Source of the DNA: Rhodanobacter sp. FW102-FHT14D07
GTDB lineage: Bacteria > Pseudomonadota > Gammaproteobacteria > Xanthomonadales > Rhodanobacteraceae
Assembly: GCF_043950725.1 (NCBI RefSeq)
Contig: NZ_CP170721.1
Location: forward strand, 613,636 to 677,635
Direction: 5' to 3'
Length of the DNA: 64,000 nt
The notes beneath the pieces were generated by a model. It ran no database searches. It had not been told where the DNA came from and worked only from the letters and a program-made list of their open reading frames with translations. Shown here one piece after another: positions 1 to 64,000 of this stretch. The number at the start of each line of letters is the position of its first letter. The first letter of the stretch is position 1. The translations under genes and the position numbers were made by a program.

Positions 1-448
1 CGTGGCGACAGGCCTGCACGATGTCCCAGCGGCCGCCGTAACTCACCGCGATATTCAGTTGCAGCGCCGCGTTGCCGGCGGTGCGGTCCGTCGCCGCGCG
101 CATGCGCTGGCGCAGCGGCTCGTCGAAGCTGTCCAGGTCGCCGATGAAGCGCAGGCGCACGCCGTGGCCGTGCAGTTCCTCCACTTCTTTGTCCAGCGCG
201 CGCACGAACAGGTTCATCAGCGCGCTGACCTCGTCCTGCGGGCGCTGCCAGTTTTCGCTGGAGAAGGCGAACAGGGTCAGCACCGGCACGCCTTCGCGCA
301 GGCAGGCTTCGATCACCTCGCGCACCGCGCGGCGCCCGGCGTTGTGGCCGAAGCTGCGCGGACGGTGCCGGGCGCGGGCCCAGCGCCCGTTGCCGTCCAT
401 CACGATGGCGACATGGCGGGGAACCCGGGCAGCCGTGGCGGCCGGCAT
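1..448 (-). CDS. uppS: Undecaprenyl-diphosphate synthase UppS, N-terminal part; gene runs off the left edge
   Basis: Reverse-complement translation from the ATG (complement of 446-448) reads [42 protein letters not shown]..., the HVAI(I/V)MDGNGRWA UppS signature. It lies 18 nt downstream of frr as in the conserved frr-uppS arrangement. It is absent from the ORF track because there is no stop codon inside the window. Confidence 0.8.
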
Positions 449-465
449 GCGGGGTGCGATGGCGC

Positions 466-1023
466 TCAGAGCGCCATCAGCTCCTCTTCCTTGGCCTTGA
501 CCACGGTATCGACGTCCTTGACCGCGCGATCGGTGAGCTTCTGGATCTCGTCGTCGAAACGGCGATCCTCGTCCTCCGTGATCTGCTTGTCCTTGAGCAG
601 GTCCTTGACCTGCTGCAGGGCATCGCGGCGCACGTTGCGGATGGCGATCTTGGCGTTCTCGCCCTCATGGCCCACGTGCTTGGCCAGCTCCTTGCGACGC
701 TCCTCGGTGAGCGCGGGCATGTTGAGCCGGATCACGGTGCCGGCGGTGGTCGGCGTGATGCCGATGTCCGATGCCATCAGGGCCTTCTCGATCGGCGCCA
801 CCATGTTTTTTTCCCACGGCGTGATGAGGATGGTGCGCGCATCGGCCAGCGTCACGGACGCGACCTGCGACAGCGGCGTTTCCGCGCCGTAATAGCTGAC
901 CTTGATGTGGTCGACCAACGTGGTGCTGGCGCGGCCGGTGCGGATACGCGTGAGGTCGTGCTTGAGCGAGTCGATGCTCTTGCCCATGCGGGCCTGGGCA
1001 TCGTTCTTGATGTCGTTGAGCAT
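466..1023 (-). CDS. frr: Ribosome recycling factor
   Basis: 185-aa translation [24 protein letters not shown]...EEELMAL is canonical RRF. Gene order is pyrH-frr-uppS. Confidence 0.95.
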
Positions 1024-1092
1024 GTGTCGTACCCCGGTGAATCTGGCAACGCGTGATTATAGCAGTGGCGGGCGTCGCCCCCGCGGGCCGAC

Positions 1093-1809
1093 TCAGCCGA
1101 CCAGCGTGCCGATCGACTCGCCGCCCATGATGCGCATCAGGCTGCCGGGCACGCTCATGTCGTAGATGCGCAGCGGCATGCCGTGGTCGCGGCACAGCGC
1201 GATCGCGGCGGTGTCCATCACTTGCAGGTTGCGCTGGATCACTTCCTCGTAGCTCAGCCGCTCGTAGCGGATGGCGTGCGCGTCACGGGCGGGGTCGGCG
1301 CTGTAGACGCCGTCGACCTTGGTGGCCTTGAGCAGCAGGTCGGCGCCGACTTCCACGGCGCGCAGCGCCGCGGCCGAGTCGGTGGTGAAGAACGGATTGC
1401 CGGTGCCGGCAGCGAACAGCACGATGCGGCCCTTCTCGATGTGGCGGATCGCGCGGCGGCGGATGTAGTCCTCGGCCACGTCGTGGATCTGGATCGCGCT
1501 CATCACCCGCGCATAGCCGCCACGCTTCTCGATCGCATCGGCCATCGCCAGCGCGTTCATCACGGTGGCGAGCATGCCCATGTGGTCGCCGGTGACGCGA
1601 TCCATGCCGGCCGCGGCCAGGCCGGCGCCGCGGAAGATGTTGCCGCCGCCGATCACCACGCCCACTTCCACGCCGGCGCGGCGCACCTCGATGATCTCCT
1701 CGGCGAGCCGGCCGATCACGTTCGGATCAATGCCGTAGTCGGCCTCGCCCATCAGCGCTTCACCGGAGAGCTTGAGCAGGATGCGGTGGTACTTGGGCTG
1801 GGTGCTCAT
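1093..1809 (-). CDS. pyrH: UMP kinase
   Basis: The ORF contains [19 protein letters not shown]...[15 protein letters not shown], which are UMP kinase motifs. The start is taken at the internal Met (complement of 1807-1809), preceded by a GGAG ribosome-binding site; the track ORF extends to 1914. Confidence 0.92.
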
Positions 1810-1925
1810 GGGTTCTCCGGATTGTGGGGGCAAACCGCCACATTGTAGCGGCAGAGCCGCTCTCGGGTAAGCTTGCGTCGGTCGATTGAAGTCGCCGTGA
1901 CGGATTCGGTTCAAGGAGCGAACGG

Positions 1926-2519
1926 GTGGGGTGGAACACGCTTTATTACGGGGTCCCGGCGCCGTCGCGCGGGCGACGCATCGCCATCCACGGCACGCTG
2001 ATCGTGATGGCCCTGGCGTTCTACGGCGGCTGGATCGACTTCCTGCCCGAGCCGTGGGTGGAACGATCCAGCTTCTACGTGGCGCTGGTGCTTGGCGTGG
2101 CGGTCACGGTGTGGCTCGCGTGGGTCAATCTCACCGGACGCAACGAAGCCTATCAGGGCGGTACCGCCAAAATGCTCCTGGCGGCACCGTTCTGCGCTGC
2201 CTTGGCTGCAGGCTTCATCTGGTGCGCGCTGGCGCATGGGGTGGCGGGCGGGGTCACGCGAATGCTAGGCGATGCCGCATTCCTGCCGCCGGTGCAGATG
2301 CACACCGTTCACCGCCGGCGGCGCCGGGAATGCGACTACCAGTTGAGGGGCGGCCCCATGACCGGCTTCCTGTTCGACCACCTTTGCACCAGTTCGGCCT
2401 ATTACGAGGCCCATCCGCGCCATCGCGTGGAGGTGGCGCTGGGAGGCTTTCGCGGGCGGCTGGGGTTCTACGTCACGCAGTTCGGCCATCGTCGCGACCT
2501 GGGCGCCTACCGGGATTGA
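1926..2519 (+). CDS. Hypothetical integral membrane protein, opposite strand, between pyrH and tsf
   Basis: 197-aa ORF with three or four hydrophobic helices ([66 protein letters not shown]). It occupies the otherwise empty 875-nt gap in the rpsB-tsf / pyrH-frr cluster. No recognisable family. Confidence 0.4.
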
Positions 2520-2530
2520 CCGCGACAACG

Positions 2531-2557
2531 AAAAGGGCCGCGGTTTCCCGCGGCCCC
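2531..2557 (-). terminator. Rho-independent terminator downstream of tsf
   Basis: GGGCCGCGG-TTTC-CCGCGGCCC hairpin (2536-2557). On the minus-strand transcript it is followed by CUUUUCGUU (complement of 2531-2535 and beyond). Confidence 0.55.
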
Positions 2558-2684
2558 TGGTTCGAAGCACCCGCTCTTTCTGAAAGTCCGGCCATGGCGA
2601 GGGCATGGATGCCCGAGGTGAGGCAACGCAGGAGCGGTTGCCCGATGGCCGGTCTTTGCCGTCAGGGATGACGGGTACTTCGGA

Positions 2685-3566
2685 TTACCTCAAGCCTGCC
2701 TGCTTCATGACTTCGGCGGCGAAATCCTCTTCCACCTTCTCGATGCCTTCGCCGACGGCCAGGCGGACGACCGAGATGACGTCGGCGCCTTCCTTCTTCA
2801 GCGCCTCGGCGACCGTGACGTTGGTGTCCAGCACGTAGGGCTGGCCCAGCAGGGTGACTTCGGAAACGATCTTGTGGATCTTGCCGCTGATGATCTTCTC
2901 CAGGATCTCGGCCGGCTTGGCCTTGTCCTTCTCGGACATCAGGCTCAGCGCGATTTCCTTCTCCTTGGCGACGAACTCGGCCGGCACGTCCTCGGCGCGG
3001 ACGTGCGCCGGGTTCATCGCCGCCACGTGCATGGCGATGCCTTTGGCCAGCTCCTCGGAGCCGCCCTTGAGCGACACCAGCACGCCGATGCGACCGCCAT
3101 GGATGTAGTTGCCGATCACGCCGTCGTTCTCGATGCGGGCCATGCGGCGTACGTCGATCTTCTCGCCGATGGTGGCGATCAGCGCCTTGGCCGCGTCCTC
3201 GACGGTGCCGCCGCCGGGATAGGCGGCTGCCTTGAGCGCGTCGATATCGGCGGCGCCGGACTTCAGCGCGACTTCGGCGACGGCGTCGCTGAACTTCAGG
3301 AAGCTCGCGTCCTTGCCCACGAAGTCGGTTTCGCAGTTGATCTCGACCAGTACGGCCTTGCCGCTGGCCTGGTCGGTGACGATGCGGCCTTCGGCGGCGA
3401 TGCGGCTGGCTTTCTTGTCGGCCTTGGCGAGGCCGGACTTGCGCAGCCACTCCATGGCGGCGTCGAGGTCGCCGTTGTTCTCCACCAGCGCCTTCTTGCA
3501 TTCCATCATGCCGGCGCCGGACCGCTCGCGCAGCTCCTTCACCATCTGGGCGGAAATATTGCTCAT
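2685..3566 (-). CDS. tsf: Elongation factor Ts
   Basis: Translation [45 protein letters not shown]... is canonical EF-Ts. The start is at the internal Met (complement of 3564-3566); the track ORF extends to 3602. Confidence 0.95.
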
Positions 3567-3665
3567 CGGTAGTTCTCCAATGCTTGGATGGCGCGACGGC
3601 AAGCAAACGCCGTCACGCGTTGATCTCGGCAGCCTGGCGGCGGTCGGCGACCGCCGCCTCGGCGC

Positions 3666-4526
3666 TTACTTGGCGGGCGCGCCTTCGTTGCGCGGGCCAC
3701 GGCCGCCGTCGCGACCGCCGTCGCGGCGCGGCGCGGACTTGCGCGGGGCAGCCTCGCGGCGCGGGCGATCGACCTTGGCCACCGGGTTGCCTTCCTCGTC
3801 CAGCTCGACGAAGTCGTTGCCGTCGCCCTGGGCGGCGGCCGGCGCGGCGGCCTTGCCTTCGAGGATCGAGTCGGCGGCGGCGCGGGCATACAGCTGGATC
3901 GCGCGGATCGCGTCGTCGTTGCCCGGGATGGCGTAGTCGACCAGCTCCGGGTTGTAGTTGGTGTCGACCACGGCGATCACCGGGATGCCGAGCTTCTTGG
4001 CTTCCTGCACGGCGATGTCTTCGTGGCCGATGTCGATCACGAACAGCGCGTCGGGCAGGCGGTTCATGTCCTTGATGCCGCCCAGCGAGGCCTGCAGCTT
4101 GTCGCGCTCGCGGCGACGGGCCAGCACTTCGTGCTTGACCAGCTTGTCGAAGCTGCCGTCGGTCTCGGCTGCTTCCAGCTCCTTCAGGCGCGAAACGGAC
4201 TGCTTCACGGTGCGGAAGTTGGTCAGCATGCCGCCGAGCCAGCGCGAGGTGACGAACGGCATGCCGGCGCGGGCAGCCTCTTCGGCCAACGGCTCGCGGG
4301 CCGAACGCTTGGTGCCGACGAACAGGATGGTGCCGCGCTTCTGCGCCAGGCCCGACAGGAAATTCATCGCGTCGGTGAACAGCGGCAGGGTCTTTTCGAG
4401 ATTGATGATGTGGATCTTGCCGCGGGCACCGAAGATGTACGGGGCCATCTTGGGATTCCAGTAACGGGTCTGATGACCGAAATGGACGCCGGCTTCCAGC
4501 ATCTGACGCATGGTGACTTGTGCCAT
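3666..4526 (-). CDS. rpsB: 30S ribosomal protein S2, with basic/Gly-rich C-terminal tail
   Basis: [46 protein letters not shown]... matches S2. It lies upstream of tsf as in the conserved rpsB-tsf operon. Confidence 0.95.
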
Positions 4527-4841
4527 GGGTGTCGCTCCGATTGTCGGTTCCCTCGAGAAGGAACCTGGGGGTTGGGACCTCCACGCATCCCCGGCTTCGA
4601 CCGCGACTGGCCCGATTTTGACGGTGGGCGAGGCGCGGCACCCCGAAGGCGGTGCCGATGCGTGTGTGGCGTTGGTTTGGGTGTTGTACCGCTGGGCGTT
4701 ACAATCCCGGCTCGCTTTGCGTGGATCGACTCCCGCTCGGGAGGCATCAGCCCTGCAAAACTCCGAAATTGTAGCCGGTACGCCGGCGGTGCGGCAAGTC
4801 TCTGGATTTCAAGGAGTTCTGTCGCCACATGAGTGGAATCC

Positions 4842-5606
4842 ATGGCCATTACCCTGAAATCTCCCGAAGACCTTGAAGGCATGCGCGTCGCCGGCAAGCT
4901 GGCTGCCGAAGTGCTGGCCATGCTCAAGGACTACGTCAAGCCCGGCGTCACCACCGAGGAGTTGGACCGCCGCGCCTACGAGCACATCGTCAACGTGCAG
5001 AAGGCGATTCCCGCCAACGTCGGCTATCACGGCTTCCCCAAGACCCTGTGCACCTCGGTCAACCACGTGATCTGCCACGGCATCCCGAGCGAGGGCAAGG
5101 TGCTCAAGGACGGCGACATCGTCAACCTCGACGTCACCGTGATCAAGGACGGCTGGCACGGCGACACCAGTCGCATGTACGTCGCCGGCACCCCGTCGGT
5201 GCTGGCCAAACGGCTGGTGGATACGACTTTCGAGGCGATGATGCGCGGCATCGAGGCGGTGCGTCCCGGCGCCACGCTTGGGGATATCGGCCACGCCATC
5301 CAGCAGCATGCCGAGGCGGCCGGTTTCAGCGTGGTCAAGGAGTACTGCGGCCACGGCATCGGCAAGGTCTATCACGACGAGCCGCAGGTGCTGCATTACG
5401 GCAAGCCCGGCACCGGCGTCGAGTTGAAGAAGGGCATGACCTTCACCATCGAGCCGATGATCAACGCCGGCAAGCCGCAGACGCGCCAGATGCCCGACGG
5501 CTGGACCGTGGTGACCAAGGACCATTCGCTGTCCGCCCAGTGGGAACACACCCTGGCGGTGACCGACGACGGCTTCGAGATCCTCACGCCCTGGCCGGAT
5601 GCGTGA
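4842..5606 (+). CDS. map: Methionine aminopeptidase type I
   Basis: MAITLKSPEDLEGMRVAGKLAAEVL...HGIGKVYHDEPQVLHYG...EHT is MetAP-I with its metal ligands. It diverges from rpsB as in E. coli. An alternative start at 4833 is possible. Confidence 0.92.
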   Translation: MAITLKSPEDLEGMRVAGKLAAEVLAMLKDYVKPGVTTEELDRRAYEHIVNVQKAIPANVGYHGFPKTLCTSVNHVICHGIPSEGKVLKDGDIVNLDVTVIKDGWHGDTSRMYVAGTPSVLAKRLVDTTFEAMMRGIEAVRPGATLGDIGHAIQQHAEAAGFSVVKEYCGHGIGKVYHDEPQVLHYGKPGTGVELKKGMTFTIEPMINAGKPQTRQMPDGWTVVTKDHSLSAQWEHTLAVTDDGFEILTPWPDA

Positions 5607-5732
5607 AGCAGGAGTGAGTGGGGAGGAGTGAGAAAAGAGAGCCGGACGCGCGGCGCCGGCGCCGGATGCCATGCAGACATGGCAGACTGCCTTCTCTCAT
5701 TCCGCACTCCTCTCCACTCACTTCTCGCTCCA

Positions 5733-8366
5733 ATGAATTCAGCGCTCCCTCCCTTGCCGCGCCTGCCCGTGGCAGTGCCGCGCTCCGGCGTTTCGGCCGA
5801 GGCGCGGCGGGCGTTGCGGCAGTTGCTGGAGGATGTGGATCGCGGGTTGGCTACGGCGTTTCGCGACGGCATGGATGCCAGTGCGTTGGCGCGGCGGCGC
5901 GGCGAGTCGGTGGCGCGGGTGGTTGCGCATGTGTGGGCAGCCTGCCTCGGTGAGGTAGCCGGCGCGGCGCTGTTCGCGATTGGCGGCTTTGGCCGCGGCC
6001 TGCTGTTTCCGTACTCGGATGTGGACCTGCTGGCGCTGGCGGCGGCACCCGAGCCTGCGCGCCTGCGGGCACTGGAGCAGTTCTTCGCTACCTTGTGGGA
6101 CATCGGCCTGAAAGTGGGCCACGCCGTGCGCGAACCAGCGCAATGCCGGGCGCTGGCCGCGCAGGACGCCAGCGTATTCACCAGCCTGCTCGACGCGCGA
6201 CGGCTGACCGGCGATCCGGCCTTCGATGCGCAACTGCGGGGCATCGTTGACGACCCGGCGTTGTGGCCGCCGCGCGAGTACCTCGCCGCCCGGCTGGCCG
6301 AGCGCAACGCGCGGCACGCCCGTTACGACGACACTGCCTACAACCTCGAACCGAACCTCAAGGACGGGCCCGGCGGCCTGCGTACGCTCGACTCGCTGCG
6401 CTGGATGGGGCGACGCCTGGCGCACGCGGACGGGTTGTCGGGGATGGTCGCCGAGGGGCTGCTCGATCCGGCCGAGCAAGCCCAGCTGGAACAAGCCGAA
6501 TCGACGCTGCGCCGTTACCGCTATGCCCTGCATCTGGAAGCGGGACGGGCCGAGGAGCGGCTGCTGTTCGACTATCAGCAGGCGCTGGCCGCACGCCTGG
6601 GATTCCAGGACGAGCACGAGAAGAACCTCGGCGTCGAACAGTTCATGCAGGGCTACTACCGCGCAGCCAGCCAGGTCGAGCGGCTAGGCGTGCAGGTGGC
6701 CGAGCGCTTCGAGGAGATGCTGGAGCCTCCCGCGGCGGAGCAGCCGGTGGGCGACGATTTCGTGCGCTACGGCGCGCGCCTGGCCGCGCGCGATCCGGAA
6801 TTGTTCATGCGCCGGCCCGCGGCGCTGGTGGAGATTTTCATCGCCCGGCTGGAGCAGTCCGGCGTGCTGGGCTTCAGTGCCGACACCATGCGCCGCATCC
6901 ATCAGGCGACCGACGCCCATGGCGCGGCGCTGGCCCGGGACGAGGAGGTGCTGGCCGCGTTCCTGCGCCTGTTGCGGCGAGGTGCGCCGGCGGTGGAGGC
7001 GTTGTGGCGGATGAACCGGCACGGCCTGTTGGCGGCGATCCTGCCGGCGTTCGGCAAGGTGTTCGGGCGCATGCAGTACGACCTGTTCCATGTCTACACG
7101 GTCGACGAACACACCTTGCGCGTGTTGCGCAACATGGCGCGCTTCGCCGAGCCGGCGGCACGGGGCGAGTTCCCGCTTGGCTGCGAGATCTGGGCCATGC
7201 TGCCCAAGCCCGAGGTGCTGCTGCTGGCGGCGTTGTTCCACGACATCGCCAAGGGTCGCGGCGGCGACCATTCGGTGCTGGGCGAACAGGATGCGCGGGA
7301 TTTCTGCACGCGCCTGGGGCTCCCCTCCGGCGACGTCGAACGGGTCGCCTGGCTGGTGCGCCATCACCTGCTGATGAGCACCACGGCGCAACGCCAGGAC
7401 ATCACCGATCCCGAGGTGGTGCACCGCTTCGCCGAGACGGTGGGCGAGCGGGAGCAGCTCGGCCAGCTCTACCTGCTGACCATTGCCGACATCACCGGCA
7501 CCAGCCCGCGCCTGTGGAACAGCTGGAAGGATCGCCTGCTGGCCGATCTCTGCACCAGCACCCGCCATGCCCTGCGCAGCGACGTCGAGTTGCCGCGCGA
7601 CGCCGGCGTGCGCGTGCGCAAATGCAGCGCGCAGGCGCTGGCGCGGCTGCAGGAGGATGGCTTCGACGAAGCCCGGGTGCGGCAGGTCTGGGGGGATTTT
7701 CCGCAACTCAGCTTCCTGCGCCATCGGCCCGAGCAGATCGCGTGGCAGACCGCGGCGATCCTGCGCGCGCAGGGTGCGGTGCCGCTGGTCGCGGTGGAAC
7801 CGTTGTCGGTACGCGGCAGCACCGAGCTGTTCGTCTACACGCCCGATCGGGACGGCCTGTTCGCCACCGTGACGGCGATGCTGGATCGGCTGCGCTTTTC
7901 GGTGATGGAGTCGCGCATCCTCAGCTCGCCCACCGGCATGGCGCTGGATACCTTCCTGTTGCTCGAAGCCGACAGCCAGCAACCGGCCAGTCCCGCGCGT
8001 GCCGAAGAGTTGCAGCAGCGCCTGCAGCGCGCACTCGCGCAAGCGGTGGGCGTGCAGCCGAGCAAGCGCAGCATGTCGCGCCATCAGAAGCATTTCCAGG
8101 TGACGCCGAAGATCAGCTTCCACGCCGCCGGCGGCCGCACCCAGTTGGCATTGGCGGGGACCGACCGGCCCGGTCTGCTGGCGGCGGTGGCGCAGGTGAT
8201 GCTGAGCGAGGACGTACGCGTGCACGACGCACGCATCGCCACCTTCGGCGAGCGGGTGGAGGACTTCTTCCTGCTGACCGACCGCGCCAACGCGCCGCTC
8301 GATGCGCAGCACCAGCAGCGCCTGCTGCAGGCGTTGCTGGCGCGGATCGGTCCCGCGCGCGAGTGA
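5733..8366 (+). CDS. glnD: Bifunctional [protein-PII] uridylyltransferase/uridylyl-removing enzyme
   Basis: About 880 aa with a nucleotidyltransferase N-terminus, an HD domain (LLAALFHDIAKGRGGDHSVLGEQDA) and two C-terminal ACT-like repeats. It follows map as in many gammaproteobacteria. The start is taken at MNSALPPLP; the track ORF begins at 5628. Confidence 0.9.
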   Translation: MNSALPPLPRLPVAVPRSGVSAEARRALRQLLEDVDRGLATAFRDGMDASALARRRGESVARVVAHVWAACLGEVAGAALFAIGGFGRGLLFPYSDVDLLALAAAPEPARLRALEQFFATLWDIGLKVGHAVREPAQCRALAAQDASVFTSLLDARRLTGDPAFDAQLRGIVDDPALWPPREYLAARLAERNARHARYDDTAYNLEPNLKDGPGGLRTLDSLRWMGRRLAHADGLSGMVAEGLLDPAEQAQLEQAESTLRRYRYALHLEAGRAEERLLFDYQQALAARLGFQDEHEKNLGVEQFMQGYYRAASQVERLGVQVAERFEEMLEPPAAEQPVGDDFVRYGARLAARDPELFMRRPAALVEIFIARLEQSGVLGFSADTMRRIHQATDAHGAALARDEEVLAAFLRLLRRGAPAVEALWRMNRHGLLAAILPAFGKVFGRMQYDLFHVYTVDEHTLRVLRNMARFAEPAARGEFPLGCEIWAMLPKPEVLLLAALFHDIAKGRGGDHSVLGEQDARDFCTRLGLPSGDVERVAWLVRHHLLMSTTAQRQDITDPEVVHRFAETVGEREQLGQLYLLTIADITGTSPRLWNSWKDRLLADLCTSTRHALRSDVELPRDAGVRVRKCSAQALARLQEDGFDEARVRQVWGDFPQLSFLRHRPEQIAWQTAAILRAQGAVPLVAVEPLSVRGSTELFVYTPDRDGLFATVTAMLDRLRFSVMESRILSSPTGMALDTFLLLEADSQQPASPARAEELQQRLQRALAQAVGVQPSKRSMSRHQKHFQVTPKISFHAAGGRTQLALAGTDRPGLLAAVAQVMLSEDVRVHDARIATFGERVEDFFLLTDRANAPLDAQHQQRLLQALLARIGPARE

Positions 8367-8427
8367 AGCGGGCGGCTCGCGCTATCATGCCCGCCGCTGC
8401 GCGAGGCAGCGGCCACGCCCATTCGTC

Positions 8428-8877
8428 ATGACCTATCTGTTGATCAAATCGTTGCACCTGCTGTTCGTGATCGCCTGGATGGCCACGGTGTTCTACCTGC
8501 CGCGCATCCTGGTGAACATGGCCGAAGCGGCGAACGAGCCGGCGGTGCAGGCGCGGCTGCAGCTGATGGGGCGTCGGCTGTACAAGTTCGGCCACAACAT
8601 GTTCGGCATCGCGTTCCTGTTCGGCCTGGTGCTGTGGCAGGGTTGGCGGGTATTCCCGCAGAGCCTGCCGAACGTGGCCTCCGGCACGCACTGGATCGAC
8701 GCCAAACTGACCCTCGTCGCGTTGTTGCTGGTCTACTTCACCTGGGCTGGGCGATTGCTCAAGCGCAGCGCAAAGGGCCTTGCGTTGCCCTCGGCGCGCA
8801 CGTTGCGCTGGCTCAACGAGCTGCCGGTGCTGTTGCTGCTGGGCGTGATCTGGCTGGTGCTGGCCAAGCCGTTCTGA
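8428..8877 (+). CDS. hemJ: Protoporphyrinogen IX oxidase HemJ-like (UPF0093/CopD-like) membrane protein
   Basis: 150-aa protein with four transmembrane helices: MTYLLIKSLHLLFVIAWMATVFYLPRILVNMAEA...FGHNMFGIAFLFGLVLW. This is typical HemJ family size and sequence. Confidence 0.75.
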   Translation: MTYLLIKSLHLLFVIAWMATVFYLPRILVNMAEAANEPAVQARLQLMGRRLYKFGHNMFGIAFLFGLVLWQGWRVFPQSLPNVASGTHWIDAKLTLVALLLVYFTWAGRLLKRSAKGLALPSARTLRWLNELPVLLLLGVIWLVLAKPF

Positions 8878-9026
8878 GGCTCTCCGCGACGCGCACGATC
8901 TGGGCTAGACTAGGATTTCGGCACCATCCACGAGACCAAGGTGGCCCGCGCTTGCGCCGGCCGAGTGTGCGACATGACGACTACGTGCTGCCACGACTGA
9001 CCGCCACCACGCCTTCGTTTGTCAAA

Positions 9027-9050
9027 GAAAGGGCGTCACGCCCTTTTTTG
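9027..9050 (+). terminator. Terminator-like hairpin plus T-run 20 nt upstream of the thrS start; hemJ terminator and/or thrS leader attenuator
   Basis: AAAGGGCGTCACGCCCTTTTTTG: a 5-bp GC stem with a T6 run at 9044-9049. Confidence 0.5.
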
Positions 9051-9072
9051 CTTTTCAAGAGAAGCTTTCGCG

Positions 9073-10974
9073 ATGATCGAGATTACGCTCCCCGACGGCA
9101 GCAAGAAGCCGTTCGAACACCCCGTCACCGTGCAGGACGTGGCCGCTTCGATCGGCGCCGGCCTGGCCAAGGCCACGCTGGCCGGCAAGGTCGACGGCAA
9201 GCTGGTCGACGCCAGCTTCCCGATCGAACACGATGCCAGCCTGCAGATCGTCACCGAGAAGAGCCCGGAGGCGCTGGAGATCCTGCGCCACTCCACCGCG
9301 CACCTGATGGGCCAGGCCGTGCAGCGGCTGTTTCCCGGCGCGCAGGTCACCATCGGCCCGGTGATCGACAACGGCTTCTACTACGACTTCGCCTACGAAC
9401 GCCCGTTCACGCCCGAGGATCTGCCGAAGATCGAGGCGGAGATGCACAAGATCGTGGCCGAGCAATTGCCGGTCACGCGCAGCGTGAAATCACGCGACGA
9501 GGCGGTGGCGTTCTTCCGCGGCCTGGGCGAGAACTACAAGGCCGAGATCATCGAGGGCATCCCGGCCGACCAGGATCTGTCGCTGTATTCGCAGGGCGAA
9601 TTCACCGACCTGTGCCGGGGGCCGCACGTGCCGAACACCGGCAAGCTGCATTCGTTCAAGCTGATGAAGGTGGCTGGCGCGTACTGGCGCGGCGACTCGA
9701 GCAACGCGATGCTCAGCCGCATCTACGGTACCGCCTGGCTCAACGACAAGGACCTGAAGGCCTACCTGTTCCAGCTGGAAGAGGCCGAGAAGCGCGACCA
9801 TCGCAAGATCGGCAAGCAGCTGGACCTGTTCCACCAGCAGGAAGAGAGCCCCGGCATGGTGTTCTGGCACCCGAACGGCTGGGCGATCTGGCAGCAGGTC
9901 GAGCAGTACATGCGCGGCGTGTACCGCAGCAGCGGTTACCAGGAGGTGCGTTGCCCGATGGTGCTGGACGTGTCGTTGTGGAAAAAGTCGGGGCACTGGG
10001 ACAATTACAAGGAGAACATGTTCTTCACCGAGTCGGAGAAGCACACCTTCGCGCTGCGCCCGATGAACTGCCCTGGCCACGTGCAGATCTTCAATGAGGG
10101 CCTGCGCAGCTACCGCGACCTGCCGCTGCGCTATGGCGAGTTCGGCGGCTGCCATCGCAACGAGCCGTCCGGCGCGCTGCACGGCATCATGCGCGTGCGC
10201 GCGTTCACCCAGGACGACGGCCACATCTTCTGCACGCCCGGGCAGATCGAGCCGGAGGTCACCGCCTTTCACCGGCAGGCGATGCAGGTCTACGCCGATT
10301 TCGGTTTCGACAAGATCGAGGTGGCTCTGGCGCTGCGCCCGGACCAGCGCATCGGCGACGACGAGGTATGGGATCGGGCCGAGGCTGCGCTGCGGGGTGC
10401 CTTGGCGGCTGCCGGGGTAACCTGGACCGAGCTGCCGGGCGAGGGCGCCTTCTACGGCCCCAAGATCGAGTACCACATGCGCGATTCGATCGGCCGCGAC
10501 TGGCAGGTCGGCACCATGCAGGTGGATTTCATGATGCCCGAGCGGCTGGGCGCCGAATACGTGGACGAGCACTCCCAGAAGCAGCATCCGGTGATGCTGC
10601 ACCGGGCCATCGTGGGGTCCATGGAGCGTTTCATCGGCATCCTGATCGAGCACCATGCCGGCCTGCTGCCGACCTGGCTGGCGCCGGTCCAGGCGATGGT
10701 GTTCAGCATTACCGATGCGCAGGCCGGTTACGTTCGCGAGGTCACGCAAGCCCTTGTCGACAAAGGTTTCCGGGTACAATCGGATTTGCGCAACGAGAAA
10801 GTCGGCTATAAAATCCGCGAACATACGATGCAGAAAGTGCCTTATCTGCTCGTGGTCGGCGACCGCGAGAAAGAGACGGGCGCGGTTTCTGTCCGTACCC
10901 GTTCCGGCGAGGATCTGGGCAGCATGCCGCTGGCCGATTTCATCGGGCGACTGGAGACCGAAACCCGGCGTTGA
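9073..10974 (+). CDS. thrS: Threonyl-tRNA synthetase
   Basis: [42 protein letters not shown]... is the TGS domain. Editing-domain, class II catalytic and anticodon-binding regions follow. It begins the thrS-infC-rpmI-rplT-pheST operon. Confidence 0.95.
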
Positions 10975-11543
10975 ACGCCGAACGGTCTGTTTCATCACTT
11001 CTTCTGGAGGATCGTGGTATCGCAACCACCGACAACAAGGGCAATCGTCGCAACCTGGAAATCCGCGTGCCGCGGGTGCGTGTCATTGGCGCAGATTCCG
11101 AGCAACTCGGCATCCTGACCCGTGACGAAGCGCTGGCGCTGGCGCAGGAAGCCGGCATGGATCTGGTCGAGATCCAGCCCAATGGCGATCCGCCCGTATG
11201 CCGCATCATGGATTACGGCAAGTTCAAGTTCGAAGCCCAGAAGAAAGCCCAGGCCGCCAAGAAGAAGCAGAAGCAGGTCGAGATCAAGGAAGTGAAGTTC
11301 CGTCCGGTCACGGACGTGGGCGACTACCAGATCAAGCTGCGCAACATGCTTCGCTTCCTGGAAGAGGGCGACAAGGTCAAGGTCACCATCCGCTTCCGCG
11401 GCCGCGAGATGTCGCACCAGGATCTCGGCCAGAACCTGGCCCGCAAGATCCAGGAAGACGTCGGCGACAACGGCCAGGTCGAGTCGTACCCCCGGCTCGA
11501 AGGGCGCCAGATGGTCATGATGATCGGGCCCAAGAAGAAATAG
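10971..11543 (+). CDS. infC: Translation initiation factor IF-3; the annotated TTG is probably not the real start, which is more likely the in-frame ATC at 11019
   Basis: ...[64 protein letters not shown]... is canonical IF-3. GGAGG at 11006-11010 sits 8 nt upstream of the in-frame ATC at 11019-11021, and infC classically uses an AUU-class start for autoregulation. The track's TTG (10971) overlaps the thrS stop. Confidence 0.9.
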
Positions 11544-11653
11544 GCTGTTCGCGTTTGCGGGAGTTCGCTCGCGGGCAATGCTCCTTTTGCCGTGTCTCCC
11601 GGAGCGGCCGCCCTCAATTGGGTAGCGGGCAAGCCCCGTACCCTCTCCCCAAT

Positions 11654-11672
11654 CCTCTCCCGAGGGGAGAGG
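11654..11672. repeat. GGGAGAGG-type GC-rich palindromic (REP-like) hairpin in the infC-rpmI leader
   Basis: CCTCTCCC-GAG-GGGAGAGG is a perfect 8-bp stem, preceded by the partial direct copy CCCTCTCCCC. No T-run follows. Confidence 0.6.
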
Positions 11673-11840
11673 AGGCACGCGTCGGCACTTCGTGCTGGCG
11701 TTTGACCTTTTGAACCCGTATGATTACGGGTTCGACCCGCCGGAAGGGTCGTGCACCGGTCATGGCAGGACGGAAAGAGCAACCCGCGGTTGCCGCCAGA
11801 TCAGTCAGAAACGGGATCATTCCCACTCAAGGAGCATTCC

Positions 11841-12038
11841 ATGCCCAAGATCAAGACCAACCGGGCGGCTGCGAAGCGTTTTCGCAAGACCGCATCCGGC
11901 AAGATCAAGTGCGGCCACGCATACAAGTCGCACATCCTGACCAAGAAGTCGACCAAGCTGAAGCGTGGTCTCCGTGCCCCGAACCACCTCAAGGCGTGTG
12001 ATGCGCCGGGCGTGGCTCGCATGCTGCCGTACTTGTGA
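11841..12038 (+). CDS. rpmI: 50S ribosomal protein L35
   Basis: [45 protein letters not shown]... is canonical L35. The track ORF has a spurious N-terminal extension from 11751. Confidence 0.93.
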
Positions 12039-12049
12039 GGAGATAGACC

Positions 12050-12409
12050 ATGGCTCGTGTAAAGCGTGGCGTCACCGCTCGTCGTCGTCACAAGACCATC
12101 ATCGGCCGCGCCAAGGGCTACTACAACGCCCGCCGCAAGGTCTTCCGCGTCGCCAACCAGGCCGTCATCAAGGCTGGTCAGTACGCCTATATCGGCCGCA
12201 AGCAGCGCAAGCGCCAGTTCCGTGCACTGTGGATCGTGCGCATCAACGCTGCCGCGCGCATGTTCGGGCTGTCCTACAGCCGTCTGATCAATGGGCTGAG
12301 CAAGGCCGGCATCACCGTCGACCGCAAGGTCCTGGCTGATATCGCCGTGCACGACATCAAGGCGTTTGGGGCCATCGCTGACAAGGCGAAGGCCGCCCTG
12401 GCTGCTTGA
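12050..12409 (+). CDS. rplT: 50S ribosomal protein L20
   Basis: [47 protein letters not shown]... is canonical L20. Confidence 0.95.
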
Positions 12410-12428
12410 TCGTCGCTTGCGACGATAG

Positions 12429-13502
<1,074 letters not shown>

Positions 13503-13504
13503 AC

Positions 13505-13600
13505 GGGAATCGGGAATGGAGAGCAGGGAATCGTAGAGGCGGCCTCGGTGCCGTGTTTTTTGCCTTTCCCATTCCCGATTCCCGATTCCCCATTCCCGGA
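13505..13600. repeat. Structured pheS-pheT intergenic element: imperfect long inverted repeat with tandem CCCGATT units around a small hairpin and T-run
   Basis: Left arm CGGGAATCGGGAATGG (13505-13519) plus GGGAATCG. Centre: GAGGCGGCCTC hairpin followed by GTGTTTTTTG. Right arm: CCCATTCCCGATTCCCGATTCCCCATTCCCGG, the reverse complement of the left arm with CCCGATT duplicated. Confidence 0.5.
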
Positions 13601-13608
13601 TCCAAACC

Positions 13609-16041
13609 ATGAAATTTTCCGAAAACTGGTTGCGTGAACTGGTCGAGGTCAAGGCTGACCGTGCGGCATTGGCGCATGCGCTGACCATGGCCGGGCTGGA
13701 GGTGGAAGAGCTCACGCCACTGGGCGAGGGCCTGGCCGGCGTGGTGGTGGCCGAGATCGTCGCAGCCGAAAAGCATCCGCAGGCCGACCGGCTGCAGGTG
13801 TGCAAGGTCGATGCAGGGCAGGGCGAGCCGCTGCAGATCGTCTGCGGTGCGCCGAACGCGCGGGTGGGCATCAAGGTGCCGCTGGCCAGCGTTGGTGCGC
13901 AGTTGCCCGGCGATATTTCGATCAAGGCGGCCAAGCTGCGCGGCGTCGAGTCGTTCGGCATGCTTTGCTCGGCGAAGGAATTGGGCATCGATGCCGATGC
14001 CTCCGGCCTGCTGGAACTGCCGCTGGATGCGCCGGTGGGCCAGCCGCTGGTTGCCTACCTCGGCCTGCCCGATGCCAGCTTCGAACTGAAGCTCACCCCG
14101 AATCGCCCCGATTGCCTCGGCCTGCTCGGCCTGGCGCATGACGTGGCTGCGCTGTTCGGCAGTCACGTGAAGACCGTCGCGCAGGCGGCGGTGCCCGTGA
14201 GCAGCGAAGCGCGCCGCGGCATCCGCCTGGAGGCGGGCAAGGATGCGCCGCGCTATCTCGGGCGCATCATCGAAGGCATCGACCTGGCGGCAAAAACGCC
14301 GTTGTGGCTGGCCGAGCGCCTGCGCCGAGCCGGCCTTCGCCCGATCAACGCGGTGGTCGACGTCACCAATTACGTGATGCTGGAACTGGGCCAGCCGCTG
14401 CACGCGTTCGACAACGACACGCTGGACGGCGACATCGTGGTGCGCCATGCGCGCGCCGGCGAGACACTGAAGCTGCTCGATGGCAGCGAAGCAAAGCTGG
14501 ATGACGGCTTCGTGCTGATCGCCGATGAGAAGAAAGCGCTGGCGGTGGCCGGCGTGATGGGCGGTCACGACTCGCGCGTCACCGACGCCACGCGCAACGT
14601 GTTCCTGGAGTCCGCGCACTTCGCCCCGGCCGCGATCATGGGCCGCGCGCGCAAGCTGGGCTTGCACACCGACGCCTCGCACCGCTTCGAACGCGGCGTC
14701 GATCCGGGCTTGCCGCGTCGCGCGCTGGAGCGCGCCAGCGAACTGCTGCTGGCGATCGCCGGCGGGCAGGCCGGCCCGGTGCTGGTGGCCGAGAACGCCG
14801 CCGACCTGCCGCAGCCGATGCCGGTGACCTTGCGCCGCGCACGCCTGAAACGCGTGCTCGGGGTGGACGTGGCCGACGCCGAGGTGACACGCATCTTCAC
14901 CGCGCTGGGCATGCGGGTGGAAACGATCGGCGATGGCTGGCGGGTCACCGCGCCGAGCAGCCGCTTCGACATCGAGCGCGAGGAAGACCTGATCGAGGAG
15001 GTCGCGCGCATCTTCGGCTACGACAAGATTCCCACCCATTCGCCGTCCGGCGCGCTGGTGCTGGCGATCGAGCCCGAAGCGCGCATCAACGAGCTGGCGC
15101 TGCGCGAGCAATTGGCGGCACGGGGTTACCACGAAGCCGTCAACCTGTCGTTCGTGGCGGCCGAGTTGCTCTCCCGCTGGGGCTTCAACGAACAACTGGT
15201 GCCGCTGGCCAATCCGCTGTCGGCTGACCTGGCGGTGATGCGCCCCTCGCTGCTGCCGGGCCTGGTCGAGGCGTTGCGGCACAACCGCGCACGCCAGCAG
15301 GGTCGCGTGCGCCTGTTCGAAGTGGCGCGGGTGTTCCGGCAAGGCGCGGCCGGGTGCGAGGAGCCGGGCATCCACGGCCTGACGCATCCGCAGGCCGGCG
15401 AACCACCGGTGGAAACCCCCAGCCTGGCCGTCGTGGCCAGCGGCAACGCGCGCGCCGAGCAATGGGGCGAGCCGTCGCGCCTGCTCGATTTCCACGATCT
15501 CAGGGGCGACCTGGATACGCTGATCGCCTGGGGCGGCGAGCCGGAGCGCTGGTCGATCCATGCCGATGAGCTGCCGTCCTGGCTGCATCCGGGCCGCGGC
15601 GCCCGGGTCGCGCGCGACGGCGAGACGGTCGGCTATCTCGGCGCCCTGCACCCCCGGCTGGCGCGGGAGCTCGATCTTGGCCCCGACGTGCATGTGCTGG
15701 AGGTGGCGCTGGAGCCGCTGCTGGCCCGCCGCCTGCCCCGGGCGACCGCGATCCCGCGATTTCCTGCGGTGCGCCGCGATATCGCGATGGATTTGCCGGA
15801 AAGCGTCAGCTGGTCACGGATCGAGCACACCGTTCGCGGCACGCTGGGCGCGCGGTTGCGGGAGCTGCGGCTGTTCGACCGCTACAGCGGCAAAGGCGTC
15901 GAAGCAGGCCGAAAGAGTCTCGCTATGGGCTTGATTTTGCAGGACGCTTCACGCACCCTTACAGACGACGACGCGGATCACTGGGTACGCGAAGCGGTGA
16001 ACGCGTTGGAGCAGACATGCCAGGGGAAACTGCGAGGATGA
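13609..16041 (+). CDS. pheT: Phenylalanyl-tRNA synthetase beta subunit
   Basis: 810 aa. [34 protein letters not shown]... is followed by tRNA-binding, B3/B4 and B5 regions and a C-terminal FDX-ACB-like domain. Confidence 0.95.
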
Positions 16042-16042
16042 G

Positions 16043-16342
16043 ATGGCGCTGACCAAGGCGGAAATGGCCGAGCGGCTTTTCCTCGACGTGGGCCTCAACA
16101 AGCGTGAGGCCAAGGAATTCGTGGATGCCTACTTCGAGGTGGTGCGTGGTGCGCTGGAGAACGGCGAGCAGGTGAAGCTGTCCGGGTTCGGCAATTTCGA
16201 CCTGCGCATGAAAAACCAGCGGCCGGGGCGCAACCCCAAGACCGGCGAGGAGATCCCGATCTCCGCGCGGCGGGTGGTGACCTTCCGACCGGGGCAGAAA
16301 CTCAAGGTGAGAGTCGAAAGCTATGCTGGATCAAGGGAATAA
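16043..16342 (+). CDS. ihfA: Integration host factor alpha subunit
   Basis: [88 protein letters not shown] is canonical IHF-alpha. It sits directly after pheT as in E. coli. Confidence 0.93.
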
Positions 16343-16679
16343 CACCGAACTGCCGGCCATCCCGGCCAAGCGCTACTTCACCATCGGTGAAGTGGGCGAG
16401 CTGTGCGGTGTGAAGCCCCACGTGCTGCGTTACTGGGAGCAGGAGTTTCCGGCCCTCAACCCGGTCAAGCGCCGCGGCAACCGCCGCTACTACCAGCGTC
16501 ACGACGTGCTGATGATCCGTCAGATCCGTTCGCTGCTGTACGACGAGGGTTTCACCATCACCGGTGCGCGCGCGCGCCTTGAAGGCCCGCAGGCACGGCT
16601 GGAATCGAGCATGTCGCACCAGATCGTGCGCCAGGTGCGGATGGAGCTGGAGGAAGTGCTGACGTTGCTGCGCCGCTGA
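16323..16679 (+). CDS. MerR-family transcriptional regulator conserved downstream of ihfA
   Basis: [69 protein letters not shown] is a MerR-type HTH. It overlaps the ihfA 3' end by 20 nt. Confidence 0.85.
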
Positions 16680-16732
16680 GCGACATCACGCTTCCGGCAG
16701 CGCACCACAAGCTGCTAGAATCGCCGTTTCGT

Positions 16733-16809
16733 CGGGGCGTAGCGCAGCCTGGTAGCGCATCTGCCTGGGGGGCAGAGGGTCGTCGGTTCGAATCCGGCCG
16801 CCCCGACCA
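16733..16809 (+). tRNA. tRNA-Pro (anticodon GGG)
   Basis: Hand-folded cloverleaf: acceptor CGGGGCG/CGCCCCG, D-arm GCGC-AGCCTGGTA-GCGC, anticodon arm TCTGC-CTGGGGG-GCAGA (34-36 = GGG), T-arm GTCGG-TTCGAAT-CCGGC, encoded CCA. A TAGAAT -10-like box lies at 16716-16721. Confidence 0.85.
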
Positions 16810-16818
16810 AGTGATTTC

Positions 16819-16859
16819 GCACATGAAAAAAGCGCCCATCGGGCGCTTTTTTCATGTGC
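16819..16859. terminator. Bidirectional rho-independent terminator after tRNA-Pro, convergent with serA
   Basis: GCACATGAAAAAAGCGCCC-ATC-GGGCGCTTTTTTCATGTGC: a GC stem flanked by A6 and T6, extended by the outer CACATG/CATGTG pairing. Confidence 0.75.
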
Positions 16860-16937
16860 GGAAATGGGAAATCGAAGAAGCGGTGCCGCCGCATCGCCAG
16901 CTCTTCCGATTCCCGATGCCCTTTCCCTATCCCCGGC

Positions 16938-18170
16938 CTAATACAGCACCCGGGCGCGCAGCGTCCCCGGAATCGTCGCCATCTGCGCCTTCAACGCATT
17001 CGCCTGGGCCTCGTCGGCGCTGACGTCGATCACCACGTAGCCGACTTCGCTGTCGGTCTGCAGGAACTGCGCGTCGATGTTGAGGTTGCCGGCGGAGAAC
17101 AGTTCGTTGATGCGCGACAGCGTGCCGGGCACGTTGCGGTGGATGTGCAGCAGGCGGCGGCTGTGCGGGTGTTCGGGCAGGGTGACCTCGGGGAAGTTCA
17201 CCGCCGACAGGGTGGAGCCGTTGTCGCTGTAGCGCACCAGCTTGCTGGCCACCTCGATGCCGATGTTGTCCTGCGCCTCCAGCGTGCTGCCGCCGATGTG
17301 CGGAGTCAGGATCACGTTGTCCATGCCCGCCAGCGGCGAGACGAAGGCGTCGTCGTTGCCTTTGGGCTCGAGCGGGAACACGTCGATCGCCGCACCGGCC
17401 AGCCGCTTCTCGCGCAGTGCCACGGCCAGCGCCTCGATGTCGACCACGCTGCCGCGCGAGGCGTTGATCAGCATGGCGCCGGCGTGCATCTTCGCCAGTT
17501 GTTCGGCGCGGATCATCAGCTGCGTGGCCGGGGTCTCGGGCACGTGCAGGGTGACCACGTCCGAGCGTTCCAGCAGTTCGTCCAGGCTGGACACCGCACG
17601 GGCATTGCCCAGCGCCAGCTTGGTCTCGATGTCGTGGAAGATCACCCGCATGCCCAGGCTCTCGGCCAGTACGCCGACCTGGGTGCCGATGTGGCCGTAG
17701 CCGACGATGCCGAGCACCTTGTCGCGCGTCTCGTAGCTGCCGCTGGCCGACTTGGCCCAGCCGCCGCGGTGGCATTGCGCGTTCTTCTGCGGAATGCCGC
17801 GCAGCAGCATGATCGCCTCGGCAATCACCAGTTCGGCCACGCTGCGGGTGTTGGAATAGGGCGCGTTGAACACCGGCACGCCGGCCAGGCGGGCGGCGCC
17901 CAGGTTCACCTGGTTGGTGCCGATGCAGAAGCAGCCCACCGCGATCAGCCGCTTGGCCTGCGCCAGCACTTCGGCGGTGAGCTGCGTGCGCGAACGGATG
18001 CCGATGATGTGGGCTTCGCCGATGCGCGCCTTGAGTTCGTCCTCGGGCAGCGACTTGGCGTGCAACTCGACCTGGCTGTAGCCGGCCCGATGGAATACCT
18101 CCACCGCGCTGGCGCTGACCCCCTCCAGCAGCAATACCTTGATGTCCTGGCGCGGATAGGAGGTCTGCAT
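16938..18170 (-). CDS. serA: D-3-phosphoglycerate dehydrogenase with C-terminal ACT domain
   Basis: MQTSYPRQDIKVLLLEGVSASAVEVFHRAGY...GIVGYGHIGTQVG... is an NAD Rossmann fold. HVPETPATQLM... and a C-terminal ACT region (VVIDVSADEAQANALKAQMATIPG) follow. The start is at the internal Met (complement of 18168-18170); the track ORF extends to 18494. Confidence 0.9.
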   Translation of the reverse strand: MQTSYPRQDIKVLLLEGVSASAVEVFHRAGYSQVELHAKSLPEDELKARIGEAHIIGIRSRTQLTAEVLAQAKRLIAVGCFCIGTNQVNLGAARLAGVPVFNAPYSNTRSVAELVIAEAIMLLRGIPQKNAQCHRGGWAKSASGSYETRDKVLGIVGYGHIGTQVGVLAESLGMRVIFHDIETKLALGNARAVSSLDELLERSDVVTLHVPETPATQLMIRAEQLAKMHAGAMLINASRGSVVDIEALAVALREKRLAGAAIDVFPLEPKGNDDAFVSPLAGMDNVILTPHIGGSTLEAQDNIGIEVASKLVRYSDNGSTLSAVNFPEVTLPEHPHSRRLLHIHRNVPGTLSRINELFSAGNLNIDAQFLQTDSEVGYVVIDVSADEAQANALKAQMATIPGTLRARVLY

Positions 18171-18289
18171 CTTCGTGGCGTGTCCGGTGGCGGCGGTCGG
18201 TCCAGAGTAGGCGAGGAATTGCCGCACTGCAACACTGGACGCGCTCCGGCGCGGCTGGCAGTCTGTGTGGATGCCCCCGGAGCCGCCGC

Positions 18290-19681
18290 ATGTCCGATGA
18301 CCGCCTCGCCGACCTGTCCCGCCGCCTGCCCGAACTGCGCCTGCTGACGGCCGCGGCCGACCTCGAACACTACGGTCGCGACTGGACCCGCCGCTGGACG
18401 CCGGCGCCGCTGGCAATCGCCTTGCCGACGTCGGTGGAAGAAGTGCAGGCGATCGTGCGCTGGGCCAACGAGCAGGCGGTGGCGATCGTGCCATCGGGCG
18501 GGCGTACGGGCCTGTCCGGCGGCGCGGTGGCGGCGAACGGCGAGCTGGTGCTCAGCCTGGAGCGGATGCAGCGCGTGCTCGGCTTCGATGCAGTCGATCG
18601 CACCCTCACCGTGCAGGCGGGGATGATCCTGCAGCACGTCCATGACGCGGCACGCCAGCATGGCCTGATCTATCCGGTCGATTTCGCGGCGCGCGGCTCG
18701 TGTTCGATCGGCGGCAACATCGCCACCAACGCCGGCGGCATCCGGGTGATCCGTTACGGCAACACGCGCGAGTGGATCGCCGGGTTGAAGGTGGTGGCCG
18801 GCAACGGGGAGCTGCTCGATCTCAACCGCGGCCTGGTGAAGAACTCCAGCGGCTACGATTTTCGCCAGTTGCTGGTCGGCTCGGAAGGCACGCTGGGCAT
18901 CGTGGTGGAGGCGACGCTGAAGCTCACCGATCCGCCGCTACCCTCGCAGGTGATGCTGCTGGCGTTGCCGGACATGGACGCGCTGATGCAGGTGTTCGCG
19001 CTGTTCCGCGCGCGGCTGGTGCTGCAGGCGTTCGAGTTCTTCACCGATCACGCCTTGCGCCACGTGCTGGCACACGGCGCGCAGCGCGCCATCGACGGCG
19101 ATTATCCGTACTACGTGGTCACCGAGTTCGATGCTGCGGACGAGCGGCAGCAGGAAGCAGCGTTGGCTGCATTCGAGCTGGCACTGGAACAGGGCTGGGT
19201 CAGCGACGGCGTGATCGCGCAGAGCGAAGCGCAGGCAGCCGCGCTGTGGCGCCTGCGCGAAGGCATCACCGAGAGCCTGGCGCCGCGGCGGCCGTACAAG
19301 AACGACATCTCGGTTCGGGTCGGCGCGGTTCCCGCCTTTCTGCACGACATGCAGGCGTTGCTGGCGCGCGAGTATCCGCAAGCCGAGGTGGTCTGGTTCG
19401 GTCACATCGGCGACGGCAACCTTCACATCAACGTGCTGCGGCCGGATGACCTGGCCGAGGCCGCGTTCATCGAGCAGTGCGAACACGTCACCCATCTGCT
19501 GGCGGATACCCTGCAGCGCCATGGCGGCAGCATCTCGGCGGAACACGGCATCGGCCTGGTCAAGCGGGCCTATCTGGACAGCACCCGCAGCGCGGCGGAG
19601 ATCGACCTGATGCGCGGCGTGCGCAAGGTGTTCGACCCACGCGGCATCCTCAATCCCGGCAAGCTGTTTGCTGGCGATTGA
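18290..19681 (+). CDS. FAD-linked oxidase of the GlcD/D-lactate dehydrogenase family; probable D-2-hydroxyglutarate dehydrogenase
   Basis: 463 aa with an FAD-binding PCMH domain (IVPSGGRTGLSGGA..., CSIGGNIATNAGG) and a C-terminal FAD-oxidase domain. It diverges from serA, matching the known serA/d2hgdh pairing in Pseudomonas. Confidence 0.8.
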   Translation: MSDDRLADLSRRLPELRLLTAAADLEHYGRDWTRRWTPAPLAIALPTSVEEVQAIVRWANEQAVAIVPSGGRTGLSGGAVAANGELVLSLERMQRVLGFDAVDRTLTVQAGMILQHVHDAARQHGLIYPVDFAARGSCSIGGNIATNAGGIRVIRYGNTREWIAGLKVVAGNGELLDLNRGLVKNSSGYDFRQLLVGSEGTLGIVVEATLKLTDPPLPSQVMLLALPDMDALMQVFALFRARLVLQAFEFFTDHALRHVLAHGAQRAIDGDYPYYVVTEFDAADERQQEAALAAFELALEQGWVSDGVIAQSEAQAAALWRLREGITESLAPRRPYKNDISVRVGAVPAFLHDMQALLAREYPQAEVVWFGHIGDGNLHINVLRPDDLAEAAFIEQCEHVTHLLADTLQRHGGSISAEHGIGLVKRAYLDSTRSAAEIDLMRGVRKVFDPRGILNPGKLFAGD

Positions 19682-19707
19682 GGGCCTGCAAACCGTGCCC
19701 GTGCTAG

Positions 19708-20703
<996 letters not shown>

Positions 20704-20717
20704 GCCCGGTCAACGTG

Positions 20718-20743
20718 CGAAGGCCGCCGGTCGGCGGCCTTCG
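20718..20743. terminator. Bidirectional terminator hairpin between convergent pip and the nuclease gene
   Basis: CGAAGGCCGCCGG-TC-GGCGGCCTTCG is a perfect 12-bp stem in the 50-nt gap. Confidence 0.6.
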
Positions 20744-20752
20744 CGGGTGTGT

Positions 20753-23497
20753 TCAGTGCAGCCGCCGGTGGATCAGCGGCACGAACAGGTCCACCACGAA
20801 GCCGTCATGGTCCGAGACGCCGATCGCCCGCGTCCAGTCGCTGGCATTGGCGGCGTCGTCGACGGTCTGCGCCGGCGCGTCGAGGTCGGCACGGCCGAAC
20901 TGCATGCGCAGGAAGCGCAGCCGTGCCGGCACGTTGAGCAGGGCGTGGTCCAGCACCTGGAAGGTCGGCACGGTGCGCCCGGGGTTGCCGCTGCCGGCCC
21001 TGGTGTAACCCTGGATCTCGCCGAAGTTCTGCGTGTACAGGAACGAGTAGCGATCGTCGGGTGGCACCGTGTTCACCGCGTTCCACAGCGCCGGCTGCAC
21101 GATATTGTGGCCGAGCTTGAGCAGGTTCTGGTTGTCGTCGTAGCGGCCGGCCACCAGGTTCACCACGTCGGTCCAGCCATCGGTGAACTGGTAGGCATTG
21201 AAGTCGCCCACCACCAGCAGCGGCATGCGCGGATCGGCCTGCTGCAGCGCCTGCACCTGGCTGGCCAGCGATTTTGCCTGCAGGAAACGCTTTTCCCGAT
21301 CACGCTCCGCGGCGGCGGTATTGTCGTCGACGTTCGAGCGCGCCTTCATGTGCACGGCAATCACGTGGAAACGCGTGCGGCCTGCCTGCGCGGTGAGCAG
21401 CAGCGGCGGGTGGTCGTGGATGAAGGCGGTGTGGCCGTCGTCGTCCCAGGTTTCGCCGGCGGCGAGTTGCTGCACCGAGAGCACCTGCACGTGGTCGCGG
21501 CGCACCAGGAATCCGACGTTGATGCCGCTGGGATCGTGGCCGGGCAGCAGGTAAGCGTCGTACGCCACGCCATAGTCGGCAAGAATCTGCGTAGCCAGGC
21601 CCTGCAGCAGCGGCCGGGTTTCCACTTCCTCCACCGACAGCACGTCGGGCAGCTGCAGCACGCTGCCGACATAGCTGGACAGGCGGCGGGTCTTCAGCGC
21701 GACGGCGTCCGGCGTGGGCTCCTTGCTCCCGCCGCTGCAGGTGTAGGTGGTGTCGAACACGCTGTCGCAGAAGCGCTCCATGTTGAACGCGCCGATGCGC
21801 AGCGCCAGCAGCGGGGTGGGCGAGACCGGCCGTGGTATCGGCGCGGCGTACGCCAGCCGGAACTGCGTCGGGATGAAGGTGTAGGCGCCGAAGTCGTAGG
21901 AGATCACGCCCTCGGCCCGGAACGTGCTGCCGGCGTTGAACGGCGTGTTCAGCGGCACCGCACCGAAGTCGGCAGTGTTCATCTTGAACACTTCCGGGTT
22001 GCCGCTCCAGTTGGGCAGGTCCACGCCCGCAGGCACCGGCACGCCGAACACCACGCCGGGCTGGCGCAGCGAGCGCCGGCCATTGGCGGTGATGCTGACC
22101 TCCGCATACGGTTCGCTGCTGAAACGCTTGTTGCCGGTGTTGATCATGCCGTGATCGATGCGCACACGCATGCTCATGAAGCACTGGAAATTGGTGGTGC
22201 CGCAGGAGAGCTGGTCCGGATCGGGCGAGGGCGTGCGCCGGTCGAACACGACGGCGCGCGGCAGGCGCACGTGGCGGCCGACCACGCTTATCGTCGGGTT
22301 CTTCAACTCGGTGAGGCCGTAGTAGTCGTCCACCACCGCCGCGACGTCCACCGCCTCGCCCACGCTTACCGTCGGTGCGGCGTTGGTGAACACATACACG
22401 CCATTGGACGTCAGCGGGCTGGCGTCGGCGCGCGCGTCGGGCGTCTGCATGGTGAAGCCCAGCGGGCCCACTGCGGTGACCACGTTGCCGTAGGTCAGCA
22501 CCGACTTGCCGAGCAGGGCCGCCCGCTGCCCGCTGCCGTTGATCTGCCAGATCTCCGCCTGCACCGGGATGTCGTAGTGGATGGTGCCGATGGCGGTGGC
22601 GTCGCCCAGCGCCACGCCGTCGCCGGGATCGCTCAGCGTGACGCTGAAGTCCTTGTCGTCGGCCGGCGTGGAGCGCCCATGCACGACCACGTTGAAGCTG
22701 GCCTGGGTCTCGCCCGCGGCGATGGTGAGGGTAGTGTCGAGCGCTTCGTACTCCACGCCCGCGGTGGCGCTGCCGTTGGCGGTGGCCACGTGCACGCTGG
22801 TGCCGCCGCTCGGCGCCGGTTCATTCATGGTGATGGTGAACGGCATCGCCACGTCGCTGGCGCCGTGCACGCTGATGCTGGCGTCGGCAATCGACAGCGA
22901 CGGGCCCATGGCCACGCAGGTGCTGGCGCTGTTGTGCGGCTGGGTCGGGCTCACGGTGACGAAATCGGCGCTGTTGTCGCCGGAGTTCTGTGGCAGGCCA
23001 GCCGCGGTCTGCCGCCGCTGGTAGCCTTGGTCGATGTTGCTGCTGCCCAGCGAGGCCAGCGGCGTGCCCGCCTTGTAGGCCGAACCGGTGCTGAGGCCCA
23101 CTTGGTCGACGATGTTGCCGTCGGCGTCGAGCAGGGCCAGGCCGCCGGTGTCGGTAACGCCGGTGGCGTAGGTGAGATCGCCCGGCACGCTGCCGGAGTA
23201 GCCGCCGCTGGCGCTGTTGGTCAGCAGCAGGTGGCAGCCCGACGCCAGTTGCGTGCCGGCGGGGAAGGTAAGCCGCGTGCCGATCGTGCCGCTGGCGTTG
23301 GAGGCGTTGAACTTGTACGCGGACAAGTCAATCGCCGCAGGGCCGGCGTTGAACAGTTCGACGAACTCGTCGTTGCCGCCGGCGGGGCCGCGAACCCGGA
23401 ACTGGTCGATGCTGACGTCGGCAGCCTGTGCGGCGAACGTCGAGGCGATGCCGGCCAGCAGCAGCCACAGGCCGCGTTGCGCGAGCTTTGCGAACAT
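20753..23497 (-). CDS. Secreted multidomain extracellular nuclease of the endonuclease/exonuclease/phosphatase (EEP) family; ExeM/NucH-like
   Basis: 914 aa. It has an N-terminal signal peptide (MFAKLAQRGLWLLLAGIASTFAAQA), a lamin-tail domain (NDEFVELFNAG), a Calx-beta-like domain (SVHVATANGSATAGVEYEALDTTLTIAAGETQASFNVVVHG) and a C-terminal EEP nuclease (LLVVGDFNAYQF..., GVSDHDGFVVDL). Confidence 0.85.
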   Translation of the reverse strand: MFAKLAQRGLWLLLAGIASTFAAQAADVSIDQFRVRGPAGGNDEFVELFNAGPAAIDLSAYKFNASNASGTIGTRLTFPAGTQLASGCHLLLTNSASGGYSGSVPGDLTYATGVTDTGGLALLDADGNIVDQVGLSTGSAYKAGTPLASLGSSNIDQGYQRRQTAAGLPQNSGDNSADFVTVSPTQPHNSASTCVAMGPSLSIADASISVHGASDVAMPFTITMNEPAPSGGTSVHVATANGSATAGVEYEALDTTLTIAAGETQASFNVVVHGRSTPADDKDFSVTLSDPGDGVALGDATAIGTIHYDIPVQAEIWQINGSGQRAALLGKSVLTYGNVVTAVGPLGFTMQTPDARADASPLTSNGVYVFTNAAPTVSVGEAVDVAAVVDDYYGLTELKNPTISVVGRHVRLPRAVVFDRRTPSPDPDQLSCGTTNFQCFMSMRVRIDHGMINTGNKRFSSEPYAEVSITANGRRSLRQPGVVFGVPVPAGVDLPNWSGNPEVFKMNTADFGAVPLNTPFNAGSTFRAEGVISYDFGAYTFIPTQFRLAYAAPIPRPVSPTPLLALRIGAFNMERFCDSVFDTTYTCSGGSKEPTPDAVALKTRRLSSYVGSVLQLPDVLSVEEVETRPLLQGLATQILADYGVAYDAYLLPGHDPSGINVGFLVRRDHVQVLSVQQLAAGETWDDDGHTAFIHDHPPLLLTAQAGRTRFHVIAVHMKARSNVDDNTAAAERDREKRFLQAKSLASQVQALQQADPRMPLLVVGDFNAYQFTDGWTDVVNLVAGRYDDNQNLLKLGHNIVQPALWNAVNTVPPDDRYSFLYTQNFGEIQGYTRAGSGNPGRTVPTFQVLDHALLNVPARLRFLRMQFGRADLDAPAQTVDDAANASDWTRAIGVSDHDGFVVDLFVPLIHRRLH

Positions 23498-23603
23498 GGT
23501 TTCTCCCCCGATGACGTCCGGTCAGCCGGAACGCGCCGAGTTTAGTGGCGCCTTGTGACCGTGCCGTGAAACCGCGCACGCCGCTTCCGCGGCGATCTGG
23601 CGC

Positions 23604-24245
23604 TCAGCCGGCGGGCAGCTGCTTGGTGCCGAAGATCTTGTCGCCGGCGTCGCCCAGGCCGGGCAGGATGTAGCCGTTCTCGTTGAGCCGCTGGTCGATG
23701 GAGGCGGTGTAGATCTCGATATCGGGATGGGTCGCGGTGATGCGTTCGAGCCCTTCCGGCGCGGCGACCAGGAACAGCCCCTTGATGCGCTTGCAGCCGG
23801 CCGCCTTGAGCATGTCCACGGTGGCGACCAGGGTGCCGGCGGTGGCCAGCATGGGGTCGACGATCAGCGCGATGCGCTCGTCCATGCGGTCGGTGAGTTT
23901 CTCGTAGTAGGTGACGGGCTTGAGCGTGTGCTCGTCGCGTTGCAGGCCGACCACGCTGACCTTGGCCGCCGGAATCATGTCGAGCACGCCGGGCAGCATG
24001 CCCAGGCCGGCGCGCAGGATCGGCACGATGGTGATCTTGCGGCCCTTGATCCGATGCACGTGCAGCGGTCCGGCCCAACCCTCGATCTCCTCCTCGACCG
24101 TCTCCAGATCCTTGGTGGCCTCGTAGGTGAGCAGGGCGGCGACTTCGGAAGCCAGTTCGCGAAACTCCTTGGTGCTGATGCCGGCGCGGCGCATCAGGCC
24201 CAGTTTGTGCTGGATCAGCGGGTGGCGGACTTCGACGATCTTCAT
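23604..24245 (-). CDS. upp: Uracil phosphoribosyltransferase
   Basis: [47 protein letters not shown]...[11 protein letters not shown] is canonical UPRTase. Confidence 0.95.
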
Positions 24246-24342
24246 CGGTGGACGGTCTGGTGGCGGCGCCGGGCGCGACAGTCCGGGAGCTTAGCGAAGC
24301 GGTGCTGTCCACGCACGCCGGCATGGACAGCACCGCGATGCG

Positions 24343-24699
24343 TCAGGGCGTGGCGGCCGCTCCGCCCTTCAGGCAGGAGCTCATGAACGCCTTGCGCTCG
24401 GCACCCTTGAGCGCCTTGGTCTTGGCGTCCGCGTTGCAGCTCTTCATCTTCGCGTGCTGGGCCGTGTCGGTCGACGCCGCCGCGGGCGCCGAGGCATGGC
24501 CTTTCAGGCAGGAGCTCATGAACGCCTTGCGCTCGGCGCCCTTCTTGCCGGTGGCCTGGTGGTTGCAGTCGATCATCCGCTGCTGCTGGGCAGTGTGCGG
24601 CTTGGTGGATGCCGCCGGGGTCGCCGGGCTGGCTGCGAAGGCGGTGCCGGCAAAGGCGAAGGCGGCGCTGATGGCGAGCAGGCGCAGTGACAGTGACAT
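24343..24699 (-). CDS. psiF: PsiF-repeat periplasmic protein (phosphate-starvation-inducible PsiF family)
   Basis: Signal peptide MSLSLRLLAISAAFAFAGTAFAA. Two tandem PsiF repeats carry KGAERKAFMSSCLKG. The internal DNA duplication is visible at about 24368-24404 and 24494-24530. Confidence 0.8.
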   Translation of the reverse strand: MSLSLRLLAISAAFAFAGTAFAASPATPAASTKPHTAQQQRMIDCNHQATGKKGAERKAFMSSCLKGHASAPAAASTDTAQHAKMKSCNADAKTKALKGAERKAFMSSCLKGGAAATP

Positions 24700-24853
24700 G
24701 GTGAATCCTCCCTGGGTGACCGGCAGCTGCCGGCCGGATCAGTCTAGGCAGGGGGACACCGTCAGGGCAGTCGGCAAGTTCTTACGTGCATGAAGTATTC
24801 AGCTGCGGCGAAACGTCGTGTTTCGCCGCAGCCGGTGTGGGTGGCCGCGCGGC

Positions 24854-26350
24854 TCAGGCCGCTTCGGCCTTGGCCTTGCGCGGGCCTTCCAGCAAGGCCT
24901 TGCGCACGTGGGCGACGATCAGGTCGACCTCGGCGCTGGTGACCTTGAAATGCGGGGTGAAGCGCAGCGAGTTGACGCCGCCATGGATCACGCCGATGCC
25001 GTGCTCGCGCATGAATTCCTCGGTCGAATCGGCGCCGAAGCATTTGTACTCCGGGGCCAGTTCGCAGGAGAACAACAGCCCGGTGCCCTGCACCTTGGTG
25101 ATCAGGCCTCCCAGCTCGTGCTTGAGCGCGCCAAGCTTGTCGACGAACTCCTTGCCGCGCTCGCGGATGTTCTGCCGCACCTCATCGGTCAATTCGCCGA
25201 GCGTGGCCAGCGCCACGTCGAGTGCGCGCGGGTTGGCAGTCATGGTGTTGCCGTAGATGCCCTTGCGGTACAACCCGGCGGCGCGGTTGCCCACCGCCAG
25301 CACCGACAGCGGGTACTGGCCGGCGTTGAGCGCCTTGGAGAAGGTTTCCATGTCCGGCGCCGGCAGTTTCTCGAAACCGGGGTAGTCGGTGATCGACAAC
25401 ACGCCGTGTGCGCGCAGCCCGGCCTGGATGGAATCGACCAGCAGCAGGGTGCCGTGCGCTTCGGTCAGCTCGCGGGCGGCACTGTAGAACTCCGGCGTCA
25501 CCGCCCGGCCCGGGTCGCCTTCGCCCATCACCGGTTCCAGGAACATGGCCTCGATGAACCAGCCGTGCTTGTCGGCATCGGCGAACACGGCCTTCAGTTG
25601 CGCCACGTCATACGGCGCCACCGTGATCACGCTCTCCTCGTGGCGATAGCTGGCCAGGTTCTGCTGGTAGGTCTTGCGCGAGGAGTCCGAATACAGCGCC
25701 GGCGCCTCGGTGCGGCCGTGGAAGGCGCCCTTCACCGCCAGCCGCTTGATCGTGCGGCCCGCATGGCGCGCGCCGGCATCGGTCATCGCCTTGGCGTTGA
25801 CGTCCGCGATGCGGCAGGCCAGCGACACCGACTCGGAGCCGGAGTTGAGGCACAGGTAATGTTCGTACGGATTCTTGCCGCGGTTGCGGCCGAGCTCCTT
25901 GTTCAGTGCGGCGGTGAAACGCATCTGCGCCACGCTGGGCGACATCACGTTGGCCATCACCTGCGGGCGCGACAGCGCCGCCAGGATGGCCGCATCGTTG
26001 TGGCCGAAACCCAGCATGCCGTAGCCGCCGTTGTCGTGCACCACGGCGCCCTTCAGCGTGACGATCCACGGCCCGCGCGCGGCGGCCGGCAGGTACGGGT
26101 TGATCGCGTCGTCCGGGTAGAAATTGACGAAACCCGCCTGTGCCTTGGCCAGTTGCTCGGCTTCGTCGAGCTTGAGGAAATCCCCCAGCTCGTCGCGCAG
26201 CTCGCGGTGGCGCGCGACGGCCTCGGCGACTGCCTGGCCCAGCAGCGGATCGTTCGCCGCCATGCGCTCGATGCTGGCGTCGTCCAGGCCGGTGGTGCGG
26301 GGCTTGCCGCCGAATTCGCGCAGTTCGCGCAGCTGGTTGATCACACCCAT
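24854..26350 (-). CDS. PLP-dependent class-III (fold type I) aminotransferase of unknown specificity, with an atypical long N-terminus
   Basis: 498 aa from MGVINQLRELREF. It has class-III hallmarks (LCLNSGSESVSLA, LLLVDSIQAGLRAHG, a Lys-containing ALNAGQYPLSV region) but lacks the canonical DEVQTG motif. The start is at the internal Met (complement of 26348-26350). Confidence 0.75.
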   Translation of the reverse strand: MGVINQLRELREFGGKPRTTGLDDASIERMAANDPLLGQAVAEAVARHRELRDELGDFLKLDEAEQLAKAQAGFVNFYPDDAINPYLPAAARGPWIVTLKGAVVHDNGGYGMLGFGHNDAAILAALSRPQVMANVMSPSVAQMRFTAALNKELGRNRGKNPYEHYLCLNSGSESVSLACRIADVNAKAMTDAGARHAGRTIKRLAVKGAFHGRTEAPALYSDSSRKTYQQNLASYRHEESVITVAPYDVAQLKAVFADADKHGWFIEAMFLEPVMGEGDPGRAVTPEFYSAARELTEAHGTLLLVDSIQAGLRAHGVLSITDYPGFEKLPAPDMETFSKALNAGQYPLSVLAVGNRAAGLYRKGIYGNTMTANPRALDVALATLGELTDEVRQNIRERGKEFVDKLGALKHELGGLITKVQGTGLLFSCELAPEYKCFGADSTEEFMREHGIGVIHGGVNSLRFTPHFKVTSAEVDLIVAHVRKALLEGPRKAKAEAA

Positions 26351-26637
26351 GACATTCTCCTCGTAGACGTCGGCGCCTCGCACCCAGCGCGAAGCAGGCC
26401 GCTCGATCCGCGCGTGGGCGTCGTGGGCCGGAAATCCTTGCGTAGCGCAAATTCCAGCGTGGCGAGCCCGCGTCGGGGCGCCCGGACGTGCCGGTCGCGC
26501 AAGATCATTGGCCCAGCATAACGCGCCCGGGCAGGTCTCCGGTACCCCCGGCATGACGGCTGTCACCCCCGATGACTGACGCCGGCGCATGGGCAATCGG
26601 CCGCGAAATGCCCAAGCTGCGGGCATCGAGGAGGATC

Positions 26638-27573
26638 ATGTCGATGACTGTTTCCGAGCAGGTGGTGGCCCGGCTGGCGGGCGTGGAGAAGCGCTACGGC
26701 CGCCTGGTCGCGCTGGACAATGCCGGTTTGCAACTGCGCCGCGGCGAGTTGCTGGCCCTGCTGGGCCCCAACGGCGCCGGCAAGACCACCGCGATCAGCC
26801 TGCTGCTGGGCTTGCTGCGCGCCGATGCCGGCACGGTCGAGCTGTTCGGGCGCGATCCCGGGGATGTCCGCGCACGCCGGCGCATCGGCGTGATGCTGCA
26901 GCACGCCGAACTGCCCGGCACGCTGCGGGTGGGCGAACTGTTGCGTCTGATTGCGAGCTATTACCCGGCCCCCCGCAGCATGGCGGAGAGCGCCCGCATG
27001 GCCGGTGTCGACGACCTGCTGGCTCGCCCCTACGCGAAGCTGTCCGGCGGCCAGCAGCGGCGCGTGCAGTTCGCGCTGGCGCTGTGCGGCCGGCCCGAGC
27101 TGCTGTTCCTGGACGAGCCGACTGTGGGCATGGACATCGAGGCGCGGCAGAGGCTGTGGGCGGCGATCAGCCAATTGCGGGCCGAGGGCTGCGCGGTGCT
27201 GCTGACCACGCATTACCTGGAGGAAGCCGAGGTGCTGGCCGACCGGGTCTGCGTGATGGCGCGCGGGCGGGTGATCCACGAAGGGACGGTCGAGGCGCTG
27301 CGCGCACGGATCGCGACCCGGCGCATCCGCTGCGTCAGCACGGTGGATGCCGGCGTGGTCGGCGGCTGGCCTGCGGTCACCGCGGCGGAACGGCGCCAGG
27401 ACCGCCTGCACGTGACCACCGACGCGGCCGAAGCGGTGGTACGCCGCCTGCTCGACGCCGACCCGCAACTGAGCGAGCTGGAAGTGCAGCGCGCCGGCCT
27501 GGCCGAGGCATTCACCGAACTCACCCGCGAGGCCGAACAGGGCTTGCCCGAAACACGCCGCGAGGTTGCCTGA
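26638..27573 (+). CDS. ABC transporter ATP-binding protein (ABC-2/DrrA-like exporter ATPase)
   Basis: Walker A LLGPNGAGKTT, signature LSGGQQRRVQFALAL, Walker B LLFLDEPTVGMD. A GGAGGA ribosome-binding site precedes the ATG at 26638. Confidence 0.9.
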   Translation: MSMTVSEQVVARLAGVEKRYGRLVALDNAGLQLRRGELLALLGPNGAGKTTAISLLLGLLRADAGTVELFGRDPGDVRARRRIGVMLQHAELPGTLRVGELLRLIASYYPAPRSMAESARMAGVDDLLARPYAKLSGGQQRRVQFALALCGRPELLFLDEPTVGMDIEARQRLWAAISQLRAEGCAVLLTTHYLEEAEVLADRVCVMARGRVIHEGTVEALRARIATRRIRCVSTVDAGVVGGWPAVTAAERRQDRLHVTTDAAEAVVRRLLDADPQLSELEVQRAGLAEAFTELTREAEQGLPETRREVA

Positions 27574-28354
27574 GATGGATCAAGCCATGTCGATTCCGCT
27601 TGCCGCCGCGATGCCGATGTCGCGCCGGCGCGTGCTGGGCGCCTACCTGGCCGAGATGCGCAGCGAATGCCTGCGCTACCTGCGCGCGCCGGGTTTCATT
27701 CTGCCGATGACGCTGTTCTCGACGGTGTTCTACGTGATGTTCGGCGTGTTGCTGAACCACGGCGAGGCGTCGCGCTACCTGCTGGCCAGCTATGGTGCGT
27801 TCGGCATCATCGGACCGGGCCTGTTCGGCTTCGGCGTCTCGCTGGCGATCGAGCGCGATGGCGGCCTGCTCACGCTCAAGCGTGCCTTGCCGATGCCGCC
27901 TGGCGCCTACCTGCTGGGCAAGATGGTGATGGCCATGATCGCGGCCACCGTGGTGATCGCGCTGCTGCTGCTGATCGGCATCTTCCTGGCGCACGTCAGT
28001 CTGTCGTGGGGCCAGATGCTGGCGCTGGTCGCCACCGGTGCTTTCGGCGTACTGCCGTTCTGCGCGCTGGGCATGTTCGTCGGCACCTTGCTCAAGGGGC
28101 AGGGCGCGCCGGGGCTGCTCAACCTGGTCTATCTGCCGATGGCGTTCCTGTCCGGCCTGTGGCTGCCGCTGTCGATGTTGCCGCGGATGCTGCAACAGAT
28201 CGCGCCCGTCTGGCCCAGCTATCACCTCAACCAGCTGACCCAGGCGGCGGTGGGTCTGAACCATGGCCCTGTGCTGGGCCACGTGCTGGCGCTGGCCGGT
28301 TTCGCTGCGGTTTTCCTGTGGCTGGCGGCGCGGCGTTTGCACCGGAACGGTTGA
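27566..28354 (+). CDS. ABC-2 family transporter permease
   Basis: About 260 aa with six predicted transmembrane segments. It overlaps the ATPase stop. ABC-2 type signature. Confidence 0.8.
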   Translation: MPEMDQAMSIPLAAAMPMSRRRVLGAYLAEMRSECLRYLRAPGFILPMTLFSTVFYVMFGVLLNHGEASRYLLASYGAFGIIGPGLFGFGVSLAIERDGGLLTLKRALPMPPGAYLLGKMVMAMIAATVVIALLLLIGIFLAHVSLSWGQMLALVATGAFGVLPFCALGMFVGTLLKGQGAPGLLNLVYLPMAFLSGLWLPLSMLPRMLQQIAPVWPSYHLNQLTQAAVGLNHGPVLGHVLALAGFAAVFLWLAARRLHRNG

Positions 28355-28369
28355 AGTAGGATCACCCTC

Positions 28370-29602
28370 ATGACCAATCTGCGGGAGCCTGGCGTCATGC
28401 ACCAGCGCATCGTCCAGTTTCTGACCCCGGCGCCGGACTCCGCGGCGGCGCGCAGCATGCATCGCGGCAAATCGCCGTGGGTGGATGCTGTGCACCTGTT
28501 GTGGTCGGCGTGGATCTTCGTCGTGCCGGTGTGGAACAACGACGGCTGGAGCACGCGCTGGGTCGTCACCACTCTGGTTAGCTATCCGCTGTTCCTGCTG
28601 CTGTATTACCGGTGCATCGCGGGGCCGCGTGCGCAGGTCCGCGCCGGCGCCCTCGCGTTGGTGCTGCTGAGCATGTCGTTGCTGCCCTGGTATCCCAGCG
28701 GGCTGACCTATTTCATCTATGGCTGCGTGATGCTCTGCACCAGCGTGGGTCGTTTCCGCGCCTATCTCGGCTGGCTGGCCGGGCTCAATGTGGTGTTGCT
28801 GGCCGAGACCTCGCTGCTCGGTTACCCATGGCAGGCCGTGTTCTCCATCCCGCTGACCTCGTTCATCATCGGCATCATCATCAAGGCCGAGCATGGCAGC
28901 GAGGAGAAGGACGCGCAGCTGCGGCTCTCGCACGAAGAAGTGCGTCGGCTGGCGGCCACTGCCGAGCGCGAGCGCATCGGCCGCGACCTGCACGATCTGC
29001 TGGGCCATACCCTGTCGCTGATCACGCTGAAGCTGGAGTTGTCACGCAAGCTGTTCGACCGGGACCATGCGGCGGCCAGGCGCGAAGTGGAAGAGGCGGA
29101 GAAGGTGGCGCGTCACGCGCTTGCCGAAGTGCGCAGTGCGGTCAGCGGCATCCACGCCACCGACCTGGCGGCCGAGCTGGCCTCGGCGCGGCTGCTGCTG
29201 GAATCCTCCGGGGTGTGCATGGAATACGCGGCACCGCCGACCGACTTGCCGCAAGACACCGAACGCAGCCTCTCGCTGATCCTGCGCGAGGCGGCGACCA
29301 ATATCGCGCGCCACGCGGCGGCAAGTTGCGCGAACGTCGATTTCGTGCGCGAGCCTGCCAGCGTGCGCATGAGTATCCGTGACAACGGCCGCGGCGGCAT
29401 CGACGGCGCCGGCAACGGCCTGCGCGGCATGCGCGAGCGCGTGCGCTCGCTGGGCGGCACGCTGGAGATCAGCTCGCCGTTGCGCGGCGGCACGACCATG
29501 CTGGTCAGCGCGCCGCTGCCGGTGCTGCGACTGGTCGCCATGCCAGCGACCGCTGCCGGCGGCGTGGCGCCCGCGGCGCAGGGTGGGCATTCGGCCGCCT
29601 GA
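28370..29602 (+). CDS. Multi-pass membrane sensor histidine kinase, HisKA_3 (NarX/DesK/LiaS-type)
   Basis: N-terminal roughly 190 aa with five transmembrane helices. An H-box RIGRDLHDLLGHTLSLITLKLE (HisKA_3) and a HATPase_c domain (NIARHAAAS...DNGRGG...GLRGMRERV) follow. Confidence 0.85.
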   Translation: MTNLREPGVMHQRIVQFLTPAPDSAAARSMHRGKSPWVDAVHLLWSAWIFVVPVWNNDGWSTRWVVTTLVSYPLFLLLYYRCIAGPRAQVRAGALALVLLSMSLLPWYPSGLTYFIYGCVMLCTSVGRFRAYLGWLAGLNVVLLAETSLLGYPWQAVFSIPLTSFIIGIIIKAEHGSEEKDAQLRLSHEEVRRLAATAERERIGRDLHDLLGHTLSLITLKLELSRKLFDRDHAAARREVEEAEKVARHALAEVRSAVSGIHATDLAAELASARLLLESSGVCMEYAAPPTDLPQDTERSLSLILREAATNIARHAAASCANVDFVREPASVRMSIRDNGRGGIDGAGNGLRGMRERVRSLGGTLEISSPLRGGTTMLVSAPLPVLRLVAMPATAAGGVAPAAQGGHSAA

Positions 29603-29665
29603 CGATCGAAGCCATCACGATGGAGCTTTTCCAATGCCGCTGAAGCAATCGCCACGAGGCGCCGC

Positions 29666-30271
29666 ATGATCCGCGTGCTGCTGGCCGAGGACCAGGCGAT
29701 GGTGCGCGGCGCACTGTCGGCGCTGCTGAGCCTGGAGCCGGACATGGAGGTGCTCGGCTCCGCACCCGACGGCGAGGCGGCGTGGCGGGAGATGCAGCGC
29801 CTGAAGCCCGATGTGCTGGTCACCGATATCGAGATGCCCGGCCTCACCGGGCTGGAGCTGGCCCAGCGCATCCAGCGTCACGACGAGCTGCCGGTGAAGG
29901 TCATCATCGTCACCACCTTCGCCCGCCCGGGTTTCCTGCGTCGCGCGCTGGATGCCGGCGTGTCGGGCTACCTGCTGAAGGACGCTCCCGCCGAGAACCT
30001 CGCCGAGGCGTTGCGCACCGTACACCGCGGTGGTCGTGCGATCGACCCGCAGCTGGCGCTGGAAGCCTGGTCCGAAGCCGACCCGCTGAACGATCGCGAA
30101 CGCCAGGTGCTGCGCCTCGCCGGCGAGGGCCAATCCGCCGGCGACATCGCCGCAAAACTCAACCTCTCGCACGGCACCGTGCGCAATTATCTGTCCGAAG
30201 CGATCGGCAAACTCGGCGTCGGCAACCGCATCGAGGCGTATCGGCTGGCGCGGCAAAAAGGCTGGTTGTAA
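29666..30271 (+). CDS. NarL/FixJ (LuxR-type) response regulator
   Basis: REC domain (MIRVLLAEDQAMVR...VLVTDIEMPGLTG) plus a LuxR HTH (LRLAGEGQSAGDIAAKLNLSHGTVRNYLSEAIGKLGV). Confidence 0.9.
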   Translation: MIRVLLAEDQAMVRGALSALLSLEPDMEVLGSAPDGEAAWREMQRLKPDVLVTDIEMPGLTGLELAQRIQRHDELPVKVIIVTTFARPGFLRRALDAGVSGYLLKDAPAENLAEALRTVHRGGRAIDPQLALEAWSEADPLNDRERQVLRLAGEGQSAGDIAAKLNLSHGTVRNYLSEAIGKLGVGNRIEAYRLARQKGWL

Positions 30272-30896
30272 GTTTTTCCGATATTCGATAAAAAATGCTT
30301 GCGCGTGGTTGTTAATAGGTGTAACGTCCGCAGCCCTCGCCTTTTGGCGACCATCAGATAAAAGAGTTTCCATGTCGTTCCGCATAACCCAGATGAGCAC
30401 ACCATGCACGTCGCAGTATTGCCGCGATGCAGGCCTGTTCATGCGCGGCGAATGGCTCGACTTGGCAATCGTCTGCCGATAATCGACTGATCCCTTTGCG
30501 GAGATCGGTCACCCCGATCTCCCGAGGCAACGCGAACGCCCTCGGGTCGCCAACCCCGGGGGCGTCTTGTTTTTGCCGTTCGCAGGGGATGCGCATGCAT
30601 CGAACAAGGTTTGCGGAATCCGTTTCGCCCTGAGGCATCCGGTCAGCCATGGCCGAGGCAGGGGCGCAGCTGCGAAGGCGCTTGCGCGCTGCGTCCCGGT
30701 GCTTCGGCGCGGGCTGTGCGAGAAACGGATCACCACGTATCGGGCAACCATGCCCGCACCTATTGCCGGTTGGTGACAGCCGGCAATCGGGAACATCGAA
30801 CCGACCGGCTCCAGCGGCATGGGCTCAAGCCCCATCCGGTGCGCGCGGCTTTGCCGGCGGCGTATGCCGGGGTCTGCCGGGCGGTGTTCCACAACG

Positions 30897-30968
30897 ACGA
30901 CGTTGGCTCAGCGGTAGAGCGGCAGGTTCGTTCCTGCAAACGCCGGTTCGATTCCGGCACGTCGGCCA
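30897..30968 (+). pseudogene. tRNA-like sequence 1: canonical D- and T-arms, 6-nt anticodon loop, weak acceptor stem; probable tRNA pseudogene/relic
   Basis: Hand fold: D-arm GCTC-AGCGGTA-GAGC, T-arm GCCGG-TTCGATT-CCGGC. The anticodon stem GCAGG/CCTGC encloses only TTCGTT. The acceptor pairs CGACGT/ACGTCG (6 bp, position 1:72 A-G) and ends GCCA. Not verified computationally. Confidence 0.35.
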
Positions 30969-31041
30969 CTGGATAGCTCAGAGGGGTAGAGCATCGGTCT
31001 TGTAAACCGAGTGTCGCGGGTTCGACTCCCGCTCCAAACCA
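30967..31041 (+). tRNA. tRNA-Thr(UGU)-like sequence 2 with intact D-, anticodon and T-arms but a poorly paired acceptor stem and no full CCA; possibly non-functional
   Basis: U8A9, D-arm GCTC-AGAGGGGTA-GAGC, anticodon arm TCGGT-CTTGTAA-ACCGA (34-36 = TGT), T-arm GCGGG-TTCGACT-CCCGC. The 5' strand CACTGGA and the 3' strand TCCAAAC pair over only 4 bp. Its 5' end overlaps the 3' end of tRNA-like 1 by 2 nt. Confidence 0.4.
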
Positions 31042-31438
31042 TGACCTGTCACGTCATGACCAGGAACGAAAGTTCCGACCAGGAAACGCCTCGCGCGGCG
31101 CCTGGCCTGCAAGCCACGGAGGGTTTGCGGATCAGGCAAGGCGGCGGTGGCGGGGCCGGGCCCACGTCCCGACAGCGGGCAAGCGGATATCGAAGCGATT
31201 GTCTTGCAGGCATTCGCCGGAATATCCGGTTCCCCGCCAAGGCACGTCGGCTTCGCCCCATTATCGTCAGGAGGCGTTTCCGCCTTATTCGCTTTAATCG
31301 GCGCATGACGTCGATTATCCCGCGAGGGAGGGGCTTTTGCGGCCCGATTATCTGCAATGTTAATGCGTCGTACCGATCCGGCGACGCAGTCGGCTTATCC
31401 GACGGATCGAAACAAGGATTGACGGAAGGAGTATCAAC

Positions 31439-32563
31439 ATGTTCTGGATCAAGCAAATCGTGATCGGCGACGGCGAGCGCGGCTTGCTGTATCGCAACCG
31501 TCGTTTCCAGCGCGTACTGCCGCCGGGCGTGTACCACTTTGTCGACCCGTGCAAGCGTATCGCGGCCAGCGTGCACAACCTGGCCAAGCCCGAGTACACC
31601 GGCGCCGACACTGACGTGCTGATGGCGCTGATGGATGGTGCGCTGGCCGAATGCTTCGACGTGGCCGACATCGGCACGCAGCAGGTTGGCCTGGTGCTCA
31701 AGAACGGCAAGCTGGAGGACGTGCTGGCACCGGGTACGCGCAAGCTCTACTGGAAGGGCCTGGTGCCGGTCGAGGTGCAGGCGGTGTCGCTGGCGGAAAC
31801 GCTGGAAGTCGATGCGCGCGTGGCCAGCCGACTGCGCCAGCTGGGCGTGCTCGGCAAGGTCGCGGTGACGGTGGACGTGCCGACGGAGTCGGCAGGCCTG
31901 CTGTTCATCGACGGCAAGCTGGTGCGTACGCTGGCACCGGGGGCCTGGGCGTTCTGGAATTTCCAGAAGAACGTGGCGGCCGAGGTGATCGAGCTGCGCG
32001 TGCAATCGCTGGAGGTGTCGGGCCAGGAACTGCTGACCCGCGACAAGGTGAGCCTGCGGGTGAACCTGGCCGCCAGCCTGCGCGTGACCGATCCGGTCGC
32101 CGCGCGCACCAAGGTGGTCAAGTACGGCGACTACGTCTATCGCGAGCTGCAATACGGCTTGCGCAAGGCGGTGTCCGGCAAGACGCTGGACGAGCTGCTG
32201 GGCGACAAGGCTTCGCTGGACGCGGACATCTTTGCCTACGTGCGCGGCCGTGTCGTTGAGCTGGGCGTGGAAGTGCTGGGCGTGGGCGTCAAGGACGTGA
32301 TCCTGCCGGGCGAGATGAAGGACATCCTGAACAGCGTGGTGCAGGCGGAGAAGGCGGCCCAGGCCAACGTGATCCGCCGGCGCGAGGAGTCGAACGCCAC
32401 CCGTTCGCTGCTCAACACCGCGCGGCTGATCGAGGAGAGCCCGGTGCTGATGCGTCTGAAGGAGCTGGAGGCTCTGGAGAAGGTCACCGAGAAGATCGAC
32501 AAGCTCACCGTGTTCGGCGGCCTGGACGGCGTGCTGAACCAGTTGGTGAGCCTCAAGCAGTAA
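31439..32563 (+). CDS. SPFH/Band-7 (stomatin/HflKC-like) domain protein with an unusual N-terminal region that triplicates the SPFH entry beta-hairpin motif
   Basis: The C-terminal half (VSLRVNLAASLRVTDPVAARTKVVKYGDYVYRELQYGLRKAVSGKTLDELLGDKASLDADIF...VKDVILPGEMKDILNSVVQAEKAAQANVIRRREESNATRSL) is a classical SPFH fold. The N-terminal 190 aa carry three repeats of the pattern GLL/LVL...G+...LxPG...(F/Y)W (ERGLLYRNRRFQRVLPPGVYHF; QVGLVLKNGKLEDVLAPGTRKLYW; SAGLLFIDGKLVRTLAPGAWAFW). No clear transmembrane helix. Confidence 0.8.
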   Translation: MFWIKQIVIGDGERGLLYRNRRFQRVLPPGVYHFVDPCKRIAASVHNLAKPEYTGADTDVLMALMDGALAECFDVADIGTQQVGLVLKNGKLEDVLAPGTRKLYWKGLVPVEVQAVSLAETLEVDARVASRLRQLGVLGKVAVTVDVPTESAGLLFIDGKLVRTLAPGAWAFWNFQKNVAAEVIELRVQSLEVSGQELLTRDKVSLRVNLAASLRVTDPVAARTKVVKYGDYVYRELQYGLRKAVSGKTLDELLGDKASLDADIFAYVRGRVVELGVEVLGVGVKDVILPGEMKDILNSVVQAEKAAQANVIRRREESNATRSLLNTARLIEESPVLMRLKELEALEKVTEKIDKLTVFGGLDGVLNQLVSLKQ

Positions 32564-32617
32564 CCTCGCGGCGATCGCACGGAAGCGCTCGCCGCGATCC
32601 ATTCAAGGAAAGAAGAG

Positions 32618-33838
32618 ATGAGCAACCAACAGTACGAGTTTCTGCATGCCGAAGGCAGCGCCACGCCGATCAAGGGCTGGGTGCATGGCGTGCCGCTGGA
32701 AGATGCCGCGAGGCAGCAGCTGCGCAACATCGCCATGCTGCCGTTTGTCGGCCCGTGGGTCGCGGTGATGCCCGACGTGCACCTGGGCAAGGGCGCGACG
32801 GTCGGTTCAGTCGTGCCCACGCGGGGCGCGGTCATCCCGGCTGCGGTCGGCGTGGACATCGGCTGCGGCATGGCCGCGGTACGCACCACGCTGCGCGCCA
32901 GCGACCTGCCGGACAACCTGGCCCCGCTGCGTTCCAGCATCGAGCGCGGCGTGCCGGTCGGCAACGGCCGTGGTGGCGACCATCACAAGCTGCCGGACAG
33001 CATTGAGACGCAACTGGCGCAATCCGGGCTGGTCGCGCGGCTGGAAGCAATCAAGGCGAAGCATCGCAAGATCCGCACCGACAAGCTGGACCGGCAGATC
33101 GGCACGCTGGGCGGTGGTAACCACTTCATCGAGGTCTGCCTCGACGAATCGGACGCCGTGTGGGTGATGTTGCACTCGGGTTCGCGCGGCACCGGCAACC
33201 TGATTGGCAGCTACTTCATCGAGCGGGCGCGCGAGGAGCTGGCGCAGCGCGTGCTGGGTTTCGACCTGCTGGACAGAGACCTGGCCTTCTTCATGGAAGG
33301 CGAAGCATTGTTCGATGACTACGTGGAAGCGGTGTCCTGGGCGCAGGACTACGCCCAGGCCAACCGCGAGGCGATGATGGCGCGGGTGTTGGCCGAGATG
33401 CGCCACCGGCTGCCGAAGTTCCAGTTGGAAAAGCTGGCGGTGAACTGCCACCACAACTACGTGCAGAAGGAAACGCACGGTGGCGAGGACTTGCTGGTGA
33501 CCCGCAAGGGTGCGGTGAGCGCGCGGGTCGGCGAGCTGGGCATCATCCCGGGCAGCATGGGTACGTGCAGCTACATCGTGCGTGGCAAGGGCAATCCGGA
33601 AAGTTTCCACAGCTGCAGCCACGGCGCGGGCCGGGTGATGAGCCGTACCGCGGCGCGCCAGCGGATCACGCTGGCGCAGCATCGGGAGGCCACCGCCCAT
33701 GTCGAATGCCGCAAGGACGCGGCGGTGATCGACGAATCGCCGGCGGCGTACAAGTCGATCGACGCGGTTATGGCGGCGCAGTCCGACCTGGTCGACGTGG
33801 TGCACACGCTGCGCCAGGTGCTGTGCGTGAAGGGATGA
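32618..33838 (+). CDS. rtcB: RtcB-family 3'-phosphate/5'-hydroxyl RNA ligase
   Basis: 406 aa with the full set of RtcB signatures: GGGNHFIEV, HSGSRGTG, CHHNY, SCSHGAGRVMSR. It lies 55 nt downstream of the SPFH gene on the same strand. No rtcA, rtcR or archease gene is present in the window. Confidence 0.9.
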   Translation: MSNQQYEFLHAEGSATPIKGWVHGVPLEDAARQQLRNIAMLPFVGPWVAVMPDVHLGKGATVGSVVPTRGAVIPAAVGVDIGCGMAAVRTTLRASDLPDNLAPLRSSIERGVPVGNGRGGDHHKLPDSIETQLAQSGLVARLEAIKAKHRKIRTDKLDRQIGTLGGGNHFIEVCLDESDAVWVMLHSGSRGTGNLIGSYFIERAREELAQRVLGFDLLDRDLAFFMEGEALFDDYVEAVSWAQDYAQANREAMMARVLAEMRHRLPKFQLEKLAVNCHHNYVQKETHGGEDLLVTRKGAVSARVGELGIIPGSMGTCSYIVRGKGNPESFHSCSHGAGRVMSRTAARQRITLAQHREATAHVECRKDAAVIDESPAAYKSIDAVMAAQSDLVDVVHTLRQVLCVKG

Positions 33839-33919
33839 AGCCGGCGCCGCTCCGCGAGGGGCGGCGTCTTTTCGCGCGTGCCCCGGCGCGCCGGCTGCGG
33901 GATAATGTCCCGTTTTCCG

Positions 33920-36235
<2,316 letters not shown>

Positions 36236-36338
36236 CTCCAAGGGTGACGCTGACCCCTCCTGCAAGGCATAATCGAGAATCTTTTATCGGGCGTTCGGCG
36301 GAAATCGCTGCTGGCGCCACAACTTGCGAGACGCGAAG

Positions 36339-36665
36339 ATGAGTTTTCCGCTTTCCCCCGTGATTGCCCAAGCCACGCCGCAGCAGGGCGGCGGCATGTC
36401 CATGATCATCATGATGGTGGTGCTGTTCGGCCTGATGTATTTCATGATGATCCGGCCGCAGATGAAGCGGCAGAAGGAGCACCGCGCCCTGATCGCCGCG
36501 CTGGCCAAGGGCGACGAAGTGGTCACCAACGGCGGCCTGGCCGGGCGCGTGGAAGAAGTGGGCGACACCTTCGTCACGGTCGAGATCGCGCCGAACGTGA
36601 AGGTGAAGCTGCAGAAGGGTGCCGTGCAGCAGGTGCTGCCCAAGGGCTCGCTGAAGTCTGCATGA
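36339..36665 (+). CDS. yajC: Preprotein translocase subunit YajC
   Basis: MSFPLSPVIAQATPQQGGGMSMIIMMVVLFGLMYFMMIRPQMKRQKEHRALIAALAKGDEVVTNGGLAGRVEEV matches YajC. Confidence 0.9.
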   Translation: MSFPLSPVIAQATPQQGGGMSMIIMMVVLFGLMYFMMIRPQMKRQKEHRALIAALAKGDEVVTNGGLAGRVEEVGDTFVTVEIAPNVKVKLQKGAVQQVLPKGSLKSA

Positions 36666-36703
36666 GTCGCGGGATGTCCGGACGCGGGACTTTCTCCAAT
36701 AGT

Positions 36704-36721
36704 GCGGCCATGGATGGCCGC
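36704..36721 (+). repeat. Member 1 of a conserved GCGGCC-N4-6-GGCCGC hairpin family in the yajC-secD-secF operon spacers
   Basis: AGTGCGGCCA-TGGA-TGGCCGCTTG in the yajC-secD spacer. Related copies are at 38666-38683 (GCGGCC-CCGGAC-GGCCGC) and 38717-38733 (GCGGCC-ATGAG-GGCCGC), both in the secD-secF spacer, each with an AGTGCGGCC...GGCCGCTT context. Confidence 0.55.
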
Positions 36722-36764
36722 TTGTTGACGTTCGCGATCATGGATGATCGCAAAGGACCGGATC

Positions 36765-38648
36765 ATGACTGATTTTCCCCGCTGGAAATACGCGCTGGTC
36801 GCGCTGGTGATGGTGTTCGGCGTGATCTACGCGCTGCCGAACGCCTTTGTTCCCGTGCCCGCCGTTCAGGTGAGCGCCAATCGCGGTGCGCCGGCAATCG
36901 ACCAGGCCGTACGCCAGAAGGTCATCGACACGCTGACCCAGAAGCGCATCGCCTTCGGCGAGGTCGTGGTGGAAGGCGACAGCCTGCTTGCCACCTTCGC
37001 CGACACCGACGTGCAGAAGAGCGGCTCGGACGCGATCAAGGCGCTGCTCGGCGACAAGTACACGGTGGCGTTCAAGCTGCAGTCCACCGTGCCGGAGTGG
37101 CTGGGCATGATCGGTGCCCGTTCCATGCCGCTGGGCCTGGACCTGCAGGGCGGCGTGCACTTCCTGATGCAGGTCGACCAGAACGACGTCATCGACAAGC
37201 AGGAGAGCAGCTACGCCGACGACATCCGCAGCCTGCTGCGCGACAAGAAGATCCGCTATGAATCGGTGGCGCGCAATTCCGTGCGCGGCAAGGGCGTCGC
37301 CGTGGTGTTGCGCTCGGAGGACGACCGCGCCAAGGCCGCAGACGCGATCGCCAACGAGTACACCGACTTGCTGGTGTCCAACGGTCCCAGCACCGGCGAC
37401 CGTTTCGTGCTCAATGCGGTGATCAAGCCCGACAAGCTGCGCGACATCGGCCGCGGCGCGATCACCCAGAACCTGCAGACGCTGCGCAACCGCATCAACG
37501 CGCTGGGCGTGTCCGAGCCGCTGATCCAGCAGCAGGGCGAGAACCACATCGTGGTCGACCTCGCCGGCGTGCAGGACCCGGCCGAGGCGAAGAAGCTGAT
37601 CGGCACCGTGGCCACCCTGGAATACCGCCCCGGCATCGGCCACCCCGGCGATCCGCAGGCGCGCGAGGCGGAGAAGACCGGCAACATCCCGCCGGACGCC
37701 AACCTCTACCACATGCGCGGCACCGGCCTGCCGGTGCTGGTCAGCAAGAAGGTGATCGTGACCGGCAAGGAGCTGGTCGACGCCTCCTCGGGCATCGACC
37801 AGCAGAGCGGCACGCCCAAGGTCGACGTCACGCTCAATGCCGCCGGCGCGCGCAAGATGAGCGATTTCACCAACGCGAACGTCGGCAAGCCGATGGCGGT
37901 GGTCTACGTCGAGCGCGTGACCGAGACCAAGATGATCGACGGCAAGGAAGTGCGCGTTCCGAAGGTCACCGAGTCGGTGATCAACGACGCCAACATCGCC
38001 AGCCCGTTCGGCCGGCAATTCCAGACCACCGGCCTGGGCAGCCCGAAGGAAGCATCCGACCTGGCGCTGCTGCTCAAGGGTGGCGCGTTCGCTGCTCCGG
38101 TGGACATCATCGAGGAAGGCGTGATCGGTTCCAGCATGGGTGCGGACAACATCGACAAGGGCTTCAAGTCGGTGATGCTGGGCCTGGCCCTGGTGCTGCT
38201 GGCCGCCGCGGTCTACTACAAGCTGTTCGGCCTGGTCGCGGACATCGCGCTGTTCTTCAACCTGGTGATCCTGGTGGCGGTGATGTCGCTGATCGGGGTG
38301 ACCCTGACCATGCCCGGCATCGCCGGCATCGTGCTCACCCTGGGCATGGCGATCGACGCCAACGTGCTGATCTGCGAACGCGTGCGCGAGGAGCTGCGCA
38401 ACGGCTCCACGCCGCACGCGGCGATCTACGCCGGCTACGAGAAGGCCTGGTCGACCATTCTGGACGCCAACGTCACCCACCTGATCGCGGCGCTGGCGCT
38501 GACCACGATGGGCACCGGCGCGATCAAGGGCTTCGGCGTCACGCTGATGATCGGCATCCTGACCTCGCTGTTCACCTCGGTGACGCTGACCCATGCGTTC
38601 ACTGCGGCGATCCACGGCCACCGCAAGCTCAAGACCCTGTCGGTCTAG
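36765..38648 (+). CDS. secD: Protein translocase subunit SecD
   Basis: MTDFPRWKYALVALVMVFGVIYALPN... is followed by a large periplasmic domain and a C-terminal six-transmembrane region (GVTLTMPGIAGIVLTLGMAIDANVLI). Confidence 0.93.
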   Translation: MTDFPRWKYALVALVMVFGVIYALPNAFVPVPAVQVSANRGAPAIDQAVRQKVIDTLTQKRIAFGEVVVEGDSLLATFADTDVQKSGSDAIKALLGDKYTVAFKLQSTVPEWLGMIGARSMPLGLDLQGGVHFLMQVDQNDVIDKQESSYADDIRSLLRDKKIRYESVARNSVRGKGVAVVLRSEDDRAKAADAIANEYTDLLVSNGPSTGDRFVLNAVIKPDKLRDIGRGAITQNLQTLRNRINALGVSEPLIQQQGENHIVVDLAGVQDPAEAKKLIGTVATLEYRPGIGHPGDPQAREAEKTGNIPPDANLYHMRGTGLPVLVSKKVIVTGKELVDASSGIDQQSGTPKVDVTLNAAGARKMSDFTNANVGKPMAVVYVERVTETKMIDGKEVRVPKVTESVINDANIASPFGRQFQTTGLGSPKEASDLALLLKGGAFAAPVDIIEEGVIGSSMGADNIDKGFKSVMLGLALVLLAAAVYYKLFGLVADIALFFNLVILVAVMSLIGVTLTMPGIAGIVLTLGMAIDANVLICERVREELRNGSTPHAAIYAGYEKAWSTILDANVTHLIAALALTTMGTGAIKGFGVTLMIGILTSLFTSVTLTHAFTAAIHGHRKLKTLSV

Positions 38649-38768
38649 GCGTCGCGTCGAACAGTGCGGCCCCGGACGGCCGCTTTCGCCGGAAAGGGAT
38701 TCCCTGAATTGATCGTGCGGCCATGAGGGCCGCTTGACCGGAACGGAACGTCCACACAGAGAATTGCC

Positions 38769-39731
38769 ATGGAAATCTTCAATCACGACAGCAACATCCA
38801 CTTCCTGGGGATGCGCAAGTACACGGTCGGCCTGGCGATCCTGCTGATGATCGGCTCGATCGTGCTGATCGCCACCCGCGGGCTCAACTACGGGCTGGAT
38901 TTCACCGGCGGCGTGTCGATGCTGGTCAACTACGACCAGCCGGTGGAGATCGCCGACGTGCGCGGCGCGCTGGCCAAGGGCGGCTTCGAGGACGCCGTGG
39001 TGCAGAGCCTGGGCGGCACCCGCGAGGTGTCGATCCGGTTCCAGGCCAAGGATGATCCGGAGGCGATCCTGGCCAACGGCACGGTCAACCTCGACCGTGT
39101 TTCCGCCGACGTGATGGCGAAGCTCCATGCGGCGCGACCGGACGCCAAGCTGAAGAGCCGCGACTTCGTCAGCGCGCAGGTCGGCGCGGAGCTGAAATCG
39201 GACGGTACCTGGGCGGCCTTGCTGGTGATCCTGGGCATCATGGCCTACCTGTGGATCCGCTTCGAGCGCCGCTTCGCGATCGCCGCGGTGGCGACCGAAA
39301 TCCACGACACGCTGGTCACGCTGGGCGTCATCGCGCTGGTGCAGCGCGAATTCGACATGACCGTGCTGGCCTCGGTGCTGGCGGTGATCGGCTACTCGAT
39401 CAACGACAAGGTCGTGGTGTTCGACCGCATCCGCGAGTTGTTCCGCCTCGCGCGCAAGGCCGAGCCGGAGGAGATCCTCAACCGCTCGATCAACAACACC
39501 CTGTCGCGAACCATCATCACCTCGCTGTTCACCGGCATCACCATGGGCGCGATGTGGCTGCTGGGCGGCCCGGCCGTGCACGGCTTCGCCATCACCATGC
39601 TGATCGGCATCGTGGTCGGCACGCTGTCCTCGATCTTCGTGGCCAGCCCGATCCTGCTGTGGCTGGGCGTGTCGAAGAAGGACCTGATGCCGGTCACCCG
39701 CGACAACCCGGAGCTGGCGCGCCGCCCCTGA
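38769..39731 (+). CDS. secF: Protein translocase subunit SecF
   Basis: MEIFNHDSNIHFLGMRKYTVGLAILLMIGSIVLIATRGLNYGLDFTGG...INDKVVVFDRIRE is canonical SecF. Confidence 0.93.
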   Translation: MEIFNHDSNIHFLGMRKYTVGLAILLMIGSIVLIATRGLNYGLDFTGGVSMLVNYDQPVEIADVRGALAKGGFEDAVVQSLGGTREVSIRFQAKDDPEAILANGTVNLDRVSADVMAKLHAARPDAKLKSRDFVSAQVGAELKSDGTWAALLVILGIMAYLWIRFERRFAIAAVATEIHDTLVTLGVIALVQREFDMTVLASVLAVIGYSINDKVVVFDRIRELFRLARKAEPEEILNRSINNTLSRTIITSLFTGITMGAMWLLGGPAVHGFAITMLIGIVVGTLSSIFVASPILLWLGVSKKDLMPVTRDNPELARRP

Positions 39732-39758
39732 CCGACCGCGCGGCACGAACCAGACGAG

Positions 39759-39790
39759 AGGCCCGGCCATGCCCGGGCCTTTCCTTTTTC
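39759..39790 (+). terminator. Rho-independent terminator of the yajC-secDF operon
   Basis: AGGCCCGG-CCATG-CCCGGGCCT followed by TTCCTTTTTC. Confidence 0.65.
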
Positions 39791-39895
39791 GGGATACCCG
39801 CCGTTCGCGACGCCGGCGGCCTTGCGGCAAATCCGGGCTACATCTTTCCCGCGGCGGGCCGATAACTCGTTGTCGAACCGCGCGCTGGAACCTGC

Positions 39896-40765
39896 ATGCT
39901 TGTCCTGGTCGGAACCCTGGTTGTGCTCGTCAGCGTCGTGGGCGGCTACCTGCTGTCCCACGGGCAGCTGCTGGCGTTGTGGCAGCCCTACGAACTGCTG
40001 ATCATCGGCGGCGGCGCTGCGGGGGCCTACCTGACCGCCAATCCGACCAAGATCGTCAAGGCCACCTTCCGCGACATCATGGGGCTGCTGAAAGGCCCGA
40101 AGTACCGGACACAGGATTATCTCGACCTGCTTTCGCTGCTCTACGACATCTTCAGCCTGATGCGCAAGAACGGCCTGCTCAGCCTCGAATCGCACATCGA
40201 GGAGCCGGCCACCAGCAGCGTGTTCTCGGCCTATCCGCGCCTGCTCGCCGAGCACCACCTGATCGAGTTCATCACCGACTGCCTGCGCCTGATCGTGGGC
40301 GGCAGCATGAACCCGCACGAGCTGGAACAGCTCCTGGAGATGGAGCTGGAAGTCCACCACCAGGAAGCCGAGGCGCCGGCGATGGCCCTGATGAAATCCG
40401 CCGACGCGCTGCCCGGTTTCGGCATCGTGGCGGCGGTGCTCGGCATCGTCACCACGATGTCGCAGCTGAGCGGAGATACCTCGCGCATCGGCGAGCACAT
40501 CGCCGGCGCGCTGGTCGGCACCTTTCTCGGCATCCTGCTGTGCTATGGCTTCGCCGGGCCGCTGGCCTCGGCGATGGAGAACCGCGCGCAGGAGGACGGC
40601 AAGGCGTTTGAATGCGTGAAAGTCGCGCTGATGGCCAACCTGCGCGGCTACAACCCGATGGTGTCGGTGGAGTTCGCGCGCAAATCGCTGGTCGCGCAGG
40701 TGCGGCCCAGCTTCATGGAGCTGGAGGGGCATCTCAAGGGCGCGCGCGTCGGAGCCGGGGCGTGA
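39896..40765 (+). CDS. motA: MotA/TolQ/ExbB-family flagellar stator proton-channel protein (MotA-like)
   Basis: 289 aa. The N-terminal transmembrane pair, a long cytoplasmic loop and C-terminal transmembrane helices (GFGIVAAVLGIVTTMSQL...GALVGTFLGILLCYGFAGPLA) follow the MotA/PomA pattern. Confidence 0.8.
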   Translation: MLVLVGTLVVLVSVVGGYLLSHGQLLALWQPYELLIIGGGAAGAYLTANPTKIVKATFRDIMGLLKGPKYRTQDYLDLLSLLYDIFSLMRKNGLLSLESHIEEPATSSVFSAYPRLLAEHHLIEFITDCLRLIVGGSMNPHELEQLLEMELEVHHQEAEAPAMALMKSADALPGFGIVAAVLGIVTTMSQLSGDTSRIGEHIAGALVGTFLGILLCYGFAGPLASAMENRAQEDGKAFECVKVALMANLRGYNPMVSVEFARKSLVAQVRPSFMELEGHLKGARVGAGA

Positions 40766-41829
40766 GCGAGGAGTTCGACCAGCCGATCATCATCCGGCGC
40801 GTGCAGCGCCGGAAGCACGGCCATCACGGCGGTGCGTGGAAGGTGGCCTATGCGGATTTCGTCACCGCGATGATGGCGTTCTTCCTGGTGATGTGGCTGA
40901 TCGGCGTGGGCACCCGCGAGCAGAAGGCCGCGATCTCCGAGTACTTCAAGAACCCGAGCATGACTCCGGGCGCCGCCACGATCGCGCCGCCTGGCCAGGC
41001 CGGCCCCGGCGGCGCCAGCGACAGCATGATCAAGCTTGGCGGGACGATGGACCTGCCGCGCGGCCCGGGCGCGGAAAAGCGCGGTGCGCCGCAGGTCAAG
41101 CACAACGTCGAGGACGCGATCAAACTGGCGCGCCAGGCCGACAAGTCGCGTCTGGAGGAGCTGATGAAGCGGCTGAATGCCTCGATCCAGAGCAGCCAGG
41201 CGCTGGCGCCATTCAAGGATCAGCTGCTGCTGGACATCACCTCCGAAGGCCTGCGCATCCAGATCGTCGACAAGCTCAACCGGCCGATGTTCGACACCGG
41301 CAGCGCGCGGCTCAAGCCGTACACGGTGCAGATCCTGCGCGAACTGGGCCGCTCGATCGACGACGTGCCGAACCAGATCAGCATCTCCGGCCACACCGAC
41401 GATGCGCCGTACAACAGCGGGCACGACTACAGCAACTGGGAGTTGTCGGCCGATCGCGGCAACGCCGCCCGTCGTGCGCTGATCGCCGGCGGACTCGAGG
41501 CGGACAAGATCTCGCGCGTGGTGGGCCTGGCCGCATCCGTGCCGTTCGACAAGCAGAACCCCGCCGATCCGGTCAATCGCCGCATCAGCATCATCGTGAT
41601 GACCGACCAGGCCGCCAAGGCGGCGCGTTCGATGGAAGTGGCCGATGGCGGTGCGACGCAGCCTTCGCCGATGCCGACTCCAAAACCGGCACCACTGGCC
41701 GCTTCGATTGTCGCCACGACGCCCGCGCTGGCGCGTCTGCCGGTGCCGCCGGTGATCGTCCACCCCGAGAGCGCGGCGACGCCGGGAACGGGCGCGACTC
41801 AGTTCTCGGCGAAACCCTCGTCGCGCTGA
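40762..41829 (+). CDS. motB: MotB-like stator protein with OmpA-type peptidoglycan-binding domain and Pro/Ala-rich C-terminal tail
   Basis: GTG start overlapping the motA stop (GTGA). AWKVAYADFVTAMMAFFLVMWLI is a single transmembrane helix with the plug region. The OmpA-like motif ISISGHTDDAPYNSGHDYSNWELSADRGNAARRAL is present. Confidence 0.8.
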   Translation: MSEEFDQPIIIRRVQRRKHGHHGGAWKVAYADFVTAMMAFFLVMWLIGVGTREQKAAISEYFKNPSMTPGAATIAPPGQAGPGGASDSMIKLGGTMDLPRGPGAEKRGAPQVKHNVEDAIKLARQADKSRLEELMKRLNASIQSSQALAPFKDQLLLDITSEGLRIQIVDKLNRPMFDTGSARLKPYTVQILRELGRSIDDVPNQISISGHTDDAPYNSGHDYSNWELSADRGNAARRALIAGGLEADKISRVVGLAASVPFDKQNPADPVNRRISIIVMTDQAAKAARSMEVADGGATQPSPMPTPKPAPLAASIVATTPALARLPVPPVIVHPESAATPGTGATQFSAKPSSR

Positions 41830-42548
41830 TCGCCGTGCGACATCGCTGCGTCGCCGCGTTCGGCGTCGAGCTGTGCGAGGCGCTCGGGCGTGCCCACGTC
41901 CGTCCACACGCCGTGGTGATGGGTGCCGCTGACGGCTTGCCGAGCCATCGCGCCCAGCAGCAACTGGCGCAGCTTGAAGGTGGGCGCTGCAGCTTCGTCG
42001 GCGGCCGTGCCGGCAAGTTCCCGCCAGCCGTCCAGCAGCTCCCGGCGGAACACGCCAATGCCGCTGAAGGTGAGCCGCGGTTCGCCGCTCGCCTGCACCA
42101 GACCTTGCCCGTCCAGCGCGAAATCGCCTTCGGGGTGGTGCGGCGGGTTGTCGACCAGCAGCAGGTGCGCCAGCCCCGCCGGCTCGGCGGGCAGCGTGCC
42201 GAAATCGGCATCGCACCAGACATCCCCGCTGATGGCGAGGAACGGCCCGGTGCCCAGCAACGGCAGCGCGTTCAGCATGCCACCGCCGGTTTCCAGCGGC
42301 ACGGGGCCTTCGTAGGCGTAGCGGATGCGCAGGCCCCAGCGGGAACCGTCGCCCAGCACCGCCGGAAACTGCTCGGCCAGGTGCGAGGTATTGATCACCA
42401 CGTAGTGCACGCCGGCGGCGGCGAGACGTTCGAGGTGCCAGACGATCAGCGGTTTGCCGCCCACGCAAAGCAGTGGCTTGGGCGTGCGGTCGGTCAGCGG
42501 GCGCATGCGCTCGCCGCGGCCGGCGGCGAAGATCAGTGCGTGCCTCAT
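41799..42548 (-). CDS. murU: N-acetylmuramate alpha-1-phosphate uridylyltransferase (MurU-like sugar-phosphate nucleotidyltransferase)
   Basis: MRHALIFAAGRGERMRPLTDRTPKPLLCVGGKPLIVWHLERLAAAGV is a nucleotidyltransferase G-rich loop. Its start overlaps the amgK stop (ATGA). Confidence 0.75.
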   Translation of the reverse strand: MRHALIFAAGRGERMRPLTDRTPKPLLCVGGKPLIVWHLERLAAAGVHYVVINTSHLAEQFPAVLGDGSRWGLRIRYAYEGPVPLETGGGMLNALPLLGTGPFLAISGDVWCDADFGTLPAEPAGLAHLLLVDNPPHHPEGDFALDGQGLVQASGEPRLTFSGIGVFRRELLDGWRELAGTAADEAAAPTFKLRQLLLGAMARQAVSGTHHHGVWTDVGTPERLAQLDAERGDAAMSHGDQRDEGFAEN

Positions 42549-43552
42549 GCCGCCGCCCGGGTCAGGTCGCGGCCCTGCGCGTGGCGCTCCAGCAGGTCGG
42601 CGAAATCGGCCAGCTCGGGATAGCGGCGCGCCACCTCGATCACGTAGCGGTACACCTGCGGCACGTCCTTGAGATAGCCGCTCTTGCCGTCGCGATACCA
42701 CAGCCGATAGAACTGGCCCAGCACGCGCACGTGGCGATGCAGGCCGGTGAGATCGAACCAGCGCAGGAAACGCGCGGCGTCCACTGCCGCGTCGATCACG
42801 CCTGCGCGCAGCAGTCGCTGCCGGTACGACTCCACCCACGCCTCCACGCGATCGCCCGGCCAGGCGATGTAGGCATCGCGCAGCAGCGAGGCGAGGTCAT
42901 AGGTGACCGGCCCGTGCAGCGCGCCCTGGAAATCGACGATGCCCGGGTTGTTCGCCTCCGTCAGCAGCAGGTTGCGGCTGTGGAAGTCGCGGTGCACGAA
43001 ACAGCGCGGTTGCTCCAGCGCGTTGTGGACGATCAGGTCAAACGCCGCCTCCAGCACGTCCCATTCCCCGCAGGCCGGCGTGTGGCCGAGGTGGCGCTGC
43101 AGGAACCATTCGGGCATCACCTCCAGTCCGCTCACCAGCGCCTGATGGCCGAACGGCGGCAGGTCGTCGGCGGCCACCCGCGTCTGCATCTTCAGCAGGG
43201 CGTCCATCGCATCGCCGTACAGGTGGTCGGCGCTGGTGTCGTTCAATGCATCGAGGTACAGCCGCGAGCCCAGGTCCTCGATCAGCAGGAAGCCCTGGTC
43301 GAGGTCGCGTGCATGCACTTGCGGCACGTGCAGGCCGGCGGCGGCCAGGCGCTCGCCAATGGCCAGCCACGGGCGCGGGTCTTCGCGATCGGGCGGCGAA
43401 TCCATCACGATCCAGCTTTGCCCGCCTTGCATGGTGCGCCAGTAACTGCGAAAGCTGGCATCGGCCGAGGCGCTGTCCAGCGTCAGCGTGGGGGCGTTCA
43501 GGGTTTTGCGGGCCCAGGCGAGGCGGGCAGCGGCGCGATCGTGCGAAGTCAT
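42545..43552 (-). CDS. amgK: Anomeric MurNAc/GlcNAc kinase AmgK (aminoglycoside-phosphotransferase-like kinase fold)
   Basis: MTSHDRAAARLAWARKTLN...WIVMDSPP...VHRDFHSRNLLL...GIVDFQGALHGPVTYDLASLL shows the APH/choline-kinase motifs. It is coupled to murU as in the Pseudomonas cell-wall recycling bypass. Confidence 0.75.
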   Translation of the reverse strand: MTSHDRAAARLAWARKTLNAPTLTLDSASADASFRSYWRTMQGGQSWIVMDSPPDREDPRPWLAIGERLAAAGLHVPQVHARDLDQGFLLIEDLGSRLYLDALNDTSADHLYGDAMDALLKMQTRVAADDLPPFGHQALVSGLEVMPEWFLQRHLGHTPACGEWDVLEAAFDLIVHNALEQPRCFVHRDFHSRNLLLTEANNPGIVDFQGALHGPVTYDLASLLRDAYIAWPGDRVEAWVESYRQRLLRAGVIDAAVDAARFLRWFDLTGLHRHVRVLGQFYRLWYRDGKSGYLKDVPQVYRYVIEVARRYPELADFADLLERHAQGRDLTRAAA

Positions 43553-43793
43553 GGCCGCCAGCTTAGCGAGGCCGCCACGGCATGGCGACAAGGCCTCGCT
43601 GGATCGCTTCAGCCCGGACCCCGTGCATGCGTGGGCGCGGCAGACACAGGCAGGCCTGCGCACACGACGAGGTGAAAGGGGTGGGTATGGCCGCCCTGCG
43701 CCGGTGGCGGCGGTCACGTTGACCGCGGCCGGCTTAATCAGTACCATTTTGGTCCCGATTCAAGCCCGGCCGATTCCGCCTGCCATGCTTCGC

Positions 43794-44239
43794 GTCAGCC
43801 GCCTCACCGATTACGCCACCGTGGTGATGACCTGCATCGCCGCGCACCCGGCTGACGTGCTGAGCACCGCGCAGATCGCCGACGAGACGCGGCTCGAGCT
43901 GCCCACGGTCAGCAAGCTGCTCAAGGCGCTGGGCCACGCCGAACTGGTCGAGTCCTTCCGCGGCGTCAACGGCGGCTACCGGCTGGCCCGCCCGGCCAGC
44001 GAGATATCGCTGGCGGAAATCGTCGAGGCGCTGGAAGGGCCGATCGGCATGACCGAGTGCGGCGTGGGCGAAGGCCAGTGCGAACGCGAGGCGCAGTGCG
44101 GCGTGCGCGGCAGCTGGCAACGCATCAACAGCGTGCTGGACCAGACCCTGCGCGCGGTCAGCCTGGCCGACATGCTCAAGCCGCCGCCCGCGAAACGAAA
44201 AATCGCCGTCACCGTGAAAACCGGCGAGGCCATCACCGA

Positions 44240-44243
<4 letters not shown>
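43794..44243 (+). CDS. iscR: Rrf2-family Fe-S cluster biogenesis regulator (IscR/SufR-like)
   Basis: [67 protein letters not shown] is an Rrf2 HTH with three clustered Cys ([14 protein letters not shown]). It lies directly upstream of sufB with overlapping stop and start codons. Confidence 0.85.
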
Positions 44244-45715
<1,472 letters not shown>

Positions 45716-45812
45716 TGCTTTTTCCTTCTCCTTCCGGGAGAAGGTGCCCGAAGGGCGGATGAGGGTACGGGCCCGCACGGATTTTTCCGCAAGCCCCGAA
45801 CCCTCACCCCAA

Positions 45813-45835
45813 CCCCTCTCCCGGTGGGAGAGGGG
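45813..45835. repeat. GGGAGAGG-type REP-like palindrome in the sufB-sufC spacer
   Basis: CCCCTCTCCC-GGT-GGGAGAGGGG is a perfect 10-bp stem, preceded by a C-rich tract. Confidence 0.6.
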
Positions 45836-45854
45836 CTCAAGATCAGGAATCCTC

Positions 45855-46630
<776 letters not shown>

Positions 46631-46634
<4 letters not shown>

Positions 46635-47929
46635 ACCAGCCGGCATCGCTGCCGTTGGTCGCCTCGCTGCTGGATGCCCCGCTGCCGCCCAGCGGCATCG
46701 CCTGGCTGGATGCGGCGCGGCAGGAAAACCGCGCGGCGTTCGCCATCGGCGGTCTGCCCGACACGCGGGTGGAGGCATGGAAGTACACCGCACTGCGCGG
46801 GCTCGGCCAGCGCCGCTTTACCCAGGGCGACGCCGCGGCGCAGACGCGCGCGGTGGAGGCATCGACTCTGGCATTGCCCGGTGTCTCGGGCGTTCGCCTG
46901 GTCTTCGTCAACGGGGCGTTCCGCGCCGATCTGTCGGCGGTGGATTCGCTGCCCGCCGGACTTTCGCTGCAACCGCTGTCGCAGGCCTTGCGGGGCGACG
47001 TCGAACCGCTGCGCTTCGCGCTGTCGCGCCACTACCGCGACATCGGCGACGCCTTCGCACAGATCAATGCCGCCAGTGCCGGTGATGGCGTGGTACTGCG
47101 CGTAGCCGCCCACGCCAGGATCGACCAGCCGGTGCAGCTGGTGTTCGTCGGCGCCGAGGCCGAACTGGCCTGGCATGTGCGCAATGTGATCGAGCTGGGC
47201 GAGGGCGCCGAGCTGAGCCTGGTCGAACAGCATGCAAGCCGTGGCGACGCCGCGCAGTTGGCCACCGTGGTCAGCGACATCGAACTGCGCGACGGTGCGC
47301 AGCTGCATCACGTCATGCTGCAGGATGCGGCGGCCGGCACCAATCTGATTCGACGCAGCAGCTTGCGCCTGCATGCGCGCGCGCAGGCTGCCCTGCACGT
47401 GCTGGAACTGGGTGGCGCGTTGGTACGCCACGACCTGCGTGCCGAGCTGATCGGCGACGGCGCACAGGTGCACACCCGCGGCGTGTTCATGCCGCATGGT
47501 CGCCAGCACATCGACACCCAGCTGGCGATCCGCCACCAGGCGCTGGACACCACCTCCACCTCGCACTGGCGCGGCGTCGCCAACGACCGCGCGCGCGGCG
47601 TGTTCCGCGGCGCGATCGTGGTGGCGCCCGGTGCCGACGGCAGCGACGCCAACCTCACCAACAAGAACCTGCTGCTGTCGCCGAGCGCCGAGATCGACAC
47701 CAAGCCGGAGCTGGAAATCTATGCCGACGAAGTGCAGGCCGCGCATGGCGCCACGGTGGGCCAGCTCGACGAGCGTTCGCTGTTCTACCTGCGCTCGCGC
47801 GGCATTCCGCTCGCCGAGGCACGCGCACTGCTGACTGCCGCATTCTGCCGCGCGGTGCTGGACGACCTGCCGAACGTGGCCCTGCGCGAGCATCTATCCA
47901 CCTTGCTGGTCGCACAGCTTCCCGCTTGA
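46631..47929 (+). CDS. sufD: Fe-S cluster assembly protein SufD
   Basis: 432 aa with a SufD beta-helix C-terminus (...AHGATVGQLDERSLFYLRSRGIPLAEARALLTAAF). The ATG overlaps the sufC stop. Confidence 0.9.
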
Positions 47930-48015
47930 CGCTCCAGCTCCTGCGCCTGCCCGCAGGGGCAGGCCGGGAGGGGCGAGGCTCCTGGCCTGAAGATCAAGAG
48001 CGAACCCCAGCCCAA

Positions 48016-48039
48016 CCCTCCCCTGCGAGCAGGGGAGGG
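48016..48039. repeat. REP-like palindrome in the sufD-sufS spacer (second of two hairpins; the first is at 47947-47965)
   Basis: CCCTCCCCTGC-GA-GCAGGGGAGGG is a perfect 11-bp stem. Upstream, CCTGCCC-GCAG-GGGCAGG has a 7-bp stem. Confidence 0.6.
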
Positions 48040-48060
48040 AGTCCCAACCGGATTCTCCGA

Positions 48061-49305
48061 ATGAACGCACAAGCCAGCACACCGACCGTCTTCGACGTCC
48101 AGCGCATCCGCGCGGACTTCCCGTTGCTGTCGCGCACGGTGCACGGCAAGCCGCTGGTGTACTTCGACAGCGCCAACACCAGCCAGAAGCCGGTGTCGGT
48201 GATCGAGGCGGTGAACACCCACTATCGCGAACACAACGCCAACGTGTCGCGCGCGGTGCATCAGCTGGGCGAGGAGGCCACGGCGGCGTATGAAGGCGCG
48301 CGCGACAAGCTCGCGCGGTTCATCCATGCCGGTTCGCGCGATGAGGTCATCCTCACCTCCGGCACCACCCAGGCCACCAACCTGGTCGCCTACAGCCATG
48401 TGCTGCCGCAACTGAAGGCGGGCGACAGCATCCTCACCACGGTGATGGAGCACCACGCCAACATCGTGCCGTGGCAGCTGGTTGCCGCGCGCCGTGGCGC
48501 CACGGTGAAGGCCGCGCCGATCGACGAGCGCGGCGAGCTGATCGTGGAGAAGTACGTCGAGATGCTGACGCCGGAGGTGAAGCTGGCCTGCGTCACCCAC
48601 GTTTCCAATGTGCTGGGCACGGTCAACCCGGTGCGCGAGATCGCGCGCGAATGCCGCAAGCGCGGCATCCCGCTGCTGGTCGACGGCTCGCAGGCGGTGC
48701 CGCACCGGCGGGTGGACGTGCAGGCGCTGGGCTGCGATTTCTACGCGCTGACCGGGCACAAGATGCTCGGCCCCACCGGCACCGGCGCGCTGTGGGCGAA
48801 GCGCGAACACCTGGAGGCGATGCCGCCGTTTTTCGGCGGCGGCGAGATGATCCGCGAGGTGAAGTTCTCCGGCACCACCTTCGCTGCGCCTCCGCACAAG
48901 TTCGAGGCCGGTACGCCGAACATCGCCGGCTTCGTCGGCCTGGCGGCGGCAATCGACTACTACGAGTCGGTCGGCTTCGCGGCGATCGAGGCATGGGAGC
49001 AGCAACTGCTGCATTACGCCACGGAACGCCTGCGCGAGATTCCCGGCCTGCGCATCATCGGCGAGGCGGCCGAGAAGGAGCCGGTGGTCTCGTTCCTGCT
49101 GGAAGGTGCGCAGGCCACCGATCTGGCGACCCTGCTCGACCTCGAAGGCGTCGCCGTGCGCTCCGGCCACCACTGCGCGCATCCGTTGATGCAGTTCTTC
49201 GGCGTGCCCGCCACGCTGCGTGCGTCGCTGGCGTTCTACAACACGCGCGAGGAGATCGACAGTTTCGTCGTCGCCCTGCTCAAGGTGCGCCGCCTGCTGC
49301 GCTGA
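48061..49305 (+). CDS. sufS: Cysteine desulfurase SufS (group II)
   Basis: MNAQASTPTVFDVQRIRADFPLLSRTVHGKPLVYFDSANTSQKP...ALTGHKMLGPTGTGALW...RSGHHCAHPLM has the PLP-Lys and active-site Cys loop. Confidence 0.93.
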   Translation: MNAQASTPTVFDVQRIRADFPLLSRTVHGKPLVYFDSANTSQKPVSVIEAVNTHYREHNANVSRAVHQLGEEATAAYEGARDKLARFIHAGSRDEVILTSGTTQATNLVAYSHVLPQLKAGDSILTTVMEHHANIVPWQLVAARRGATVKAAPIDERGELIVEKYVEMLTPEVKLACVTHVSNVLGTVNPVREIARECRKRGIPLLVDGSQAVPHRRVDVQALGCDFYALTGHKMLGPTGTGALWAKREHLEAMPPFFGGGEMIREVKFSGTTFAAPPHKFEAGTPNIAGFVGLAAAIDYYESVGFAAIEAWEQQLLHYATERLREIPGLRIIGEAAEKEPVVSFLLEGAQATDLATLLDLEGVAVRSGHHCAHPLMQFFGVPATLRASLAFYNTREEIDSFVVALLKVRRLLR

Positions 49306-49376
49306 AACGGCGGCGGCTTTCCTGCCGCCGCCACGGTCGGGCATCATGTGCGGCGGAGTTCCCATCGATCATCCCC

Positions 49377-50291
49377 ATGCTTGCCTCGTTGCCATCGTTC
49401 ATCCGCGTGCCGCTGGCGCTGCTTGCGCTTGCACTCAACATCCTGTTGCACGTGGCTTTCATTTTCGCGTTCACCTTGCTCAAGCTGCTGCTGCCGGTGC
49501 ACGCGATCCGGCAGGCCTGCTCACGAGCCCTGGTCGCCATCGCGGAAAGCTGGATCGGCGTCAACAATGTCCTGTTCGGCGTGTTCGCCCGTGTGCGCTG
49601 GCAGGTCGAGGGGCTGGCCGGGCTGCGTCGCGACGGCAACTACCTGGTGCTGTGCAACCACCAGAGCTGGGTGGATATCCCGGTGCTGCAGAAGGTGTTC
49701 AACCGGCGCATCCCGTTCCTGCGCTTTTTCCTCAAGCAGGAACTGATCTGGGTGCCCTTGCTCGGCCTGGCATGGTGGGCGCTGGATTTCCCCTTCATGA
49801 AGCGCTATTCGCGGCAGACCCTGCTGCGCCACCCCGAGCTGCAGGGCAAGGACCGCGAGGCGACCCGCCGCGCCTGCGAGAAGTTCCGCCACATGCCGGT
49901 GTCGGTGATGAACTTCGCCGAAGGCACGCGCTTCACGCCGGCCAAGCACGACGCGCAGCATTCGCCGTTTCGCTACCTGCTGCGGCCGAAAGCCGGCGGC
50001 GTGGCCTTCGTGCTCGATGCGATGGGCGAGGCGCTGCACGCGATCCTCGACGTCACCATCGTCTATCCGCATGGCCCATGCACCATTGCCGACCTGATCG
50101 CCGGTCGCGTGCGCGAAATTCGCGTGCATGTGCGTGAACGCCCGATCGGTCGCGAGCTGATCGGCAGCTACGACGAGGATGCGGCATTCCGCGGCCGGGT
50201 CAAGGCATGGATGAACGACTTGTGGCACGAGAAGGACGCCCAGGCGGCGCGCATGCAGCTGTCGCCCGATGCCGGATCGAGAGGAGACTGA
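49377..50291 (+). CDS. Membrane-anchored lysophospholipid/glycerol-3-phosphate acyltransferase-like protein (PlsC/LPLAT family)
   Basis: MLASLPSFIRVPLALLALALNILL... has an N-terminal transmembrane helix, the acyltransferase motif I NHQSWVDIPV and motif III FAEGTR. It is in the same frame as the spurious 606-aa track ORF. Confidence 0.75.
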   Translation: MLASLPSFIRVPLALLALALNILLHVAFIFAFTLLKLLLPVHAIRQACSRALVAIAESWIGVNNVLFGVFARVRWQVEGLAGLRRDGNYLVLCNHQSWVDIPVLQKVFNRRIPFLRFFLKQELIWVPLLGLAWWALDFPFMKRYSRQTLLRHPELQGKDREATRRACEKFRHMPVSVMNFAEGTRFTPAKHDAQHSPFRYLLRPKAGGVAFVLDAMGEALHAILDVTIVYPHGPCTIADLIAGRVREIRVHVRERPIGRELIGSYDEDAAFRGRVKAWMNDLWHEKDAQAARMQLSPDAGSRGD

Positions 50292-50292
50292 A

Positions 50293-51228
50293 ATGCGTGT
50301 GCTGGTCGTGGGCGCCGGGGCTACCGGCGGCTATTTTGGCGGTCGCCTGCTGCAGCACGGGCGCGATGTGACCTTCCTGGTGCGTGAGGGTCGCGCGCGG
50401 CAGCTGGCGCAGCACGGCCTGGTCATCCGCAGCGCGGCCGGCGACGTCGACCTGCCCGCACCGCCGACCGTGCTGGCAAGTGCACTGTGCGAGCCGTTCG
50501 ACCTGATTCTGCTCAGCTGCAAGGCCTACGGCCTGGAGCAGGCGATGGCCGACATCGCTCCGGCCGTGGGCGAGCGCACCACCGTGCTGCCATTGCTCAA
50601 CGGCATGCGCCATCTCGACCTGCTGGATCACCGCTTCGGTGCCGAGCGCGTCTTTGGCGGCCAATGCGCCATTTCCGCCACGCTCGACGCGCAAGGAGCC
50701 GTGCAGCATCTCAACCGGCTTCACAGCCTCACCTTCGGCGAGCGCGACGGCAGCGCGTCCGCGCGCATGCAGGCGATCACCGAAATGCTGGGCCAGGCCG
50801 GTTTCGACGCGCGACCCAGCGACGCGATCGTGCAGGAGATGTGGGACAAATGGTTTTTCCTGACCTCGCTGGCCGGCATCACCTGCCTGATGCGCGGGGC
50901 GATCGGCGAGATCGAGGCCGCACCCGGCGGTCGCGCGGCGGCGCTCGCCCTGCTGGAGGAATGCCGCGCGACGGCGGCAGCGGCCGGTCATGCGCCGGAC
51001 GAGCGTGTGCTGGAACGGGCGCGCGGCATGCTGACCGAGCCGGGTTCGCGCCTCGAAGCCTCCATGCTGCGCGACCTGCGCCAGGGCCATCCGATCGAGG
51101 CCGACCACGTGGTGGGCGACATGCTTGCGCGCGCGCGGCAGGCGCAGTTGCCGGCCACGATGCTGGAACTCGTCCATGCGCACCTCAAGGTCTACGAGGT
51201 CCGTCGGCTGGCCACCCCGTCGGCATGA
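50293..51228 (+). CDS. panE: 2-dehydropantoate 2-reductase (ketopantoate reductase, ApbA/PanE family)
   Basis: MRVLVVGAGATGGYFGGRLLQHGRDVTFLVR (Rossmann GxGxxG) ...LLSCKAYGLEQAM... A GAGGAG ribosome-binding site is 7 nt upstream. Confidence 0.85.
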   Translation: MRVLVVGAGATGGYFGGRLLQHGRDVTFLVREGRARQLAQHGLVIRSAAGDVDLPAPPTVLASALCEPFDLILLSCKAYGLEQAMADIAPAVGERTTVLPLLNGMRHLDLLDHRFGAERVFGGQCAISATLDAQGAVQHLNRLHSLTFGERDGSASARMQAITEMLGQAGFDARPSDAIVQEMWDKWFFLTSLAGITCLMRGAIGEIEAAPGGRAAALALLEECRATAAAAGHAPDERVLERARGMLTEPGSRLEASMLRDLRQGHPIEADHVVGDMLARARQAQLPATMLELVHAHLKVYEVRRLATPSA

Positions 51229-51295
51229 GTCGATCCGGCGTGCGCGCTTGCTGCAGATCATGGCCGGCCGGCACGTCGCGCATTACCATGCGCGG

Positions 51296-51847
51296 ATGAC
51301 AGAGCCACGCGCCCCCGTCGCATTTCGCACCGCCCGCGCGGCGGACGTCCCTGCCATCGTCGCGCTGGTCGAATCGGCTTATCGCGGCGAATCGGGCTTG
51401 CGCGGCTGGACCACCGAATCCCACCTGCTCGACGGCCAGCGCACCGACGCGGCCGATGTCGAGGCGTTGATCGCGCGGCCGGACAGCTGCGTGCTGCTGG
51501 CGCTCCGCGACGGTGCGCTGGTGGCGAGCTGCCACGTCGAGCGGCAAGCTGCGGCCGGCTATTTCGGCATGTTCGCGGTTGACCCGGCGGAGCAGGGCCA
51601 CGGCCTGGGCAAGCAGGTGCTGGCCCAGGCCGAACGCATCGCGCGCGAACAGTGGCATTGCAGCGCGATGCGCATGACGGTGATCGTGCAGCGCGAAGAG
51701 CTGATCGCCTGGTATGGCCGGCGCGGCTACCGGCGCACCGGCGAACGGCAGCCGTTCCCGTACGGCAACGAGCGTTTCGGCATTCCGCGTCGCGCCGACC
51801 TGTGTTTCGAGGTGCTGGTCAAGGAGTTCACCGAGGTGCTTGCATGA
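51296..51847 (+). CDS. GNAT-family N-acetyltransferase
   Basis: 183 aa. ...CHVERQAAAGYFGMFAVDPAEQGHGLGKQVLAQAERIA is the acetyl-CoA binding motif A (Q/RxxGxG/A). Confidence 0.8.
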   Translation: MTEPRAPVAFRTARAADVPAIVALVESAYRGESGLRGWTTESHLLDGQRTDAADVEALIARPDSCVLLALRDGALVASCHVERQAAAGYFGMFAVDPAEQGHGLGKQVLAQAERIAREQWHCSAMRMTVIVQREELIAWYGRRGYRRTGERQPFPYGNERFGIPRRADLCFEVLVKEFTEVLA

Positions 51848-52158
51848 ACGGATGGATCAGGGTCGGCACGCGCAGCGATTTCCTGCCCGGCGAATACAAG
51901 GTGGTGTGGGACGGCGACACGTCGATCGCCGTGTACAACATCGACGGCGCGCTGTATGCGGTCGAGGACACCTGCACCCACGATGGCGGCGAACTGGCTG
52001 GCGGCGAAGTGTTCGGATTCGAGGTGGAATGCCCGCGCCACGGCGCGCGCTTCGACCTGCGCACCGGTGCGGTGACCAGGCCGCCGGCGTATGTTCCGAT
52101 CGCCAGCTTTCCGGTGCGCGAGGAAGACGGCGCGATCTGGACGCGCGACGACCGCTGA
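51844..52158 (+). CDS. Small Rieske [2Fe-2S] ferredoxin-like protein
   Basis: 104 aa with Rieske ligands CTHDGG...CPRHGARF. The ATG overlaps the GNAT stop. Confidence 0.8.
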   Translation: MNGWIRVGTRSDFLPGEYKVVWDGDTSIAVYNIDGALYAVEDTCTHDGGELAGGEVFGFEVECPRHGARFDLRTGAVTRPPAYVPIASFPVREEDGAIWTRDDR

Positions 52159-52167
52159 CTTCGCGCG

Positions 52168-52716
52168 TCAGCCGCCTTGTTGGCAGCGCGCGGCCTGTGC
52201 GGCTGTGGCCGGCGCCCCGCGCACCCGGCCGGCATTGGACACCACCACGCTGAGCGCCTGGTTGTCCCGCCCCGGCTCGCAGAACAGCAAGGTCAGGTTG
52301 CTGCCGCCGGCACTGCCGTCAGGCTGGAAACGCACCTCGTGGCGGCCATTGCTGCTGGTGATGCGCAGACCCAGATCGTAGGCCGTCCCGGTGCGGGCGG
52401 GTTGGCCATCGGGCTGGTGATCGCCGTCGAGGTCCTGTCCGAGCAGCCAGCCATGTTCCCAGCGGTTGTCTTCGCTGCATCGGCTGCCATCCGCACTGGG
52501 GCAGAACAGCGTGCGTTTGCCGGTGATCGCCGCGGTGCTGCGCGTGTGTCGCAAGGCGGCGATGAAGTCGCTTTGCGCCGCCTGCAGTCGATTGCGGCTC
52601 AACACATGGTGCAGCGGCGGCAACGCGATGCCGGTCAGAATGCCGGCGATGGCCAGTACCATCACTTGTTCGATCAGGCTGAAACCGCGGTTCGCTTTCC
52701 ATGGCGTCGTCGTCAT
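52168..52716 (-). CDS. Type IV pilus minor pilin / pseudopilin (FimT/GspH-like) with prepilin N-methylation motif
   Basis: MTTTPWKANRGFSLIEQVMVLAIAGILTGIALP is a class III signal peptide with GFSLIE; about 182 aa. An orphan: no other pilus genes are in the window. Confidence 0.7.
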   Translation of the reverse strand: MTTTPWKANRGFSLIEQVMVLAIAGILTGIALPPLHHVLSRNRLQAAQSDFIAALRHTRSTAAITGKRTLFCPSADGSRCSEDNRWEHGWLLGQDLDGDHQPDGQPARTGTAYDLGLRITSSNGRHEVRFQPDGSAGGSNLTLLFCEPGRDNQALSVVVSNAGRVRGAPATAAQAARCQQGG

Positions 52717-52867
52717 CTCGCATCCTGCGCTGTGCCGGAACCGGCATGCTAGGACGATGGCCCGTGCCAGCCAGCAGCCCGATGCCGCCCGCGGCGTCGG
52801 ACTCTGCTGACGCGGCATGTCAGCAGGCCGGATTTAAAATGTGCCGTCCCGCCCACATCTGCAGCTG

Positions 52868-54889
<2,022 letters not shown>

Positions 54890-54905
54890 GCCGGGCGGCG
54901 GGATA

Positions 54906-54934
54906 TTGTCGGGCGCCGTCGGCTCCCGTATACT
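54906..54934 (+). promoter_or_regulatory. Sigma70-like promoter for tRNA-Val
   Basis: TTGTCG (54906-54911), a 17-nt spacer, then TATACT (54929-54934), about 30 nt upstream of the tRNA 5' end. Confidence 0.4.
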
Positions 54935-54964
54935 GCGCGGCTCGCACGGCCTGGCCGTGGCGAC

Positions 54965-55039
54965 GGGCGGTTAGCTCAGCGGTAGAGCACTACCTTGACA
55001 TGGTAGGGGTCACAAGTTCGATCCTTGTACCGCCCACCA
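54965..55039 (+). tRNA. tRNA-Val (anticodon GAC); integration site of the downstream prophage
   Basis: Hand fold: acceptor GGGCGGT/ACCGCCC, D-arm GCTC-AGCGGTA-GAGC, anticodon arm CTACC-TTGACAT-GGTAG (34-36 = GAC), T-arm ACAAG-TTCGATC-CTTGT, discriminator A, encoded CCA. The integrase gene starts 26 nt downstream. Confidence 0.9.
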
Positions 55040-55064
55040 ATTATATCAAGCACTTAGGCCACCT

Positions 55065-56150
55065 TCAATGGGTGGTCTTTTTGCTTTCTAGCACGCAACT
55101 AACACGCAGCGCGGTCATGTATCCGTCGATGGCTGCCGCGGCTTGGCCTAGGTAGTCGGGCCGATACCGCGCATAGACTTCCGTCTTGCCGCTGTACGCC
55201 TTGTGCCCGAGAAACCCCTGTATCTCCGCCTCTGGCACGCCAGACGCGCGCAGGTGCGTCGCCATCGTGTGTCGGATGACCTTGGGCACGGTTCCGGGCG
55301 GGAGGCCCGCAGCGGTCCGCATTTTGCGCCAGGCGGTCTTGAAGCTGGCAATCTCTCTGCCGCGCCACTGCACCAGCGGACCGTCGCTCGCCTGCTCGAT
55401 CCACGGCAACAGGAAGTCGCAGATGGGCACCGTGGGACGGTACTTCTTGGTCTGGCGCCGGCCGGGCGGATTCTGGATCAGTAGACGCCGGTCCAGGTCG
55501 GCGAACGATCGGTGCATGCCCAGGATCGCCTCCGGGCGGGCCAGCGTGCCGTAGGCGAGCGCGAGGTACATCCGTTCATGCGGCGATTCGGCGGCACCCC
55601 ACAAGGCCGCGGATTCCTCGACGGATAGCGTCTGCTCGCGGGCTTCACCGTCCTGCCACGGGATGATGAACGGGACGGTATCAATCTCGCCCTCGCGGTA
55701 GGCGCGGTTCAGCGCCGACTTGCCCACGGTCAGGACGCGCTTCACGTACCCATCGGACAGCGGCGGCTTGCGCTTGGCTTTGAGCCACTCGGCGAACTCG
55801 CGCTGCCTTGCCGGCGTCACTTCCGCCACGGTGGCGCCGCAGAAGAAATCCGACCAGTAGGCCAGCGCAATGCGGGCCATTTCAGCCGATGCCGATGCTT
55901 CGGCGTGCTGCTGGTAATAGCGGACCAAGACAAGCTCCAGCGCCGTGTCGTGCGCCTCCTGTTTGCCTACCCGCCCATACTTGGCGAACCACTCCCACAG
56001 CTTTAATTTTGCGGCTTGAAGATCGTCTGTGCCAAGCGATGCGCGTCGCGTCTGCCGAGTGTTGGCGTCGTACCACGTGCGGCACCACTGCGCGGAGCCT
56101 GGCCGCTTGGTGAGCCAGTAGTCGCCGATTTCGCCGGTACGTTCCTGCAT
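55065..56150 (-). CDS. int: Tyrosine-type site-specific integrase (phage integrase family)
   Basis: 361 aa. The C-terminal catalytic region carries R...HxxR...Y (VIRHTMATHLRASGVPEAEIQGFLGHKAYSGKTEVYARY). Confidence 0.9.
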   Translation of the reverse strand: MQERTGEIGDYWLTKRPGSAQWCRTWYDANTRQTRRASLGTDDLQAAKLKLWEWFAKYGRVGKQEAHDTALELVLVRYYQQHAEASASAEMARIALAYWSDFFCGATVAEVTPARQREFAEWLKAKRKPPLSDGYVKRVLTVGKSALNRAYREGEIDTVPFIIPWQDGEAREQTLSVEESAALWGAAESPHERMYLALAYGTLARPEAILGMHRSFADLDRRLLIQNPPGRRQTKKYRPTVPICDFLLPWIEQASDGPLVQWRGREIASFKTAWRKMRTAAGLPPGTVPKVIRHTMATHLRASGVPEAEIQGFLGHKAYSGKTEVYARYRPDYLGQAAAAIDGYMTALRVSCVLESKKTTH

Positions 56151-56335
56151 GACTCCAGATACTCATTCAAGATCGCGTCGGTATAGCGGATGATGCGCTG
56201 CCCGATGCGGTAGGGGTGGATGCGGCCAGCCACTCGCTCGCGCATCAGTGACGCCTTGCTGATTCCCAAGCGTACTGCAGCCTCGGCTTCGGTGAACCGT
56301 TCCTCCGCGTCCACGATGTGCGGATTTGGGCTCAT
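56003..56335 (-). CDS. xis: AlpA/Xis-type phage excisionase-like DNA-binding protein; 3' end overlaps int out of frame, so the true stop is uncertain
   Basis: Residues 14-56 (FTEAEAAVRLGISKASLMRERVAGRIHPYRIGQRIIRYTDAIL) match the AlpA/MerR-superfamily excisionase HTH. The HTH lies at 56167-56296, immediately upstream of the int start. Confidence 0.6.
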   Translation of the reverse strand: MSPNPHIVDAEERFTEAEAAVRLGISKASLMRERVAGRIHPYRIGQRIIRYTDAILNEYLESCRNVPAKSATTGSPSGQAPRSGAARGTTPTLGRRDAHRLAQTIFKPQN

Positions 56336-57410
56336 GCAACGCTCCTCAGTGACTCGAACAGGTCGCCTTGCGGCTCGCGCGGAGCCTTCGCCACGATGTG
56401 CAAGGCGTCCCCGTTAGAGCGGTACTGCCAAGGTCTGCACGTGCTGCGCAGGGTGAAATAGTGGTAGTGCGCTTCCTGCTGGTACGGTGGCGGCAGGGCG
56501 CAAGCGACGTGGACATAGGGCGGGCCCTTTTCTTGCGCCCAGTCCTCGTCGTCCAACTCGATGACACGGACGACGGTCATCGGGCCAATGCCGCCGCCGA
56601 ACATCATCCAGTCCTCGTCAGGGCGGCTCATGTATCCGCGGCTCCAATGGCGCACCTTGTCGCCGACCTCGATCATGCGAACAACTCCCCTTGCGTCGTC
56701 TCCCGCATCGCCGCCGCCTCGCGCCGGTACTTCGCCGCCCAGTCCAGGTAATCCCAGAAGCTGTGCCAGTACCACGGGAGCGTGGCAGCACGGAGCCGAC
56801 AAACGCGGGCTTGTGCGAGGTAGACGCGGGCCAAGTGGAGTTTGAAGGCGCGGTCGCTCACACCACCCCCATCAACGCCAGATCCACGTCGTCCACGCTG
56901 TTGCGCAACTGGTGCCGCGCAATGTTCAGCTCGTCGGCAATCTCCGCCCGGCCAGCATCGCCCGGGAAGTTGCGCAGCACCGCGTGCACGGCTCCGCGTT
57001 GATCGCGCCGGTACAGCCGGTACAGAACGCTGCCTGAGTCCTGCGGGATGCGCGCCCAGCAGAAGCGGTTGCGGTTATGGGGCATGCGGCGTGTGAAGGG
57101 CTTCATTCCTCCACCTCCCCGCTATCGAAGCCCCATTCGGTCATGAGTTCGGATGCGCGATTCGTGATGTTGTCGCACGTCTGCCGTGCCATACTCGCCG
57201 ACTTGCAATCAAGCGAATTCCCACTTTCCGGGAACACGCTTTCTGGGTAGTAGCCGCGCACCTCTCCTATCGCCTGCATCAGCGCGTTGGCGCACAAGGT
57301 GTCGTGATCCAGCGAACGGGCAAGATAATCCTCTCCCTGTGTCGCCGGGTGATAAGCGACTCCCGGCAGAACTGTTCCGTCATCTTCGCGTGCTACATAC
57401 GTCCTGAGTC

Positions 57411-57662
57411 TCATTCCCCATCCTCCCGCTCGTCCTCGACCCTCAGTTCAAGGAACTTCGCCCCGCGAGCGTCATAGACGCGAACGCTGTGGTTGTCGTC
57501 GTCGGTCCACTCCACCGCTCCAAATGGCACGGATTCCGATCCCGTCCCGAAGGAAAGATGGTGCACTGCGACCGCATACGCGATGTCTCGCAGGCACGCC
57601 TCCACGCGATCGGGTGGAATCTTTACGAGGTCGCCGATGGCGTCGATTCTGTACGCGATCAT
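57411..57662 (-). CDS. Small prophage protein of unknown function (83 aa), translationally coupled
   Basis: MIAYRIDAIGDLV...DEREDGE. ATGA overlaps link it to the upstream and downstream ORFs. Its C-terminus and the following ribosome-binding site come from the repeated GGGAGGATGGGGAATGA junction. Confidence 0.45.
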   Translation of the reverse strand: MIAYRIDAIGDLVKIPPDRVEACLRDIAYAVAVHHLSFGTGSESVPFGAVEWTDDDNHSVRVYDARGAKFLELRVEDEREDGE

Positions 57663-57927
57663 TCCCCATCCTCCCGCGCGCTGTTGTGCATGTCCACACG
57701 CGTCGGATCAAGCGTGCGCAAATGATCCAGCAGCCAAGCGAAGTCGATGGCGTAGCAGCGCGTCCCGGAAGAGTTAGGCATATCCACTGCAACACTTACG
57801 ATGTCGCGGTCACCTCTTCGCGCATCCAGGAAGAGCGCAATGCGCTGTCCACTGTCGTCCGAGACGACTAAGGCATCCTTGTAGATACCGAAGTCGTAGT
57901 CACCGCGAAACTCTGCTTCAATCATGG
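57659..57927 (-). CDS. Small prophage protein of unknown function (about 89 aa)
   Basis: MIEAEFRGDYDFGIYKDALVVSDDSGQRIALFLDARRGDRDIVSVAVDMP...HNSAREDGE. The start is chosen at the Met 9 nt after GGGAGGA; the track ORF extends to 58108 and would overlap the upstream gene by 190 nt. Confidence 0.4.
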
Positions 57928-58376
57928 CTTCCATCCTCCCGCGCGCTGTTGTGCAGGTAGGCGGCGATCTTCTCGCCAAGCGAAAGCGCCTCGCCCCATG
58001 AAAGCTGGTCAACGCTTTGCGACTGCATGAAGGCGTAGCACCCCCGCAGCAGCGCATCCGCCGCAGCGAGCCGGGATTGCAGCTCGTCGCGCTCATTCCG
58101 CAGCGCATGCCATCCCGCTTCGGTGCCGGCGTCTAGTTGCGCTTGCAACCTCTCGTTCTCCGCCTCCAGCTCGCCCAGGCGGGCGCGGATGGTCGTTAGT
58201 TCTGACTCTTGGTCACGGGCGAGCGGCGCAAGCTTTTGGTGTACGGCTTCGTAATACCCGGCTTGGGCGCTGGTGCTAAAACCGGGGTGCGCCTGCATCA
58301 CCTGTTCAATCAGGGCATCCACACACGGCGACCTTGAATCCGCCACCGCCTTACTCACGTTCTCGTCCATCGTCAT
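57918..58376 (-). CDS. Prophage coiled-coil protein of unknown function (152 aa)
   Basis: The central region (LGELEAENERLQAQLDAGTEAGWHALRNERDELQSRLAAADALL) is coiled-coil. The C-terminal ...HNSAREDG is encoded by a 25-bp direct repeat shared with the next gene. Confidence 0.45.
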   Translation of the reverse strand: MTMDENVSKAVADSRSPCVDALIEQVMQAHPGFSTSAQAGYYEAVHQKLAPLARDQESELTTIRARLGELEAENERLQAQLDAGTEAGWHALRNERDELQSRLAAADALLRGCYAFMQSQSVDQLSWGEALSLGEKIAAYLHNSAREDGSHD

Positions 58377-59056
58377 TCCTCGGGCTGGGGCGGGGTCTGC
58401 ACAAACACTTGGTAATCTCCGTCCGGCAAGTCGCCCGCGTAATCGAAGTCCGTGTTGAGCATCGAATCAATGCCCTTCCACCGCTGCAGCGTGAGCGTGC
58501 CAACGCGAGTCCACCCCTCCGCCTGCGCGTTGCCGATGGCGCGGGTGAGCTTCTCTCCGAGTTGATAACAGGGCTCTGCATCTAGTCCCGTTTCATCTGT
58601 GCATTGCAGTTGCGCAATTACCTCCCGGATCGCCCCTACATCCACCGCCTGCGCATCTACTAAATACTGCGCTCGTGCAATCAGCTGTGTATGCCATGAC
58701 ATGTCGTCCATGTCTGGATCGCGAACTTCGCCTAAGCGTTCGGCGATCTGGAATATGGCGTCTTGCAAGGCATCCACCGCCTGCGCTGGCTGGGCGAGGT
58801 GGGCGTCGATGGCGTCGGCGGCCGCTTTGTGACGAGCCGCTCCCGCCGAGAGTGAGCCCGCTTTTGCTAACAGCACCTCCATTTTGCGATGCCAGTCCCG
58901 TACCTGCTCAAGCGTCATCTTCTCGGCCATGTCACTCTCCTTCGGCTGACGGATCATTTCGGCCGTGATCGCCCATCGGCATCCCTCGGTGTGACAGATG
59001 AAACCGGGGCTGATGTAGGGCATCTGCGCGCACCGGGCGCATGGCTTGGGTTGCAT
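58373..59056 (-). CDS. Prophage protein with N-terminal Cys4 zinc-ribbon-like motif, unknown function
   Basis: MQPKPCARCAQMPYISPGFICHTEGCRW... (CxxC...CxxxxC) followed by an acidic helical region. The start is taken at an internal Met of the 271-aa track ORF, leaving a 2-nt gap to the upstream gene. Confidence 0.4.
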   Translation of the reverse strand: MQPKPCARCAQMPYISPGFICHTEGCRWAITAEMIRQPKESDMAEKMTLEQVRDWHRKMEVLLAKAGSLSAGAARHKAAADAIDAHLAQPAQAVDALQDAIFQIAERLGEVRDPDMDDMSWHTQLIARAQYLVDAQAVDVGAIREVIAQLQCTDETGLDAEPCYQLGEKLTRAIGNAQAEGWTRVGTLTLQRWKGIDSMLNTDFDYAGDLPDGDYQVFVQTPPQPEE

Positions 59057-59058
59057 GG

Positions 59059-59766
59059 TCACTCTCCCTCGGGCTGGGTGGGTTGTTGGACGGCGATAAC
59101 TTTCAGCTCCATCGCCGCACCTACGGGCGCATTGAACGCATCGACGTTGGCCCACCGTTCGACCAATGAACGCGGTACGGGTATGCATCCATCCGGCACC
59201 CCGGCGGGTGACAGTGGCGCGTACCCACCAGCCTTGCCCTGCACTGTCCGCAAGTCCAGCACGTAGTCCCGCATTTCCGTCTTGTTGAGGCGCGGGCGCT
59301 CGCCGTCGATGATTGCCTGCAGGTCATCAGCCATCTGCGCCAACGTCGCCACCGCCTCACCCTGGCCCTGCGCGGCGAGGGCATTCGTGCAACCCAACCC
59401 GTTGTCGTCTAGTCCATCACACACGGCGTCGGCTGCCCGTCCGCATGCTGTGCAGCGCTCGGGTTTCACCTCATCCTGCGCGGCGAGGGCGGCAGATAGG
59501 GCGACGCGCATCGGCTCGCGCATGAGATCGACCGCGCCGGCAAGCAGGTGAAGGTCTGCGGCGATGTACGCGAGACACGCTCGCTCCACCATCTCATCCC
59601 CCACCCGCCCGCTGTCGGCTGGCTTGCTCAGGGTGTCGGCGTAGGCGCGCAACGCCGCAGCTGCACGATTCAGAACAATATTTTCTTCGAGCGTAATTGG
59701 GGCCACCAGCTCATCCAAATTCGTGGCTATTTTCCGCACTTCCTCGGCGGTGAATTTCTGGGTCAT
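59059..59766 (-). CDS. Prophage hypothetical protein (235 aa)
   Basis: MTQKFTAEEVRKIATNLDELVAP...; contains CTACGRAADAVCDGLDDNGLGC. No family recognised. Confidence 0.4.
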   Translation of the reverse strand: MTQKFTAEEVRKIATNLDELVAPITLEENIVLNRAAAALRAYADTLSKPADSGRVGDEMVERACLAYIAADLHLLAGAVDLMREPMRVALSAALAAQDEVKPERCTACGRAADAVCDGLDDNGLGCTNALAAQGQGEAVATLAQMADDLQAIIDGERPRLNKTEMRDYVLDLRTVQGKAGGYAPLSPAGVPDGCIPVPRSLVERWANVDAFNAPVGAAMELKVIAVQQPTQPEGE

Positions 59767-60138
59767 GGCGCGGCTCCGGCAGCCGTCAATGCGATCACGG
59801 CCTGTTTGCGGAAGTCCTCGCTGTAGAACTTCCAGTTATCCTCGTTATCCACTCCGCAGACGTCCGATGCGTCTTTGCAAAGCGCGCGGGCGGCACGGGT
59901 GATCTGCGCATCACTCCACGCCCGTTCGCGGATCGGCGTTTCGGGTTGCGGGCAGTTCGGGATGGGGCCGGTCATGGGTGGCGCTCCAGTGGGAAAGGGT
60001 GGCCGGTTACGCCGGCCGGGCGTGTTGGGATGGGTGCCGGTTACGTCATCCGGCGCTGGTGGATCCCTGCGGCTACCCGGACAAGGCCGGGAATGGTTCC
60101 GCAGGGGCAGAGCAGCCGTTCGCCGCTTCAGGGTTCGG

Positions 60139-61194
60139 TTACTCGCTGAACTTCCCGGACGCGACCACGCCCAGGTCATACAGCGGCTTGCGCTCGCTCT
60201 CCGGCAACAGACTGATCAGATCGACCGCGGCATCGAGCGCGTCCTTGTCGGTGGCGTTCGCGATGGCGTCGTGGATCTCCTGCGCGGAGATGTCGGGGCC
60301 GGTTTCGACGCGCTGCGGCTCGTCGCCGGTGGGCTGCTCGTCGTGCGTCTCGACGCGGTAGTCGCCGTCGATGACCAGCGCGTTGTGCTGCGACAGGCCG
60401 GCATCGGCTTGCTCGTCCAGGCCCACGGCGCGCTGGATCTCGATCGAGACCGGCAGGTACTTGAACAACTGGCGGATGACGGTCTTCTTCGCCATCTCGT
60501 CGAAGTGGTTCGACCACGGGCTATCGACCGCCTTCTTGTACTTCTCCGCCGACTTCACTGCGGCCTGATAGCCCTGGCTGCCGTCGCGGGTCTGCTCGAC
60601 CTTCGCCCGGCTCATGACCTCGAACTGCACGCCGCCGCCGACCAGCTTGGCGACGGCATAGACATGGGTCATCTCGCCGGGGTCGGTGCCTTCGTACGGG
60701 ACATGCTCCAGCGTCTCGTCCAGACCGAACGTGTAGCTGAATTTGTCCTTCGCATAGACGATGCGCGCCGACAGGCTGACGATTTGGCCGGAGCGGCGGG
60801 CGAGGTCGATCATGCCGCGGTAGCCGATGATCAGTTGCACCTCGGTGCCGATCACGCGCCACTCGCCGCCGACCTTGCCGCGCTTGTCGAACGGGATCAG
60901 GTAGGCGTGGCCCAGCGCGCCGCCCGGCTCCAGGCCCAGCGCCGCCACCTGCATGATCGCGCCGAGAAAGCTGGTCTGGTCGCACTGTGCCAGCTTCGGC
61001 ACCTTGCGAATCTCGGTCAGTGCGATGCGCGCCAGCCGGTCGGCCGTCATGTGCTTGGGCAAGGCGAGCGCCATCTGTGCCTTGATCTTCGGATCAGTGA
61101 GCAGGTGGGCGAGGGTCTTGTGGCTGGGGTCATTGGTAGCGACGGCGGTGCCGGTGGACTGGCCTTGTACGGCTTGCTTGAGTGTCTGTGCCAT
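60139..61194 (-). CDS. recT: RecT-family single-strand annealing protein (phage Bet/RecT recombinase)
   Basis: 351 aa. ...GAIMQVAALGLEPGGALGHAYLIPF...EVQLIIGYRGMIDLARRSGQIVSLSARIVYAKDKFSY... are RecT core motifs, with an acidic C-terminus. Confidence 0.88.
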   Translation of the reverse strand: MAQTLKQAVQGQSTGTAVATNDPSHKTLAHLLTDPKIKAQMALALPKHMTADRLARIALTEIRKVPKLAQCDQTSFLGAIMQVAALGLEPGGALGHAYLIPFDKRGKVGGEWRVIGTEVQLIIGYRGMIDLARRSGQIVSLSARIVYAKDKFSYTFGLDETLEHVPYEGTDPGEMTHVYAVAKLVGGGVQFEVMSRAKVEQTRDGSQGYQAAVKSAEKYKKAVDSPWSNHFDEMAKKTVIRQLFKYLPVSIEIQRAVGLDEQADAGLSQHNALVIDGDYRVETHDEQPTGDEPQRVETGPDISAQEIHDAIANATDKDALDAAVDLISLLPESERKPLYDLGVVASGKFSE

Positions 61195-61221
61195 GTGGTG
61201 GTGCTCCGGTTATAGATCGGG

Positions 61222-62064
61222 TTATTTTTTGAGGTTGAAAACGCGCACGCCGTCGCTGCGAGGCTTCCAGGTGGCGATAGCGATGCCGCCGGCGGTGAGG
61301 GTCGTGGCGTCGCGCATGAAGCCCTTGACCTTGAATTCCTCCACGGCCTTCTGCGCCTCCAGCAACTTGATGCGCTGGCGAAGGGCGTGCAGCTCGGTCA
61401 TGGCCAGTTGCGTCTCGGTGTCGGCCTCGACGGCTCGGCCGGTGCCGCGCGGGTACAGGCGCAGCAGATCCTCGACATTGGTCGGCGGCGGCGGGCGGCG
61501 CGGCAGGACGTGGTACTTCCAGAACCGCTCGGCCTGGGCGCGAATCTCGGCGATCAGTTCGTCGTCGCGCTCCACGCGGTACACCAGGTGCTTGTCGAAG
61601 CCGACCATGGCCTGCACGTAGCATTGCGGAGCCGGCTTGACGCCCATACCCCACATCGCCTGCGCGGTGACGTACAGCGGCGGCTCTTCGCCGGCATCGG
61701 GATCGCCCCACGCGCCGACCGCGTTCGGGTGCACACTCTTCGTTTCCCCGTTGCTGCCGTCTTCGGGCTCGAAGTCGATCTCGGCCCGCGCCCACTCGAA
61801 CTCGGCATCCTGATAGCGGACATTCGTGCGAACCACCTGTAGGCCGGTGCGACGCGTGAACTTCTTGGCCAGCCACGGCTCCAGGTCGCGGCGGTCCTCG
61901 AAGAACTCGGCCTTCTCCGGCGTCAGCTCGTCCTGCAGCTCATTGACTATCAGCAGGTATTCGTCGAGCGGCGTGCGGAACGGCGACAGGCCGAGGATGC
62001 CGGCGATGTTGCCGCCGCCGATGTAGCCGCGGGTTTCCGAAAGCGGGGCGAGCTGGGCGTTCAT
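61222..62064 (-). CDS. YqaJ-like (lambda-exonuclease fold, PD-(D/E)XK) 5'-3' exonuclease, partner of RecT
   Basis: MNAQLAPLSETRGYIGGGNIAGILGLSPFRTPLDEYL... is a YqaJ viral-recombinase N-terminus. It lies immediately upstream of recT, a RecE/RecT-like two-component recombination module. The start is at the internal Met (complement of 62062-62064). Confidence 0.8.
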   Translation of the reverse strand: MNAQLAPLSETRGYIGGGNIAGILGLSPFRTPLDEYLLIVNELQDELTPEKAEFFEDRRDLEPWLAKKFTRRTGLQVVRTNVRYQDAEFEWARAEIDFEPEDGSNGETKSVHPNAVGAWGDPDAGEEPPLYVTAQAMWGMGVKPAPQCYVQAMVGFDKHLVYRVERDDELIAEIRAQAERFWKYHVLPRRPPPPTNVEDLLRLYPRGTGRAVEADTETQLAMTELHALRQRIKLLEAQKAVEEFKVKGFMRDATTLTAGGIAIATWKPRSDGVRVFNLKK

Positions 62065-62321
62065 GTGCCAATAACCCCGTGAGCACGCTCCATCGACTGG
62101 CGAGCCACTTCTTCGCCGGGATGCTCTTCCTCGGAATCTTCCCTTTCGGCGAGCATGGCGTCGGCCATGCGGTAAGCATTCCACGCGACCTGTCCTTCGA
62201 CGCTTCGGCCAGCCTGTTCCGCCGCTTCAATCAACGCGTCGCAAGGTTCGCCGGGAACGCCGCAAGTGATTAGTTCGGCGTGCATCGCGGCTTTTGCGAA
62301 ATCGTCGCGCAGCGTGTTCAT
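62061..62321 (-). CDS. Small acidic prophage protein (86 aa), unknown function
   Basis: MNTLRDDFAKAAMHAELITCGVPGEPCDALIEAAEQAG...EREDSEEEHPGEE. ATGA coupling to the neighbouring genes. Confidence 0.35.
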   Translation of the reverse strand: MNTLRDDFAKAAMHAELITCGVPGEPCDALIEAAEQAGRSVEGQVAWNAYRMADAMLAEREDSEEEHPGEEVARQSMERAHGVIGT

Positions 62322-63517
62322 ACCCGAGCCTCCCGCTTCGTGCGATTCACCGTCACAGCCTTGGCGGTGCGGTTCTCGTCGTTCGACAGCGCGACGCGGA
62401 GGTCGTCGATCAGATTCCAAAGCCCCCCGATCGGCGTGGCGTCGGTGACCTCGTAATCGACAACCGCCTGCGCCGCTTCCCGCAGCCCAAGGTTCGCCAG
62501 CCGATCCGCCTCGGCCTTCTTCGCCGCCGCCTCGCGCTCGCGCTTGAGCTGTGCGGCCTGCTCATCCAGCTTGCGCTGCTCGGCGGCCTGGCGCTCGCGC
62601 TCGGCGTGCAGGACGGCTTCATCCTGCTCACGCTGGATACGATCAGCCTCGGCCTGCTCGGCGCGGATGCGATCCTGTTCCTCGCGCTCGATGCGGTCAG
62701 CTTCCTCGCGCTCGGCACGGGCAACACGATCCAGCTCGGCCTGTGCCTCGATCTCCCGCTGGCGCTTTTCGGCAGCCTCCCGCGCGATCCGGCCAGCTTC
62801 CTCGGCGGCAGCCTTGCGCTCACGCTCGACGCGCTCGGCCTCGGCCTCGTCGATCAGCCGCTGCTGCTCGGCCATCTTCACGCGCATGGCTTCCATCTCG
62901 GCGTCGCGCTCGGCCTGGCGCTTCTTCTCCGCGTCAGCCTCCTGCTGCGCCGCCAGCAAGTCCTGCACGCGCGCCACGGCGGCGGTGAGGGCATCGGTAG
63001 CCGTGAGGTAGTCGGCGCCCAGCTCGGCCTCGTCCAGCGTGGTCTCGCGCAGCTTCGCGAGCTGGCCCGCGATGATCACGGACGGCTTGCCGACCAGTGA
63101 GGCCGGCACGTCGCGGATGGCCTGGATCTTCTTCTGGATCGCTTCGACGCGCAGGCGCTCGGCTTCGAGCTTCGCCAGCCGTTCGGCTTCCGCCCGCGCC
63201 TCCTCGGCCTTGATCTGCACGTCGATCGGCTCCTCCAGCGCGACCAGCTCGGCAGTGATCCGCTTGGCCTCGTCGTCGATCAACCGGCAGCGCTCCAGCG
63301 CCGGCGCCTTGATCTCCTTGCGGGTCTTCTCCAGCGACGTGCGCAGCGTGCGCAGCTCGGCGCGGGCCTCCTTCGCGGCCTTCATCTCCTTCGGCTTCGC
63401 GACGTCGTAGACGACGCCCTGGTGACGCTGGCGAAGGTCGGCCAGGGCGGCGGCGGTCTCGCTGTACTCCGCGATCTGCGTCAGGTTGCTACCGGCGGTC
63501 TTTTCGGTGGTGTCCAT
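62318..63517 (-). CDS. Prophage protein with long E/R/A-rich coiled-coil repeat region (399 aa), unknown function
   Basis: Roughly 250 residues are charged heptad-like repeats (AEAERVERERKAAAEEAGRIAREAAEKRQREIEAQAELDRVARAEREEADRIEREEQDRIRAEQAEADRIQREQDEA...). The C-terminus is basic. Confidence 0.55.
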   Translation of the reverse strand: MDTTEKTAGSNLTQIAEYSETAAALADLRQRHQGVVYDVAKPKEMKAAKEARAELRTLRTSLEKTRKEIKAPALERCRLIDDEAKRITAELVALEEPIDVQIKAEEARAEAERLAKLEAERLRVEAIQKKIQAIRDVPASLVGKPSVIIAGQLAKLRETTLDEAELGADYLTATDALTAAVARVQDLLAAQQEADAEKKRQAERDAEMEAMRVKMAEQQRLIDEAEAERVERERKAAAEEAGRIAREAAEKRQREIEAQAELDRVARAEREEADRIEREEQDRIRAEQAEADRIQREQDEAVLHAERERQAAEQRKLDEQAAQLKREREAAAKKAEADRLANLGLREAAQAVVDYEVTDATPIGGLWNLIDDLRVALSNDENRTAKAVTVNRTKREARV

Positions 63518-64000
63518 TTCGATTCCTTGCGTGAATAGGTGCGCAGACAGCCGCTGCGCTCGGTGTTGAGCCGGCGACTAGGGGGAATCGCTGGCTGGCG
63601 CGCGCTCGGGAGGTAGCGCGTGGGTAGTGGGATCGGACGTGGCACGGATGCGCGGCTTGCTCGGCCGGCGGTGATAGCCGGCACCGAAGTACTTGGCCGC
63701 CCATGCGGCGACGCGCTCGTCATTCGTGGGGACGCGGATCGACTCTGCCGCTTGCGTGGCGTGGATCAGGAACATGGCGCGACCTCCGAAGAAGGATCGC
63801 CGGCCCCGGCAAGACCAGGGGATGGAATCAGCAGCGCGTCTCTCGACGGGCTGGCCGGGGCAGGCGAAGGGGTGAGCGGGACGATGCGCAACATGCGCGC
63901 CAGTTCGGCGCAGACGGCGCTGCGTTCCGCTTCGGATTCGTAGCAGGCGAGGTCCGAATAACCGGCCATCACGCGACTCTCCGCGCTTCGGCGGCAGCGA

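Follow-up and report, generated by a model that had tools for sequence, protein, structure and literature searches.

Two tandem tRNA-like sequences located in a 64,000-nucleotide stretch of Rhodanobacter DNA (the window) are non-decoding tRNA mimics, and both are modules of a single predicted structured RNA of ~490 nt (~30805–31296) encoded upstream of the genes for an SPFH/Band-7 protein and for the RNA ligase RtcB. This RNA probably acts as partner to the cytoplasmic SPFH/Band-7 protein, and here also to RtcB, and would belong to the class predicted as "band-7-associated tRNA"; its most likely role, by a mechanism that we infer, is to serve an SPFH–RtcB RNA-damage module as its tRNA-mimic RNA subunit, as a bait or as a cofactor. 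The two units and the two genes are the following:

30897–30968, forward strand: tRNA-like unit 1 (Rfam tRNA 51.3 bits; ARAGORN "tRNA-???")
30970–31036, forward strand: tRNA-like unit 2 (Rfam tRNA 54.0 bits, model positions 4–67 only)
31439–32563, forward strand: SPFH/Band-7 ("slipin") gene (Pfam Band_7, 5.7e-28)
32618–33838, forward strand: rtcB, 3′-phosphate/5′-OH RNA ligase (Pfam RtcB, 1.4e-123)

The scores of both units against the tRNA model are far above chance (RF00005: 51.3 and 54.0 bits for units 1 and 2, respectively, with a gathering score of 29 and E ~1e-8 to 1e-10), and the D and T arms that can be read in them are canonical, as the first-pass annotation had stated in calling them textbook arms. 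In unit 1 the D arm is GCUC/GAGC and the T arm GCCGG-UUCGAUU-CCGGC, whereas the acceptor, as read from the sequence, consists of 6 bp (CGACGU/ACGUCG, 30898–30903 with 30959–30964) flanked by the unpaired A30897 and G30965, the latter being followed by CCA (30966–30968) to give the GCCA end; the anticodon arm (GCAGG-UUCGUU-CCUGC) has a loop of 6 nt (UUCGUU), and ARAGORN, one of the checks that had been proposed, returned for this unit no ordinary tRNA but a "tRNA-???" having a 2-nt anticodon. Unit 2 possesses U8 and A9 and a regular anticodon arm (UCGGU-CUUGUAA-ACCGA) with a 7-nt loop and the triplet UGU, while its acceptor (UGGA/UCCA) has only 4 bp and no CCA end. All these peculiarities had been recognized at first sight and are borne out; on the other hand, the supposed overlap of the CCA of the first unit with the second disappears once the true 4-bp acceptor is used, since a single base, C30969, separates the two. 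A 7-bp acceptor followed by discriminator and CCA is found neither in unit 1 (6 bp, then G and CCA) nor in unit 2 (4 bp, no CCA). The tRNA-Pro (16733–16809) and tRNA-Val (54965–55039) of the window are canonical, as had been said of them, and score 62–68 bits.

The tandem occurs upstream of an SPFH/Band-7 gene in ~78 of 80 Lysobacterales genomes, and 56 of 58 distant metagenomic loci possess one unit or more, the tandem being found in ~33 of these; position, strand and structure of the pair are kept both across the Lysobacterales and in the distant loci, the synteny with SPFH being preserved across phyla-level divergence, with an SPFH identity of 35–41%. When the two cloverleaves are examined in 79 species, 91.8% of the cells are paired, compensatory changes are seen in 26 of the 38 base pairs and 0 of 500 shuffles are as good, although the phylogenetic relatedness of the sequences causes shuffle controls to overstate the significance of this covariation, as well as that of the long-range helix described below; controls with slid partners, in which relatedness is retained, collapse too in both cases. 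In the same 79 species the acceptor, D and T helices of unit 1 are 96–99% paired with compensatory changes and its loop is a tetraloop, mostly GNRA, in 53 of them, whereas all four helices of unit 2 are 99–100% paired, its acceptor covarying to GAGA/UCUC. Loops of 4–6 nt are found in both units across the relatives, and the acceptor is short (4–6 bp) and covarying across loci. The non-7-nt loop and the short acceptor are conserved features and not defects.

The triplet behaves quite differently from the body of the molecule. Among 79 species unit 2 shows 33 different triplets, 13 of which begin with A, and its identity amounts to 43% at positions 34–36 compared to 95–98% in the T arm and acceptor; within Rhodanobacter five different triplets are found, though the SPFH proteins are 90–92% identical. 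Because 33 "anticodons" are found for unit 2 in 79 species, neither unit decodes, and the Thr(UGU) identity initially attributed to the second unit is meaningless, the triplet being different in almost every species. In the distant loci the commonest triplets are GAU and CAU. Selection maintains the D/T elbows that define the L-shape, an acceptor helix of reduced length and, in the 7-nt anticodon-type loops, the U-turn geometry, whereas the anticodon triplet, a 7-bp acceptor and the loop of unit 1 are free of selection; the free triplets agree with neutral drift as well as with a bait role of the RNA.

The remaining elements of the predicted ~490-nt RNA are:

30805–30876, forward strand: 5′ domain, three-way junction, with closing helix 30805–30812 with 30869–30876
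30816–30837, forward strand: hairpin P0, covarying (AUGGG/CCCAU, GCGGG/CCCGC, ACGGC/GCCGU, ACCGG/CCGGU)
30838–30868, forward strand: hairpin P1, nearly invariant, GGUGCGCGC...GCGUAUGCC (98.6% paired, 2 compensatory pairs)
31040–31058, forward strand: free-standing anticodon-stem-loop mimic CAUGAC-CUGUCAC-GUCAUG, with covarying stem
31063–31076, forward strand: GNRA-tetraloop hairpin GGAAC-GAAA-GUUCC, with covarying stem and loop GAAA or GCAA
31082–31092, forward strand: 5′ strand of the long-range helix (11 bp), GGAAACGCCUC, pairing with 31271–31281
31093–31270, forward strand: enclosed 3′ domain of ~180 nt, a ~50-nt hairpin followed by a long irregular helix of ~125 nt
31271–31281, forward strand: 3′ strand of the long-range helix (11 bp), GAGGCGUUUCC (covariation, RNAalifold, distant loci)
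31282–31296, forward strand: U-rich tail, GCCUUAUUCGCUUUA (U excess after the closing helix)

The 5′ junction is recovered by RNAalifold from 79 sequences, its closing helix displaying up to 6 pair types, and the motif is present also in distant loci, the exact register of P1 differing between two of the analyses. The free-standing mimic has a 6-bp stem and a 7-nt loop with the equivalents of U33 and A37 (pattern C-U-NNN-A-C/A); in 89 of 139 loci a 7-nt loop caps the best hairpin that follows the proximal unit, with C at position 1 in 91%, U at position 2 in 97% and A at position 6 in 93%, the middle triplet being variable. GC/AU swaps occur in the stem of the GNRA hairpin in 13–14 of 48 sequences. 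As to the long-range helix, 97.4% of the cells are paired with compensatory changes in 8 of 11 pairs and 0 of 500 shuffles as good (a figure subject to the above-mentioned effect of relatedness), while slid controls reach at most 61%; the same helix is found in distant metagenomic loci and in the single-sequence MFE fold. Within the 3′ domain RNAalifold finds, in 35 sequences, many pairs having 4–6 standard pair types, with inner coordinates accurate to ~1–2 nt, and the single-sequence MFE (z-score −3.78) is consistent with this structure. The first-pass annotation had not perceived that both units lie within a structured RNA of far greater size. No family corresponding to the ~490-nt RNA is contained in Rfam 15, tRNA being the only Rfam family that reaches it.

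The 12 nt that follow the closing helix contain a mean of 5.5 U in 35 species, compared to ~2.1 expected from composition, and a scan for terminators gives a match at 31271–31286. Judging from its sequence, the U-rich tail is probably the 3′ end, or a leaky terminator, of the RNA; the U-tract is missing in some species, so that a separate transcript is not assured. At the opposite end, a sigma-70 promoter scan of the window found nothing, and the conserved block at 30781–30798, which resembles a sigma-54 promoter, was discarded as such because the distance from GG to GC is too short by one base and the GC is missing in the window; the strict sigma-54 pattern is absent from all Lysobacterales loci.

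The Band_7 gene begins ~400 nt downstream of the units on the same strand and is followed by the RtcB gene, so that the position upstream of an SPFH–rtcB pair had been correctly assigned. Across loci RNA and SPFH gene invariably share one strand, the RNA lying 260–700 nt upstream. Of 80 Lysobacterales loci 75 encode RtcB, as do 19 of the 41 metagenomic loci that are well flanked; the absence of RtcB within 3.5 kb in about half of the well-flanked distant loci implies that the ligase is not obligatory. The SPFH/Band-7 gene is the constant partner of the RNA and rtcB a frequent third component, whereas in some other loci the partner is RlaP or another nucleotidyltransferase. In L142, L125 and Citrobacter the RNA is preceded by RtcR and a sigma-54 promoter; no RtcR is found near the Lysobacterales loci.

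Inspection of its sequence indicates that the SPFH protein has no evident membrane segment, N-terminal beta repeats and long C-terminal helices. The repeats match the first hairpin of Band_7, and for the N-terminal 148 residues no solved structure was matched by sequence. With Foldseek, the AF2 model matches the cage-forming stomatin, HflK/C, prohibitin and QmcA; MVP is not among the best 50 matches listed. A phage origin was discarded, none of 50,697 phage records matching the SPFH protein. The genes at the window locus are a kinase, a regulator, SPFH, RtcB, QueA and Tgt. The kinase and regulator pair, considered as a conserved upstream regulator, is common to only 19 of 80 loci and was set aside. 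A functional link with queA–tgt, immediately downstream, had been suggested by the fact that queuosine enzymes recognize U-G-U anticodon loops and that the loop of the extra hairpin is CUGUCAC, yet no more than 12 of 75 Lysobacterales loci, and none of the metagenomic ones, show this adjacency, which is incidental synteny.

The initial proposal of a tRNA-derived regulatory RNA or repair substrate leads in the right direction: the units are non-decoding mimics genetically coupled to SPFH and often to RtcB. The mechanism may be envisaged as follows. The RNA would be transcribed first and would terminate, in part if not entirely, at the closing helix and U-tract, whereas the SPFH–rtcB mRNA would arise by read-through past these elements. 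The RNA would fold into a particle exposing two tRNA-shaped bodies and the extra anticodon-stem-loop, and an SPFH oligomer would bind it as Ro binds Y RNA, the linkage of the two genes being what suggests this binding. The RNA could then act as a tRNA-shaped bait or platform that captures enzymes attacking tRNA anticodon loops or, alternatively, could position RtcB on broken tRNA-like substrates with 2′,3′-cyclic-phosphate and 5′-OH ends. It is known that damaged tRNAs activate RtcR (PMC7790460).

If not a partner of the SPFH protein, could the RNA be purely a cis-acting 5′ untranslated leader or damage sensor of the SPFH–rtcB mRNA? We regard this as a serious, albeit unlikely, possibility, and the two functions are not mutually exclusive. 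The tRNA-like and anticodon-loop-like modules would be cut by tRNA-cutting ribotoxins, or processed by RNase P/RNase Z, and either this event or an alternative pairing at the closing helix and U-tract would turn the repair genes on, the leader replacing RtcR in the lineages that do not have it. Such a function is consistent with the invariable strand of the RNA and its position 260–700 nt upstream of the SPFH gene, with the fact that in L142, L125 and L162 it is flanked by the sigma-54 promoter on one side and the SPFH gene on the other, with the Lysobacterales loci having no RtcR nearby, with the resemblance of the closing helix followed by the U-tract to a terminator/attenuator and with the presence of a further conserved hairpin just 5′ of the ribosome-binding site. 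However, no covarying anti-terminator pairing was found, the one long-range alternative tested having no compensatory support; an RNA of 490 nt endowed with three-way junctions and an ornate 3′ domain far exceeds the needs of a switch, and it is kept also in RtcR-regulated loci, which already own a sensor.

That the RNA is a homologue of the Y RNA YrlA, with the T arm of unit 1 and the D arm of unit 2 forming a permuted tRNA-like domain associated with Ro/Rsr, is very improbable. A weak Rfam match (30910–31021) does join exactly these two arms, YrlA is likewise encoded beside rtcB and a functional redundancy of b7a-tRNA and YrlA has been proposed; yet the match attains 21.1 bits compared to a gathering score of 69 for RF02553, so far below it that membership was rejected, each unit is a complete cloverleaf of its own backed by covariation, and no rsr (Ro/TROVE) gene is present among the flanking genes. 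Nor is there a Ro-binding stem: in a Y-RNA-like closing stem (30841–30868 with 31087–31100) 92% of the cells can pair, but the 5′ and 3′ conserved blocks do so with no compensatory changes and shuffles do equally well, so that the 5′ block is better regarded as a local hairpin.

That the units are tRNA genes in decay, or a scar left where an element entered a tRNA gene, as the non-canonical acceptors and loop length had first suggested, is hardly credible, even if tRNA arrays adjoin related loci and the prevalence of GAU and CAU in the distant loci, together with a unit resembling an authentic tRNA-Ile in at least one of these (L084), speaks for an origin from a genuine tRNA. Purifying selection with compensatory changes in every existing helix (26 of 38 pairs overall, the helices being 96–100% paired), the persistence of the SPFH synteny across phyla-level divergence and the fact that the "defects" themselves are conserved and covary all argue against decay, and neither repeats nor an integrase are visible next to the locus. 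Decay is thus refuted as the present state of the units, whereas their descent from tRNA is likely. The idea of unusual but functional decoding tRNAs, such as suppressors or frameshifters with a 6-nt loop, can be dismissed as barely conceivable in spite of the high tRNA-model scores, the CCA encoded in unit 1 and the canonical anticodon loop of unit 2, for the triplet changes between close relatives whose bodies are at least 95% identical, A34 triplets are common, one acceptor has 4 bp, a tetraloop replaces the anticodon loop in most species and CCA lacks conservation in Dyella.

The locus and its ~140 relatives offer a testable anatomy, with boundaries and with selected as opposed to free features, for the question of what bacterial RtcB repairs and how it finds its targets; this anatomy includes the additional anticodon-stem-loop mimic and the closing domain of large size. 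If the RNA were a true partner of a soluble SPFH cage, it would make this the first RNA-carrying member of a family otherwise known for organizing membranes and a bacterial counterpart of the Ro–Y RNA and vault–vault RNA particles. A practical consequence concerns annotation: the identities that ARAGORN gave to the units across species cover almost all amino acids (tRNA-Thr, Met, Ile, Asn and others), and tRNA gene sets would be inflated and distorted by pipelines accepting these calls.

A bolder and rather doubtful extension is that b7a-tRNA represents the tip of an undescribed, widespread class of "ornate" ncRNAs of ~400–500 nt, residing in a vault-like RNP made by an SPFH cage and serving as bait and sensor for ribotoxins. 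In such an RNP an RNA with one or two tRNA bodies and a separate anticodon-stem-loop would be packaged by a membrane-free cage, the variable triplets would track the anticodon-loop ribotoxins met by each lineage, the particle would hand the damage over to RtcB or to a nucleotidyltransferase for repair, and the arrays of spare tRNA genes that flank the RNA in many genomes would find a place in the same scheme.

Compared to known RNAs, the units share with canonical tRNA (RF00005) the D arm, the T arm, the order of the cloverleaf and the elbow nucleotides, both being above the gathering threshold, and differ from it by acceptors of 6 and 4 bp, by the 6-nt loop of unit 1, replaced by a tetraloop in most relatives, and by a triplet that is not conserved among orthologues. 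The shoulder domain of MVP reportedly has a stomatin/SPFH-like fold. In the vault (MVP plus vault RNA), a protein composed of beta-rich repeats at the N-terminus, an SPFH-like domain and a long helix builds a closed shell with small structured RNAs, and this particle may provide a conceptual parallel for an RNA-carrying SPFH cage, a lead that implies no homology of the RNAs.

YrlA with Ro/Rsr (RF02553; rsr-yrlBA-rtcBA in Salmonella) is likewise a tRNA-mimicking ncRNA whose gene lies within an RtcB operon or next to one; in some species it is controlled by RtcR/sigma-54, and its protein partner forms a ring or cage. Unlike YrlA, the RNA described here is accompanied neither by a Ro protein nor by a Ro-binding stem and its units are not circularly permuted; moreover, the partner of YrlA is a TROVE protein whereas here, by gene linkage, it would be SPFH.

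The closest counterpart is b7a-tRNA, which was predicted in 2016 (Burroughs and Aravind), is proposed to be the RNA that goes with an SPFH scaffold in RNA-repair systems and was still a computational prediction only in a 2018 source; from the literature on SPFH–RtcB RNAs that followed the 2016 prediction, only a 2026 note was found, reporting a Pseudomonas aeruginosa SPFH gene within the rtc locus. The window has a cloverleaf recognized by the tRNA model, an adjoining Band-7/SPFH gene on the same strand and an association with RtcB and RNA repair, an arrangement identical to that described for b7a-tRNA, a tRNA-like non-coding gene beside Band-7/SPFH and RtcB. By these described features the RNA of the window corresponds to b7a-tRNA, and it differs from it, as so described, in that two tandem non-canonical units are here embedded in a ~490-nt RNA with an extra anticodon-stem-loop mimic and a closed 3′ domain.

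Two tRNA-like units stand in tandem within a longer series of conserved structures upstream of the Band_7/SPFH gene and rtcB, the positions of which are as follows.

Elements of the structured RNA and genes downstream of it (window coordinates)
30805-812 with 30869-876, closing helix of a 5′ three-way junction, upstream of unit 1
30816-837, junction hairpin P0, covarying
30838-868, junction hairpin P1, nearly invariant
30897-30968, unit 1: 6-bp acceptor CGACGU/ACGUCG, read from the sequence; A30897 opposite G30965, unpaired; D arm GCUC-AGCGGUA-GAGC; anticodon arm GCAGG-UUCGUU-CCUGC, 6-nt loop; T arm GCCGG-UUCGAUU-CCGGC; CCA at 30966-968
30970-31036, unit 2, proximal to the SPFH gene: acceptor UGGA/UCCA, only 4 bp; U8, A9, D arm and T arm all present; perfect anticodon arm UCGGU-CUUGUAA-ACCGA
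31040-31058, anticodon-stem-loop-like hairpin CAUGAC-CUGUCAC-GUCAUG, directly after the proximal unit
31063-31076, GNRA hairpin, covarying
31082-31092 (GGAAACGCCUC) with 31271-31281 (GAGGCGUUUCC), long-range helix
31439-32563, Band_7/SPFH gene
32618-33838, RtcB gene
33878-34966 (+), QueA gene
ending at 36225 (+), Tgt gene

Direct reading of 30897-31041 bears out what the first-pass annotation had described, namely the loop of unit 1 and its acceptor followed by G and CCA, the UGU anticodon arm, U8/A9 and short acceptor of unit 2, textbook D and T arms in both, and canonical tRNA-Pro and tRNA-Val elsewhere in the window; the structural description is accurate and the finding real, except that the CCA of unit 1 does not overlap the start of unit 2, one base lying between them given the real 4-bp acceptor of the latter. 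The Rfam tRNA model (gathering score 29) matches unit 1 over its full length with 51.3 bits and unit 2 with 54.0 bits at model positions 4-67 only, whereas ARAGORN, applied to the window sequence, returned unit 1 as a “tRNA-???” with a two-base anticodon and missed unit 2.

With the SPFH protein of the window, whose nearest homologues are those of Rhodanobacter, 80 Lysobacterales loci were retrieved (73–92% protein identity; Rhodanobacter, Dyella, Lysobacter, Luteimonas, Pseudoxanthomonas, Thermomonas, Xanthomonas bonasiae and Nevskia). With few exceptions, these loci have approximately 260 nt around the two units that can be aligned 5′ of the SPFH gene, and the tandem is detected almost everywhere by ARAGORN. 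In an alignment of 79 sequences, MAFFT-based and made of sequences related by descent, 91.8% of the cells of the eight cloverleaf helices are paired and compensatory changes are found in 26 of the 38 pairs of the two cloverleaves; this pairing score is reached by none of 500 shuffles, and pairing falls to 34–51% when the partner is slid by 1–3 columns. The poor appearance of the unit 1 anticodon stem in the alignment is a MAFFT artefact of its variable length, the stem being of 5–7 bp in essentially every species when the sequences are folded one at a time. The earlier suggestion that the units are tRNA relics is not tenable, pseudogenes being ruled out by this conservation and by the covarying helices.

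The odd acceptors and loops of the units are design, not damage. The 4-bp length of the unit 2 acceptor is invariant in Lysobacterales while its sequence covaries (UGGA/UCCA → GAGA/UCUC in L070, L077 and L078), and unit 1 has a tetraloop (GCAA in 12, GAAA in 11, GCGA in 5, and others) in 53 of the 79 species, the UUCGUU of the window being one variant among these loops. Unit 2 has a loop of 7 nt in most species and of 5 or 6 nt in several, with U33 in 75% and A37 in 91%; identity amounts to 43% at positions 34–36 as against 95–98% in the T arm and acceptor. The triplet, UGU in the window and GUU, GUC, CAU and UAU in four further Rhodanobacter genomes, takes 33 different values in the 79 species and begins with A in 13 triplets; A-starting anticodons are almost never used by bacterial decoders. 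Loops of 4–6 nt, short acceptors and a free triplet therefore exclude both units as decoding tRNAs, and the identity “Thr(UGU)” formerly attributed to unit 2 is void.

The two units belong to a far larger structured RNA of ~490 nt, with predicted transcript ends; the fold of 30803-31292 has a z-score of −3.78, and a permissive Rfam scan of 30400-31500 yielded nothing except tRNA and a sub-threshold match to YrlA, a bacterial Y RNA. Elsewhere, at 4571-4686 (−), lies the t44 RNA (RF00127, 62.9 bits), a known and ordinary element that has nothing to do with the tRNA-like units. The best hairpin following the proximal unit has a 7-nt loop in 89 of 139 loci, in which position 1 is C in 91%, position 2 U in 97%, position 6 A in 93% and position 7 C or A, with variation at the three positions between; such a pattern at the place of the 31040-31058 hairpin is characteristic of an anticodon loop carried by a free-standing stem. 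The long-range helix is paired in 97.4% of cells with compensatory changes in 8 of 11 pairs (0/500 shuffles as good; slid controls ≤61%) and recurs in distant metagenomic loci, with strands ~190–240 nt apart and further covariation (e.g., GGGGAUGCCCC/GGGGCAUCCUC and UUGGAAACACCCCGCG/CGUGGGGUGUUUCCAA). According to RNAalifold, it encloses a 3′ domain consisting of a ~50-nt hairpin and a helix extending irregularly over ~125 nt; 4–6 pair types are represented at many of the pairs, and inner coordinates are accurate to about 1–2 nt. The long-range helix is followed by a U-rich tract (5.5 U per 12 nt vs about 2.1 expected). The motif of the 5′ junction is likewise present in distant loci, single-unit ones among them.

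A search of one representative per 50%-identity cluster yielded 4687 related proteins, among which full-length homologues (~375 residues) extend down to about 33% identity, and 80 metagenomic loci (35–41% identity) were obtained by searching with 15 diverse homologues in alignment. Of these, 58 extend 650 nt or more upstream, and 56 of the 58 have a same-strand tRNA-type T arm 260–700 nt 5′ of the SPFH gene; two T arms 72–76 nt apart are present in ~33 of the 58, the tandem being common, not universal. The proximal-unit acceptor is of 4–7 bp and covaries freely (GGAUA/UAUCC, ACAAGU/ACUUGU, GCAAGC/GCUUGC, UUCCA/UGGAA); the loop has 7 nt in 45 of the 58 (GAU in 10 and CAU in 9 being commonest, others scattered) and 4–6 nt in 13, some of them GNRA. 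In at least one locus, L084, the proximal unit resembles a genuine tRNA-Ile, having 7 bp and ACCA. The class has probably descended from a real tRNA and degenerated to differing degrees.

Directly 5′ of the proximal unit, CCACCA(C) or ACCAC occurs in several metagenomic loci (L083, L090, L107, L121, L124, L131, L138, L142 and others), even where no first unit is recognisable, the window equivalent being GGCCAC (30963-30969); the motif resembles the CCACCA degradation tag. Furthermore, in at least 14 loci (L077:30-2043, L092, L097, L102, L108, L111, L112, L114, L121, L124, L128, L137, L149 and L150) arrays of 8–17 canonical tRNA genes with varied anticodons lie directly 5′ of the RNA and SPFH gene, which suggests islands joining spare tRNAs and RNA repair.

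The initial reading of a tRNA-derived RNA linked to SPFH-RtcB was right. RtcB is found within 3.5 kb in 75 of the 80 Lysobacterales loci and, among the well-flanked metagenomic loci, in 19 of 41; since RtcB is missing from many metagenomic loci, the constant pair is the RNA and the SPFH protein. Loci lacking RtcB have unrelated neighbours, or RlaP-type or other nucleotidyltransferases; L092:6118-6900 carries, downstream of SPFH, an RlaP gene (PF10127, an RNA-repair-pathway nucleotidyltransferase), and in L161:3969-4497 (E. coli STEC639) and L162 (Citrobacter freundii) a slipin homologue of 44% identity is followed by a nucleotidyltransferase gene in place of rtcB. The queuosine tRNA modification genes queA and tgt, 33878-36225 (+), directly follow rtcB in the window; this adjacency appears to be local synteny, as only 12 of 75 Lysobacterales loci have it and none of the metagenomic ones do.

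A sigma-54-type promoter (TGGCAC-N5-TGGCA) precedes the RNA in three loci. In metagenomic L142 the order is divergent RtcR gene (Pfam RtcR and Sigma54_activat), promoter, 5′ junction, two units, SPFH gene and RtcB; in L125 the promoter likewise lies upstream of the unit; in C. freundii an annotated rtcR and the promoter are followed by a reduced structured leader (L162:4047-4494), having only a T-arm-like hairpin and no match to the Rfam tRNA model, and by the slipin and nucleotidyltransferase genes. From this order, in RtcR-type systems the RNA would be the first product of a damage-induced transcript. The window contains neither such a promoter nor RtcR. Just 5′ of its RNA lie genes for a HisKA_3 histidine kinase and a LuxR/NarL-type response regulator, 28370-30271 (+), a pair common to 19 of 80 related loci (regulator 91–94% identical among the matches listed); this operon ends in a strong terminator-like hairpin, 30536-30565 (+), of 11 bp (9 G-C) followed by CUUGUUUUUG, leaving ~240 nt to the 5′ junction. 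Just upstream of the junction, a perfect inverted repeat, ATTGCCGG-N10-CCGGCAAT (30762-30787), whose right arm overlaps the Lysobacterales-conserved block CGGCAAT..GGAACATCG (30781-30798), is a possible operator or element of a promoter. A hairpin conserved in most Lysobacterales loci (CGAUCC...GGAUCG; 31372-31410, +), shortly 5′ of the SPFH ribosome-binding site AAGGAG, may control translation or mRNA stability.

No hydrophobic segment is evident in the SPFH protein sequence of the window, residues 1–145 of which are repeats of the first β-hairpin of the Band_7 profile. Its AlphaFold model (pLDDT 72) comprises N-terminal β modules, an SPFH core and long C-terminal helices and is matched by Foldseek, wall helix included, to the cage-forming stomatin, HflK/C, prohibitin, QmcA, erlin and flotillin; a soluble cage or ring is a reasonable prediction, and the RNA would be bound by this protein.

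These comparisons establish what the RNA is and how selection acts on it. The best-supported reading is a non-decoding tRNA mimic of the predicted b7a-tRNA (band-7-associated tRNA-like RNA) class, which would work with a soluble SPFH assembly in an RtcB RNA-damage response, probably as a tRNA-shaped bait or platform. The class is described in bioRxiv 10.1101/312249, which quotes Burroughs and Aravind (2016) and treats the RNA as a prediction, possibly redundant with YrlA; the window RNA fits this class in every testable respect. Membership in YrlA is rejected for the window RNA, which scores 21 bits against an Rfam threshold of 69; YrlA works with Ro, whereas here there is no Ro. Rfam 15 contains neither the tandem arrangement nor the mimic of an anticodon stem-loop nor the ~490-nt architecture. 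A parallel to the position of the RNA in RtcR-type loci is offered by Salmonella rsr-yrlBA-rtcBA, in which, as outlined in bioRxiv 10.1101/312249 and PMC7790460, the Y RNAs lie inside the operon.

Follow-up and report, generated by a model that had tools for sequence, protein, structure and literature searches.

Gene content and surroundings of the locus

The window analyzed here (the whole stretch of 64,000 nucleotides from Rhodanobacter sp. FW102-FHT14D07, NZ_CP170721.1:613636-677635) carries on its plus strand a 374-aa ORF for an SPFH/Band-7 ("slipin family") protein (31439-32563), followed by a 406-aa ORF for an RtcB RNA ligase (32618-33838; Pfam RtcB, E = 1.4e-123). This co-oriented pair had been recognized in the initial annotation of the sequence, and both ORFs were confirmed, with a spacer of 54 nt between them rather than the 55 nt given there. 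As was also proposed, the pair sits between a two-component locus, represented by a HisKA_3 kinase and a LuxR-type response regulator upstream, and the genes queA, tgt, yajC, secD, and secF downstream (Pfam). The neighborhood of the module differs from genus to genus. Ahead of the SPFH gene lies an ORF-poor gap of 1.17 kb that holds two tRNA-like units and in which no ORF with a host-like GC3 was found; the corresponding gap is gene-free in eight related records, bar one 45-aa minus-strand call (locus L083 of our comparison set).

The usual partners of RtcB had been described as missing from the window, and this was borne out, since a Pfam scan of its 45 proteins found no RtcR, RtcA, RlaP, archease, PrfH, or Ro/TROVE protein and tblastn of the window with RtcR, RtcA, and RlaP from related loci gave no match. 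Neither the SPFH protein nor RtcB matched any PADLOC defense model. There was no credible -24/-12 sigma-54 site in positions 30272-31438, and a sigma-70 scan of the window's intergenic region found no promoter. Because no promoter was identified in the window, we infer co-transcription here from the related loci described below. The suggestion that the genes could belong to a small acquired islet was not supported: their GC3 (0.87-0.90) is typical of the host, no integrase adjoins the module, no phage matches were found, and the nine plasmid records that matched are mostly megareplicons or mislabelled chromosomes.

A soluble SPFH protein and a complete RtcB ligase

In the SPFH protein, aa 147-317 match Pfam Band_7 (E = 6e-28). 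As had been noticed from the sequence, the protein repeats the N-terminal motif of this domain three times. The repeats (aa 9-48, 78-118, and 147-187) are 38-41% identical to one another, and the AlphaFold model (pLDDT 90.4) contains three consecutive beta units, each of five strands (aa 4-47, 73-117, and 142-185), of which the last is the beginning of the SPFH domain itself. In this model, the protein is made up of two extra beta units (aa 4-47 and 73-117), an SPFH domain (aa 142-290), and a long C-terminal helix (aa 291-352). When aa 1-146 were modelled alone (pLDDT 90.1), the best structural matches (E ~0.1) were the N-terminal parts of SPFH domains. With a net charge close to neutral, the repeat region gives no hint of RNA binding.

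No transmembrane segment was found in the protein (maximum Kyte-Doolittle-19 value, 1.48), and its model has no N-terminal helix and opens with beta strands, so that the absence of an evident transmembrane anchor, remarked on from the outset, is upheld by both hydropathy and structure prediction. The SPFH core is nearest to stomatin and HflK/C, and the NCBIfam HflK equivalog model scores 42 bits on the protein against a cut-off of 159. Neither NfeD, the partner of stomatin and QmcA, nor the HflC and FtsH that accompany HflK were present among the 45 window proteins scanned. In public annotations, members of this family go by the name "regulator of protease activity HflC" or "slipin." To our knowledge, all solved SPFH proteins oligomerize via the C-terminal helix.

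RtcB joins 3'-phosphate or 2',3'-cyclic phosphate ends to 5'-OH ends. The protein encoded here covers the whole Pfam model (E = 1.4e-123), and its D-x-x-C, GNHF, HSGSRG, HN, and HGAGR motifs all align with Pyrococcus horikoshii PH1602 and Thermus thermophilus TTHA1785. The metal-binding Asp, Cys, and His residues and the guanylylated-histidine motif (HGAGR) are present; the predicted active site is intact, and the ligase is complete, as first described.

A predicted structured RNA with two tRNA-shaped domains

Preceding the SPFH and RtcB genes on the same strand is a predicted structured non-coding RNA of ~280 nt (30813-31090), in which sequence comparison reveals two tRNA-shaped domains in tandem between a leader hairpin and a pair of trailing hairpins. 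Unit 1 (30897-30966) scores 51.3 bits (E = 3e-9) and unit 2 (30970-31036) scores 54 bits (E = 6e-10, model positions 4-67) against the Rfam tRNA model, whose threshold is 29 bits, while ARAGORN gives unit 1 a "tRNA-???" call, its anticodon having 2 bases, and does not detect unit 2. The two aberrant tRNA-like elements noted at first are thus present, but they lie ~400 nt ahead of the start of the SPFH gene, on the same strand, rather than immediately upstream of it.

Both units depart from a genuine tRNA in their own way. The acceptor stem of unit 1 has 6 bp with the first pair mismatched, its D and T arms are canonical, its "anticodon" arm has a 6-nt loop here and loops of 4-7 nt, often GNRA, in relatives, and a conserved N-CCA-C closes the unit on the 3' side, right up against unit 2; covariation is seen in its acceptor, D, and T stems. 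Unit 2 has a conserved acceptor stem of merely 4 bp (UGGA/UCCA) and no CCA, an invariant D stem and an almost invariant T arm, and an anticodon stem that is 100% paired with compensatory change in 5/5 pairs. Its 7-nt anticodon loop reads CUUGUAA (anticodon UGU), and positions 34, 35, and 36 are hypervariable, with entropies of 1.87, 1.65, and 1.43 bits, whereas those of the T loops are ~0 and neither the D nor the T loops vary. Four unit-2 anticodons (UGU, GUU, CAU, and GUC) occur within Rhodanobacter among strains whose SPFH proteins share at least 90% identity, and CUU, CCU, and CGU occur across three Stenotrophomonas maltophilia genomes, although the cloverleaf outside the anticodon is almost invariant among these close relatives. 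Taken together, the elements show the three arms (D, anticodon, and T) of a cloverleaf and its conserved elbow nucleotides, and neither of them combines the 7-bp acceptor stem, discriminator base with CCA or a CCA-addition site, and 7-nt anticodon loop of a tRNA. The putative tRNA-shaped domains have intact D-loop/T-loop elbows, and their acceptor or anticodon features are predicted to be non-functional.

Over the double cloverleaf, 95.1% of cells in the alignment are paired, as against 36-46% in slid controls, and 34 of 42 pairs show compensatory change, a value attained by none of 500 shuffles. Downstream of unit 2, hairpin 3 (CAUGAC-CUGUCAC-GUCAUG, 31040-31058) has a 7-nt loop shaped like an anticodon loop; it is 92% paired across 33 loci with 5/5 pairs compensatory, and it is missing from locus L005. 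A GNRA-capped hairpin (GGAAC-GAAA-GUUCC, 31063-31076; 95% paired, two compensatory pairs) and, on its 3' side, the conserved block CAGGAAACGCC (31080-31090) complete the RNA. Kissing of the unit-2 anticodon with the loops of hairpin 3 or unit 1 was considered and rejected, as inspection revealed neither complementarity nor co-variation. A candidate Y-RNA-like closing stem between 30883-30891 and 31082-31090 (the GGAAACGCC block) looks good by eye in Rhodanobacter, Pseudoxanthomonas, and Xanthomonas and is 71% paired over 20 loci with no convincing covariation. Membership of the YrlA family (Rfam RF02553) was rejected, with a score of 21.1 bits against a threshold of 69 and no TROVE protein in the window.

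The leader of the RNA (30813-30870) consists of CAGCGG, hairpin A (30819-30835; 97% paired, 4/5 pairs compensatory), and a putative long irregular helix, CCGGUGCGC...GCGUA-UG-CCGG (30836-30870), which encloses a small hairpin; this helix is 92% paired and near-invariant. The same order of leader motifs is found 3' of the sigma-54 promoter in RtcR-type loci and in Escherichia coli/Citrobacter. Farther upstream, an attenuator-like block (30497-30584, plus strand) is conserved across 20 loci of Xanthomonadales, in each case ~800-950 nt upstream of the SPFH gene, and no Rfam family matches it. The block contains a hairpin, GGAGATCGG-TCACC-CCGATCTCC (30500-30522), and a GC-rich terminator-like hairpin followed by a T-run (30536-30565), together with a CCCGAGG segment able to pair with the 5' arm of the terminator. 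It also holds the flanking complementary segments GCGAACG (30532-30538) and CGTTCGC (30577-30583), whose pairing co-varies in the alignment in L019 and L020/L022. This block would stand in for RtcR control in the Xanthomonadales version of the module.

Conservation across proteobacteria

We compared 80 related loci (81 sources for the count of tRNA-like linkage). In 77 of the 81 sources, the SPFH gene is preceded at a distance of 200-600 nt by a tRNA-like element on the same strand, and the four exceptions are two truncated loci and two with a tRNA slightly more distant; because of this conservation and the covariation, chance can be excluded for the tRNA-like elements. RtcB is found in 53 of the 80 loci, spanning Gamma- and Betaproteobacteria, and the SPFH-rtcB pair is therefore not limited to one lineage, the outcome that, according to the initial annotation, would have made the association coincidental. 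RtcR is present in 18, RtcA in 13, and RlaP in 11 of the 80. RtcB is not obligatory, because about 28 of the 80 loci (roughly a third) have none within reach and in E. coli/Citrobacter the SPFH protein is paired with the RlaP nucleotidyltransferase instead. The invariant partner of the SPFH protein is the predicted tRNA-like RNA, not RtcB, and on this comparative evidence the RNA and the SPFH protein are the core of the module across proteobacteria.

In Burkholderia, Pseudomonas, Undibacterium, and Acidovorax, the SPFH gene and tRNA-like RNA occur inside canonical RtcR/sigma-54/RtcB/RlaP/RtcA operons. The sigma-54 promoter of these RtcR-type loci lies upstream of the tRNA-like RNA, from which it follows that the RNA, SPFH, and RtcB are probably a single transcript. 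The form of the RNA varies: stable tetraloops replace the anticodon loops of both units in Burkholderia, Acidovorax, and Pseudomonas, and only the T arm remains in E. coli, where a slipin and RlaP unit stands behind a sigma-54 promoter in ~30% of complete genomes. Long tRNA arrays of up to 25 genes precede the proximal tRNA-like element and SPFH gene in no fewer than 13 of the related loci; in 14 loci, an HNH gene separates the array from the element.

Proposed function and alternative explanations

We favor the reading, at a probability of roughly 0.55, that the locus is a chromosomal SPFH/tRNA-like RNA/RtcB RNA-repair module in which a cytoplasmic ribonucleoprotein scaffold serves RtcB. By analogy with Ro60/Y RNA, we infer a cytoplasmic SPFH-RNA scaffold as the most likely function. 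The SPFH protein would oligomerize through its C-terminal helix, in the cytoplasm rather than on the membrane, and its duplicated N-terminal beta units would bind the tRNA-like RNA. The resulting particle may act as a scaffold or tether that brings broken tRNA or rRNA ends to RtcB or, alternatively, presents tRNA-handling enzymes to it, and RtcB would re-ligate the presented ends after nuclease or stress damage. In the Xanthomonadales version, control would lie with the conserved attenuator-like leader instead of RtcR. An RNA-repair role was among the possibilities raised initially; it agrees with a published prediction, as related in a citing paper (bioRxiv 10.1101/312249), and with the position of the SPFH gene and RNA in canonical rtc operons of relatives. 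Weighing against the favored reading are the near-neutral charge of the repeats, the loci that have no RtcB within reach, the failure of the promoter scans in the window, and the lack of a phenotype in the assays of the P. aeruginosa paFlo8 deletion described below.

The variable anticodon invites a different and less probable explanation, in which the tRNA-like RNA is a decoy or sentinel for anticodon nucleases (colicin E5/D-like, PrrC/RloC-like, or VapC-like) and its anticodon is retuned by mutation to the locally relevant toxin; RtcB would re-seal the bait, or its cleavage would signal damage, and the SPFH protein would merely hold or protect it. Unit 2 indeed retains a Y-U-NNN-A-A loop frame around near-maximum entropy at positions 34-36, and the anticodon changes (four in Rhodanobacter and three in S. 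maltophilia) occur in a cloverleaf that is otherwise near-invariant. However, relaxed constraint on three unpaired bases could produce the same variability, the window has no linked nuclease gene, and the tetraloops in both units of the Burkholderia, Acidovorax, and Pseudomonas RNAs and the T-arm-only form of E. coli mean that an anticodon is not universally required. A bolder and somewhat more doubtful combination would have the anchor-less SPFH protein form a closed, vault-like cytoplasmic cage housing the double-tRNA-like RNA and RtcB (or RlaP), with the hypervariable unit-2 anticodon letting the RNA be re-programmed quickly as a bait or sensor of anticodon nucleases. If true, the module would be a decoy compartment that protects against ribotoxins and reseals itself, perhaps a prokaryotic equivalent of vault-type ribonucleoproteins.

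Two more conventional readings fare worse. That the protein is an ordinary SPFH protein of membrane microdomains or protease modulation (HflK/C or stomatin-NfeD type), next to RtcB and tRNA-like sequences by accident or as a relic of tRNA-gene integration, would fit its stomatin- and HflK/C-like core, its public annotations, and the genus-dependent neighborhood. We nevertheless consider it improbable given the missing transmembrane segment and NfeD/FtsH partners in the window, the HflK score far below cut-off (42 versus 159 bits), the orientation and spacing to the RNA that are fixed in 77/81 sources with covariation, the sigma-54 promoter upstream of the RNA in RtcR-type loci, and the lack of an adjoining integrase or phage matches, with few plasmid matches that are mostly megareplicons. 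It is still less probable that the two units are functional spare or stress tRNAs, comparable to those of tRNA gene arrays, which SPFH-RtcB simply maintains. Although both units score above the Rfam tRNA threshold, a conserved N-CCA closes unit 1, and many related loci have full tRNA arrays (up to 25 genes) just upstream, unit 2 combines its conserved 4-bp acceptor stem with the absence of CCA, unit 1 has loops of 4-7 nt that are often GNRA tetraloops, and ARAGORN flags the one and rejects the other. Moreover, an anticodon that differs between close relatives with an identical body cannot be reconciled with a fixed aminoacylation identity.

RtcB systems are widespread among bacteria, and the favored scaffold reading bears on the wider question of what the natural substrates of RtcB are and what its non-catalytic partners (Ro60/Y RNA and SPFH/tRNA-like RNA) do. 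SPFH/tRNA-like RNA would represent a second, independent scaffold-plus-tRNA-mimic solution beside Ro60/Y RNA, and a soluble SPFH protein would be unusual in a superfamily whose known members otherwise form membrane cages. The localized anticodon turnover, if selected, would tie RNA repair to arms races involving toxin-antitoxin systems or colicins. With the slipin and RlaP unit in ~30% of complete E. coli genomes and an SPFH gene reported in the rtc locus of Pseudomonas aeruginosa PA14, these predictions are testable in model organisms.

Comparison with known systems

[quoted passage not shown] By that description, the locus is a member of the SPFH (Band-7)/tRNA-like RNA/RtcB kind predicted by comparative genomics, as it has the SPFH/Band-7 protein, the adjacent and co-oriented RtcB, and the upstream tRNA-like RNA, the three features tested. 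Going by the same description, it differs in having no RtcR, RtcA, or RlaP, in an RNA that doubles the cloverleaf in tandem, adds conserved hairpins before and after it, and has a hypervariable anticodon in its second unit, and in the conserved attenuator-like block ~390 nt upstream. No experimental test of a module of this kind was found in the searchable literature.

The arrangement, at first taken for one not previously recognized, is thus already in the literature (bioRxiv 10.1101/312249, as far as that account goes), and an SPFH gene, PaFlo8 (PA14_60630), is reported inside the rtcR-rtcB-rtcA locus of P. aeruginosa (PMC13086221). Deletion of paFlo8 left growth, virulence factors, motility, biofilm, and oxidative stress unaffected (PMC13086221). 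PaFlo8, a putative member of the subfamily, resembles the RtcR-type loci of Pseudomonas sp. 21 and P. peli (L068 and L071) and has RtcR and RtcA in its locus, neither of which is present here. In Anabaena, L-arrays of tRNA genes with an HNH endonuclease are co-regulated with rtcB (PMC8421152); related loci likewise have tRNA arrays and an HNH gene, whereas the window has neither, and SPFH is unmentioned in that study.

In contrast to the membrane cages of stomatin, HflK-HflC, and QmcA, the protein described here has no anchor, no NfeD/FtsH partner, and two extra N-terminal beta copies. The eukaryotic vault also comes to mind, with its MVP protein of N-terminal beta repeats, SPFH-like shoulder, and cap helix, its vault RNA, and its TROVE protein TEP1. 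Homology of the N-terminal repeats to MVP was rejected, since the aa 1-146 model retrieves no MVP and there is no Pfam Vault repeat. The resemblance is architectural alone; the repeats here copy the protein's own SPFH N-terminal unit.

Compared with the canonical rtcR-rtcBA operon, the window has no RtcR/sigma-54 promoter and no RtcA, while relatives have both. The Salmonella rsr-yrlBA-rtcBA operon encodes the Ro60 orthologue Rsr and the Y RNAs YrlA and YrlB, which carry a tRNA-like domain, together with RtcB and RtcA, under RtcR/sigma-54 control. As in that operon, a putative RNA-binding, non-catalytic scaffold (Rsr there) and tRNA-mimicking RNAs are co-encoded with RtcB, although the protein here is SPFH rather than TROVE/Ro60 and the RNAs precede its gene instead of lying between rsr and rtcB. 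In the relatives, the SPFH gene and RNA fill the slot of the Salmonella Ro60/Y RNA operon, behind an RtcR-dependent sigma-54 promoter.

Organization of the SPFH-RtcB locus

The SPFH gene (31439-32563, + strand) encodes a 374-aa protein with a Pfam Band_7 domain at aa 147-317 (E 6e-28) and is followed on the same strand, after a spacer of 54 nt, by the rtcB gene (32618-33838), whose 406-aa product carries a full-length Pfam RtcB domain (E 1e-123), in agreement with the positions and strand reported in the initial annotation. Genes for a HisKA_3 kinase and a LuxR-type response regulator (Pfam) flank the module on its 5' side, and queA, tgt, yajC, secD, and secF on its 3' side. The 1.17-kb gap between the response regulator stop (30271) and the SPFH start contains no ORF with host-like codon composition. 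The usual RtcB partners had been described as absent from the window, and indeed RtcR, RtcA, RlaP, archease, PrfH, and Ro were found in none of its 45 Pfam-scanned proteins, a census listing genes typical of a core chromosome (frr, pyrH, tsf, rpsB, thrS, infC, pheST, suf genes, uvrB, and others); tblastn queries with RtcR, RtcA, RlaP, and HNH proteins from related loci likewise found no match in the window.

Other features of the window were recorded. The queA-tgt pair (33878-36225), whose products modify tRNA anticodon position 34, lies directly 3' of the module in Rhodanobacter and Dyella; this adjacency, confined to the family of these genera, is probably a coincidence. Directly after a tRNA-Val gene (54965-55039) comes, on the minus strand, a phage-type integrase gene (55065-56150), and the ~4 kb beside the integrase has a GC content of 0.60-0.62 versus ~0.67 and lacks host-like ORFs, so that 54965-59500 is probably an integrated element. 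A 914-aa protein with lamin-tail, Calx-beta, and endonuclease/exonuclease/phosphatase domains (20753-23497, minus strand), probably secreted and acting as a nuclease or phosphatase, has no relation to the SPFH-RtcB module.

A tandem tRNA-like RNA precedes the SPFH gene

The two tRNA-like sequences noticed upstream of the SPFH gene are tandem + strand matches to the Rfam tRNA model, scoring 51 bits (unit 1, 30897-30966) and 54 bits (unit 2, 30970-31036) against a threshold of 29 bits; ARAGORN called unit 1 "tRNA-???" with a two-base anticodon and left unit 2 uncalled. Together they form a folded double-tRNA-like RNA. Across 33 strong tandem matches, in an alignment fitted to the model, 95.1% of cells were paired versus 36-46% with slid partners, compensatory changes occurred in 34 of 42 pairs, and the covariation score of 0.547 compared with at most 0.11 in slid controls and was reached by none of 500 shuffles. 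The D-loop and T-loop elbow nucleotides are invariant in both units. In unit 1 the acceptor stem is 6 bp long, the "anticodon" arm has co-varying stems and a loop of 4-7 nt that is often GNRA in relatives, and the conserved N-CCA-C 3' end abuts unit 2. Unit 2 has an acceptor stem of only 4 bp, no CCA, an invariant D stem, and a nearly invariant T arm.

The 7-nt loop of unit 2 (31000-31006) keeps the tRNA frame Y-U-NNN-A-A, with entropies of 1.87, 1.65, and 1.43 bits at positions 34-36. Rhodanobacter whose SPFH proteins share at least 90% identity carry UGU, GUU, CAU, or GUC as the "anticodon", and three S. maltophilia genomes carry CUU, CCU, and CGU, with the remainder of unit 2 hardly altered between such relatives (loci L005, L081-L088, and L020-L022). 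In Betaproteobacteria and Pseudomonas, tetraloops replace the anticodon loops of both units.

Outside the cloverleaves, three further + strand elements are supported, namely leader hairpin A (30819-30835; 97% paired, 4 of 5 pairs compensatory), hairpin 3 (31040-31058; 92% paired, 5 of 5 pairs compensatory), and a GNRA hairpin (31063-31076; 95% paired, 2 pairs compensatory). A candidate long + strand helix, CCGG-UGCGC...GCGUA-UG-CCGG (30836-30870), is 92% paired and almost invariant. The loop of hairpin 3 (31046-31052), CUGUCAC, has 7 nt and the shape of an anticodon loop; it reads CUUUCAC, CUGUUAC, or CUUCCAC in relatives, and the hairpin is deleted in L005. A candidate Y-RNA-like closing stem was only 71% paired, with unconvincing covariation, and the RNA was rejected as YrlA (21 bits versus a threshold of 69).

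A soluble SPFH protein with a triplicated N-terminus and an intact ligase

In self-comparison, aa 9-48, 78-118, and 147-187 of the SPFH protein are mutually 38-41% identical, and its AlphaFold model (60 diverse homologues as input; mean pLDDT 90.4) contains three successive five-stranded beta units (aa 4-47, 73-117, and 142-185). The third continues into the SPFH alpha/beta core, after which comes a long helix (aa 291-352). The initial description of a triplicated N-terminus is correct because both analyses reveal three related beta units, two of them extra duplicates of the unit with which the SPFH domain itself begins. Hydropathy over 19 residues peaks at 1.48, too low for a transmembrane segment, giving a soluble SPFH architecture. 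The core is structurally nearest to human stomatin (Foldseek E 8e-15), followed by HflK/C, QmcA, prohibitin, and erlin; likeness to the eukaryotic vault is limited to architecture. The family comprises 570 clusters at 50% identity (E<=1e-30), its closest members being Rhodanobacter proteins (90-98% identity) annotated "slipin family protein". Members of 500-790 aa (P0123, P0140-P0143, P0193, P0216, and P0248) match the query in 2-4 stretches, which suggests further N-terminal beta repeats. Alignment of the RtcB with enzymes of solved structure shows every catalytic motif in place (the metal site D-x-x-C, GNHF, HSGSRG, HN, and the guanylyl-histidine motif HGAGR); the ligase is very likely active.

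Related loci across Proteobacteria

A family profile scan with one genome per species gave 80 loci from Gammaproteobacteria, Betaproteobacteria, and a few other MAGs. RtcB lies near the SPFH gene in 53 of the 80, mostly directly downstream and sometimes upstream or with one extra gene between; RtcR (18/80), RtcA (13/80), the RlaP nucleotidyltransferase (11/80), and an HNH endonuclease (14/80) are less frequent. Searched with a covariance model of the tandem element, 77 of 81 sources gave a same-strand match 200-600 nt 5' of SPFH, the four exceptions being two truncated loci and two with a tRNA call slightly further upstream. Therefore, the tRNA-like RNA and SPFH gene are the constant core, and RtcB is common, not obligatory. 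The linkage of the three components is fixed across many genera, and the original observation is correct, going well beyond what chance would give. Elsewhere the module is embedded in canonical Rtc operons: RtcR-type loci (Burkholderia, Pseudomonas, Undibacterium, and Acidovorax) have an unmistakable sigma-54 promoter, e.g., CTGGCACGCCCCTCGCT, 5' of the tRNA-like element, with RNA, SPFH, RtcB, RlaP, and RtcA arranged as a single RtcR-driven unit.

Several variants accompany these loci. A conserved protein of ~315 aa without a Pfam match lies between SPFH and RtcB or adjoins them (L040, 7278-8228; L041, 3281-4228; L029, 8463-9476; L049, 4299-5225) and may be an additional component. Long upstream tRNA gene arrays occur in L034 (1542-4755; the largest, 24 genes), L077 (1881-4830), and L060 (1578-4605), as well as in L023, L031, L032, L036, L038, L045, L047, L056, L062, and L065; in many, an HNH endonuclease gene follows the array, 5' of the proximal tRNA-like element and SPFH. 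Such arrays have been linked with HNH and rtcB in a paper that leaves SPFH unmentioned (PMC8421152). An enterobacterial variant at rluF-lysC (L089, E. coli STEC639, 3969-6422; L090, Citrobacter freundii, 2460-6413) combines a sigma-54 promoter with slipin, an RlaP-type nucleotidyltransferase, and a leader RNA reduced to the leader hairpin and a single T arm, the cloverleaf being absent; RtcB is not adjacent, and only Citrobacter has an adjoining RtcR. Among complete E. coli genomes, 1,625 of 5,426 carry at least 80% of this unit.

The Xanthomonadales version has no RtcR, RtcA, or sigma-54 site. In 20 Xanthomonadales loci a block (30497-30584) is sharply conserved ~390 nt 5' of unit 1, at a fixed distance from the tRNA-like pair and without an Rfam match. 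It contains a strong hairpin and, after it, a terminator-like hairpin followed by a T-run, together with a segment that could pair with the 5' arm of the terminator-like hairpin; complementary flanking segments co-vary in two lineages. Judged by its sequence, the block is attenuator-like, with a possible anti-terminator segment, and may stand in for RtcR/sigma-54 control. A position between the response regulator and queA is particular to Rhodanobacter and Dyella; in other genera the module occupies a different site, and it has clearly relocated during evolution. The suggestion of a recently acquired islet is unsupported because codon composition is host-like and the family was not found in phages and is nearly absent from true plasmids.

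Proposed function and comparison with known systems

The SPFH protein would oligomerize in the cytoplasm, its duplicated beta units would bind the tRNA-like RNA, and together they could act as a scaffold or tether that supports RNA repair by RtcB (or RlaP). The main rival reading gives the RNA a role as bait or sentinel toward anticodon nucleases. It is favored by the localized anticodon turnover in unit 2, which is compatible with both selection and relaxed constraint; however, variants bearing tetraloops or only a T arm argue against bait or sentinel as a general mechanism. That the upstream elements are working tRNAs or integration scars, or that the SPFH protein has a separate membrane SPFH function, is poorly supported. 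Interest in the module lies in its unusual soluble SPFH protein and localized anticodon variability, and further in possible attenuator-like control without RtcR in this lineage.

The initial guess of RNA repair is reasonable, but the arrangement, then unrecognized, is not new. The abstract of Burroughs and Aravind (2016) reportedly names, among potential scaffolding cofactors, modules of SPFH/Band-7 that include "a novel tRNA-like molecule". According to a passage citing that study in a preprint on YrlA structure, the RtcB of some bacteria is encoded beside a Band-7 protein and b7a-tRNA, a predicted ncRNA which is strongly tRNA-like and was at that time without experimental validation (bioRxiv 10.1101/312249); the present module belongs to this published, computationally predicted kind. 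No functional study of the SPFH-RtcB pair was found in open-access PubMed Central and bioRxiv full texts. In a 2026 study, the P. aeruginosa SPFH gene paFlo8 lies inside the rtc locus, and its deletion gave no phenotype in general assays, RNA damage not among them (PMC13086221); PaFlo8 is only putatively of the same subfamily. In Salmonella, Ro60 and Y RNA occupy the operon slot held by RNA and SPFH in RtcR-type loci, and the scaffold or tether role proposed here would be analogous to that of Ro60/Y RNA.
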